A stretch of 63,879 nucleotides of DNA, the filler included, from Reclinomonas americana ATCC 50394 (Eukaryota), in assembly GCA_048213135.1 (NCBI GenBank). It is 14 parts of 14 records of this genome, joined end to end, with 100 filler letters (N's around TTAATTAATTAA, not from the genome) between each part and the next. Parts side by side here need not be neighbours in the genome. Positions count along the whole stretch, not along the records: positions 1 to 9,960 come from AFZH01018760.1; 13 more parts are not named here. One strand, written 5' to 3'. Positions 1 to 63,879 of the stretch are shown here, piece after piece; position 1 is the first letter of the stretch, and each line of letters starts with the position of its first letter. Both the position numbers and the translations under genes were made by a program. Below the pieces are notes generated by a model that did no database searches, was not told where the DNA came from, and was given only the letters and a program-made list of their open reading frames with translations.

Positions 1-433
1 TCTCTGTGTGTACACACTCTCTGAGTGCAACTCCTCACCAAATGAACGCAAGCGCGGGAAATGTGACCGCGAAAAACACTAAGTCTTTTATTGATCAGGT
101 GCAGGCTGTCAAGCTGCCGGGTTTGGAACCCGGCCGCCGGGTTTCAGCAGGTCAAGGTTGTCCAGGACCCTTGTCGTTGACTTCCAACGGCGACAATGTG
201 AAGAAAGAAACAGAGAACGAGCACTACTTCAGAGTCACCAGCAAACTCCACACTCATCTCTCGTCTAAGCAAAGCACGACGTCGCTGCATTGCGGGACAG
301 ACATACTGTCCGTCAACATTGATTGCGTCAGAAGAGGGCAGTGTGTGGTGCTTCTGAGCAAGTGAGTGTGTGAGTGAGGGAGAGCTGGTGTGAGTTGCTG
401 TTGCCTCCTCTGCAATCAACACGATCAAGAGAA

Positions 434-2041
434 ATGAGGTTTGTGTTGAAACTGCTCCGTCCCACTCTCTCTGTTTACTAACTCTCACACAGTGGCCACC
501 GACAACCAGCCTTCGAACTCGCGACAAACGGCAGTGTAAAAGCACTGCGCCGACTGGTGGCGCGTGAGGGCGCACACACTCTCCTGCGGAAAGAGGAGAT
601 GACTGACAATAGCAGCTCGGCCTTCCATCGTGCCGCCGCCTACAGACAACCGCGTGTGCTGGAGTATCTGTGGGAGGAGAGTGGAGTCGGACCAGAACTC
701 GCCCAATTGGTCAACGACCACGGCTTGACGCCACTGATGGCGGCTGCTGACAAGGGCCACTACGATGTGGTCGAGTGGTTGCTGGAGGACGAGGAGAGAT
801 GCCCAGCAGAGTCGGTGATGGCGGTGACCAATGACCGTGATCCCGATCCGCAGTCCACTGCGCTGCATTTGGCTGCCTCGCACGGCTACGACGACATTGC
901 GCGGCTTCTTGCCACTGAGTTTCCCGAGCTCATTCCGCTCTGCAACAAGTCGGGCCGCACGGCGGCTCAGTGGGCACGCGACATTGGGAATCACGACTTG
1001 GCCAACAATCTCGATTGTTTGGCTGCAGAGACGCTGCGTGCGCTGCAGGAGCAGCAGCAAACTCCTCCGCCTGCAGGTAACTTTTTGCGGTCTCGTGCAT
1101 TATTGACTGCTGATTCGCGCTCACGATCATTGCCGCAGCACCGGTGCGACCGCTGCCTCTTGTTTTGTCGCATCTGCGTATTAACTCACGTTGCGTTGCT
1201 GTGCAGGTCGACGACTACGCCATGGCTCGTCAGGTCGCGCAACTGCAGCGCGATCTCGCCGCCGCGCAAGAGGAGCGAGAGCAAAAACAGCAGGAGTGGG
1301 ACCGACAGCGACGGGAGCTCGAAGACGTCGTCACGCAGACGCAGAGAACGAGCGCGGAGCTGCAGCAAGGCAACAGCCAGCTGCTGCGAGGCATCGCGGA
1401 CGGACAGCAGCTGATTGCGCATCTGCAGCGAGCGCATGCCAGCGAGCAGCAGACGAATGTGCAGTTGCGGAGCGCCAACTTGGAGTTGCAGCGGGCGCAT
1501 GCCGGCGCGCAACAAAAGGATGCCGAACTGCGACAAGCACGACAGCAAGTCGACCAGTGGCAGCGAACGTTTGCCGAATGCCAGCGGCGAGTGGATCACT
1601 TGGAGCGTGCCAGCGCGGAACAGCAGCAGGCCCACGCGCAGCTGCAGGCGGAGCGAGATCGAATCGCCTCGGAACTGACTGTGGCGTTGCGTGAGAAGGA
1701 CGTGCTCGCCGCTCAGCTGCGAGACAAGGAGCAGATTGTTGCGCAGCTGCGACAGGAGCTCCTTCTCAGCCAAGGTCTGGCTGATGCCCTCTGTCTTTTC
1801 TTTATGCTCATTCATGTCTCACCTGTTCTTTTGCATTCCACAGTCCACACTACCGTGCAGCGCTTCGAGTGGGCGGAGATTGTGCACGCCACCAACTCCT
1901 TCTCGCCGCGCCTCAAGGTCGGCGAGGGTGGTCAGGGTGCCGTTTTCATCACTCTGCTTCGCCAAATGCACGTGGCCATCAAGGTGCTCGATCCCGAGGC
2001 ACCGTGGACGATGGAGTCGTTTGAGAGTGAGGTCTGTATTA

Positions 2042-2087
<46 letters not shown>

Positions 2088-3961
2088 CTCCACGTTGTTA
2101 TTTTCCATGTCCCAGGTCGCCGCCCTCGGTCGTCTGCGCGATCGTCGCATTGTGCCTCTTGTCGGGTACTCGGTTGGCGACGACAAGGCACGCTGTTTGG
2201 TGTACAAGGCTCTGCAGTGCGTTGTTAGGGCCGTCTCTCTCTCTCTCTTTGTCGCTCCACCGTTGTCTCATTGTGAGAACCCACAGAGTTCCCAACCTGG
2301 AGAATATGCTTCTGCTGCCACGCGCCGGTCGTGCGCCGCTCACGGTCGTGCAGCGTGTGCAGATTGGTCTCGGACTGGCCGAGGCTGTGGCGTTCTTGCA
2401 CGAGGTTTGTGCGGTGTGGAGGGCTCGCATTCTCCTTCTGAGTTTCTGTTTCTCTCTTTCCTCTCCCCACCCCATTGAATGGGCGCTGTGTGTGTATATC
2501 GCGTTTAGGATGTGGATGATTTCGCACTTATCGTCGCAAACGCTTCTTGCCTTCGCACACTGCTTCTCCTCCTTGACAGTGAGTTTTGCGAGGTTTCTCT
2601 CCTCTTGCTGCTCACTCGCTGAGCATTCTCGTGAGCTCTTCACTTTTCCTTTCACTCCCTCGATGCAATCCTTGCTTCCTCTCCCGATCTCGTATGTGTC
2701 TGCCCTGTTTCACGTACGTATACGTAGTGTTATTACATCGGTTGTAGCGCGCTTTTTTCTTTCGCACTCACGTTCTCTTTCTCAAGAGAGAGAGAGCTTC
2801 TCTTTTCTAAAAAGTCCTCGGAGATCATTTCTGCGCTACTTGATAACTCGTTACTCTCATCTTCACTCTCCTCGCCTTCCTTTCTCCCCGCTGTTTGTCT
2901 CTTTTCTCTTTCATTCCCCGCCAGTATTGTCTCACTCCATTCTTCTCACTCTCCTCGCCTTCCTTACTCTCGTGTACGCGCTGTTTGCTCTCCTTTTCTT
3001 TCACTTTCCGCCAGTGTTGTCTCGCTTCATTCCTCTCACTCTCCTCGCCTTCCTTACTCCCCGCTGTTTGCTCTCTTTTCTCTTTCGTTCCCCGCTAGTA
3101 CTGACTCACTCCCTTCCTCTCACTCTCCTCGCCCTCCTTACTCCCCGCTGTTTGCTCTCTTTTCTCTTTCATTCTCCGCCAGTATTGTCTCGCTCCAGTC
3201 TTCTCACTCTCTTCGCCTTCCTTTCTCCCCGTCTACGCTGTTTGCTCTCTTTTCTCTTTCATTCCCCGCCAGTGTTGTTTCACCCCCTTCTTCTCATCTC
3301 CTCGCCTTCCTTGCTCCCCGTTTACGTACTTCTGTGCCACTCACGATTCTCTCTGCATTGCCACCCAAACTCTATTTTCTCTTTCTCTCTCTCTTCCTTC
3401 CCCTTCCCTCACTCTCCTCCCTCCTCGCAGAACAATGTCATCCACCGCGACATCAAGCCCTCGAACGTGCTTCTCGATCACCGCCTGGAGCCGTGCCTCG
3501 GTGACTTTGGCATGGCGCGGTCGATTGTAGGCGGCACGGTGTGCTTAAAGCCATTTGCCTCTTTCTCTCTCTTGGCCTCTTGATCGCCTCTTCTTATTGC
3601 CTCTCGCCTCTCGCAGACGACGATCGCCGCCGGCACGCTGGACTACATGGACCCGCTGGCATTGCGTGCGCGCCGTCCACTGCCCAAGCACGACGTCTAC
3701 AGCATGGGAATGGTGCTGGTGCAGCTCGTCACTGGCAAACCGGTGGCCTCGGTGGGCGAGTGGTCCGAGGAGTGGCACGAGTCGCCAGAGTCGCTGCGTG
3801 TAATGGAGCTGGTGGATGTCGGGGAGGGCGTGGAGTGGACGCCGCGCGTTGCGGAGCCGATGTTTGCGCTCGGCATGCGGTGCATGAGTTTGCAGGCGAA
3901 TCGACCGACGGCGCAGGAGGTGCTCGAGGTGATGCGCGGTGTGCGGGAGGTGTGTGGGTAG
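434..3961 (+). CDS. Ankyrin-repeat / coiled-coil / RLK-Pelle(IRAK)-type Ser/Thr kinase, paralogue 1 (multi-exon)
   Basis: ATGAG|gt at 434-438, acceptor at 492. ANK motifs TPLMAAADKGH and TALHLAASHG. Gln/Glu-rich heptad region 1207-1773. Kinase motifs FEWAEIVHATNSFS-KVGEGGQGAV, VAIK, FESEV, HRDIKPSNVLLD, GDFG, GTLDYMDP, DVYSMG, RPTAQEV. Stop TAG at 3959-3961. GT-AG introns join the exons in frame, including a 5-nt micro-exon at 1139-1143. Confidence 0.9.
2886..3320. repeat. Intronic minisatellite, about 5 degenerate copies of a ~83-90 bp pyrimidine-rich unit
   Basis: Recurring unit cgctgtttgctctcttttctctttcattccccgccagtattgtctc...ctcactctcctcgccttcctt inside the long kinase intron of paralogue 1. 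The matching intron of paralogue 2 is short and lacks it. Confidence 0.85.
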
Positions 3962-4418
3962 ATTGTAAAGAAAGGAGTGATGTATTAGTCGCGATGGAGA
4001 AGTCGAGGTAGCAGGAGCTGCGGCTCGGCAAAGACAATGTGCATTCGATGGTGGATCGTGGCGTTGTCTGCATGTCGCCAGAACCAGTGACGAGAGCGGG
4101 AGCCAGGTGAATTTCACCATGCCTTCGATCTCAAACGTCGACTTTGTGCCCGACGTGTGATGGAGGGTGTGATAGAGAAGGAACTCGACTCCAGAGTCTC
4201 CTGCAAACTCACGTCTCAACAATGCATAACTTCGACGTTGCTTCGTCATCTGATCGACAACAATGAAGGACACGGAATAATCCGACATCGATCTGACAAC
4301 GAGCTCTCAAAACCGTCTTCAAAGAGAACGCTGTTGTATTCGTGTGTGTGTGTGAGAGAGAGAGAGTGCGAGTGCGGTCTGAAGTGTATCTGTTTCCGCA
4401 AGTGTTGGAGTTAACAAG

Positions 4419-5639
4419 ATGAGGTCTGCGCTGTGTGCACTGCGCTTTGTCGAAATGCGTTCTCTCACTCGCTCTCACTCTTTGCGCAGTGCTCGTTGGA
4501 AAAAAGCATGGGTGATAGGCCTGGATGGTGATGTGCAGGCACTGTATGAATTGGTTACGCGTGAGGGTGTAAGCATTCTGCTTACGAGAGAGGAGATGAC
4601 TGACCGTGGCAGCTCGGTGTTTCTCACTGCCGCTCTCAAAGGTCATATCTCGGTGTTGGAGTACTTGTGGGAGGAGAGTGGCGTGGGGCCACAACTCGCA
4701 CAAATGGTCAATGACTTTGATTGGACACCACTCGCGGCAGCTGCCTTCGGAGGGCAATTGCCAGTGGTGGAGTGGCTGCTGGCCGATGAGCGACGATGTC
4801 CGCCAGAGATGGTGCGGGCGGTCACCAATGATCGTGACGACTACCCACAGTTCACCGCTCTGCATTATGCTGCCGTAAATGACCGCGAAGCCATTGCGCG
4901 ACTTCTTGCCACTCGCTTTCCCGACCTCATCACCGTGGTCAATAAGGAGGGCATGACGGCGGGCCAGTGGGCACGCGAGTATGACAAGCAGCACGTGGCT
5001 GAGTTGCTCGATTGCATCGCTGCGCAGCCACCACCACGCCCACCACAACAACAGCGGTCTCCTCCACCTGCAGGTAACTCATTGTCGTGTTCGTTGGTTG
5101 ATTCGTGCTCTCATCTTCGTGCTGTTCTCTGTTTGTCTTGCCTGGGAAACTCGCAACTCCAGCCCGGCAGGTGAGATCCTCTGCTCATCTTTCTCGACCT
5201 TGGGTGTTGGTCTTCGTCTTCTCACTAGTTTCGTTGGCGATTGAGCAGGTTGACGACGATGCCGTGGTTCGTCAAAACGCACAACTCCAGCGCGATCTCT
5301 CAGCAGCACAGCAGGAGCGAGAGCATCAGCAGCGAGAGTGGGACCGTCAACGACAAGAACACGAGGACATCGTGGCACAACTGCAGGAAACCAACGCTGA
5401 ATTGGAGCGAGTACATGCAAGCGAGCAACTCCTTGTTGCACATCTTCGGCAAGCGCTTGCTGACAGTGAACAGCGAGTGGATCAATGGAAGCAAACCCAC
5501 GGCCAGCTACAGGCTGAGCGAGATCAAATGACTTATCAGCTGACTGTGGCTTTGCGTGACAAGGACGAACTCACCTTGCGGCTTGCAGAAAAGGATCAAC
5601 TTATCTCCCAGCTTCGACAGGGTCGACTTCTCGCACAAG

Positions 5640-5710
<71 letters not shown>

Positions 5711-7074
5711 TGGGTGTGGGTGTGGGTGCTCACTAGCGGTTGTACTCTACGTGTGTGTCTGTCCGACTTACCTTCACTCTCTCGCATCGTGAACAACGCA
5801 CCAGCCGACACCGCGATACAGTGCTTCGAGTGGCCGGAGATCGTGCAAGCCACCGACTCCTTCTCCCCACGCCTCAAGGTCGGCGAGGGCGGCCAAGGTG
5901 CCGTCTTCATCACTCTGCTTCGCGAGATGCACGTGGCCATCAAGGTGCTCGACCCCAATGCACCGTGGACGATGGAGTCGTTTGAGAGTGAGGTCTGTTG
6001 TACTGTCACTCTCTCTCTTATTTTCTCCTCATGCTTCTTCTCTCTTCTCGCAGGTCGCCACCCTCGGTCGTCTGCGCAATCGTCGCATTGTGCCTCTTGT
6101 CGGCTACTCGGTGGGCGACGACAGGGCACGCTGTCTCGTGTACAAGGCCCTGCAGTGCGTTCTTGTCTTTCTCTCTCCTTTCTTTCTCCATTGTCATCTC
6201 ACTGTTGTATCACACAGAGTTCCCAACCTGGAAGACATGTTGCTGCTGCCACGTGCCGGTCGTGCACCACTCACGGTCGTGCAGCGTGTGCAGATTGGTC
6301 TCGGACTGGCCGAGGCTGTGGCGTTTTTGCACAAAGTTTGTGTGATGTGAACAGTCTCATGATTGTTCTTTGCTTCTGCACAAGTTAGTTTTCTCTCCGT
6401 CGCATGCTGTTCTTGTCTCTCCCCGTCTCTCGTGTTACCCTCTCCCTAAATCCCTCTTGCACCTCTTACAATCCATGAGCGATTCCCAACACGACTCAGG
6501 GGCAGCGCTTCTTCACTGATTCTCTTTCTTTCACCGCCTTACCTCGCAGAACAACGTGGTGCACCGCGACATCAAGCCCTCGAATGTGCTTCTCGATCAC
6601 CGACTGGAGCCTTGTCTTGGTGACTTTGGTATTGCGCGGTCGATTGTTGGTGGCAAGGTGTGTTGGTATCAATGCGTCTCTCTCCCGATCACATCCTCTT
6701 ACCCTCTCGCCTCGCAGACAACTGTTGCTGCCGGCACGCCCGACTACATGGACCCACTGGCGATGCGTGCACGCCGTCCACTGCCCAAGCACGACGTGTA
6801 CAGCATGGGTGTGGTGCTGGTGCAGCTCGTGACTGGCAAACCGGTGGCCACGGTGGGCGAGTGGTCCGAGGAGTGGCACGAGTCGCCAGAGTCGCTGCAT
6901 GTGATGGAGCTGGCGGACTCCAGTGTGGAGTGGACGCCGCGCGTTGCGGAGCCGATGTTCGAACTCGGCATGCGATGCATGAGCATGCTGCCGAATCGAC
7001 CGACGGCGCAGGAGGTGCTCGACAGGATGCGGGTCATTCGCGAGGCGTGTGGGCAGTTTACGTTGGAGTTGTGA
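4419..7074 (+). CDS. Ankyrin-repeat / coiled-coil / RLK-Pelle-type kinase, paralogue 2 (multi-exon)
   Basis: Same exon layout as paralogue 1: ATGAG|gt at 4419, ANK exon to 5073, 8-nt micro-exon 5163-5170, coiled coil from 5249. Kinase HRDIKPSNVLLD, GDFG, GTPDYMDP. Stop at 7072-7074. Confidence 0.9.
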
Positions 7075-7727
7075 AGAAGGCATGATCTCCGTGGTTGTTC
7101 TGAGAAATCGACACTTCTCGCCGGCGGCAATAATCGTGTGCTGGCACATACATAATCTCGGTGTCTGCATTTCGCCGGTTCCATAGTCAACCTGTGCGGG
7201 AGAGTAGGAGCTGCATTTTGTGAGCGATGAATCTCAGCTTCAGAGTCCCTTCCACGACGGTCGTTGCAGACCACGACGTCGCGTTCAGCATGCCTCTCAT
7301 ATGGGTCCAAAACTGAGGGGCACTCGGAATAATAAGACTGAGTCTCCGAAGCAAGTTAGAGACTGCTCTGCTCGTGAGTCTTGCACCACAATGCATGCAG
7401 TGCACAGAAAACACGACGTCGACGTCAACGACGCCGTGTCTGTCTCGACAAGTATGCACGACACTGAAACCCACACCAGTGAGTGAGTCTCTGCTCAACA
7501 GTGAGTGAAACAGAACTAAGGACCTATCCCCGCTGTCAACAGTGCGGCATCAGCACGACGTCTGGTCGTCTCTGACAAGATTGCAGGACACAAAAGACAC
7601 GACAAAACTTGTCGGCGCAGAGAAGACAGCGTGGAGTGCGTGTGTGCGTGTGTGCGTGTGTGCGTGTGTGTGCGTGCGTGTGTGTGTGAGAGAGAGAGAG
7701 AGGCAGTGACAAGCGCCCACCCAAGAA

Positions 7728-9801
7728 ATGAGCTCGAGGTCTGTCTTTTCCCCGTTGTCAGAATACCTTCATCTCCCTTCCCCCTCATCCCTTCCCCCTC
7801 ATCCCTCATCCCTCCCTCCCTTCCCCCCTTTCCCTCTTCAGAAAAAAAGCCCACGAACTCGCCGCCGCCGGCAACCTCAAATCCCTCCGCAAGCTCGTCA
7901 CCCGCAAAGGCGCCCACACCCTCCTCCAACGCGACGAGATGAGCAGCGGAGGCGGCTCGGCCTTTGACTGGGCCGCCCAGCACGGCCACCTCCCCGTACT
8001 CGAGTACCTCTGGGAGGAGAGCGGCGTCGGCCCGCAACTCGCCCGCCTCGTCAACGACCTGGGATGGACGCCATTGATGGAGGCCGCCTACAATGACCAC
8101 CTGCCAGTGGTCGATTGGCTGCTGGCCGATGCGCGACGGTGTCCGCTGGAAATGGTGCTGGCCGTGACCAATGAGCGCTCGTTTGATCCGCAATCGACGG
8201 CGTTGCATGTGGCCGCTGTGAAGGGACATGAGGCGGTGGTGCGGCTGCTGGCCACGAGGTTCCCCGAGTTGATGTCGATGATGGATGCCAAGGGGAAGAC
8301 GGCGGCGCAGAGGGCGCGCACGAATAGTAAAGTGCACGTGGCCGAGTTGCTGGAGCGGCTGGCTCAGCCACCACCGCCACGTGACCAGGAAGGTGAAGGT
8401 GCGGTGTTGTTGTCTGATGCTATTCTTGTTTTCCGCTGCTCACTTTTTTCCCTTGGATTTGCAGGGGCGACACGGCAGGTGAGAGTCCTTCTCCTCCTTG
8501 CTCTTCACGTTCGCAGACTCTCCTTCGTGTCTTGTTCTTTGCCTGCTCTTTTCGGAGATTTTTATCGTGTCTCTTCGTTTTCTCCTCCCTCCCTCCTCCT
8601 TCTCCTCCATCTCCTCCTTCTCCTCCTTCTCCTCCTCCTCCTCCTCCTCCTCCTCCTCCTTCTCCTCCTCCTCCTCCTTCCCCCTCTCACTTCCCTTCGC
8701 AGCCCCCACCTGACGACTCGCATCTCGCACTCATCGCCGACCTCCAACGCGACCTGGCCGCCGCGCAGCAAGAGCGCGCCCAACAGCAGCTGGAGTGGGA
8801 CCGACAGCGACGAGAGCACGAGGACACCATGGCGCAGCTGCAACAGGCCATGGCCGACCTGCAGCACGGCAACGCGGCGGGGCAGCAGCAAGTCGCGCAC
8901 CTGCAGCGTGCGCTGGCCTACGAGCAGCAGAAGAACGCCCAGTTGCAGCGCACCAACTCGGAGCTGCAGCAGGCGCACGCCGGCGAGCTGCAGAGGGATG
9001 CCCAGCTGCATCTAGCGCAGCAGCAAGTCGCTCAACTGCAGCGTACGGTCGCCGAAAGCCAGCAGCGAGCGGATCAATGGCAGCGAGCCAGCGCGGAGAA
9101 GCAGGCTGAACGAGATCGAATCGCCGCGCAGCTGACAGTGGCGTTGCGCGACAAGGACGAGCTCGCCGCGCAGAATCGGGAGAAGGAACATGTTGTCGCG
9201 CAGCTGCGACAGGAACTCCTCCTCGCGCGAGGTCTGCCTCTCGCTGTTCATCTTTTGCATCGCCTTATTCTCACTTCGCTGCAGTTCACATCTCGGTGCA
9301 GCGCTTCGAGTGGGCGGATATTGAGCAGGCCACCAACTCATTCGCGGATGACCTGAAGGTCGGTGAGGGCGGTCAAGGCGCCGTTTACATCTGCGATCTC
9401 CAGGAAGCCCATGTGGCCATCAAGGTGCTTGATCCCGAGGCCCCGTGGACGATGGAGTCGTTTGAGAGTGAGGTCTGCCTCGTCCTTTTCTGCTTCTTCT
9501 CTCTTTCTGCTCATCTGTCTCGCAGGTTGCCACTCTCGGGCGCCTGCGTGACCGTCGAATTGTTCCTCTCGTTGGCTACTCGGTGGGCGACGACAGGGCA
9601 CGGTGTCTCGTTTACAAGGCCCTGCAGTGCGTTGTTCATCGCTCTCTCAGTCTCCATCATTGCCTCACTTAAAAAGCACGCAGAGTTCCCAACCTGGAAG
9701 ATCTATTGCTGCTTCCAGGCGTCGGTCGTGTGCCACTCTCTGTCGTGCAGCGTGTGCAGATTGGTCTCGGATTGGCGGAGGCTGTGGCGTTCTTGCACAA
9801 G
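7728..9801 (+). CDS. Ankyrin-repeat / coiled-coil / RLK-Pelle-type kinase, paralogue 3 (3' part lost in the gap)
   Basis: ATGAGCTCGAG|gt at 7728, ANK exon from 7842, 14-nt micro-exon 8465-8478, coiled coil from 8703. Kinase N-lobe FEWADIEQATNSFADDLKVGEGGQGAVY and VAIK through AVAFLHK. The HRD/DFG exons are not present before the gap at 9961. Confidence 0.85.
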
Positions 9802-9830
9802 GTTCGCACCACCATCTAGTCAGGGACCTT

Positions 9831-9870
<40 letters not shown>

Positions 9871-9874
<4 letters not shown>

Positions 9875-9960
9875 CGTACGTACGTACGTACGTACGTACG
9901 TACGTACGTACGTAACGTACGTACGTACGTACGTACGTACGTACCGTTACGTACCTACGT
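9871..9960. repeat. (TACG)n run at the contig end, possibly a sequencing artefact
   Basis: About 20 TACG units directly after a (CT)n tract and directly before a gap. Confidence 0.7.
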
Positions 9961-10060
9961 NNNNNNNNNNNNNNNNNNNNNNNNNNNNNNNNNNNNNNNN
10001 NNNNTTAATTAATTAANNNNNNNNNNNNNNNNNNNNNNNNNNNNNNNNNNNNNNNNNNNN
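9961..10060. other. Artificial scaffold gap with six-frame-stop linker (1 of 13)
   Basis: Identical 44N-TTAATTAATTAA-44N spacers at 9961, 12913, 20388, 22393, 25139, 31587, 32920, 35837, 38904, 48213, 55246, 59379 and 62111. Confidence 0.98.
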
Positions 10061-10107
10061 CTCCTCCTCCCCTCCCTCCCCTCCCTCTCATATCTACCTC
10101 CACGCAG

Positions 10108-10582
10108 GTTGTATTCTCCACGGCATACACTGCGATTTTCATCATATCACCAAAGGTGAGTTCTTTTGTTGCCCGTCGACTGCTTGTCGTTGATGAACTC
10201 ATCACGTGCTATCTCATCAGACGGCCGATCGAGTCGTCGGCTACCTGGAGGAGGAGGCCATTCACAGCTACACCGAGTTTCTGAAGGACATTGAGGAGGG
10301 CATCATTGAGAATGTTCCGGCGCCCGAGATTGCCATTGTTGCGTCGCGTCGCGTCGTGCAGTTGGCCCCCCCTCCCCAACTCACACGTGTTTTTTGATGC
10401 AGGCCTACTGGCGCTTGCCAGCGAATGCCACGCTGAAGGACGTGGTGATTGCCGTGCGCAGCGACGAGGCCGGTCACCGTGACGTGAATCACTTGCGGGC
10501 CAATTATCTGGAGGCCGGCAAGGTCGACGAGGCTGCGCCGCTCGGCCCGCACCCCCAAGTGCCGCCGGAGAAGATTTTGTAG
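10108..10582 (+). CDS. AOX: Alternative oxidase, last three exons (5' part missing)
   Basis: Exons 10108-10155, 10221-10337 and 10403-10582 give ...[30 protein letters not shown]...[36 protein letters not shown], which contains the AOX di-iron motifs LEEEA and DExxHRDVNH. Confidence 0.93.
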
Positions 10583-10998
10583 GCCGTTGCAGCAGCTGAT
10601 GGTCATGCTCTCTCGTTTGCCCTCCTAATTCACTGTCGTTGCAAAAGTGGAGAGTGAATCCTGAATAGACTATTAAGGTGACAAGAGTCTCTCTTTCTTT
10701 GGAAGAAGGCCAATGTCTTCCCCTTCTCCTCCGCCTTCCCGCTTAGCCCTTCTCCACTTGTCCTTCTCCGTTCCTCTTCTCCCATCTGCCCCTTCCTCCT
10801 TCTCTATCCCCCTTTCCCTTCCCTATTCTTTCCCCTTACCCTTCCTATTCTCCTTCCCCTTCCCCTTCTTCCTTCTCCCATTCTCCCCCTGCTCCCCCTT
10901 CCCCTTCTCCTTCCCCGCTTCTCCGCCTTCCCCTTCCCCCACTTGTCCCATGTCCGTGTTCAGAAATTTTTTTCGAACGCACTTTCCACAAGCGAAAG

Positions 10999-12195
10999 AT
11001 GCCACTCCTCCTCCCCCTTCGCCATCGTCGCCGCCGTGGCCCCCTCGCCGGCGGCGGCTGCTGCTCTTCCCACTCCTCACCACCCACTCTCCCACGGCCT
11101 CCTCCCGCTTCTCCATCGCAGCCACCACCACCAACAAGGTCAGGAGAAGCATACGAGTGGCACGCCATGAACGCCTCCTCCGACCCACGCTCTCCCTTCC
11201 CCACCAGCTTCACCTCCGTGGCCGTCACAAGCGACGCGCAGCACATTATCTGCGGCAGCGTGGACGGCTCTGTGCATGTGTGGTCGACATCAACTGGTCA
11301 ACTGGTGCGACGCTGTGTGGGCCACACGGGCGAGGTCAACGCAGTGGCCGTGGTGCGTGGCGAGGAGAGCGAGGAGGGTGCCAGCGCAGGCGAACAGCGA
11401 TTCGTCAGCGCCTCCAGCGACAAGACGTTGCGCGTGTGGTCGCTCGCCACCGGACAAACAGTGCGCACTCTCGCCGGCCACGACGGCGCTGTGACGTGCC
11501 TGGCCGCCTCACGCGATGGGCGACTCGTGGCCAGTGGGTGCAGTCGGCCGGAATTCGGAGTGCGCTTGTGGGGCGCCACAGGAGGTGCGCCACGACCGCC
11601 GGCGCTCTACCTGCTCACGGCGCACACCAACACCGTGACCGCTGTTGACATTTCGCGCGACAGTCGCCTGGTCGTGAGCGGGGGCGCCGACTGCATCGTC
11701 AATCTGTGGTCCGTGGCCACGGGCGATATCGTGTGCTCGATTGGTGACATGGATCGAGCGTGCGCCGTGCGCGCTGTGGCGTTTTCGGGAAGCGGACATT
11801 TCGCGTTTGTCGGCACCACTGCTCCCGCGGTGGAGGTGTGCTCGGTGCCAGGTGAGCAGGAGGAGCAGCAGCAGCAAAAGGACGCGTCCGACGGGGACGA
11901 CGACGAGCTGGCCGCCGTGCACCAGCTGCCGGGCCATAGCCATGGAGGAACGCTGTGCATGGCGGTGAGGGAGGACGGCCGCATGCTGGCCACAGGTGGC
12001 GCCGACGGTCGCTGCGCGGTGGTGTCGCTCGCCACGGGCGAGGTGGTGAGCAGTGTGGACCACAACGAGTGGGTGATGGGGGTGGCGTTCACGCCAGAAG
12101 GCCGTCACGTGGTCACCTGCAGTCGCGACTGCACAATTCGAGTGGCGCGAGTGGACAGCGGGCTGGTGGAGAGGGTATTAGAGTCGGCGGGGTAG
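10999..12195 (+). CDS. WD40-repeat beta-propeller protein with diverged repeats (start codon uncertain, 10999 or ~11167)
   Basis: About 7 WD repeats (GHTGEVNAVAVV, SASSDKTLRVWS, GHDGAVTCLAAS, AHTNTVTAVDIS, TCSRDCTIRVAR) in one long exon. Confidence 0.85.
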   Translation: MPLLLPLRHRRRRGPLAGGGCCSSHSSPPTLPRPPPASPSQPPPPTRSGEAYEWHAMNASSDPRSPFPTSFTSVAVTSDAQHIICGSVDGSVHVWSTSTGQLVRRCVGHTGEVNAVAVVRGEESEEGASAGEQRFVSASSDKTLRVWSLATGQTVRTLAGHDGAVTCLAASRDGRLVASGCSRPEFGVRLWGATGGAPRPPALYLLTAHTNTVTAVDISRDSRLVVSGGADCIVNLWSVATGDIVCSIGDMDRACAVRAVAFSGSGHFAFVGTTAPAVEVCSVPGEQEEQQQQKDASDGDDDELAAVHQLPGHSHGGTLCMAVREDGRMLATGGADGRCAVVSLATGEVVSSVDHNEWVMGVAFTPEGRHVVTCSRDCTIRVARVDSGLVERVLESAG

Positions 12196-12687
12196 CAGTG
12201 GTAAAAAGAGAAGCAGCGCTTGATCTGTATGCAGAGGGGTGTGGTTGTGGAGGATCGGGTGGTTGTTGCCATCACTGAAAGGAAAATAGTCATGAGCAGC
12301 GGAAGAAGCAGTGGTCGCTCTGCAGGTGGGCATCCACTACGACCTGTCTTCTCAGTGGTGGTCTGTGGGCGGCACCTCCACATCAGGTGGAGAGGGCAGT
12401 GGAGCGCTCACTTGTCGACGTCGACGTCTTCTTTCACGATATCGATCGCTGGCGCACTCCGTAGCAGGTGGGAGAGGCAAATAGTCAAGAGGACAGAAGC
12501 AGTGGGTCTGCAGTGGAGCGCTTGCCTCGGACGCAACACCACAGTGCACGTGTTGCAGCAGTCATCTCGAACTCGCAGTCAGACTTGTCTTCTCAACAGC
12601 GCAGCAGTTTGGGAAACACAAGAGGACTGAAGCAGTGGCACTGCAGTGAGACGCCCTCACCCACCACACAGACAAGCAAACAGGGCA

Positions 12688-13525
12688 TGCGTTGGCGCCT
12701 CCCATTTCCCTCCTCCCTCCCACTCTTCTGTTTTTGGCAAGTTTCTTTTTTATCAACAAGGGGGGGGAATAGAGTATCTTTTTTCTTCTTCTCAACCACA
12801 ACACACACTCACTCACACCGCAGCAACAAAGGAGGAGACGAGTCTCTCCTGCGCGCATGCGGCTGCTGTGCGAGTGCACGTGGCGCTGCGTACATATTTT
12901 CTCACACACTCANNNNNNNNNNNNNNNNNNNNNNNNNNNNNNNNNNNNNNNNNNNNTTAATTAATTAANNNNNNNNNNNNNNNNNNNNNNNNNNNNNNNN
13001 NNNNNNNNNNNNACCTTTGAGAGAGAGAGAGAGTGCGTGTGTGTGTTAGTTGGTATGTTCGCGTTTTGTTTTATGTTAGTTTTCGCTTCTCTGCTTCTGC
13101 GTACCATTGATGGCCATAGCCACAGAGAGAAGGGCCGCCACGGCCACCACAAACAACACAGCCTTCATGTGATCAGTTACAAACAGTCTTTGCTTGCAAA
13201 CGTGCGCACAAAAAAAAAACGAAAGAGAAAAGCGGTGGCGCGAAAATCAATCAAACGTAACGGTCACATGATGCGATTGGAGTTCGCGCCCAAATACACA
13301 GAGGCAGAGGCGCTCTGCCTTGCGTGAGTACGTGCGTGTATGTGGCGCACCCTCCTCTTCTTGAAGAGGAAAAGAGAGGGTGAGAGAAGGAGGCAGTGCA
13401 CGGAAAAGACCTTCTTTTTGCGGAAAAGTGACCGTTGCAGATCGGAAATGCCGCGGCATGTTCGAGAGGAGAGTTGATGGGATCCGATGCGACACTCCTC
13501 GCACATCTTTGTGCGCACATTGGTG
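12688..13525 (+). CDS. Possible small multi-exon membrane protein spanning a gap
   Basis: Hydrophobic stretch VLVGMFAFCFMLVFASLLL followed by His-rich GHSHREKGRHGHHKQHSLH, with splice-like boundaries. No homology recognised and the model is weak. Confidence 0.25.
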
Positions 13526-13789
13526 AGAGGCGACGGAGGTGAGTGTGAGAGAGAGGAGAGAAGGAGAGGGAGAGAGTGAGAGAGAGGCGGGAAACAGTAA
13601 TCGACACACGCATCGCTTGCCAATAAATCGCAGCGCATTGGTTGAGTGATGCGTGATTGTATCATGCGCCTCCTCCCACGCCGCACCTCCCACCACACGT
13701 CGCACTCACCCAACGGCCACATCGACACCATTCACCACCATGAAGAGTCCAATATGGTAACAATTGCACTTTTTTCCTCGCCTTTCAGT

Positions 13790-16700
13790 TCACGAAGGCA
13801 GCGGGATGGCATACACAAACTCACGAGCCTCGCGCAGTCTCTGGAGGAAGGCTTGGGTGCTCTCCAGTTCCTGCACGCATATCCTCGCCGCCTTGCGGCC
13901 CATAGGCGCCACGTCGCCACATCGTGAGGAAACCGCAGCTGCATACATGCACTGAGCGATGGCGGAGAGTGAGAGGGAAAAGAGCAAGAGACGTACCTCC
14001 AGTGTCGCCAGTGCAACAAGTGTGTACCACACCCACACGAGACCGGTGGGTAACCTGTTGGCCACCTCCAGCTGCATACAGATGCGAGCGATGTGAGACG
14101 GGAGGGAAACCGCATTTCGATATCTCGAAAATCGCCTGCGCTCACCTGTGGCGGCTCGATCTGCAGCACTTTGCACACCTCGGTGCACTCGGTCCACAGG
14201 CCCGACGGCTGCACGTCGACAGCAGAGAAAATGCGCGTGAGTCTGCTGCATGTGGGAGCGCGGGAGACGAGCAATCGAACGCACGCTTTGCTGATACAGG
14301 AGTGTGTCGAGCGGGTTGAAGAACGAGAACTCGCCGACAGACGCCGAGCCCGACGCCACATCAGTGGACGAGGGTGTGGCACTACCGAGGCTGCCAGTCG
14401 CCTGCAGGAACGACGAGGAAGACGAGGCATTGCGCGAGTGACTTCGTGTCTGTGGAATATCGGCGAGTGAGCGGAGGTGCTGTGAGGGGAAAGGGTGACG
14501 ATCGACACAAAACTCGTCCATGTGGCTGCGGTGATGGTGAGCGACTGGAACGACGCAAGGGTGACGACGAGCGCGGTGAGGCGGGGCGAGGCGACAAGCG
14601 ACCGGAAACGCGCGTCACTGCTGGCGAACCGGGAGTGCCAACTCCCTGTTTTGCAGCACACAAGGGAACCATGAGGGGGGAGAGGAAAGCAAAGTGTGGG
14701 GCGATGACGATAGAGGTAAACACACCTTGCTGCTCGTAGATGGCCATGTTCGATAGAGAGCACCGCGGGTGAGAAAAAAAAGAGAGGAGTGACGCAGGCA
14801 ACAGCACGGAACCTCTTGTCGCCCGAAAAGTTTGTCTTGAGCACCACAGCAGAGGGTGGTTCTGTGTGCAGTGTGAGTGTGAGCAGCCGCATGTGGGTGA
14901 AGCAGCAAGTGGCGTTCGTGCGCAACTCCTCGCCGACGCAGCCTTCTCCGTCGTCTCCTCCAGCTTCAGCGATGTGTATTGTGACGGGATGCAGAACTGC
15001 ACGGCCCACTTCATGATATCGTCGCGGGAACTGTGGCAAGAGGGAGAAGTGAGGCGGTGAAAGGGAAGGGAGGAGAAGGGCAAAGATAGGGAAGAAGAAG
15101 CAAGGAGTTGAATGAGAACGGCGAACCGAGAATGACGGTGAAGGCAAGGGAGATGAATGGGAATGAAGATGAAAACGAGACGAAGATGGCGCGGTGGATG
15201 CGGAGAAGTAGAAGAAAATAAACACGGATACACGAAGGAGAAGGAGAAGACAAGTGGCCGCAGGAGTTGAGAAGAAGCAGCGAGAAAGACAAGAATGAAG
15301 AAGGATCAGAGAGGTGAAGAATGGGAAAGTGAAGACGTGGAAGAAGGGCCCTCCCATTTCTATAGCCTTCGTTTCCCATTCTGTCCCTTCTCCATTTCCC
15401 TCCCTTCTTTTTGTCCCTCCTTTTTGGGGGGTGAACAACAGAACGCGAGACTGTTGCATGCACCATGCACAGTTAAAGAAGCCACAACATAATTGTCACC
15501 ACATCAATATCTCAATCTCATCTACAGCGTCTCTCTCCCTCTCCTTCTCTCTCTTCCCCATTCTCTCCCTTGTCGATTCCCTCCTATCTTAATATCCCTC
15601 CCTCTGGTGAACACCAGATAGCGAGACTGTTGCATGCAACATGCACAAATAAAGGAACAGCCATAACACAACTGTCACCACATCAATTTCTCAATCTCAT
15701 CTAACAGCGTTTCTCTCTCTCTCCCTTCTCCTTTCTCTCCCTTCTCCATTTCCCTCCTTTCTTAACATCCCTTGGTGAACACAGAATGCGATGTTGTTGC
15801 AGCAATATGGTAAAAGGAGACACAACACAATGTCACCAAATCAATGTCTCAATCTCATCGACAGCGTCTCTCTCCTCCCTTCCCCTTCCCCCTTTTCCCA
15901 CTTTCCCTCCCATCCCTTTGCACTGTCATGGCCTTTCCTTCCCTTCCCACTTCCCTCCCTTCCCCTTTCTCTCCCTTCTCCATTTCCCTCCTTTCTTAAC
16001 ATCCCTCCCTTTGGTGAACAATAGAAGGCGATGTTGTTGCAGCAACATGCACAGTTAAAGGAACAGCCATAACACACGTGCCTCGGAGAAACTCACAATC
16101 TCATCGACAGCGTCTCTCTCTCCCTCCCTATCTTTCTTCTCCTTTCTCTCCCTTCTCCATTTCCCTCCCTCTGGTGAACAACAGAATGCGAGACTGAAGC
16201 ATGCAACATGCACAGTTAAAGGAGAAGCCACAACACAACAGTCACCACATCAACATCTCAATCTCAACGATAGTTCTCTCTTCTCCAATATCCCTTTTCC
16301 TCTCCCTTTTCTCCCATCCCCTTTCCCTCCCTTCCCCCTTCCCTCCCTTATGTCCATCCACGCAACGCCTGCATCAACTCCAACGACCTCACTCGTCGAT
16401 GCGCCACCAGCGAGTGCATGGCCACACCCTCCAGCGCATCGTCCGGCGACACCACAATCTCAATCGGTTCGACCGGTCCCTCTGATGCACCAAGTATGAG
16501 AGCCACACCTCTTTCCCCCCATTCCCCCTGCATCCTCCCTACGCACGATCATTGTCGTACTGCAGCAAAAGAGTGATGGCTTGCGGGACGTCGGGCATCA
16601 CGGCATATAACAGTACTCGTGAGCCGACGAACAGTGGCAGTGACAGCGACGGGTCGAACATGGGCTGGAGGCGGCACCGCGCGGGCAGGCCGAATCGCAC

Positions 16701-19700
16701 ATTGGTGATGCCGGGCATTTGTGCCACTGCGCAGAGAGAAAAAGTGAGCATGCACAACGGCGTGCAGAAGGAAGAGTGCTGCACTCACCAGCCAGTTGCG
16801 ACAACACAGCATTGGCCAGCGTGTTGGGCGGATCGCTGTCCTCCACCAGCTGATGCGTTCCGTGGCCGATGCGTGCCTACAAAGCAGAACGATTTGAGTT
16901 CGACAAAGAGAACACACGACGCGAGACGCCAGCACCCACCAGCTCCACGACCAAATCCGTGTCCACCTGTCACGCCAATAGTCAGTTTCATCAGCATAAG
17001 ACCATGTGAAGCACACACAAGGAGACTCACCTCGTCGCCAATGCCAATCGCAAACACGCGGGTGTTGGACGACATGCGGCGGACTGCGCTATGAATGAGT
17101 GCACAGTGGTTGATTGTTGACACTTGCATGACAACGCACCTTGCTCAAAACAATCGGCCTTGTTCTTCACGCGACCGTCGGTGAGGATGAAAATCTGGCG
17201 ACTCGTGAACGGCGGCACCTGCACGCGAGTCACTGTGAGTATCCAGATGTGGCACGGAATCAAGCAGACGGCAAACCTCCTGCTCTTGCAAGGCGGCCAA
17301 CACCTCGTGCAGCCTCGTGCCGACCATGTCGGCCTCCATCGATTGCACGAATTGGCGTGCTTCGAGTGTTTTCTGCGCATCGTTGGAGCACGGTGCCGGC
17401 CACAGCGACTGGAATGAGTTGCCGAATCTGTCGCAAAATGCGAAGGTGAGATAAGTGGTCATCAGAGTGCACGAATGAAATCGTGGCACGCAACTTGATA
17501 ATGTTAAAGGACACCTTCAGGGTCAGACTCTGAATAAACATCATGCAGGCGCGCTTGCACTGTGTCATGCGTGCGCCGCGCATGCTCTGGCTGCAGTCGG
17601 CCACGAAAATAAACGAGGTGGAGAGGGTGGGAGGGGCGAGTTCCGCGGGCAGGGCTGTAAAAGGGAAAGGTGGGCGATGTGAGCGGAAGAGGAGGAGAGG
17701 GGAGAGAGCGACGGGAGAGAAAGAGCAGGAGATAGACAGAGGGAGAGAGAGAGTGAGAGAGACTGAGTGAGTGAGTGAACGATGCAGACTGCAATTACGA
17801 CGTCGACCAGACCAATGAGACAGATGAACATGACAATAAATGCAGCAAGGCAAACAAAAACCAAGAAAACGAAGGACATCGGTGTTCGCGGTGGAACCCA
17901 ACAATCAGAATCGGAAAAATGAATGCACAGAGAGAGAGAGAGACAAGAAGAAGAAGAAGAAGATGTGAACGATGCAAGAACGCTCTGCCATCTACACCCC
18001 TCTGTCTCCCTCCCCCTCCGTCTCCCCTCCACTCCCTTCCCCCTTGCCCTTCCACCTCCACCCCTTCCCCTTCTCCCCATTGTACTCACTGAGGGCCAGG
18101 CACACAGCATGCGAGTTCGTCTCACTCGGATCAATGATCGGATGCCGCTGCACGGCCACCGAACACAACCCCAGCACGGCGTGCACTTGCAGCGACAGAT
18201 GCCGTGTCACAGATGACGCGAGCTCCGGAAGAACCGTGGCCTGCACGAACGTGTGAGGAAGGCATTCGACAACTCGCAGTCCCTTCACCGCCACGCAACT
18301 CTTCCCGCAGTCGACTCGCACTGCAGTCGGTGAGTCGGTGACGAGACACCGGCCACTCGTGCGCTCATGAAACAATGCACAATCACTTGCGATTCTTGCA
18401 TCGCATCATTTCTGCGCACACAAGAGTCAGCCAACGATTCGATGAGATATTGACCAAGACCGGCACACACACGCAACGGCGGCAACATGCTCAGCGGCAG
18501 CAGCAATGTGACGCAGCGACGATTCAGGTCGTACGACGCCTCCAACGCAAACAGCACGGTGACCTTGACCTGTGCTCCCGCTGGAATCGGCGGCAGATCA
18601 ATGACCAGCACCTCCTGACCGAAACGACGTGTGAGCGCCTGTCGCTCGCTTGTGACGCCGGCTTCGTCGAAGAACTCGATCCGCTGTGCCTCGCGCTTCA
18701 GTTGTGTCTGCGGTGCGCGGTCAGTTTGCAAGAAGGGAATGAATGGCTGTCAAGCTCGCTCACCAAAAACGTGTCCTTGCCAATGGTGAATCCGGCTTCG
18801 ATGAACACGGCGCCGTTGGACAGTGGAAACACGTACTGGGAGGCGACCTGTGCCTCTCGGTCGTCCTTGTTCACAAACATTTGCTCCACGGAGACCTACA
18901 ATACACGTCGCGGTGAATACACAAAAGTGATTCGTCAAGGATTCGACAAACTCACCGAGGCGCAATAATCCTGCAGTTCCACGTCCACCTTGGTGCCTGT
19001 GATGGAAAACAATGGACAGTCAGAACCCATAAGCTCACGCGTGCGGTCAACAAGCAAGACGAACTCTGCAGAGCGACTCCGAACTTGGGATCGAGAGGAT
19101 ACTGCACGCGAAAGAGATAGCTGGTGAGCGAAGACTCGAAAAACCTTCAAGCCACTGTGGTTACGTAACCTTGGCACTCGGTCCACTGGCCCTCACAGCG
19201 CGAATGCGGAAGTCGTACGGTGACGACGGCTCTGGTCGCTCCTCAATGGAGAACGCAGAGGGCGCGGCAGGCGTGGCCGGCGACTGCGGCATCTCCTCGC
19301 CCTCGAACGCAAATTCGTGCAGCTCGGCATAGTCGGGAACCGCACTGAGAAAGTCCTCCAAACCAACGTCGTGCTTGGCCGGAGGTTGGTCGGGAGTGAA
19401 GGTGCCGGATGCGACCTGTGGGGAGGGGGGGTGAATATCGGTGCCACAAAGCGTACAGGAATGGCGAGAAACGCACGGCAGGCGGCACAAGAGTGTCGGA
19501 ACTCAGAGGGCCAGTCACGAACGACGGCGGTGGAGCATGTGCCGAACTGAGAGCCTCCTGCAACGAAAAGAAGAGGATAAGCAGTTGTGCAACGACACAA
19601 TGAGATGGACAGAGCACGCAACCGAGTTGATGTCAAACTCCATGTCCGACCACTGCTACAGAATCAGCAACATGGCCCCTTCAAAATATCAGAGTAGAAT

Positions 19701-20332
19701 GTGCCACACCTCGCTATTGTCACGCTGGGAACCGCCGTCCGCAGGCAATGCCGCCGAGCTGCCGTCGTCGGATCCTTCAGGAGCGGCAGAGGAGAGAGCC
19801 AGACGAGGGACCGTCTGCAGACCAGCCAGTCAGTCACCAAGACTCCGTGCACACGAGACTGCTCTCGCCCCCCACAAACCACGGCTTCGGTGTGTGACTG
19901 AGAAAGAAAGCTGCCAGCCATGGCCTACAACAGCAGAGATGAGAAATCAGTGCGCAGCGTTCACTCGCGCTCACACAGTCTCACAGACACACCGCATCCA
20001 GCTGGATGGTCTCCAGCGGCGACTCGGCGCCGACAGCGTGTGCGGCGGCGCCTGAAAGCTTCACCAGGTCGGCCACAAACTGCAGCGCGCTCAAGTCCAC
20101 TTGTCGATTGTCCTTTAGTGTGAGGCGCAGGCGATCGGCGGTGCTCTGATCCACCGATGCTGCCGTGCAGATTGCTTGACGGAGTTCGCGCATGGTGAAG
20201 GCGGCTGTCACGAGGGGGTGAGAAGGAGGAAGGTGGGGAGGAGAGAGAGGGGGTAGGAGGTTTACCGGTGACGAAGAACTCGACGTTCTTGGCGGTCCAC
20301 AGGTGGATGCGGAGAGGAACGGGTTTCCATGA
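13790..20332 (-). CDS. VIT + von Willebrand A domain protein (VWA5A/PARP4-like) with a ubiquitin-like N-terminal region; 5' end in the gap
   Basis: VIT: VDVELQDYCAS-VSVEQMFVN..SQYVFPLSNGAVF..IPAGAQVKVTV. vWA: FIFVADCSQSMRG (MIDAS DxSxS), FNIIK/FGNSF, IFILTDG, RVFAIGIG. Downstream family motifs HSLVAHRRVRSLE, IMKWAVQFCIPSQYTS, QPSGLW, WVWYTLVALATLE and W-R-(L)-M-G-R-K-A. Apparent 1-nt frameshift near 13903. Confidence 0.8.
15430..16275. repeat. Intronic tandem repeat: 5 copies of a ~100-bp core separated by variable CT-rich spacers
   Basis: Core ggtgaacaacagaa.gcgagactgttgcatgcaacatgcacagttaaagga..gcca.aacaca..tgtcaccacatcaat.tctcaatctcatc..cagcgtctctct near 15430, 15607, 15775, 16013 and 16173. 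Confidence 0.88.
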
Positions 20333-22043
20333 CTGCGGAAGAGAGGAGAAGAGAATGAGGCAGCCAGAGAGAGAGAGAGAGAGAGAGNNNNNNNNNNNNN
20401 NNNNNNNNNNNNNNNNNNNNNNNNNNNNNNNTTAATTAATTAANNNNNNNNNNNNNNNNNNNNNNNNNNNNNNNNNNNNNNNNNNNNCCCGACTCCGAAG
20501 TGTGTGAGGTGGCATGCCTGCCTGCTGACTCTGCTCGCTCTCTCTCTCTCCCTCTCCTTTGCAGGATGGATGTGTGTGCAGAAGCATTCCTCGCCTTGCC
20601 TCTTGACCAAATGCGTGTTGGCATCAGGTGCTTATCGGTGTGTTTGTCAGTGAGACAGAGCAGATATCTCTCTCCTTCCTCCATTCCTTTCGCTCACAGT
20701 GTACCGACATGCAGGCACCTTAGGGGCAGGTCCCCCTCGTTGTTCCGTAATGATTGCAGGCGTGCTGTGCATCGCCCGCTGCCGGCTGTCACGTCACTAA
20801 GTCGGCTCCACACCTGAATCCCACCGATGCACGATGCAGGTGTGTGGCCCTGTTCTTCGTGATCTCTCTTTCCTCTTTCCCTCCCACTCACCTCAATTAT
20901 GCAGGCCGTGCGTGTCATGGAGAGCGTGGCTGGGTGGATGTACACATGTGTGCCGTGCTGTGCGATGGGTGGCCTGGTCGGTGGATCGTTTTCAATCCCG
21001 GCTGGCAAGTCGGAGCGGATCGATGATGTGCGCGCACCTTGGTTGCTGCTCACACTGCCGAGTGACGATACTGGTGGCCATGGAAGACTGCAGACGCGTG
21101 CTCGGCAATCAACTCATGGGTGGACACATGCGTGTCGTGTTTCCCGATGGGTGGCCTGGTCGGTGGATCGTTCTCGATCCCGGTTGGCAAGTCAGAGCGG
21201 ATCGATGATGTGCGCTTCTTGGTTGCTGCTGTCGCCGCCAAGTAATGATGGTGATGGCCATGGGAGACTGCAGACGCGCGCGTGGCCTGGTGCGTACGTG
21301 TTCTGCATCTGCGTTTAGGAGTAAGTTGGTGAGACTTGGAGATTGACTGACTCAATTCTGTGTGACAGGCGTGCTGGCAAGTGACTGGCGTGCGAAGACA
21401 CGTGGTTCCGTGCCACAGAGTGCATGCATGAGACCATGCACCGGCCTACTGTGAGTGTGATTGAAGGCGCGAGGCATTGATTGTGATCTGGGTTAGGGGA
21501 GGCGAGTCTCATGACGCGGCTGCCTCTTCCATCGCTGTGCTGCTGTGCTGGTCGCTCCTCTCCTGCTCAGTGTGACTCTCTTTCTTCCTTGTACCATCAT
21601 GACGTGCGCCTTGTCAACTTCGTGGTGGATCGATACAAGGAGGCGTGAGGTTTCGAAGACTCGGTGCTTTATGGATTCTCGGGTGTGCCATGGCATCAGC
21701 TCACCAGGGAGCCCGGCATGCGAGTCCTCGTTGAGAGATAATGCAGGTCAGTCGAAAGAGAGTGTCGCTGGACATGCACGGTGCAGCGGAGCGCCAACCT
21801 CGTGTCACCACCACCACCTTGCTTGTCCATTCTGTCGATTTCGCATCGACGAGTACTTCGCATGTCGGTCTTCGTATTCCCACACGCATCAACGAAGCCA
21901 CATCGTTCACACTACCGCATGATGCGTGGGGTGTTGGTTGCAGCCTGGCGAGGGATGAGGGACGTCTCAGAGCAAGGCGGGAAATGGTGACAATCCCGCT
22001 GCGAGCACTCACTCACTCGCACACACTCACACGCACACGGAGA

Positions 22044-22856
22044 ATGACAACAAAGGTGTGAATGTGTGCGCACTTTTGCGTGGTTGGTGTCTGTGCGTGC
22101 ATTCGTGTGCTCGTGAGTGTGTGCGGTTGTTGTTTGTGTGTTTGTGCATGTGCGCCTCACCGCGAGTGATCGACACAGACCATTCAGAGTCTCGCTTCCT
22201 CAGTGAGGTCCGTCGCCGTCACTCCCGATTGCCAGCACATTGTTGGTGGGTGCATGGACAGCACTGTTCGAGTGTGGTCTCTGGCGAGCGGAGAAGAAGT
22301 GCGACGACTAGAGAGAGACACTAGATGGGTGTATTGTGTCGCCGTCACCCCAGATGGCCAGCACATCGTGAGTGGCGGTGGAGACTGTACCANNNNNNNN
22401 NNNNNNNNNNNNNNNNNNNNNNNNNNNNNNNNNNNNTTAATTAATTAANNNNNNNNNNNNNNNNNNNNNNNNNNNNNNNNNNNNNNNNNNNNGGATTGTC
22501 AGTGCGTCGTGAGTGGGAGTGGAGACAGCACCGTGCGAGTATGGTCTCTGGCGAGTGGAGAGGAAGTGCGACGGCTGGAGGGGCACACTGGATGGGTGTC
22601 GTCTGTGGCTGTCTCTCCCGATGGTCTGCACATTGCGAGTGCAGGTGGCCAAGACAATTGCGTGCGAGTCTGGTCCACACCGCGTGGCCTTGCTCGTCTC
22701 GAACTCGACGCTGCGCGCTCGGCCATGCTGGCTATGCAGGAGATGCAGGAGGCGGAGAGGGCCACCGAGGAGGAAGTAGATTCACGACGTCTTCCCGAGC
22801 TGGTTCTGCGCTGTTTCATCGTCGAGGATGCCGAGGTCGTCCTTTTCCGGTGCTGA
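22044..22856 (+). CDS. High-internal-conservation WD40 protein with C-terminal helical module, copy 1 (type A, interrupted by a gap)
   Basis: Exon 1 ATGACAACAAAG|gt, exon 2 from 22179 (TIQSLASSVRSVAVTPD). After the gap ...VWSTPRGLARLELDAARSAM...RLPELVLRCFIVEDAEVVLFRC*. Confidence 0.82.
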
Positions 22857-24911
22857 GTCGGTGAGGCGAAGCGTGGGAAGGTGGCTGCTGGTGATTGTGC
22901 GTTATTTCGTGTCTTGTGCGGGGCTGCGGGTGGTTATGCGAGTGCTGGGTGGCGGAAGAGAGAAGACAGAGGAAAGGCAGAGATCGTTGTTGATGATGAT
23001 GAATTGCTCACCGTGCTTGTTGCCCTGATGTGAGTGTGGGCGTGAAGGATATCTCTCTCTCTCTGGATGCGTGTCTCATTCTCACCTCCATTTTGTGTGC
23101 GAGCGAGATGAATCACTTGGGAGTCTGTTGTGTCATTAATATTTTGTCTCGTTGTAATGTCTGTTGTGCGTATCTTTCATCGTGCATGTGTGTGCCTCAG
23201 GAAAGCGAGTGCCGGTGATTGTTTTCTCGCGTATTATTTTGCGTACTTCGTTTGCGTCACTGCTCTGCTTCCCATTGTGCATGTGTGCCGGTGATGTTCT
23301 CCTTCTGGCTCAGCAGGATGCATGTCATTCCGATCTCGAGCCCTCCTTCCCTGTCCCTTGTAGAGTCTCTCTCTCTCTCTCTATCTCCACCGTCTCCCTC
23401 CTTTGTGCGCTCATCATCTTCCCCAGTCGTCCACCCCTCCTTCCAGCACAAGCTCAAGGCCGAGAATGATGGTCTGCTCACCGTGTTACGATTTCCATCC
23501 TGCCAGTCCATCACGGTGAGCTTCCCGACACCGAAGTGTGTGGGGTGGTTGACTGCATGCTGATTCTTCTCTCCCTCTCCTTTGCAGGATGGATGTGTGT
23601 GCAGAACCGTCCCTTGGCTTGCCACTTGTCCAATCCAGTGTGTTGGCATCAGGTGCTTATCGGTGTGTTTGTCAGTGAGACAGAGCAGATATCTCTCTCC
23701 TACCGCCATTCCTTTTGCTCACAGTGCACCGGCATGCAGGCACCTTAGGGGCAGGTCCCCCTCGTTGTTCCGTAATGATTGCAGGCGTGCTGTGCATCGC
23801 CCGCTGCCGGCTGGCACCTCACTCAGTCGGCTCCCCACCCGCATCCCACCATGCACGATGCAGTTGTGTGGACTTGTTCGGCGTGATCTTTCTTTCCTCT
23901 TTCCCTCCCACTCACCTCATCCATACAGGCCGTGCGTGTCGTGGAGCGCGTGGCTGGGTGGATGTACACATGCATGCCGTGATGTGCGATGGATGGCCTG
24001 CAGCTGGTCGGTGGATCGTTTTCAATCCCGGCTGGCAAGTCGGAGCAGATCGATGATGTGCGCACGTTGGTTGCTACTCACACTGCCGAGTGACAATGGT
24101 GGTGGCCACGGAAGACTGCAGACGTCGACGCGTGATCGGCCAGCAACACATGGTGCGTGCGTGTTCTGTATCTGCACTGAGGAGCAAGTTGATGAGACTC
24201 GGAGATCGACTGACTCAGTTCGGTGTGTGCCATGAACACAGGCGTGCTGGCAAGTGACTGGCATGCGAAGACACGTGGTTCCGTGCCTCACAGTACCTGC
24301 GTGACACGATTCACCGACCGAATGTGAGTGTGATTGAAGGCACGAGACGTTGATTGTGACTTGGGTGATAGGAGACGAGTCTCACGACGTAGCTGCCTCG
24401 TCCACCGCTGAGCTGCTGTGCTGGTCGCTGCTCTCCTGTCTCTTGTGGCTCCTTTTCTTCATTGTCTCACCTCAACTTCGCTGTGGGCCGACCCAAGGAG
24501 GCGTGAGGTTTCGATGACTCGGTGCTCCATGTTTCTCGGCTGTGCTGTGGCATCAGCACGTGCACAACTGCACATCCAAGCAGCCCAGCGCTCCAGTCCT
24601 CGTTGAGAGAGAATGATGGTCAGTCGAAATGAAGGATCGCTGGACATGCACGGTGCAGTGGAGCGCCACCTTGTGTCACCACCGCCTGCATGTCCATTCT
24701 GTCGATTTCTCTTCGACAAGTCTCATGTCGGCCTTCGAAAGCCCACACGCATCATCGGAGCCACATCACTCACACACTACCGCATGCTGTGTGGGTGCTG
24801 GCTGCAGCGCAGCGAGGGATGCGGAAGCGTCTCAGAGCAAGGCGGGAGAAGAAAGGCGGGAAACAGTGACAATCCCGAGCGAGCATATCACACACACACA
24901 ACGCACGGAGA

Positions 24912-25765
24912 ATGGCAACCAAGGTGTGAATGTATGCGCACTTTTGCGTGGTTGGTGACTGTACATGCATTCGTGTGCTCGTGCATGTGCGGTTGTTGTT
25001 TGTGTGCTTGTGCGCCTCACCGCGAATGATCGGCACAGATCATTCAGAGTCTCGCTTCTTCGGTGCGGTCCGTCGCTGTCACTCCCGACGGCAAGCACAT
25101 TGTCGGTGGGTGCTTGGACAACTCCGTTCGTGTGTGGTNNNNNNNNNNNNNNNNNNNNNNNNNNNNNNNNNNNNNNNNNNNNTTAATTAATTAANNNNNN
25201 NNNNNNNNNNNNNNNNNNNNNNNNNNNNNNNNNNNNNNTAGTGCGGCGGTTGGAGGGGCACACTGACTGGGTGGTTTCAGTCGCTGTTACTCCAGACGGT
25301 CAGCACATCGTGAGTGGCAGTAGGGACAACACGGTGAGAGTGTGGTCACTGACGAGTGGAGAAGAAGTGCGACAGTTGGAGGGACACACTGGATGGGTGT
25401 CGTCTGTCACCGTCACCTCCAATGGCCAGCATGTCGTGAGTGGGAGCGAGGACAGCACCGTGCGGGTATGGTCTCTGGAGAGTGGCGAGGAGGTGCGGCG
25501 GTTGGAGGGACACACGCACCTAGTGATATCTGTTGCCGTCTCTCACGATGGTCAGCACATTGTGAGTGCCGGTGGCTACGACAAGACCGTGCGAGTGTGG
25601 TCCACTCCGCGTGGCCTTGCTCGCTTTGAACTCGACGCCGCGCGCTCGGCCATGCATGCTGTGCAAGAGATGCAGGAGGATGAAGAAGATGCACGATGCC
25701 TTCCCGAGCTGGTTCTGCGCTGCTTCATCGTCGAAGATGCCGAGGTCGTCCTTTTCCGGTGCTGA
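24912..25765 (+). CDS. WD40 array copy 2 (type A, interrupted by a gap)
   Basis: ATGGCAACCAAG|gt, exon 2 from 25039, 42-aa repeats, C-terminus CLPELVLRCFIVEDAEVVLFRC*. Confidence 0.82.
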
Positions 25766-27754
25766 GGTGGTGAGCCGAAGGGAGAAGGTGGCTGCTGGTG
25801 ATTGTGTGTTGTTTTTCTTGTTGTGCGAGGGAGAATGGGTGGTTGTGCGTGGTGCAGGTGGGGAAAGAGAGGATGACAGACGAGAGGAGAGAAGTCGACG
25901 TGGATGATGCAGAATTGTTCTCTGTGTTTGTTGTCCTGCCATGCGAATGCGGGTGTGCGGTTGTGAAGCATGTCTCTCGCTGTTTACGTGACTCTTTCTC
26001 ACCTCAGTTTGTGTATGAGAGCGAGATGAATCAATTGGAGTCTGTGATTTCATTTCCCCTCGTTGTGATGTCTGTTGTGCGTGCATCTTTCGTCGCTGAT
26101 ATACGTGCCTCATGAGAGCGAGTCACCGTTTTCTGTTTCCCTCGCGTCTTGTTTGCACACTTTCTTGGCACCGCTATACTCTGCTTCCCATTGGCGCGTG
26201 CGCCGTGGACATTCTCCTTCCGCCTCGAAGAATGCCTGTCTTTCAGCTCTCTTTTTCCTGCCTCCTGCAGAGTCTATCTCTTCTCTTTCTCCACCGTCTC
26301 CCTCCTTTGTGCGCTCATTTGCCTCCCCAGCCATCCACTCCATCTTCCCGCACAAGCTCGATACGAGTATCTGCTCAAGATGCGCCGACTACCATCCTGC
26401 CATCGTGTTGGGCTGTCCATCATGGTGAGCATCTCGACGCCAAAAGTGTGTGAGGTGGCATACCTGCATGCTGACTCTCCACTCTCTCTCTCTCTCGTAG
26501 GATGGTTGTGTGAGCGTCCCTTGGCTTGCTTCTTGACAAACGCGTGTTGGTATCAGGTGCTGATCGGTGTGTTTGTCAGTTAGACAGAGCAGATTTCTCT
26601 CCCCGTCCTCTATTCCTTTATTCACAGCACACCGGCATGCAGAGACCATGGAAAACATGTCGTGGCGATGATAGGCGTGATGTGCATTGCCCGTTGTCGA
26701 CCGTCACCTCACTCACTCGGCTCCCCACTCGCATTCCACCATGCACTCAGCAGTTGTGTGGCCCTGTTCTTCGTGATCTCTCTTTCCTCCTTCCCCTCCC
26801 ACTCACCTCAATTATGCAGGCCGTGCGTGTCATGGAGAGCGTGGCTGGGTGGATGTACACATGTGTGTCGTGATGTGCGATGGATGGCCTGGTCGGTGGA
26901 TCGTTTTCAATCCCGGCTGGCAAGTCGGAGCGGATCGATGATGTGCGCACCTTGGCTGCCGCCGTCTCTGTCGAGTGATGATGCTGGTGGCCATGGAAGA
27001 CTGCAGACACGTGCTCGGCAATCTACTCATGGGTGGACACATGCGTGCACGTGTTGTGTTTCCCGATGGGTGGCCTGGTCGGTGGATCGTTCTCGATCTC
27101 GGTTGGCAAGTCAGAGCGGATCGATGATGTGCGCTTCTTGGTTGCTGCTGTCGCCGCCAAGTAATGATGGTGATGGCCATGGGAGACTGCAGACGCGCGC
27201 GTGGCCTGGTGCGCGCCGACTGTAAGTGTGATTGAAGGAATGAGGCATTTATTGTGACTTGAGTAAGAGGAGGCGAGTCCCATGACGCAGCTGCCTCGTC
27301 CACCGCTGAGCTGCTGTGCTGGTCGCTCCTCTCCTGTACAGTTTGCCATCATCGTGCCCTCATCAACCTCGCTGTGGGCCGATCCAAGGAGGTGAGGTGT
27401 TGTTGACTCGGTGCTCATTGGATTCTCGGGTGCAGGGCCACAGCTGCACATCCAAGCAGCACGGCATGCCAGTCCTCGTCGGCAGAGAATGCAGGTCAGT
27501 CAAAAGAGAGTGTCGCTGGTCAGCAGCACGGTGCAGTGGAGCGCCACCTTGTGTCGCCAGCATGTCCATGCTGCCGATTTCGCATCGACAAGTCTCATGT
27601 CGGTCTTCGACAGCCCACAATCATCTTCAGATCCACGTCGCTCACACTGCCGGTTGCTGTTGATTGCTGGCTGCAGCCTGGCGAGGGACGGCGACGTCTC
27701 AGAGCAAGGCGGGAGAAGAAAGGCGGGAACCAGTGACAATCCTGAGCGAGCAAA

Positions 27755-27802
<48 letters not shown>

Positions 27803-27885
27803 GAACAGACTCTTCGTGACCGCCACAGGAGAGTAACGACAGGGTGGCTTGCTCTCCGAAGAGCGCAAGTCGACAGAAGCGAACC

Positions 27886-27893
27886 TATAAAGA
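27886..27893 (+). promoter_or_regulatory. Possible TATA box of WD40 copy 3
   Basis: TATAAAGA about 40 nt upstream of the ATG at 27930, in an otherwise GC-rich context. Confidence 0.35.
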
Positions 27894-27929
27894 GAGGGCA
27901 CAAGTGACATCTATCCTTCCCCTTCTCCA

Positions 27930-29056
27930 ATGACAACCAAGGTGCGCTCACTTGTGTGAGGAATTCGTGTGTGTGACTGCTGTTCTCTTTGTGCGCGTCT
28001 CACTATGTGACACAGGTCTTGCGGGGTCAAACAGACGCTGTGAAGTGTGTCACCATCACTCCCGATGGCCAACACATCGTGAGCGGCGGCTCTGACGGAT
28101 CGGTGATAATGTGGTCACTCGTGAGTGGAGAACAAGTGCGACGGTTGGAGAGGCACGCTGGATGGGTGACCTCCGTCGCTGTCACTCCCGATGGCCAGCA
28201 CATTGTGAGCGGTGGCATGGATAAGACAGTTCGAGTGTGGTCTTTGGCAAGTGGCAAGGAGGTGCGACGACTCGAGGGACACACTGCATACGTGTGGTGT
28301 GTGGCCATGTCTCCCGATGGCCTGCACATTGTGAGTGGTGACTTGCACAAGACCATTCGCGTGTGGTCCCTCACGAGTGGGGAACAAGGGCGACCGTTGG
28401 AGGGCCACACTAGCGTGGTGTTCTCTGTCGCTTTCACGCCGAATGGCCAGTACATTGTCAGTGGCAGCTGGGACGGCACAATTCGAGTGTGGTCCGTTGC
28501 GAGTGGGGAGGAAGTATGGCTGCTGGAAGGGCACACTGAGAGAGTGTGGTCTGTTGCCATCTCTCCCGACGGTCAGCATGTTGTGAGCGGAGGTTCTGAC
28601 AAGACAATACGATTGTGGTCGCTGGCGAGTGGCCAAGAAGTGCGACAGCTGAACGGCCACACCGATGCAGTGCTGTCAGTTGCTGTCACTTCCGATAGTC
28701 AGTACATTGTCAGTGGCAGTCGGGACAACACGGTGCGGGTGTGGTCACTGGCGAGTGGGGAACAAGTGCGGCGGCTTGATGGGCACACTAGCTTGGTGGT
28801 CTCCGTCGCTGCTGCCCCCGATGGCCAGCACATCGTGAGTGGCAGTCAGGATAAAACGATCCGTGTGTGGTCCACGCCGCGTGGGCTGGCGCGGCAAGAG
28901 CTTGCGGCCGCGCAATCAGCTGTGCTGGCCATCAACGAGCTGCTTGCCGAAGAAGATGACTGTGACTGGATCCTGGTCGACGTTGTGCTGCGGTGCTTCG
29001 TGTTGGAGGATGCAGAGGTGATTGAACGCCGTGCGCCTGGATGGTGCTGGACGTAG
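27930..29056 (+). CDS. WD40 array copy 3 (type B, complete, 7 repeats)
   Basis: ATGACAACCAAG|gt...acag|GTCTTGCGG, seven 126-nt repeats, C-terminus STPRGLARQELAAAQSAVLAINELL..DWILVDVVLRCFVLEDAEVIERRAPGWCWT*. Confidence 0.92.
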
Positions 29057-30012
29057 TGAGCTCAATGAATGTACGAAGACTGATGGCTGTCACTGCGCGA
29101 CTCTCTCCTGTTGACCGTCACACCGCCTCATACGTGCCAAGATGCTTCTCCACTGCATTGCCAGGAGAAGGAAGGCCGGAAAGCGGGTACAGCACACTGC
29201 AGTGAGATTGCAACAAGAATACGCCGAGAACGATGTGTGTGTGTGTGTGTGCTTGTGTGTGTTTGGGTGGTTGAGGTGAGACCATGGATGAATAGACACG
29301 CGCTGCTCGGCATTGAGCGAGTCCTCGCTCATCCACACACTCACACACGCCTTGTGCTTGCGCCTATGTCCCACTGTCATTCGAACGCGACGGAGATGCC
29401 AGCCTGTCGCTGTTGTTTGAAGCAGCGGGCATCATCGCCAGCCTGCCCCTCTCACACTGGCACCGCATGAACATGGAGAGCGCATTAATCATCGATTCAG
29501 ATGGCCACCCTTCTCGCCACACACGCTACGGGGAGAGAGAGAGCGCACTTGCCCTGCACACTCGTTTTCTGCACGGTGCATGTATATCCGGTGTGACGCA
29601 CCCGCTCACGAGTTGCATTGCCTCATGGCTCTCTTTGTGAATCGAGTGTTCTTGCCTCTCCACCCGACCCACATGCGTGGCTCGGAGGGAGTTGATGCTC
29701 ATGGCGGGTCGAGTTGTACAGGCTCGGCATATGCATGCATGCACGCACATTCAATGCCACAACATCTCACTCACATCGCTGGTTGAGAATGAAGCACCAC
29801 GACGAGGACGCAGAGAGACAGGGGGCACTGAGACATAGACAGCACTACGAGACGCACGCACGCACACGCGAGAGAAAGAGGATGTTGATGTTCCGTCGGA
29901 TGAATCAATCACGCACACACACACTAACACGCGCACGACACACACACACCCTCTCTCTCTCACACACACACACACACGCACACTCACTCACTCACTCACA
30001 CGCACACGGAGA

Positions 30013-31189
30013 ATGGCAACAAAGGTGTGAATGTGTGCGCACTTTTTGCGTGGTTGGCGTCGACGTCTGCGTGCATTCGTGTGCTTGTTCATGTGTGCAG
30101 TTGTTGTTGTGTGCTTATGTGTGCGGTTGTTGCTGTGTGTGCGCGTCTCACCGTGAGTGATCGACACAGATCATTCAGAGTCCCGCTGCAGTGAGGTCCG
30201 TCACCATCACTCCCGACGGCAAGCACATTGTTGGTGGGTGTGTGGACGGAATTATTCGTATGTGGTCTTTGGCGAATGGGGAAGAAGTGCGACGGCTGGT
30301 GGGACACACTAATGTGGTGTGGTCTGTCGCTCTCACTCCCGACGGGCGGCACGTTGTGAGTGGGTGTGGAGACTGTACCGTACGTGTGTGGTCGCTGGCT
30401 AGTGGGGAGGAGGTAAGACGGCAAGAGGGACACACTTGTGCGGTGGCATCTGTCGCCGTCACCCCCGACGGTAAGCACGTCATCAGCGGCAGCTACGATT
30501 ACACAGTGAGAGTGTGGCTGTTGGCAAGTGGAGAGGAGGTGCGGCGGCTGGAGGGACACACCGGATGGGTAAAGTCTGTCGCCGTCACCCCCGATGGACA
30601 GCACATTGTCAGTGGCGGTGGAGATAACACAATGCGGGTATGGTTGCTGGCGAGCGGGGAAGAAGTGCGACGGTTGGCGGGACACACTGGATGGGTGCAA
30701 TCTGTTGCTGTTACTCCAGACGGTCAGCACGTCGTGAGTGGCAGTAGGGACAACACGGTGAGGGTGTGGTCTCTGGCAAGTGGGGAGGAGGTGAGACGGT
30801 TGGCGGGACACACTGCATTTGTACAATCGATCGCCATCACTCCTGACTGTCAGTACGTCGTGAGTGGGAGTGGGGACAGTACCATTCGGGTGTGGTCTCT
30901 GGCGAGTGGAGAGGAAATGCGACGGTTGGAGGGACACACTGAATGGGTATCGTATGTGGCCGTCTCTCCCGATGGTCAGCACATTGTGAGTGCGGGTGGT
31001 CAAGATAAGACCGTGCGAGTGTGGTCCACGCCGCGTGGCCTTGCTCGCTTCGAACTCGACGCCGCGCGCTTGGCCATGCGAGCTGTGCAGGAGATGCAGG
31101 AGGAAGAAGTAGATTCACGATGCCTTCCCGAGCTGGTTCTGCGCTGTTTCATCGTCGAGGATGCCGAGGTCGTCCTTTTTCGGTGCTGA
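30013..31189 (+). CDS. WD40 array copy 4 (type A, complete, 7 repeats)
   Basis: ATGGCAACAAAG|gt, exon 2 IIQSPAAVRSVTITPDG..., seven repeats, CLPELVLRCFIVEDAEVVLFRC*. Confidence 0.92.
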
Positions 31190-32766
31190 GTTGGTGAGTC
31201 GAAGGGGGGCAAGAGCGGTGGCTGCTGGCGATCGTGAGTTGTTTTTTCGTGTCTTGCGAGGGTGAGTGGGTGATCATGCGGGTGCGGGTGGGGGAGAGAG
31301 AGGACGCCAGAGGAAGAGAGAGAGGTCGTTGTTGATGGTGAAGAATTGTTCTCCCGTGCTTGTTGCCCTGTCATGTACACGTGAATGTGATTGTGCGGGC
31401 GTGAAGCATGTCTCCCTCTGTAGGCGTGCGTTTTCCTCACCTCAATGCGTGTGTGTGCGTACCAGCGCGATGGATCACATGGGGAAATGGTGTGTCTTTC
31501 TTGTCTTGTTGTGTTGCGCGTGCATCTTTTGTCGTGCGTATGTGCCTCGGGAGAGCAAGTCACCGATATTTGTTTCATCGCTTCTTNNNNNNNNNNNNNN
31601 NNNNNNNNNNNNNNNNNNNNNNNNNNNNNNTTAATTAATTAANNNNNNNNNNNNNNNNNNNNNNNNNNNNNNNNNNNNNNNNNNNNGACTCCACACCTGA
31701 ATCCCACCAATGCACGATGCAGGTGTGTGGACTTGTTCGGCGTGCACGTGATCTTTCTTTCCTCTTTCCCTCCCACTCACTTCATTCATGCAGGCCGTCC
31801 ATGCCATGGAGGGCGTGGCTGTGTGGGTGTACACATGCGTGTCGTGATGTGCGATGGATGGCCTGGTTGGTGGATCGTTTTCAATCCCGGTTGGCAAGTC
31901 GGAGCGGATCGATGGTGTGCGCACCTTGGTTGCTGCTGTGGTCATGGGAGACTGCAGACACAAGCTTGGCCAGCAACTCGTGGTGCGTGCGTGTTCTCCT
32001 CCTTCGTTGAGGAGCAAGTTGCTGAGACTTGGAGATTGACTGACTCAGTTCTGTGTGTGATCTGAACACAGGCGTGCTGGCAAGGGACTGGTATGCGAAG
32101 GCACGTGGTTCCGTGCCTCACAGTACTAGTACCTGCGTGAGTCAATGTACCGACCGACTGTGAGTGTGATTGAAGGCGGGAGGCATTAATTGTGAGGAGG
32201 CGAGTCTCACAACACAGCTGCCACTTCATCGCGATCGCTGAGCGGCTGTGCTGGTCGTTCCTCTCCTGTTCCTTTTGACTCTCCTTCTTCATTGTTCCAT
32301 CCTCGTGTGCCCCTAATCAGCCTCGCTGTGGGCCGACCCAAGGAGGTGTGAGGTATCCTTGACTCGGTGCTCATTAATATTGGATTCTCGGGTGTGTCGT
32401 GGCATCAGCACAACAGGACCATAACTGCGTATCCAAGCAGCCCGACATTCCAATCCTCGTTGAGAGAGAATGCAGGGCAGTTGAAAGAGAGTGTCGCTGG
32501 ACATGTACGGCTCAGTCGAGCGCCACCTCGAACCACCACCCTTGTCCATTCTGCCGATTTCCCATCGACAAGTCCCATGTTGGTCTTCGACCCCACACGC
32601 ATCAAAGAACCACATCGTTCACACACTGCCGCATGTTGCGTGGGGTACTGGCTGCAGCCTGGCGAGGGATGGACGACGTCTCGGAGCAAGGCGGGAGAAG
32701 AAAGGCGGGAAACGGTGACAATTCTGAGCGAGCAAATCACTCACTCACACGCATGCACGGCGGGGA

Positions 32767-33196
32767 ATGGCAACAAAGGTGTGAATGTGTGCGCACTTTT
32801 GCGTGGTTGGTGTCTGTGCGTTCATTGGTGTGCTCGTGCGTGTGTGTGCGGTTGTTGTTTGTGTTGTTGTGCTCTTCAAATGTTGCAATGAGTGCGCGCC
32901 TCACCGCGGGTGATTGGCANNNNNNNNNNNNNNNNNNNNNNNNNNNNNNNNNNNNNNNNNNNNTTAATTAATTAANNNNNNNNNNNNNNNNNNNNNNNNN
33001 NNNNNNNNNNNNNNNNNNNGTGCGAGTGTGGTCCACGCCGCGTGGCCTTGCTAGCCTCGAACTCGACGCCGCGCGCTCGGCCCTGCGAGCGGTGCAGGAG
33101 ATGCAGGAGGAAGAAGTAGATTCACGATGCCTTCCCGAGCTGGTTCTGCGCTGTTTCATCGTCGAGGATGCCGAGGTCGTCTTTTTCCAGTGCTGA
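32767..33196 (+). CDS. WD40 array copy 5 (type A, repeat region lost in the gap)
   Basis: Exon 1 ATGGCAACAAAG|gt at 32767. After the gap VRVWSTPRGLASLELDAARSALRAVQEM...VVFFQC*. Confidence 0.75.
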
Positions 33197-34624
33197 GTTG
33201 GTGAGTCGGAGGGAGGGAGAGCGGTGGCTACTGGTGATTGTGAGTTGTTTTTCGTGTCTTGCGAGGGAGAGTGGGTGATCATGCGGGATGCAGGTGGGGG
33301 AAGAGAGGATGGCAGAGGAAGGCAGAGGTTGTTGTTTAGGAGGAGCTCTCCCGTCGGTTTTTCCTGTCACGTAAATGTGAGTGAGAGGTCGTGAAGCATG
33401 TCTCTCTCTGTGTGTGTGTGTGTGTGCTTGTTTCCTTCTCACCTCAGTTTGTGTGTGCCAGCGCGATGAATCACTTGGGTATCTCTTGCGTCTTTTTCGT
33501 CTTTTTTGATGTCTGTTGTGCGTGCATCTTTCGTCGCCCATGTGAGTGCCTCAGTGAGCGAGATACGATGATTGTTTTCTCGCGTCTTGATTCACCTTCT
33601 TGGTGCCACTTTTCTTCCTCTCATCGTGCGTGTGCACCGTAGACATTCTCCTTCCGCCCTGAAGAATGCATGTCAATCCGCTCTCGAGCCCTCCTTCTCT
33701 GTCCCTTGTAGAGTCTCTCTTTCTCCACCGTCTCCCTCCTTTGTGCGCTCATTTGCCTCCCCAGTCATCCACCCCATCCTTCCCACACACGTTCGATGCC
33801 GAGGATGCTGGCCTGCTCATGATGCACCGATTGCCATGCTACCATCGTGTTGGGCCGTCCATCATGGTGAGCATCCCGACACCGAAGGATGTATACTGCC
33901 TGCAGGCTGATACTGCTCTCTCTGTCTCCTTTGAAGGATGGTTGTGCGTGCAGAACCGTCCCTCGGCTTGCCTCCTGACCAACTATCAGATGCTGATCGG
34001 TGTGTTCGTCACGTGAGACAGAGCAGATGTCTCTCTTTCCTCCATTCCTATGCTCACAGTACACTGGCATGCAGACACCTTGGAAGCCCGTGCTTGCCGT
34101 CGGCCGTGACGATGACAGACGTGCTGTGCATCTCCCGTTACCGGCTGTCACCTTACTCACACGGCTCTCCACTCGAATCCCACCGTGCACGATGCAGGTG
34201 TGTGGCCTTGTTCGTCGTGATCTCTCTTTCCTTCTTCCCTCCCACTCACCGCATACATGCAGACCGTGCATGTCATGAGGTGCGTGGCGTGGTTGGTGTA
34301 CACATGCGTTCCGTGATGTGCGATGGTGGCCTGGTCGGTGGATCGGTATCAATACCGGCTGGCAAGTCGGAGCGGATCCATGATGCGCGTTTTCTGGCTG
34401 TTGCTGTTTCTGCCGAGTGACGATGGTGGTGGCCATGGAAGGCTGGCACGTGCGAGGCCAGCAAGACATGGTGCGTGCGTGTTGGGAGCAAGTTGGTGAG
34501 ACTGGGAGATTGACTGGCTCAGTGCTGTGTGTGTGATCGGAACACAGGCGTGCTGGCAAGTGACTCGCCACTGGCATGCATGCAACATGACGTCGATGGC
34601 GCGTGACTCCATGCCTCACAGTAC

Positions 34625-35221
34625 GTGCATGAGACGAGTCAGGACCGGAGTGTGCGCGTGTGGTGTGCGGCGAGTGGCGAGGAAGTGCGTCGCTTCTGCG
34701 GCCACACGGACACGGTGTTGTCGGTCGCCGTCACTCCAGATGGTCAGCACGTTGTGAGCGGAGGTGATGACAAGACGGTGCGAATGTGGTCACTGGCGAA
34801 TGGGGCTGAAGTGCGGCGTTTGGAGGGACACTGTGACGCGGTTCTGTCGGTGGCCGTTTCTGCCGATGGAGAGTTTATCGTGAGTGGCGGTAAAGACGAA
34901 ACGGTGCGAGTTTGGTCGCAGGCGAACGGTGAGGAGCGGCGACTCTTGAAGGGAGCTGCGGACGGTGTGAACTCTGTCACCGTCACTCCCGATGGCCTGT
35001 GCATCGTGAGTGGGAGTACCGACAGAACGATCCGAGTGTGGTCCACGCCGCGTGGACTTGCCGGTCAAGATGTTGCGGCCGCACGACTGGCGATGCTGGC
35101 CGTCAACGAGTTGCTGGTCGGCGAGGAGGACGATGGTCGTGACTGGATCCTCGTGGATGTCGTGCTGCGGTGTTGTGTGTTGGAGGATGCTAAGGTGGTT
35201 GAGCGTCGCGCACTTTGGTAG
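34625..35221 (+). pseudogene. WD40 array copy 6 (type B), 5'-truncated to ~3 repeats and fused to the spacer
   Basis: Lacks the MxTK exon 1 and upstream block. Spacer sequence runs directly into QDRSVRVW. Type-B tail GRDWILVDVVLRCCVLEDAKVVERRALW*. Confidence 0.7.
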
Positions 35222-35398
35222 CGCAATGAACCATGCCCTGCACGAGTTGTATGTCAGGTACCTGATCCCTGTCCCCTCAGCTGGCTGTTTGTGCCCCTCG
35301 TTACCCCACCCATGTCAATTCTATTGTTTCAAGGCCAGAGCTTCTTCTTCACTTCCACAATCCTCAGCTTGCGCACGGTGTCACTTGGGTGGTGCAGA

Positions 35399-38300
35399 TC
35401 AGCAGGCGGTCTTGCACACTCCCGTGCAGCACTTGAGATTCGGAAGGCACTGCACATTGGCGCACGGACCGCATTTCAGCGGATCATTGGTCGGTGCCAC
35501 GCATGATCCGCTGCAGCAATTGGGTGCCGACAGCGGGCACACGTGTCCGCATGTGCCACAATTCTTGGCGTCTGTGGCGAAGCTCTGGGTATTGACGCAG
35601 ACGCTGTTGCAGCACGACTGGCCTGTGGGGCACGTCTTGCCACATGTGCCGCAGTTGCTGGCGTTGCTGCTGAGATTGGTGCAGACGCCGTTGCAGCACG
35701 ACTGGCCAGTGGGGCACACGTTGCCGCATTTGCCGCAGTTCTTGGCGTCCGTGGCGAAGCTCTGGGTATTGACGCACAAGCCGTTGCAGCAGACCTGACC
35801 AGTGGCGCACGTCTTGCCACAGGTGCCGCAGTTGTTNNNNNNNNNNNNNNNNNNNNNNNNNNNNNNNNNNNNNNNNNNNNTTAATTAATTAANNNNNNNN
35901 NNNNNNNNNNNNNNNNNNNNNNNNNNNNNNNNNNNNGGCGTTGTTGCTGAGATTGGTGCAGACGCCGTTGCAGCACGACTGGCCAGTGGGGCACACGTTG
36001 CCGCATTTGCCGCAGTTCTTGGCGTCGGTGGCGTAGTTGCTGATCGCGTAACACACGCCGTTGCAGCAGTCCTGGCCGGCGGCACACGTCTTGCCACAAG
36101 TGCCGCAGTTGCTGGCGTTGCTGCTGAGGCTGACGCACTTGCCGTTGCAGCACGACTGGCCAGTGGGGCACACGTTGCCGCACGAGCCGCAATTCTTGAC
36201 GTCGGTGGCGTAGTTGCTGATCGCGTAACACACACCGTTGCAGCAGTCCTGACCGGCAGCGCACGACTTGCCGCAAGTACCACAGTTACTGGCATTGTTG
36301 CTGAGATTGGTGCAGACGCCGCTGCAGCAGGCGCGACCGGGAAGGCACTGCACATTGGCGCACGGACCGCACTTCAGCGGATCGTTGGTCGGTGCCACAC
36401 ACGATCCGCTGCAGCAATTGGGTGCCGTCAGCGGGCACACATGCCCGCACGTGCCACAATTCTTGGCGTCCGTGGTGAAGCTCTGAGAATTGACGCAGAC
36501 GCCGTTGCAGCACGACTGACCGGTGGCGCACGTCTTGCCACAGGTGCCGCAGTTGCTCGAATCGCTGTTCATGGAGACACACTTGCCGTAGCAGCATGAC
36601 TGGCCAGTGGGGCACACATTGCCACACGAGCCGCAGTTCTTGCTGTCAAACGTGAAGGCGCTGGGGAAGACGCACAAGCCGTTGCAGCAGACCTGACCGG
36701 CGGCGCACGACTTGCCGCAGGTGCCGCAGTTGGTGGCGTTGTTGCTGAGATTGGTGCAGACGCCGTTGCAGCACGACTGGCCGGTGGGGCACACGTTGCC
36801 GCATTTGCCGCAGTTCTTGGCGTCGGTGGCGTAGTTGCTGATGGTGTAACACACACCATTGCAGCAGTCCTGACCGGCGGCGCATGACTTGCCGCACGTG
36901 CCACAGTTGAATGGATTGTTGCTGAGGTTGACACACTTGCCGGCGCAGCACGACTGGCCAGTGGGGCACAAAAAGCCGCATTTGCCGCAGTTCTTGGGGT
37001 CCGTCTGCATGCTGAGCACACTGGTGCACACACTAGCGCAACAGGCATCTGCCGGACCGCAAATCTTGCCACACGCGCCGCAGTTGCTGAGACTCGAAGT
37101 CAGGTCCGTACACGCGCCTCGGCAGCATGCTTGAGGGTTCTGTGGGGAAATGAAGAAGAAGAAGGTGGCAAAGAAGGGGCAATGTACGGTAGATGAATGA
37201 GATTATGGTCATGGGAGGGAGATTGTCATAGGCAACGAACAGCAGCAGCAACGCAACGGGGCAAACTTTATCGCACGTGCCGCAGTTGTTGACATCGTGG
37301 AGGAGGTCCTGGCATAGACCGACGCAGCACGTCAAGGACGCCGCGCAGGCGTTGGCGTTACAGAGCACTGCGCATTAATTCAAGGATATTATTCATAATG
37401 TCATAGCGGCACCACGAATACACAGCGTCACTCACACTGTGCCTCCACTCGGAGTCCGGTGCCATAAGTGTCATTGTGGATTTTCACCGACAGCACATTG
37501 CCGGCCTTGGGGAGCCATCCATTCACCGTCACCCACAAATGGCTTGACAGCGAGTACGAGTTGGTGAGTGACCACGCGGGATAGGGCACGGTTATTAGAT
37601 CAGTGGTGCCGGCAGGCGTCAGTTGCACAAAGGCGGTCGTCGAGGCTGGAACGGAATCTCCCTCCAGTCGAATCTGCAGGATCGCTGTGCCTTGACTGTA
37701 CCCCGTCATGTCAAAGCTGGTGGTGTACTGCAACGTCTTGTCATTCCACGCAAAGGGAGCCGTGCTGCTGCTGGCTGTGCGAGAGAGGCAAAGGGATATC
37801 GATGGGGAAAGAGAGAGAGAATGGTTAAGAAGAGATCGAGAAAGATAAAGAGAAGGAGGAGCATAGAGATACGTATACAGAGACAGACGGGAAGACTGAT
37901 ACTTACAGAGAGACACGCAGACAGACAGAGACCGACAGGAGAGAGAGATAGAGTGCAAGATCGAGAGAGAAAGGGAAGTGAGAGCACAGAATCCGATCTC
38001 GACCACTCACATGGAGTCACCCACGCAGAGGCCGCAGAGGCAGAGTCCCAGCAAATGGTGCTCGAGCCGTCAGAGTAGCACAGCGAAGGGTTGCTAACGA
38101 AGGCCTTGGTGGTCTGGCCGTTCACAGTGACACTCCAATGGTCGTCCTGCGAGTACGTGACGCCAGTACCCACCGGCGGCGCAATGGACGTCCCCTTGAA
38201 GCCAGTGGAGATTTGCCTGACCGGCAGAGGCACACCTGGTCACATAGAAAACAGTTTAAGAAAGGGCTCGACATGGTGCGCGGCTCCGTCCGCCATTTAC

Positions 38301-38534
38301 ACACACACACACACACACTCTCAACAACAGCGCCCAAAACACGCGAGTACATCCACGCACGTCGTGCGACTCACCATGCGAGACGCCGACGAGCAGGATG
38401 ATGACGCACAGCAGCGTCACAAGGAGACGAGAGGTGACTGCGAAGAGGGGAGGCGGAGAAATTATCAGACAAACAACAAAGGAGAGTATGAAGCTGAAGC
38501 CAGCACGGCACCACTCACCATGTTTGGTGGGCAT
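35399..38534 (-). CDS. Secreted protein: signal peptide + jelly-roll-like beta-sandwich + many STIG1-like Cys-rich repeats (spans a gap)
   Basis: MPTKH|VTSRLLVTLLCVIILLVGVSH signal peptide. Domain LQYTTSFDMTGY...AGNVLSVKIHNDTYGTGLRVE. More than 15 units of C-x-N-L-S-N-N-x-x-N-C-G-x-C-G-x-x-C-x-x-G-Q-x-C-C-N-G-V. Stop after CTGVCKTAC. Confidence 0.85.
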
Positions 38535-39003
38535 TGTTGTTTGGTACAAGGAGTTGGAAGAGTGGTGGCGCTTCTGAGATTGTTGCGTGTGGAGGTGCGG
38601 TGTGTGCGTTGTTCGATTTTGCGAATCTCGTTTTTTCCGAACCCTTCTTGTCCTCCGCTGCGCATGCATATGCATTGATAGTCAACGAAGTCTCGAGTCG
38701 TCGGGCCTTCTCCATCCCAGATGATCGCGATCTAATTCCACGACGTCACATGTGTGTGGGTGGATGAAATGAGGCCATGGAACGCGTGCTGCTTGCCGTT
38801 CAGCGAATCTTCGCTCACGTATCCACATCCGCCCATGTCGCCCTGTCATTCGAACGCGGCGTGGTTGCTTTGTGAAGCAGCATCACTGCCCGCCTCCTCT
38901 CTTNNNNNNNNNNNNNNNNNNNNNNNNNNNNNNNNNNNNNNNNNNNNTTAATTAATTAANNNNNNNNNNNNNNNNNNNNNNNNNNNNNNNNNNNNNNNNN
39001 NNN

Positions 39004-39336
39004 GTTAGTGGGAGTGGAGACAGCATTGTGCGGGTATGGTCTCTGGCGAGTGATGAGGAAGTACGACGGTTGAAGGGTCATGACGGATGGGTTTCGTCCG
39101 TGGCCGTCTCTCCCGAGGGTCTCCACATTGTGAGTTCGGGCGGCATTGACAAGACCGTGCGAGTATGGTCCACGCCGCGTGGCCTTGCTCGTCTCGAACT
39201 CGACGCCGCGCACTCGGCCATGCAGGCTGTGCAGGAGATGCAGGAGGAAGGCGCTGGGGGGTCGCGCTGTTTGCCAGAACTGGTCCTGCGGTGTTTCATG
39301 GTGGAGGAGGCCGAGGTCGTCGCTTTCCGATGCTGA
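39004..39336 (+). CDS. WD40 array copy 7 (type A, 3' part only)
   Basis: GHDGWVSSVAVSPEGLHIVSSGGIDKTVRVWSTPRGLARLELD...CLPELVLRCFMVEEAEVVAFRC*. The upstream block at 38830-38903 matches those before copies 4 and 8. Confidence 0.8.
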   Translation, partial: VSGSGDSIVRVWSLASDEEVRRLKGHDGWVSSVAVSPEGLHIVSSGGIDKTVRVWSTPRGLARLELDAAHSAMQAVQEMQEEGAGGSRCLPELVLRCFMVEEAEVVAFRC

Positions 39337-40039
39337 GTCGGCGAGTCGGAAGGGAGGGAAGGTTGTTGCTGGTGGTGATTGTGAGTTGTTTTTCGTGTCT
39401 TGCGAGGGTGAGCGGGTGATCATACAGGGTGCAGGTGGGGGAGAGATGATGACAGAGGAAAGGGAGAGACCTTTGTTGGTGATTGCTCCCCTGCCATGTG
39501 AATAAGAGTGTGCAGTCGTGAAAGATGTCTCCCTCTGTGTACGTGTGTGTGCAAGTGCATTGAATCACTACGGGGTCTGTTGTGTCTTTTTATCTAGCTG
39601 TGATGTCTGTTGTGCGTGCATCTTTCGTCGCGCTTGTCTGTGCCTCGGGAGAGCGAGTCGCCGATGTTTGTTTCCTCGCGTCTCCCTTTACGCACTTCCT
39701 TGATGTCACTACTCTGTCTGCCATCGTGCTTTTGTGCCGCTTACATTCCCCTTTCGGCTCTGACGACAGATAGTAAGTTGCCAGCTGCAGTGTATGTCCT
39801 CTTCTCACGGGGAAAAAACACTATTGTACAAGCAAATGAAACATGACCCGTCTTATAGTGGAATCCGTCACTGCATACGACGGACTCCTGTTTGTGTAGA
39901 TATTTTGTTCGGCAACGGACTCTCCTGTATTCCTGCGCTGCAAGTTCACTGCAGGTTCGCTGCACTTTGCATCCCCTGCTTTGCATCGAACGAACGCTGC
40001 ACTGCACGCACTGTCTCGTATTTTGGAGAGAAGACCACC

Positions 40040-40660
40040 ATGAAGCAACACGCGGACTCGATGGTGTCGATCATTGTCGAACACCACATCCCCAAGGCGA
40101 ATCTGGCAGCCACACATGTGAGGTGGCCAACGTCATCTGCGGTCGCGCGCGAGCTGATATTTGAGCGTGTTGTATTTCTCCGCAGGATCTGCTCAAGCGC
40201 GCCATTGACGTGGTCAAGGATGTTGAAGGCGTGATGGCGTTCAGCTTGTTGCGCTACGTGCTTCTTGTGTGTTCGAAGATAATGTCGCGTCTCACTGTGT
40301 GCCTGTCAAATTTTTAAGTGCAATCCAGGAGACTCCACTTGGGTACACCTTGTTTGTCCGAGAGCAAGCGGTTGACGCTCGCGCTGCTCTGCGAGCCTTC
40401 CAACTTGCGGGACACATCCTGGCGGAAAGTGCCACTGTTGCGCAGATCTAGAGATGGACAGGGGCGCGCCCGCATGTACATACTGTTTCCTCGCTGACAT
40501 GAAAAATATCACGAACGCGTCGCATGCACAGATGTGTCCCATGATCAAGATGGATATCGCGGGGCCTGCCGCGGAACTGGAAGAGCTGAAGTCTTTCTGC
40601 GACCCTCTCTTTGCTCCGCGCTACTTTCTGCTAACGGAGGGTGGCTTCAACACATACTGA
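40040..40660 (+). CDS. Small dimeric alpha/beta-barrel (ABM monooxygenase-like) protein, 4 exons
   Basis: Spliced: MKQHADSMVSIIVEHHIPKANLAATH|DLLKRAIDVVKDVEGVMAFS|FAIQETPLGYTLFVREQAVDARAALRAFQLAGHILAESAT|MCPMIKMDIAGPAAELEELKSFCDPLFAPRYFLLTEGGFNTY*. The GPAAELEELK..P.YF...GF tail and the ferredoxin-like pattern fit ABM-like proteins. Confidence 0.6.
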
Positions 40661-41224
40661 GGCATGCAAGATCTTAAGAAAACCTGCCACTGCGCCCTCT
40701 ATTGATCAATTGCAAGACTGGTGGAGGTATCGCTGCGGTGTGTGTTAATGCTGTGGATACGGTTGGTCGTCTGTTGCTTGTTTGTTGGTACCGGAGAATG
40801 AATTGTAGCCGTTCAGGCGTGGCAAATTTGGCACTGGTGGCATTGTCTCGACGCTGACGGCCAATTGTCTGGCCGACTTGCGTGCACAACACTCTGCCAG
40901 TCAGCGACGCAGTGATGATGAATGATCGTTTGCTGCACAGGTGCTGCGCATGCATCGCCCGACATAATCATGTCATCTGGGCGGCGCACGTGGCTAGCGC
41001 GCTGCGCTGCACGGCAATATACAACTGCTGACTCAGCTGGCTTTTCTTTCACGCAGTCAGCATGTCTTGCACGTTCATCGACATCCCCTCCACTGCCATC
41101 ACTGTACATAATGACGACAACAACGACACTGTGTCTGTGGTCAACGTCGCTTTCAAGCCTCTCGTTCCCACTGTGCGGCCACCGGTCAGTGGCTGCCGCA
41201 GAGTTGAAATCACTCCTGCTGCAA

Positions 41225-41228
41225 CAGC

Positions 41229-41272
<44 letters not shown>

Positions 41273-41285
41273 CTACAACTACACC
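41225..41285. repeat. (AAC)n microsatellite; similar tracts at 54758-54797 and 54977-55042
   Basis: Direct trinucleotide repeat. Confidence 0.95.
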
Positions 41286-41866
41286 TACCACCTGCTCAAG
41301 CCACCACCCACACACGCCTTGTGCCTGCGCCTATGTCGCCTTGTCATTCAAACGCGGCGTTGAAACAGCGGCCAGTGCCAGCCTCCCTCTCACACTGACA
41401 CCGTGTGACCATGGAGAGTGCATCATGATCAATCATGGATTCACACGGCCGCCCTTCTCATTACACACGCCACGGGGAGAGGGAGTGCACTTGCCCTGCG
41501 CACTCGGTTTCCTGTGTGCATGTGCCCTGATAACTGGGGTGTCGCGCACCCACTCACGAACTGCGCTGCCTCTTCGCTCTCTTTGTGAGTCGTGTGTTGT
41601 TGCTCTCCGCTCGACTCACATGCGTGGCATGCTCGTGGCGTGTCGAGTTGGAACAGGCTCGGCATGCATGCATGCATGCCACTACATCTCACTCGCATCG
41701 CAGAAGGAGCACCATGACAGGTACGGGGAGATAGCGGGTGAGACACAGACAGCACAGCGAGGCGCACGCACGCACGCGAGAGAGAGGAAGAGGATGTTGA
41801 TGTTCTGTCGGATGAATCAGCCTGTTTCCCCGCGCCTAGCCACACACATACACACACACACACACG

Positions 41867-41910
<44 letters not shown>

Positions 41911-41926
41911 CACACGTGCACGGAGA

Positions 41927-43120
41927 ATGGCAACAAAGGTGTGAATGTGTGCACGCTTTGCGTGGTTGGTGTCAGTCTGTGCACTCGTGTGCTTGTGCAT
42001 CGTGTGTGGTAGTTGTGGTGTTGTGCATGTCTCCGAATGTCTCTGCTGTGTGCGTGTGTCTCACCCGCGGGTGATCGGCACAGATCATTCAGAGTCCCGC
42101 TGCAGTGCGGTCTGTCACCATCACTCCCGATGGCAAGCACATTGTTGGTGGGTGCATGGACAGTGCCGTTCAAGTGTGGTCACTGGCGAGTGGGGAAGAA
42201 GTGCGACGGCTGGATGGACACACTCACATTGTGTACTCTGTTGCCGTCACTACTGATGGCCACCACGTTGTCAGTGGCAGCTATGACAACACAGTTCGAG
42301 TGTGGTCGCTGGCGAATGGGGAGGAGGTACGTCGGCAAATGGGACACACCAGTGCGGTGGCGTCTGTCGCCGTTACCCCCGATGGTAAGCATGTCATCAG
42401 CGGCAGCTACGATTACACAGTGAGAGTGTGGTTGCTGGCGAGTGGAAAGGAGGTGCGACGATTAGAAGGACACACTGGATGGTTACATTTGTTGCCGTCA
42501 CTCCCGATGGTCACCACATCGTGAGCGGCGGTGGAGACCGCACCGTGCGGGTGTGGTCACTGGCGAGTGGCGAGGAAGTGCGGCGGTTGGAGGGACACAT
42601 TGGATGGGTGCACTGTGTTACCGTCACTCCCGATGATCAACACGTCGTGAGTGGCAGTAGGGACAACACGGTGCTCGTGTGGTTGGTGGCGAGCGGGGAG
42701 GAAGTACGACGTTTCGAGGGACATGCTGGATGGGTGCAGTCTGTCGCCATCACTCCTGACAGTCAGCACATTGTTAGTGGGAGTGGAGACAGCATTGTGC
42801 GGGCGTGGTCTCTGGCGAGTGGCGAGGAAGTGCGCCGGCTGGAGGGACACACTGGATGGGTGTCGTGTGTGGCCGTCTCTCCCGATTGTCAGCACATTGT
42901 GAGCGCGGGTGGCTACGACGAGACCGTGCGAGTGTGGTCCACGCCGCGTGGCCTTGCTCATCTCGAACTTGACGTCGCGCGCTCGGCCATGCGAGCTGTG
43001 CAGGAGATGCAGGAGGAGGAGAGGGCCACCGAGGAGGAAGTGGATTCACGATGCGTTCCCGAGCTAGTTCTGCGCTGCTTCGTTGTTGAAGATGCCGAGG
43101 TCGTCCTTTTCTGGTGCTGA
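41927..43120 (+). CDS. WD40 array copy 8 (type A, 7 repeats) with a 1-nt frameshift at ~42482 (pseudogene or sequencing error)
   Basis: ATGGCAACAAAG|gt, exon 2 from 42084. GGATGGTTACA appears where sister repeats have GGATGGGT.. (one G missing). Tail CVPELVLRCFVVEDAEVVLFWC*. Confidence 0.85.
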
Positions 43121-43806
43121 GTTGATGAGTCGAAGGGAGGGAGAGCGGTGGCTGCTGGTGATTGTGAGTTGTTTTTCGTGTCTTGCAAGGGAGAGTGGGT
43201 TATCATACAGGGTGCAGGTGGGGAGAGATGATGACAGAGGAAAGGGAGAGACCTTTGTTGGCGATTGTTCCCCTGCCATGTGAATGTGAGTGTGCAGTCG
43301 TGAAGCTCGTCGCCGTCTGCGTGCGTGTGTGTGCAAGTGCATTGAATCACTTCGGGGTCTGTTGTGTCTTGTATTATCTAGCTGTGATGTCTGTTGTGCG
43401 TGCATCTTTCGTCGCGCTTGTCTGTGCCTCGGGAGAGCGAGTCACCGATGCTTGATTGTTCCTCGCTTCTTGATTTACCTCCTTGGCGCCATGTTTCTTC
43501 CTCTCATCGTGCTTTTGCGCCGCTGACATTCTCCTTCTGGCTCACATGTACATGTCATTCAGTTCCGTCTTTACTTCCCATGCGGCGATTGTCTGACGAA
43601 GATCATGAAGGAGATAACTGCGCGTTTGAGGGACTGCAACGTTGCTGCTGGCGGGCTTCTGTGTGAAGAACGCACATGAACCAATCGTCAGTCACGCATC
43701 TGCACGGCAGGCAACGACTCTCTTTCTCTCTCCCTCCCTCTCCCTCTCCCTCTCCCTCTCCCTCTCCCTCTCCCTCTCCCTCTCCCTCTCCCTCTCCCTC
43801 TCTCCG

Positions 43807-43842
<36 letters not shown>

Positions 43843-44195
43843 CACCTGCCACCACGCTGATCGTCGACACGCAGCCTGCAGCTGCAGCATTGATCCGCAT
43901 GCTCACGTGCGTTGTCGATTGACGAGAGAGTGAAGAGCCGTTTACGAATTCCCACGCGCACCCAACAGGTGATCGTATCTGTTATGGCATAGTGAGGACA
44001 GGCACTGGCGAAACGCCACCGTGAAACGGCACCGTCTGTATGTACCGTAGTCGTGATCTTTCGAACAAACAGGGAGCGCTTTTCGGAGAATCTCTGTATG
44101 GCATCCTGGTGAGCACACACTTCTGTATTCATTTCTCTCGCTTCTTCTTCTCTCCCGTTATCGCACTCACTCACGATACGTGCAGCGGAATCGCG

Positions 44196-52582
<8,387 letters not shown>

Positions 52583-53690
52583 CGAGGTCCACTCTAGGGT
52601 CTTCCAATGCCCTTTTATTATTGACTCATTGGTTTGCCTCTTTTCGTTTTTCCCCCTTTATTGATGAGTCCTACGCAGCTGTCTTCGCTTTTTTCTCTTT
52701 TGTCACTCTTTTCCCTTGCCATTCGATTCTTTTTCCACCTGTCGACGATTGGTGTTGTTGATGATTGCCGCCAGTGTAACGAGAGACTTGCTGTTGCTGT
52801 CTGGTCGCCTGTGTTGGAACTTTTGTTCCCTACCCAGATTTCCTCATTGACGGTCACAACAAGAACGGCCCCTGGTGACCGGGTGACGGGTTTCTCGACG
52901 GAGCAATGGTAAGGGGTCAAGGGTAAAGGAGTAGAGAACAACTATAAAGTCACACTATAAGGGCAAGGTATAGAAAAGATGGGTAGGGATCAAATGATCT
53001 AACACCTGCGCTTAATCGGAGACATGCTGATTCGACGAGCCGCGGACGGAAGGCCAAAAGCAATGGGTAGCAGAGCAAGGACGCAGCGTGCGGGTGCATC
53101 CCTCTTTATTCACAGAGCCGAGTCTGGTGCACGACGAAAACGACGGCTCGACCCAATCGTCTGTCTCTCGGTCGATTTCTGCATCCTTTCGACTCACCCG
53201 CCCGCGTGCCCGTCAATCGTCTACGTGTCCGTTGCCTGCGTTCTCTGATCACCCGTCTTGCCCACTCCCTCCTTGGCCATCCCGTCCGTTGCGTTGCGTT
53301 TTGTCTTCTTGCTATCCGTCGCGGTCTACTCGAGCTCATGTCTCCTCGTGGCGTTCACCGCTTTCTGTCTGCCACAGCAGCCCACTCGATTACTCGCTCA
53401 ATGCACAGTACCACGACATCCTGTTTCTCTTCCCGTATCTCTGTGTCTCACTGGTGTCGCGCGGCCATCTCGCTGTTTTGAAGTAGCGCCACCATGGCAG
53501 CAGTCTTCCTCTTTCTCCCTTTTACTTCTCTCTCTCTCTCTCTCTTGCTCGCTCTTCTTCTCTCTTCTCCCTTTCTTTCTCGAGCTCGCCATTTTCATCT
53601 TCTTAGCATGTCCACCATGCTGTACCCGTCACTTCAGACGCAGTCTTCCCTCCTCTCTTTTGCTCTGCAGCTTCTTACCACCACCACCTC

Positions 53691-54565
53691 ATGCACCCTC
53701 GTCGATACTCCTGTTTTGCTAATCGTTGTTCATTATGCGCACAACGACATCGAATATTCGAATCTTTTGAGTGTCGCACCTTTCACCTTTTTTCCCTTTC
53801 TTTTGCGCTCAGACACATCCGCATGTTTCTTGCCCTGCGCAGACAGTGTGTTGGCCAATTCTGTGGTCGGCGATTTGCCGGCGGGCGTGGGTGGAGGAGC
53901 ACATGTACATGTGCAACGTTAACAAATGTCGCTGGCGTAAACGTTTCACCGACGTCGACGAGTGCAAGTACGCAACTCATCCAGGTAAGCTGGAGTGACT
54001 TGTGTCACGCCGTGGTGTGCATCCTGAGCAGATGGTGCACGCACACACGTGCACTGCACAGCCATTGTCAGTGACAGCTCTCGAGTCCGACGCCGCCGGC
54101 AACTCACATTTTCGAGTGGTGGAGCCACTGCGGACCACAGACAGCACGTATGGCGACGGTGTGGCCATTGGAGCGCGGTGGTCGCCGTTTCTCACCGACA
54201 ACCTTGCGAGTCGACATCCGTCGCTGAGCACCAGAGTGAGGGTGCCATCGTCGGCGCCCATCCCTGGTCCGCGAGTACTGCAAATCTCCTCCGAGGTTGA
54301 CAAGTTTCCGCTGCACACCACGGCCCATGTGAGTGCATCATCTCTCGCCCACGGGGCTACATGAGAGCACGCTCATTTCACATGCACACAGAGATCGTAT
54401 GCGTTTGTGTTTCGCGGGTCGCTGAGCATCACCGCCTCCGACGGAGAAGAACGGGTATTCAGCGCAGGAGACATTCTGATTCTCGATGACAAGCCTGGGA
54501 AGGGGCACCACACGCGTTGCACGTCGGAGGTGCCCGCCGTCTTGGTCATTGTTCCAACGCATTAA
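53691..54565 (+). CDS. Cupin-domain protein (5' exons uncertain, may start near 53024)
   Basis: Exons 54062-54328 and 54392-54565 splice in frame: PLSVTALESDAAGNSHFRVVE...FPLHTTAH|RSYAFVFRGSLSITASDGEERVFSAGDILILDDKPGKGHHTRCTSEVPAVLVIVPTH*. This matches the two cupin motifs (H..G.......DG....F..GD......G.GH). Confidence 0.75.
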
Positions 54566-54758
54566 CGTGACAGGTGTTCACATTGACAGTACAGCTGTCA
54601 GTGTTGCGAATGAAGCAGTTTGCAGAATACATGTTGCCACAGATGGGCAAGTGTTGGGAATTGCTGCCTCTTCTGCGCATGCATGTGTTCACACTGCAAC
54701 TGGACTGGGCCTGACAATGCACACCACAAGACCCCGACCTGCTTGGCAACTGCAATTG

Positions 54759-54798
<40 letters not shown>

Positions 54799-54977
54799 TT
54801 CTTATCCAAACAGCAACACAGCTAGCTGCGTGTTGATCTCCATGTATCCATCTTCAGTGCCTCATGCTGGAGTTTTCACAAGAGAAACAACAACTCGTGA
54901 GACGGATGGATGCGACGCAACAGGCCTAGGGATGCAGGAAGAGATCTAAATCATCATGCAGCTGTGTAGCTCTGAAG

Positions 54978-55039
<62 letters not shown>

Positions 55040-55345
55040 GCTGTAGATCTGTAGTTGTTGGCAGTCTTCTTCCTGGCCTGGAGGTTGTGCGTCCTGAATA
55101 GGGGCTTTGTTCTCAACATCGATAACACACTTCAAATAGTATTAGTTGCAGAAGGACAAAGCACCTTGTTGGCGATCACTGGTATCTATCTCTAAGATGC
55201 TTATTGTTGTGTATGGATCAGTGAAGTTTCTATTATTACTGCGATNNNNNNNNNNNNNNNNNNNNNNNNNNNNNNNNNNNNNNNNNNNNTTAATTAATTA
55301 ANNNNNNNNNNNNNNNNNNNNNNNNNNNNNNNNNNNNNNNNNNNN

Positions 55346-63879: not shown

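What the first reader, a model, noticed from the sequence alone, without database searches (positions are those of the whole stretch)
434..9801. ANK-coiled coil-Pelle/IRAK-type kinase architecture in a non-animal, non-plant-looking genome
Seen: the kinase carries RLK/Pelle-style signatures (F-x-W-x-E-I-x-x-A-T-N-x-F-S leader, KVGEGGxGxV, LTVVQRVQIGLGLAEAVAFLH, HRDIKPSNVLLD, GTxDYMDP) with an intact RD catalytic set. No signal peptide or TM segment is visible. Known: RLK/Pelle kinases are mainly animal (death-domain IRAK/Pelle) and plant, and patchy elsewhere. Inference: a soluble receptor kinase in which ankyrins sense, the coiled coil oligomerises and the kinase signals. I do not recognise this as a described family.
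Basis: partly seen in the sequence, partly recalled or inferred. Interest (0 to 1): 0.78.

Follow-up and report, generated by a model that had tools for sequence, protein, structure and literature searches.

The report
Three tandem ankyrin–coiled-coil–RLK/Pelle-like kinase genes
A 10-kb contig of an unidentified eukaryote carries three neighbouring copies of a gene for a soluble protein kinase of the plant-receptor/animal-IRAK type that has an ankyrin-repeat domain and a long coiled coil instead of a membrane receptor part: an unusual domain combination, but a variation on known kinds of signalling kinases.

Summary
The sequence features are real, but 434-9801 holds three tandem + strand paralogues, not one gene. 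g1 (434-3961) encodes 694 aa, or 670 with the other junction. g2 (4419-7074) encodes 623 or 615 aa. g3 starts at 7728 and has at least 503 aa, because the contig ends at 9960. The window is 14 contigs joined by N spacers, so nothing beyond 9960 is linked.

Each gene has the same 7 introns and the same parts:
- five ankyrin repeats (Pfam; AF2 pLDDT 92)
- a 130-189 aa heptad coiled coil, modelled as one continuous helix
- an intact RD Ser/Thr kinase.

No signal peptide or TM segment was found, and there is no room for a large upstream exon.

Three independent kinase pieces hit RLK/IRAK structures first in the PDB. The leader matches the published RLK/Pelle hallmark, a helix plus TxxF. The closest proteins in 1.84 billion representatives are streptophyte RLKs, at only 100-118 bits. 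None of 193 stored relatives has the ankyrin module. A tree with plant RLKs, oomycete TKLs and bacterial kinases is unresolved.

The proposed mechanism is inferred, not shown: an ANK partner site, coiled-coil dimerisation and trans-autophosphorylation. The lineage of the organism is unresolved.

Verdict: a new variant of a known kind, of moderate interest.

The parts
434..438 (+). g1 coding start: 5-base first exon ATGAG followed by donor GTTTGT
   Evidence: ATGAG|GT(T/C)TG is shared by g1 and g2. Joined to acceptor 493 it gives an open frame.
493..1076 (+). g1 ankyrin exon with five repeats. The end is 1076 with a GT donor, or 1072 with a GC donor.
   Evidence: Pfam Ank_2 E 1.6e-18. AF2 pLDDT 92.3 with five helix pairs. 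Foldseek matches DARPins and tankyrase ARC at E about 1e-7. The junction is ambiguous.
1207..1774 (+). g1 coiled-coil exon of 189 aa. The exon may start at 1139 if the GT donor at 1076 is used.
   Evidence: AF2 gives one helix over residues 3-188 at pLDDT 94.4. The 3.5-residue hydrophobic periodicity has power 1.38 against a shuffle mean of 0.16, reached by 0 of 1000 shuffles.
1844..2031 (+). g1 kinase exon K1: RLK/Pelle-type leader, Gly loop, VAIK
   Evidence: PDB phmmer gave 12 hits, all RLK/IRAK.
2116..2216 (+). g1 kinase exon K2 (strands beta4-5, hinge)
   Evidence: the splice sites are homologous in all three copies.
2287..2404 (+). g1 kinase exon K3 (helices alphaD-alphaE, VQRVQIG...AFLH)
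2405..3430 (+). g1 long intron (1026 nt) holding an 84-bp minisatellite at 2863-3320
   Evidence: The homologous intron of g2 is 214 nt.
3431..3538 (+). g1 kinase exon K4 (HRDIKPSN, DFG)
3617..3961 (+). g1 kinase exon K5 (end of activation loop to subdomain XI), with the stop codon at 3959-3961
   Evidence: Pfam Pkinase E 9.4e-09. In the PDB, lectin RLK, IRAK4, LRR-RLK, SymRK and BIK1 rank first.
4419..4423 (+). g2 coding start, ATGAG first exon
4490..5073 (+). g2 ankyrin exon (alternative end 5069)
   Evidence: Pfam Ank_2 E 3.7e-14. It is 56% identical to g1.
5249..5639 (+). g2 coiled-coil exon of 130 aa (alternative start 5229)
   Evidence: Periodicity power is 0.86, reached by 7 of 1000 shuffles.
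5805..6335 (+). g2 kinase exons K1 5805-5992, K2 6054-6154, K3 6218-6335
6550..7074 (+). g2 kinase exons K4 6550-6657 and K5 6718-7074 (stop at 7072-7074)
   Evidence: Pfam Pkinase E 6e-21. In the PDB, BRI1 and IRAK4 rank first. Gene model.
7728..7738 (+). g3 coding start, an 11-base first exon with donor GTCTGT
7842..8403 (+). g3 ankyrin exon
   Evidence: Pfam Ank_2 E 5.8e-17. Alignment.
8703..9231 (+). g3 coiled-coil exon of 176 aa
   Evidence: Periodicity power is 0.88, reached by 3 of 1000 shuffles.
9285..9801 (+). g3 kinase exons K1 9285-9472, K2 9526-9626, K3 9684-9801. The rest of the gene is lost at the contig end (9960).

Best explanation
Contig 1-9960 of a eukaryote of unresolved lineage carries a head-to-tail array of three paralogous genes. 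Each has the same seven introns. Each encodes a soluble protein with three parts: an N-terminal domain of five ankyrin repeats, a proline-containing linker followed by a 130-189 residue heptad coiled coil, and a complete RD-type Ser/Thr kinase of the RLK/Pelle (IRAK) type. This anatomy is shown.

The mechanism is inferred. The coiled coil holds two or more chains in parallel. The kinase domains can then trans-autophosphorylate the Thr-rich activation loop, as proximity does for IRAK4/Pelle through death domains and for plant receptor kinases through ligand-induced dimers. The ankyrin groove binds a protein partner that recruits, localises or gates the kinase.

The paralogues keep the kinase (82-88% identical) but differ strongly in ANK (56-57%) and coiled coil (57-66%). 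This fits copies that pair with themselves and bind different partners.
For: Gene structure:
- Homologous splice sites in all copies give open frames of 694/670, 623/615 and at least 503 aa with no internal stop.
- Kinase exons are 75-92% identical in DNA, while the introns between them are 45-69%.
- dN/dS is 0.17-0.34 for ANK, 0.20-0.30 for the coiled coil and 0.21-0.22 for the kinase (computed).

Domains:
- Pfam finds ankyrin and Pkinase.
- The AF2 model of the ANK exon has pLDDT 92.3 and five helix pairs, and matches DARPins and tankyrase ARC.
- The coiled-coil exon is modelled as one 186-residue helix at pLDDT 94.4.
- It has a sharp 3.5-residue hydrophobic periodicity in all three copies, reached by 0, 7 and 3 of 1000 shuffles. 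E+K+R is only 20-23%, so it does not look like a single stable helix.
- The catalytic motifs are intact.
- No TM-like stretch was found.

Kinase type:
- N-lobe piece: 12 of 12 PDB hits are RLK/IRAK.
- HRD-to-end piece: 44 of the 60 rows shown are RLK/IRAK, with BRI1 and IRAK4 first.
- Last exon: lectin RLK, IRAK4, LRR-RLK, SymRK and BIK1 come before any other family.
- 18 of the 20 best single-domain relatives looked up carry names, and all 18 are streptophyte.
- The nearest Atlas clusters are streptophyte RLK fragments, score 0.97.
Against: - There is no expression evidence, and the gene models rest on paralogue comparison only.
- The ANK-to-coiled-coil junction is ambiguous. In g1 a GT donor at 1076 needs acceptor 1139 and adds 24 unconserved residues. 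The conserved join needs a GC donor.
- Oligomerisation was not tested.
- The kinase clade sits on a long stem (1.55). Its place relative to plant RLKs and two oomycete TKLs is unresolved: 68% support, and AU p 0.51 and 0.55 for the alternatives.
- No RAF, MLK, RIPK or animal IRAK sequences could be put in the tree.
- Similarity to any known kinase is modest: 100-118 bits per domain, and only 2 of 103,288 hits are below 1e-30, both multi-kinase plant predictions.
- dN/dS of the ANK exon is below 1, so there is no sign of positive diversifying selection.
- dS is 0.33-0.56 in the kinase half and 1.0-2.1 in the ANK half. This may reflect gene conversion rather than different constraint.
Confidence: 0.55

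Rival explanations
1. The anatomy is the same, but the N-terminal parts serve as an anchor and not as a sensor. The ankyrin repeats and coiled coil tether a constitutively dimeric kinase to a fixed structure such as cytoskeleton, membrane skeleton or flagellar apparatus. Other coiled-coil kinases and ankyrin adaptors work this way. The paralogues would then serve different locations.
For: ANK and coiled-coil domains are under purifying selection (dN/dS 0.17-0.34), as expected for fixed partners. The coiled coil is very long, 130-189 residues as one helix, more than dimerisation alone needs. No ligand-binding or receptor domain was found.
Against: No localisation motif or cytoskeleton-binding domain was found. 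The only Pfam hits on the coiled coil are below the curated cut-offs (Cep57_CLD_2 E 0.006, TPR_MLP1_2 E 0.0075). The sequence cannot separate this reading from the sensor reading.
Confidence: 0.25
2. The kinase is not a true RLK/Pelle member. It belongs to a lineage-specific TKL clade, like the oomycete-specific TKL groups, and resembles RLKs through shared ancestry of TKLs or through convergence in the leader.
For: The tree cannot separate 'sister of plant RLKs' from 'sister of Thraustotheca TKLs'. The stem is long and scores are modest. Oomycete LRR kinases are a published case of a plant-like architecture joined to an unrelated kinase clade (PMC10463195, passages).
Against: All three copies carry the RLK/Pelle leader hallmark. 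The two oomycete proteins that tie in the tree carry none. The strict pattern occurs in 34 of 150 representative hits, 0 of 42 hits and 0 of 120 control peptidases. Three separate kinase pieces rank RLK/IRAK structures first.
Confidence: 0.15
3. The array is not functional. It would be decaying duplicates, an assembly artefact of one gene, or foreign DNA (plant or bacterial contamination).
For: The assembly is very fragmented: 14 contigs of 1.2-10 kb. Another contig carries an M36 peptidase whose best relatives are myxobacterial at 42-64% identity. No RNA evidence is available.
Against: Two complete copies have 7 introns each and no stop or frameshift, with intact catalytic residues. The copies differ by 12-44% in protein, so they are not assembly duplicates. 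dN/dS is well below 1. Spliceosomal introns exclude bacteria. The donor style GT(C/T/G)TG(T/C) or GTGCGT and the acceptor GCAG also occur in the AOX gene on another contig. No plant protein is closer than about 118 bits.
Confidence: 0.05

Closest known systems
Plant receptor-like cytoplasmic kinases (RLCKs, e.g. BIK1/PBL) of the RLK/Pelle family
   Same: Both are soluble. Both have the RLK/Pelle leader (helix plus TxxF) directly before the Gly loop and an RD kinase core. BIK1, PBL9-like and other RLK/RLCK proteins are among the best matches.
   Different: RLCKs have short N-terminal extensions, often lipid-modified (my own knowledge). Here there are five ankyrin repeats and a coiled coil of up to 189 residues, and no MG start. 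Similarity is only 100-118 bits. The position in the tree is outside the sampled plant group.
Plant U-box kinases (kinase followed by a U-box; I recall them as RLCK-IX with an upstream coiled coil)
   Same: RLK/Pelle kinases with the same leader pattern (P0058). P0058 (kinase plus U-box) is among the nearest rows by path in the tree. That these plant proteins have a coiled coil before the kinase is recalled, not tested here.
   Different: There is no U-box here. The frame stops right after the kinase at 3959-3961 and 7072-7074, and Pfam gives no PF04564. The N-terminal domain is ankyrin and not a USP-type domain.
Animal IRAK/Pelle kinases
   Same: IRAK4 and IRAK1 are among the top PDB matches for all three kinase pieces. 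The N-terminal extension with TxxF is shared (PMC10916322, passages). They are soluble kinases activated by oligomerisation of an N-terminal interaction domain (established knowledge of Myddosome signalling).
   Different: The oligomerising module is a death domain in animals. Here it would be a coiled coil with ankyrin repeats, and Pfam found no death domain.
Ankyrin-repeat TKL kinases (ILK, TNNI3K/HH498, RIPK4/ANKK1; oomycete PITG_06288)
   Same: Ankyrin repeats joined to a TKL-group kinase. PITG_06288 has 15 N-terminal repeats (PMC3019232, passages).
   Different: Their kinase domains belong to other TKL families. None appears among the 60 best rows shown for the C-lobe queries. PITG_06288 is placed in an oomycete-specific subfamily, not in IRAK. 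None of these is described there with an intervening long coiled coil.

Membership tests
RLK/Pelle (IRAK) family of TKL kinases | N-terminal extension directly before the core kinase: an amphipathic helix plus an ST motif TxxF, consensus FSYEELEKAT[D/N]NF[S/D]. PMC10916322 calls it a hallmark of the superfamily and reports it absent from Raf and Roco kinases. | tested here: met
   All three copies have F-E-W-x-[ED]-I-x-x-A-T-[ND]-S-F-[SA] 4-5 residues before the Gly loop. The strict pattern is in 34 of 150 representative hits, 0 of 42 hits, 0 of 120 control peptidases and 0 of 2 oomycete TKLs. The definition is from passages read. The structure of the motif was not modelled.
RLK/Pelle (IRAK) family of TKL kinases | The kinase domain is most similar to RLK/IRAK kinases and less similar to other kinase families. 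| tested here: met
   In the PDB, the N-lobe gives 12 of 12 hits as RLK/IRAK. The HRD-to-end piece gives 44 of 60 shown rows, with the first 31 all BRI1, IRAK4 or lectin RLK. For the last exon, RLK/IRAK rows precede Aurora A. The named best relatives are streptophyte RLK/RLCK proteins. Atlas agrees.
RLK/Pelle (IRAK) family of TKL kinases | Monophyly with RLK/Pelle/IRAK in a kinase-domain phylogeny that includes the other TKL families. | tested here: inconclusive
   The tree has 74 rows: g1, g2, 53 mostly plant rows, 2 oomycete rows and 17 bacterial-type rows. g1+g2 lie in a 99% group with the plant and oomycete rows, apart from the bacterial kinases. Inside that group the order is open, with 68% support and AU p 0.51 and 0.55. 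No RAF, MLK, RIPK, LRRK or animal IRAK sequence could be obtained.
Receptor kinase (RLK proper) | Signal peptide, extracellular domain and a single TM helix before the kinase. | tested here: not met
   The maximum 19-residue hydropathy is 1.28. The proteins start MSGHRQ, MSARWK and MSSRKK directly before the ankyrin repeats. Only 457 and 653 bases lie between one gene's stop codon and the next gene's ATG.
Animal IRAK/Pelle | N-terminal death domain. | tested here: not met
   Pfam on all exon frames gives only ankyrin families before the kinase.
Ankyrin repeat domain | Tandem 33-residue helix-turn-helix repeats. | tested here: met
   Pfam Ank_2, Ank, Ank_3, Ank_4 and Ank_5 score above their cut-offs in all three copies. 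The AF2 model has five helix pairs. Foldseek finds DARPins and tankyrase ARC with TM 0.65-0.75.
Coiled coil | A long helix with a heptad (3.5-residue) hydrophobic repeat, and an oligomeric state. | tested here: inconclusive
   The helix and the heptad periodicity are met. The oligomeric state is not tested.
Ankyrin TKL kinases of other families (ILK, TNNI3K/HH498, RIPK4) | The kinase domain groups with ILK, TNNI3K or RIPK. | tested here: not met
   None of these is among the 60 best rows shown for either C-lobe query, nor among the 12 N-lobe hits. Only 60 of 286 and 60 of 100 rows were visible, and no tree with these families was made.

The most novel reading that the evidence does not exclude
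The array is a small family of cytosolic sensor kinases in a poorly sampled eukaryotic lineage. It would have independently rebuilt the IRAK/Pelle logic, in which an N-terminal interaction module drives proximity-induced activation of an RLK/Pelle kinase, using ankyrin repeats and a coiled coil in place of a death domain. The tandem copies would be diversifying in partner specificity, like an innate-immunity or self/non-self recognition family outside plants and animals.
Probability: 0.15. Interest if true: 0.65.

Novelty: new variant of a known kind. Interest (0 to 1): 0.4.

Why it matters
RLK/Pelle kinases underlie plant receptor signalling and animal Toll/IL-1 signalling. Outside these groups their distribution is reported as patchy: chlorophytes, a glaucophyte, oomycetes and apicomplexans (passages of PMC10868138, PMC3019232 and PMC10916322).

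A soluble member whose N-terminal part is an ankyrin domain plus a long coiled coil would add an architecture not seen among the relatives I could retrieve. It would also give a simple system for asking how proximity alone activates this kinase type.

The unequal divergence within the tandem array, with a conserved kinase and divergent ANK and coiled coil, is a small natural experiment in domain-wise evolution.

The finding does not change the known picture. TKL kinases readily recruit repeat domains in protists.

Tried and rejected
**Searches and jobs that gave nothing**
- Own genome: not held.
- Earlier findings: nothing by place, sequence or words.
- Sequencing runs: none was listed, and no RNA holder was listed.
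- Complex prediction on two copies of the coiled-coil alignment A1: the job never ran, so there is no verdict. The calls returned 'queue full' or 'not sent on' (42, 50, 52, 58, 60, 65, 69, 74, 77, 83, 85, 89, 91, 93, 94, 97, 99, 101, 103, 106, 108, 109, 111, 113, 115, 116) and finally 'no usable answer' (117).
- The search for homologous proteins with the last exon of g1, option 'longer': 329 candidates, none scored.
- The same tool with the g2 C-lobe, 'longer': 43 hits at E <= 1e-8. These were plant multi-kinase proteins and bacterial kinases, and none lists an ankyrin Pfam family.
- Metagenome scans with the ANK alignment A2 and the K1 alignment A3: 136 and 155 pattern matches, none confirmed.
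- Prokaryote genome scan with A3: 134 pattern matches. Only 3 were confirmed, as weak Gly-loop matches of 20-39 residues.
- One PDB query was sent in the wrong frame by my slip and found nothing. It was corrected.

**Placing the organism**
- Pfam on 186 ORF frames of the other 13 contigs gave only WD40, AOX, M36+PA, a PKS ketosynthase, CoA-transferase and a weak VWA hit.
- Atlas on the M36 ORF gave mixed bacterial and fungal clusters below 0.9.
- The homology search with the M36 ORF gave hits whose named sources are all bacterial, mainly myxobacterial, at 41-64% identity.
- The lineage stays unresolved.

**Readings considered and rejected**
- Dinoflagellate-type non-GT donors as the rule. Under the GT models all introns are GT-AG. 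Only the ANK-to-coiled-coil junction is ambiguous.
- A single alpha-helix domain in place of a coiled coil. E+K+R is only 20-23%, and the periodicity peaks at 3.5 residues and not at 3.6.
- Recent gene conversion as the sole cause of kinase conservation. Kinase-region introns are only 45-69% identical while the exons are 75-92%. Partial conversion is still not excluded, because dS is lower in the kinase half.
- Genes on the minus strand. 0 of 10 long minus-strand frames have a Pfam match, nor does the + frame 3-365.
- Further paralogues elsewhere in the window: none at E <= 1e-3.

**Literature**
Searches (one search found no paper) turned up no description of an ankyrin, coiled-coil and RLK/Pelle kinase. 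These searches are narrow and do not show that none is in print. Two papers I wanted (PMC3415837, PMC2675737) are not held.

Full report
**1. What the window is**

The 63,879-base window is not one stretch of a chromosome. It contains 13 spacers of 44 N, TTAATTAATTAA and 44 N, which divide it into 14 contigs of 1,233 to 9,960 bases. The finding lies wholly in the first contig (1-9960). That contig ends in a (CGTA)n microsatellite. Nothing beyond 9960 can be treated as a neighbour. The AOX, WD40, M36 peptidase, PKS and CoA-transferase fragments on the other contigs belong to the same record, but they are not shown to be linked. GC content is 0.51-0.60 throughout.

**2. The observation**

Pfam finds ankyrin repeats on three frames (Ank_2 E 1.6e-18, 3.7e-14 and 5.8e-17). 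It finds Pkinase on the frames that hold the HRD and C-lobe exons (E 8.8e-08, 9.4e-09 and 6e-21). Of the 10 frames scanned, 3 had no match. One, the g1 coiled-coil frame, had only sub-threshold coiled-coil families.

The motifs occur two or three times because the interval holds three genes. tblastn of the frames of each third of the contig against the others shows three collinear sets of conserved blocks.

**3. Gene models**

I enumerated GT-AG (and GC-AG) pairs that keep the frame open between conserved blocks, and kept those that fall at homologous positions in all copies. The models are:

| Gene | Exons | Protein |
|---|---|---|
| g1 | 434-438, 493-1076, 1139-1774, 1844-2031, 2116-2216, 2287-2404, 3431-3538, 3617-3961 | 694 aa |
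| g2 | 4419-4423, 4490-5073, 5229-5639, 5805-5992, 6054-6154, 6218-6335, 6550-6657, 6718-7074 | 623 aa |
| g3 | 7728-7738, 7842-8403, 8703-9231, 9285-9472, 9526-9626, 9684-9801 | at least 503 aa, cut by the contig end |

- None of the models has an internal stop.
- The first coding exon is tiny. In g1 and g2 it is ATGAG followed by GT(T/C)TG.
- One junction is uncertain. The strong GT donor after the ANK exon (CAG|GTAACT in g1 and g2) is in phase 1, and in g1 it can only pair with acceptor 1139. That adds 24 unconserved residues.
- The join that keeps only conserved sequence (1072>1207 and 5069>5249) needs a GC donor. It gives 670 and 615 aa.
- For the K4 donor I chose 3538 and 6657 over 3526 and 6645 because they fit the local donor pattern. 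The choice changes four activation-loop residues.
- No RNA data could be found to settle these points. This section rests on paralogue comparison alone.
- Donors are GTCTGT, GTTTGT, GTGCGT and GTGTG(C/T). Acceptors are mostly (C/T)GCAG or CACAG. Introns are 53-299 nt. The exception is a 1026-nt intron in g1 that holds an 84-bp minisatellite.

**4. Are the genes alive?**

- The copies are old and distinct. Protein identity is 56-57% in ANK, 57-66% in the coiled coil and 82-88% in the kinase.
- Kinase exons are 75-92% identical in DNA, while the short introns between them are 45-69%.
- From the dN and dS, dN/dS is 0.17-0.34 for ANK, 0.20-0.30 for the coiled coil and 0.21-0.22 for the kinase. All three parts are therefore under purifying selection.
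- dS itself is much lower in the kinase half (0.33-0.56) than in the ANK exon (1.0-2.1). This points to some concerted evolution of the 3' half, or to stronger codon constraint. I did not resolve which.
- The long minus-strand frames and the + frame 3-365 have no Pfam match (0 of 11).

**5. The three domains**

*Ankyrin domain.* AF2 on the alignment of the three ANK exons gives pLDDT 92.3 with five helix pairs. Foldseek returns DARPins and tankyrase ARC domains (E about 1e-7, TM 0.65-0.75).

*Coiled coil.* The exon is free of proline except at its start in g3, and it is rich in Q, A, L, R and E. AF2 models it as one uninterrupted helix over residues 3-188 at pLDDT 94.4. Hydrophobic residues recur with a sharp 3.5-residue period and not a 3.6-residue one. 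The power is 1.38, 0.86 and 0.88, against shuffle means of 0.15-0.18, and 0, 7 and 3 of 1000 shuffles reach it. E+K+R is only 20-23%. This is the signature of a heptad coiled coil, not of a charged single helix. The oligomeric state was not tested.

*Kinase.* g1 and g2 have the Gly loop, VAIK, HRDIKPSN, DFG, a Thr-rich activation loop ending in DYMDP, DVYSMG and NRPT.

*Soluble protein.* The modelled proteins have no TM-like stretch (maximum hydropathy 1.28). They start two to a few residues before the first ankyrin repeat. The stop-to-ATG gaps of 457 and 653 bases leave no room for a large upstream domain.

**6. What kind of kinase**

I therefore used three unaltered pieces.

- The N-lobe piece (1846-2238, with an in-frame intron) hits 12 PDB sequences at E <= 0.01. 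All are RLK/IRAK: BRI1 x4, LYK3, a LysM receptor kinase, IRAK1, CERK1 x3, BIK1 and a lectin RLK.
- The HRD-to-end piece of g2 (6520-7071) hits 286 sequences at E <= 1e-5. Of the 60 shown, 44 are RLK/IRAK. BRI1 is first at 1.2e-12 and IRAK4 follows at 1.5e-11. The other 16 are PknB (9), NEK2 (3), MKK7 (2), CaMKII (1) and PKG (1).
- The last exon of g1 hits 100 sequences at E <= 0.01. The first 34 rows are a lectin RLK, IRAK4, an LRR-RLK, SymRK, BIK1 and three generically named plant-type kinase chains. Aurora A comes after them.
- No RIPK, MLK, RAF, ILK or TNNI3K chain is among the rows shown.

The leader before the Gly loop reads FEWAEIVHATNSFS in g1, FEWPEIVQATDSFS in g2 and FEWADIEQATNSFA in g3. 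It fits the consensus FSYEELEKAT[D/N]NF[S/D], a helix plus a TxxF cap. [quoted passage not shown]

As a control, I counted a strict regex for this leader plus the Gly loop:

| Set | Matches |
|---|---|
| Representative hits | 34 of 150 |
| Proteins kept (mostly bacterial) | 0 of 42 |
| M36 peptidases | 0 of 120 |
| The two oomycete TKLs | 0 of 2 |
| The window's genes | 3 of 3 |

**7. Relatives**

- An exhaustive HMMER search of 1.84 billion representatives with the g2 C-lobe found 103,288 proteins at E <= 0.001, but only 2 below 1e-30. Both are multi-kinase predictions. The one I read (P0001) is a plant-type string of repeated kinase fragments.
- I scored the stored hits locally against the spliced kinase domains. 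The best single-domain scores are 116.3 bits for g1 and 117.7 bits for g2.
- I looked up 20 of the best. Of these, 18 carry names and all 18 are streptophyte: 16 seed plants and 2 Closterium. They include THESEUS1-like, L-type lectin RLK, CRK10, PBL9-like and a U-box E3 kinase.
- Ten further proteins, chosen for their place in the tree, include two Thraustotheca (oomycete) proteins, a Tritrichomonas protein, a Closterium protein, four seed-plant proteins and two bacterial or unnamed ones.
- The collection includes EukProt entries. The lack of any close relative therefore suggests a lineage with no predicted proteome in these sources.
- No ankyrin family is listed among the top 30 or the 43 hits.
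- An HMM of the three ANK exons matches 0 of the 193 proteins stored at that point. That HMM is built from three sequences and may miss distant ankyrin repeats.
- Scans of JGI metagenome contigs with family-specific peptide patterns found no relative.
- The prokaryote genome scan found only three short Gly-loop matches.
- No further copy lies on the other 13 contigs.

**8. Tree**

- From the stored proteins I took the 82 whose best domain match covered at least 226 residues of the g2 kinase. I dropped 11 near-identical cluster members. g3 was left out because it is partial. I added g1 and g2.
- The resulting 74-row tree was built with IQ-TREE quick search and the LG+G4 model.
- g1+g2 sit on a stem of length 1.55 inside a 99% group with 53 rows (those named are plant) and the two oomycete proteins. 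This group is apart from the bacterial-type kinases.
- Within the group the order is open. 'Window + plants' has 68% support. The alternatives 'window + oomycete' and 'plants + oomycete' are not rejected (AU p 0.51 and 0.55).
- The program warns of long branches and of odd composition in g1.
- The tree lacks RAF, MLK, RIPK, LRRK and animal IRAK sequences, so it cannot test membership properly. On this point the phylogeny is inconclusive. The hallmark leader and the PDB ranks carry the assignment.

**9. Mechanism**

*Shown:* the domain order, the intact catalytic set, the heptad helix, the ankyrin fold, the absence of receptor parts, tandem duplication and purifying selection.

*Inferred:* the coiled coil makes parallel dimers or higher oligomers. 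That would bring RD kinase domains together for activation-loop trans-phosphorylation. The ankyrin groove binds a partner. I put about 0.55 on this reading.

The main rival keeps the anatomy but sees ANK and the coiled coil as an anchor rather than a sensor (0.25). A lineage-specific TKL with a convergent leader gets 0.15. A dead or artefactual locus gets 0.05.

**10. Comparison with what is known**

- RLK/Pelle kinases are described as monophyletic in plants and animals. They are reported as patchy in chlorophytes and present in a glaucophyte (7 in Cyanophora), and were not found in rhodophytes or reported in fungi (PMC10868138, passages).
- Five IRAK-like kinases are reported in Phytophthora infestans. 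Four of the five have a TM domain, and all five are predicted to be inactive. The same kinome has a TKL with 15 N-terminal ankyrin repeats in an oomycete-specific subfamily (PMC3019232, passages).
- Domain shuffling between sensor domains and kinase clades in protists is a stated theme of PMC10463195 (passages).
- A recent survey of chlorophyte RLKs mentions ankyrin only as an annotation term (PMC12757656, passages).
- Against this background the present genes are a soluble, RLCK-like RLK/Pelle-type kinase with an N-terminal architecture that I did not find described or in the databases I could query. I call it a new variant of a known kind.
- I could not run an InterPro architecture query. 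The literature searches were few. 'Not described' is therefore not established.

**11. Organism**

- Spliceosomal introns show a eukaryote.
- Beyond that I could not place it. No genome or runs are held. The marker content of the other contigs is poor.
- The one long conserved ORF (M36+PA peptidase) is closest to proteins whose named sources are all bacterial, mainly myxobacterial. The best hit is 8.1e-90, and the listed hits have 41-64% identity. This suggests transfer or a foreign contig.
- The AOX fragment on the second contig has an intron with the same donor and acceptor style as the kinase genes.
The nearest kinases being streptophyte leaves a green-lineage alga possible.

**12. Verdict**

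- Interest is moderate (0.4). The architecture is unusual and the lineage apparently unsampled. However, both of its ingredients, RLK/Pelle kinases outside plants and animals and ankyrin-TKL fusions, are known, and nothing here contradicts current understanding.

Noticed in passing
window 9961-10060 and 12 further sites: The window is 14 contigs (1.2-10 kb) joined by spacers of 44 N, TTAATTAATTAA and 44 N. Adjacency across these spacers is artificial.
   Followed up: yes
window 434-438, 4419-4423, 7728-7738: The first coding exon is tiny: ATGAG in g1 and g2, and 11 bases in g3. The start codon is therefore separated from the rest of the ORF by an intron of 54-103 nt. Ordinary ORF finders would miss the start.
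   Followed up: partly
window 434-9801 (introns) and 10338-10402: The 5' splice sites are unusual: GTCTGT, GTTTGT, GTGTG(C/T), GTGCGT and GTTGCG. The +3 base is not fixed and TG(T/C) is common at +4 to +6. Acceptors are mostly (C/T)GCAG. This might help to place the organism.
   Followed up: no
window 493-1076 against 1844-3961 and the g2 and g3 equivalents: Synonymous divergence is 1.0-2.1 in the ANK exon but 0.33-0.56 in the kinase exons of the same gene pairs. Introns in the kinase half are also more alike than those in the 5' half. This suggests partial gene conversion or a mosaic duplication history.
   Followed up: partly
window 2863-3320: An 84-bp minisatellite (5.3 copies, 81% matches) inflates the K3-K4 intron of g1 to 1026 nt, against 214 nt in g2. 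Other introns hold (TC)n, (TG)n and (CTC)n arrays.
   Followed up: no
window 45707-47964 (+): An M36 (fungalysin-type) metallopeptidase with a PA domain lies in two long frames. Its best relatives whose sources are named are bacterial, mainly Myxococcota (Minicystis, Polyangiaceae, Nannocystis, Kofleriaceae), at 41-64% identity. This is either horizontal transfer into the eukaryote or a foreign contig.
   Followed up: partly
window 10747-12192, 27977-29053, 30161-31186, 34607-35218, 42075-43117 (+): Five separate contigs carry long arrays of near-consensus WD40 repeats (Pfam WD40 E down to 3.3e-86). This hints at an expanded WD40-repeat gene family in this organism.
   Followed up: no
window 10197-10582 (+); 58391-59359 (+); 55485-58070 (-): These stretches hold fragments of an alternative oxidase gene (two exons and a roughly 65-nt intron), a type I PKS-like ketosynthase domain and a CoA-transferase (SCOT-like) gene.
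   Followed up: no

Follow-up and report, generated by a model that had tools for sequence, protein, structure and literature searches.

The ANK repeats of fungal NLR proteins are described, in the sections of Dyrka et al. (2014, PMC4986451) available to us, as hypervariable and as showing positive selection in the same site pattern as that reported below; the variable-face pattern is thus already described for these proteins. According to the same sections, fungal NLRs join a recognition module to a constant signalling part, an arrangement shared by three paralogues from the protist Reclinomonas americana ATCC 50394. The fungal repeats, however, are there given as at least 85% alike within a protein, with a polymorphic repeat number and a NACHT/NB-ARC core, whereas the paralogues have a dN/dS (omega) of 0.455 at the ANK face, repeats 13–35% alike, a fixed set of five repeats, and a kinase output. 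The fungal combination of highly similar repeats and variation in repeat number was not found in the three copies. A NACHT or NB-ARC core was absent from Pfam scans of the three ANK exons and five other exons (four from copy 1 and the last from copy 2); the former matched ANK families and nothing else, and the latter gave only weak coiled-coil matches and Pkinase.

Designed ankyrin proteins (DARPins) of the N3C type have the same size and fold as the ANK domain of the paralogues, with 1mj0, 5fin and 5oyj as top Foldseek matches (TM 0.68–0.75 relative to the query), and the positions randomised in designed libraries are those that vary most among the three copies. Unlike a DARPin, the paralogue domain is a natural protein. 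Its R1–R2 linker is longer, and some 16 residues with a short helix are inserted between R2 and R3; the domain also varies at the turn formed by positions 15–18 and at position 10, and its outer face is strongly conserved. The tankyrase ARC, a five-repeat domain with a peptide-binding central groove, is likewise among the best fold matches (3tws, 5bxo, 9qfc), but is just 23–25% identical and occurs in PARP enzymes rather than kinases.

Exon-sized queries from the kinase half find their best PDB matches in the IRAK/Pelle/RLK families of the TKL group, to which it may belong, and it is an RD kinase with complete catalytic motifs. The paralogues differ from these families in lacking a death domain, transmembrane segment, ectodomain and U-box, and in having an N-terminal ANK domain instead. 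In ILK, TNNI3K, RIPK4/ANKK1, DAPK and plant ANK-kinases, too, ANK repeats share a polypeptide with a TKL-type kinase. We take these to differ from the paralogues in domain order, repeat number, coiled-coil linker and kinase subfamily, and none of them appeared among the close sequence relatives in the matches listed by our protein searches. A literature search for ANK domains with RLK/Pelle kinases in protists found no paper describing such an architecture in the text available.

Exactly three ANK copies were found by tblastn in the window, that is, the whole stretch of DNA analysed (63,879 nucleotides). They belong to three intact tandem paralogues arranged head to tail on the contig at 1–9960, in each of which an ANK domain of five repeats precedes a long coiled coil and then an IRAK/RLK-like kinase. 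The exon models were built by hand from reading frames, GT–AG sites and agreement among the three copies. They include a putative first exon of just 5 nt, and the predicted features are as follows.

434..3961, plus strand: paralogue 1, whole predicted gene (ATG at 434, stop at 3959-3961)
493..1076, plus strand: paralogue 1 ANK exon, five repeats (N-cap, R1-R3, C-cap/R4)
656..694 (copy 1), 4653-4691 (copy 2) and 7996-8034 (copy 3), plus strand: invariant R1 outer-helix patch VLEYLWEESGVGP
1139..1143, plus strand: paralogue 1 predicted micro-exon of 5 nt, between the ANK and coiled-coil exons
1207..1774, plus strand: paralogue 1 coiled-coil exon, 189 codons
1844-2031, 2116-2216, 2287-2404, 3431-3538 and 3617-3961, plus strand: paralogue 1 kinase exons
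4419..7074, plus strand: paralogue 2, whole predicted gene, exon structure as in copy 1
4490-5073 and 5249-5639, plus strand: paralogue 2 ANK and coiled coil, respectively
5163-5170, plus strand: paralogue 2 predicted micro-exon of 8 nt
5805-5992, 6054-6154, 6218-6335, 6550-6657 and 6718-7074, plus strand: paralogue 2 kinase exons
7728..9801, plus strand: paralogue 3, 5' part, with ANK at 7842-8392 and coiled coil at 8703-9231
8465-8478, plus strand: paralogue 3 predicted micro-exon of 14 nt
9285-9472, 9526-9626 and 9684-9801, plus strand: paralogue 3 kinase exons, the remainder lost at the contig end at 9960

In each copy the putative micro-exon is a short piece bounded by AG and GT, by which a phase-1 donor and a phase-0 acceptor would be brought back into frame. 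The contig end after paralogue 3 is marked by an N44-TTAATTAATTAA-N44 spacer. Truncation of copy 3 by mutation was considered and rejected, as its last kinase exons are missing only because the contig stops at 9960. Pseudogenes were likewise rejected: every frame is open, and whole-domain omega is 0.16 for the ANK domain, 0.29 for the coiled coil and 0.18 for the kinase (range 0.16–0.29), which together indicate functional genes.

Membership of the ANK family is clear from Pfam Ank_2 matches in copies 1, 2 and 3 (E-values 3.5e-19, 2.4e-14 and 6.4e-18; bit scores 69.6, 54.1 and 65.6 against a gathering cut-off of 27.3), and the copy 1 exon also matches Pfam Ank (3.4e-16). The AlphaFold2 model of this exon (pLDDT 94.4) consists of paired helices at 6-11/15-25, 43-49/53-61, 80-87/90-97, 123-129/133-142 and 157-163/167-183. 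Together with Foldseek, which gave a probability of 1.00 to DARPins and ARC4 and returned DARPin E3_5 and tankyrase ARC4 as the best PDB folds, the model shows a stack of helix-turn-helix repeats with beta-turns. All copies share the same five repeats, and with repeats inside one protein 13–35% identical there is no sign of repeat shuffling.

The sequence-only reading of this locus had proposed that the copies differ on the ligand-binding face of the ankyrin fold, and the strings on which it drew (FHRAAAY/FLTAALK/FDWAAQH, DHGLTPLMAAADK/DFDWTPLAAAAFG/DLGWTPLMEAAYN, PDPQSTALHLAASH/DYPQFTALHYAAVN/FDPQSTALHVAAVK and QWARDI/QWAREY/QRARTN) are all present in the translated exons. The face positions of designed libraries are taken here to be 2, 3, 5, 13, 14 and 33 of the repeat, a list with which the source checked agrees without spelling it out. 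With faces assigned by repeat position, 20 of the 23 columns at these positions vary; in the rest of the domain the count is 75 of 151 (Fisher p=0.00065), and for exposed columns on the outer helix it is 11 of 22 (p=0.011). The variable columns are therefore clustered on library positions beyond chance, and are not scattered over the structure. Inclusion of a relative from an EST-derived record (P0072) gives an average of 2.59 residue states per column on the face, 1.53 on the outer helix and 1.73 in the rest. Variation does cluster, as had been claimed, in the beta-turn and first helix, but it extends to the helix-helix turn at positions 15–18, which lies outside the library positions, is not a canonical binding site, and varies in 16 of 16 columns. 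Divergence among the predicted proteins is concentrated on ANK beta-turns, exposed inner-helix positions and helix-helix turns. The faces also differ in chemistry: that of copy 1 is acidic, that of copy 2 has six aromatics in 23 positions, and that of copy 3 is more basic and polar.

The outer helices, said to be nearly identical, hold up in most respects, with VLEYLWEESGVGP invariant and RLLATxFP present in all three copies; VVEWLL, however, is VVDWLL in copy 3. The protein sequence of VLEYLWEESGVGP is also identical in P0072, the only database relative among the matches listed. Silent differences among the copies are found in 9 of its 13 codons (counted by reading the three DNA strings), which indicates that conservation acts on the protein.

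Under codon models, omega came to 0.455 at face positions, against 0.118 for the remaining positions and 0.111 for the outer helix (LRT p=1e-8 for face versus rest and p=1.5e-5 for face versus outer helix), so that dN/dS on the concave face does exceed background, as the earlier reading required. By structural class, omega falls from 0.51 on the inner-helix surface through 0.32 in turn 15–18 and 0.24 in the beta-turn to 0.07 on the outer helix and 0.014 in the buried inner helix, and is below 1 throughout. The rate of evolution at face positions is roughly four times that of the rest, yet slower than neutral, while the buried framework, the outer helices (the R1 patch above all) and the kinase are under purifying selection. 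For the face, a value of 1 is rejected in favour of a lower omega (p=0.018), and positive or diversifying selection is consequently not demonstrated; pairwise face dN (0.77–1.24) does not surpass domain dS (0.91–2.3). ANK silent branches of about 0.8–1.1 substitutions per codon are near saturation, which makes the omega values and the test against 1 soft, and a sample of three genes and one partial protein is too small for site models. Omega above 1 at concave-face codons, as in the fungal NLRs, was likewise not seen in these three sequences, which near silent saturation give low power.

The contrast between ANK and kinase also reflects an unequal history of the gene segments. The kinase exons of copies 1 and 2 had been called nearly identical, an overstatement given 84–95% protein and 87–92% DNA identity per exon. 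At codons for identical residues, silent differences amount to 41–56% in the ANK exons compared with 17–29% in the kinase exons (Fisher 5e-5, 0.004 and 8e-5). Maximum-likelihood silent branch lengths for the three copies are 1.07/0.76/0.95 in the ANK domain, 0.23/0.52/0.42 in the coiled coil and 0.12/0.12/0.37 in the kinase, which is about four times more silent divergence in ANK than in kinase at a similar whole-domain omega (0.16 vs 0.18). Equal branch lengths across the three segments are rejected (p=8e-11), as are proportional ones (2dl=25.7, df 4, p=3.6e-5), so that silent divergence is specific to the segment. In copy 2, GC3 is 0.58 in the ANK domain and 0.48 in the coiled coil (the 5' half), against 0.61–0.82 in the kinase exons. 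Read from these sequences, the genes appear as mosaics, the silent history of the 3' (kinase) half being far younger than that of the ANK exon, and the coiled coil following a third history of its own. The cause is probably gene conversion of the 3' half between neighbours, to judge from the silent sites; ANK/kinase silent ratios are roughly proportional (1.7–2.4), as would also be expected if the ANK exon simply had a higher silent rate and no conversion had taken place. Intron similarity, used as a test of gene conversion, did not clearly separate the two halves (identity 0.61–0.78 against 0.51–0.61 when shuffled, in both, the introns being short and pyrimidine-rich). Taken together, the silent divergence gap, the similar omega and the non-proportional branches indicate that mosaic history largely explains why the ANK domain looks diverged next to a conserved kinase; history, whether as gene conversion or as unequal rates, counts here for no less than protein selection. 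The main added value of the locus is one of caution, since the picture of a variable sensor and a constant kinase arises largely from unequal silent-site history and not from sensor selection.

We give about an even chance to the explanation that these are functional paralogues of mosaic history with constrained but differing ANK faces, the grooves having different partners and the kinases a nearly common output. Each copy would use its ANK groove to recognise a partner protein that differs somewhat from those of the others; the coiled coil may pair or cluster the molecules, and the near-common kinase would deliver the output; the groove differences would be old and now maintained, rather than the product of an ongoing arms race. 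That the copies bind different ligands with a common output, as first proposed, is plausible. The clustering, the omega above background and the differing face chemistry partly support the earlier reading; diversifying selection is not demonstrated, omega being below 1. Should the partners of the grooves indeed differ, the locus would offer, in compact natural form, a case of recognition tuned on an ankyrin scaffold with shared IRAK/RLK-like kinase output, and would bear on how IRAK/RLK-type modules came by sensors in lineages other than plants and animals. For now, what is seen is a pattern frequent among paralogous ANK domains.

It is possible, though somewhat unlikely, that constraint on the face has merely been relaxed. 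The face would then have no ligand-specific role, and the groove would drift in the way expected of the sites under least constraint in any ANK repeat. The ANK domain would act by means of the R1 patch and the conserved side formed by the outer helices, either on a shared partner or in an intramolecular contact. The omega of 0.455 bears on this in two ways: it is not above 1, as drift allows, but it is significantly below 1, so that the positions are not free and constrained but different faces fit better. The library positions are, in the parts of PMC4308713 available, the highest-entropy positions of natural ANK repeats generally, and the full variability of the non-binding turn 15–18 also fits relaxation. 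So does the outer side as the most conserved exposed surface, with its 13 invariant residues and 9 of 13 codons silently changed; the six exposed aromatics on the copy 2 face, on the other hand, would be typical of an interface and unlike a drifting polar surface.

Broader still, and doubtful, is the proposal of a protist receptor-kinase array that follows the logic of immune-receptor clusters, in which the ANK sensors of neighbours would be kept different while the kinase half is repeatedly homogenised by gene conversion to serve one pathway. If true, variable-sensor/constant-output signalling would have been invented here independently, ANK taking the place of an LRR ectodomain or death domain.

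Ongoing positive diversifying selection in an arms-race receptor family, a natural DARPin library, is distinctly improbable. The roughly fourfold faster evolution of face sites speaks for it, as does a tandem array with a homogenised signalling half, which resembles immune-receptor clusters, but face omega is 0.455, every structural class is below 1, and face dN is not above domain dS. The same site pattern is reported as positively selected in the available sections on fungal NLR ANK repeats (PMC4986451), yet the repeats here, 13–35% identical, show no shuffling, and just three copies and one outside relative were found among the matches listed from very large databases.

A purely historical contrast, with kinase halves recently homogenised by gene conversion and ANK divergence meaningless beyond its age, would account for equal whole-domain omega at more than fourfold different silent length, non-proportional branches (p=3.6e-5) and the GC3 break within copy 2, but is very improbable, as age alone leaves unexplained the fourfold gap in rate, within the ANK exon, between face sites and outer-helix sites that are equally old.

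An exhaustive search of representative proteins gave 22071 matches at E<=0.001. Among the 150 of these that were listed, giant multi-repeat proteins dominate, and P0072 alone aligns as one stretch (62% identity); it was also the sole return among 425 candidates in a search for near relatives. Its EST-derived record indicates that the family is transcribed somewhere. The longer proteins among the matches listed include 39 generic ANK proteins, none with a protein-kinase Pfam family. The last kinase exon had no protein match at E<=1e-6 among 253 candidates, and a metagenome scan with the ANK alignment gave 136 pattern matches, none confirmed. The locus thus sits in a lineage where the family has almost no database relatives, and a cytosolic, lineage-restricted kinase family would best explain the sequences.

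Pfam Pkinase matches fall on kinase exons 4 and 5. Translation of the exons shows GxGxxG, VAIK, HRD (HRDIKPSN in copy 1) and DFG in both copy 1 and copy 2, and in copy 3 the N-lobe motifs only (GxGxxG, VAIK); the kinase is predicted from these motifs to be active. In the PDB, the sequences matched best are those of a plant lectin RLK, IRAK4, a LysM-RLK, CERK1 and IRAK1, with SYMRK, BIK1 and BRI1 also among the best. A possible proximity to IRAK/RLK comes from two exon-sized queries, whose matches to RLKs and IRAK1/4 have E-values of 5e-6 to 1e-3.

Among the copies the coiled coil ranges from roughly 130 to 190 residues. The copy 1 coiled-coil exon is modelled as one unbroken helix (residues 2-188, pLDDT 93.9), and its Pfam matches are weak and to coiled-coil families. 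Its hydrophobic period of 3.50 was matched by none of 1000 shuffles, and the coiled coil may mediate dimerisation. A coiled coil directly before the kinase presumably resembles the arrangement in plant U-box/RLCK-IX kinases. In copy 2 the coiled coil is 130 codons long, 59 shorter than in copy 1.

N44-TTAATTAATTAA-N44 spacers (9961–10060 and 12 further sites) separate the 14 contigs of the window; because it was joined in this way, neighbourhood across the spacers is not real. The ANK-kinase locus is found on the first contig (1–9960), in eukaryotic DNA with short GT-AG introns that often open with CT or GT microsatellites. It harbors three paralogues, copies 1 to 3 (434–3961, 4419–7074 and 7728–9801), head-to-tail on the + strand and with one shared exon plan. 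Exon models were predicted from reading frames, splice consensus and the concordance of the three copies, and the putative micro-exons between the ANK and coiled-coil exons would restore the frame each in its own copy.

Predicted exon plan of the ANK-coiled-coil-kinase copies
434–438 and 4419–4423, +: predicted first coding exon, copies 1 and 2 (ATGAG, 5 nt)
7728–7738, +: predicted first coding exon, copy 3 (ATGAGCTCGAG, 11 nt)
second in plan, +: ANK exon of each copy, the whole ANK domain in one large exon
1139–1143, 5163–5170 and 8465–8478, +: inferred micro-exon of copies 1, 2 and 3 (5, 8 and 14 nt)
after the micro-exon, +: long-helix exon, a single exon
3′ end of plan, +: kinase exons, five

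Copy 3 is cut off behind its third kinase exon by the end of the contig; the gene itself is not broken. (CT)n and (CGTA)n arrays (9832–9960) lie directly before this end. CT/GT dinucleotide arrays (2045–2081, 5641–5728 and 9832–9871) occur within approximately 15–30 nt downstream of donor sites in all three copies, in introns that differ between copies. Intron 3 of the kinase part contains an 84-nt minisatellite in copy 1 (2863–3320, 5.3 copies, 81% matches) and measures 1026 nt there, versus 214 nt in copy 2.

All three ANK exons score far over threshold against Pfam ANK models, and AlphaFold2, run on a four-sequence alignment, predicts five helix pairs (pLDDT 94.4). The best solved look-alikes of this model are the five-repeat DARPins 1mj0, 5fin and 5oyj (TM 0.68–0.75), along with tankyrase ARC4; given these DARPin matches, the label “DARPin-like” applied in the sequence-only reading is fair for fold and size. 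The middle exon is predicted as a single 187-residue helix (pLDDT 93.9), with a hydrophobic period of 3.50 that 0, 31 and 14 of 1000 shuffles reached in copies 1, 2 and 3, a pattern that indicates a coiled coil. The coiled coil of copy 2 (5249–5639) is 59 residues shorter than that of copy 1 (1207–1774) and 46 residues shorter than that of copy 3 (8703–9231), so that ANK-to-kinase spacing is unequal among the paralogues. The kinase exons match Pkinase (Pfam) and contain GxGxxG, VAIK, HRDIKPSN and DFG, only the N-lobe motifs being readable in copy 3 before the contig end. Exon-sized sequence queries returned plant RLKs and IRAK1/4 as the nearest solved proteins. The fold, the intact catalytic motifs and purifying selection on all domains are established.

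Repeats were placed in the register of the canonical 33-residue ANK module, and HMMER alignments to ankyrin-1/2 independently led to the same placement. The face comprises the 23 columns at positions 2, 3, 5, 13, 14 and 33, which we take to be those randomised in the original DARPin library design. The randomised residues named in PMC3602593 agree with this list. Among the three copies, 20 of the 23 face columns vary, versus 75/151 other domain columns (p=0.00065) and 11/22 exposed outer-helix columns (p=0.011); the ranking is unchanged once P0072, an EST-derived database protein, is added. Positions 5, 10, 13 and 14 vary in all four repeats, and positions 6, 11, 12 and 23 in none. All peptide strings quoted in the sequence-only reading were found in the translated exons. 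Its clustering of variation at the beta-turn and first helix holds, but a restriction to these elements does not, since the helix-helix turn (positions 15–18), outside the library set, is variable in 16/16 columns. Likewise, the kinase exons of copies 1 and 2, described as nearly identical, are in fact 84–95% identical per exon. The three faces are unlike in charge and in how many of the 23 positions are aromatic (1, 6 and 2 in copies 1, 2 and 3). This pattern of variation is real and non-random. According to PMC4308713, the positions of its library were picked for the highest entropy in natural repeats; consequently, variation there is the default expectation.

Selection was estimated with our own GY94-type codon model on a three-taxon star tree with shared branch lengths.

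Omega within the ANK domain
face (library positions): 0.455
rest of ANK domain: 0.118
exposed outer helix: 0.111
inner-helix surface (structural class): 0.51
turn 15–18 (structural class): 0.32
beta-turn (structural class): 0.24
outer helix (structural class): 0.07
buried inner helix (structural class): 0.014

The face differs significantly from the rest (p=1e-8) and from the outer helix (p=1.5e-5). Variable sites thus cluster and face omega lies above background, so that the claimed diversification of the binding face is not refuted. However, face omega is significantly lower than 1 (p=0.018), and pairwise dN of the face (0.77–1.24) is not above domain dS (0.91–2.3). Positive selection on the face was not demonstrated by the codon model or pairwise dN/dS among the three copies, which, as three sequences near silent saturation, do not permit its detection at single sites.

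The main rival reading is that an outer-side contact could be the true working surface of the ANK domain. In its favor, a 13-residue patch, VLEYLWEESGVGP (656–694, 4653–4691 and 7996–8034), covering the outer helix of internal repeat R1 and the loop after it, is identical in copies 1–3 and P0072 despite silent differences in 9/13 codons. From this sequence pattern, the patch is probably a shared interaction surface on the outer side. It is established that the groove side changes faster, that the outer side is strongly conserved and that the history of the genes is mosaic.

Codons for identical residues differ silently in 41–56% of cases in the ANK part versus 17–29% in the kinase part (p=5e-5, 0.004 and 8e-5).

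ML silent branch lengths (copies 1, 2, 3)
ANK: 1.07, 0.76, 0.95
coiled coil: 0.23, 0.52, 0.42
kinase: 0.12, 0.12, 0.37

Both equality (p=8e-11) and proportionality (p=3.6e-5) of these lengths across domains are rejected. The kinase part unites copies 1 and 2; in the coiled coil the copy-1 branch is short, and copies 1 and 3 are closest. In copy 2, GC3 is 0.58 in the ANK part and 0.48 in the coiled coil (together 4491–5638) versus 0.61–0.82 in its own kinase exons, a 5′-half drop absent from copies 1 and 3. Whole-domain omega is 0.16 for ANK, 0.29 for the coiled coil and 0.18 for the kinase. The ANK domain as a whole is therefore at least as constrained as the kinase, just far more diverged at every type of site. 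Neighbour-to-neighbour gene conversion that affected the 3′ part and spared the ANK exon would be the simplest account. A higher local silent rate in the ANK exon may explain the ANK/kinase ratio when this is taken by itself, and comparison of the introns of the three copies gave no information on conversion versus rate.

In the proposed mechanism, the groove of each copy would bind its own, different partner, the coiled coil would pair molecules, and the kinase would supply a similar output. Such a mechanism is plausible yet unproven, and part of its support falls away, since the contrast between sensor and output is largely a matter of history. The closest described phenomenon is that of fungal NLRs. 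Unlike these NLRs, copies 1–3 do not show omega>1 (face 0.455), near-identical internal repeats or repeat-number polymorphism, and Pfam scans of their ANK and five other exons found no NACHT/NB-ARC core. The divergence is of an ordinary paralogue type, in a new lineage-restricted ANK-coiled-coil-kinase family.

The single relative found is P0072 (154 residues, 62% identity to copy 1); no other was present among the matches listed in protein database searches and a metagenome scan, and the family is nearly an orphan. Proteins combining ANK and kinase domains exist, for example ILK, TNNI3K, RIPK4/ANKK1 and plant ANK-kinases; no close kinship of copies 1–3 to these was found. A limited literature search returned nothing specific on ANK with RLK/Pelle kinases in protists.

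On the other contigs, six long open frames have no Pfam match. Six further coding regions (10197–10397, 10747–12195, 27977–29056, 35889–37202 on the − strand, 45707–47179 and 58391–59362) code for part of an alternative oxidase, two proteins with a WD40 propeller, one protein that contains eight cysteine-rich stretches of STIG1-like type, part of a fungalysin (M36) metallopeptidase and a ketoacyl synthase.
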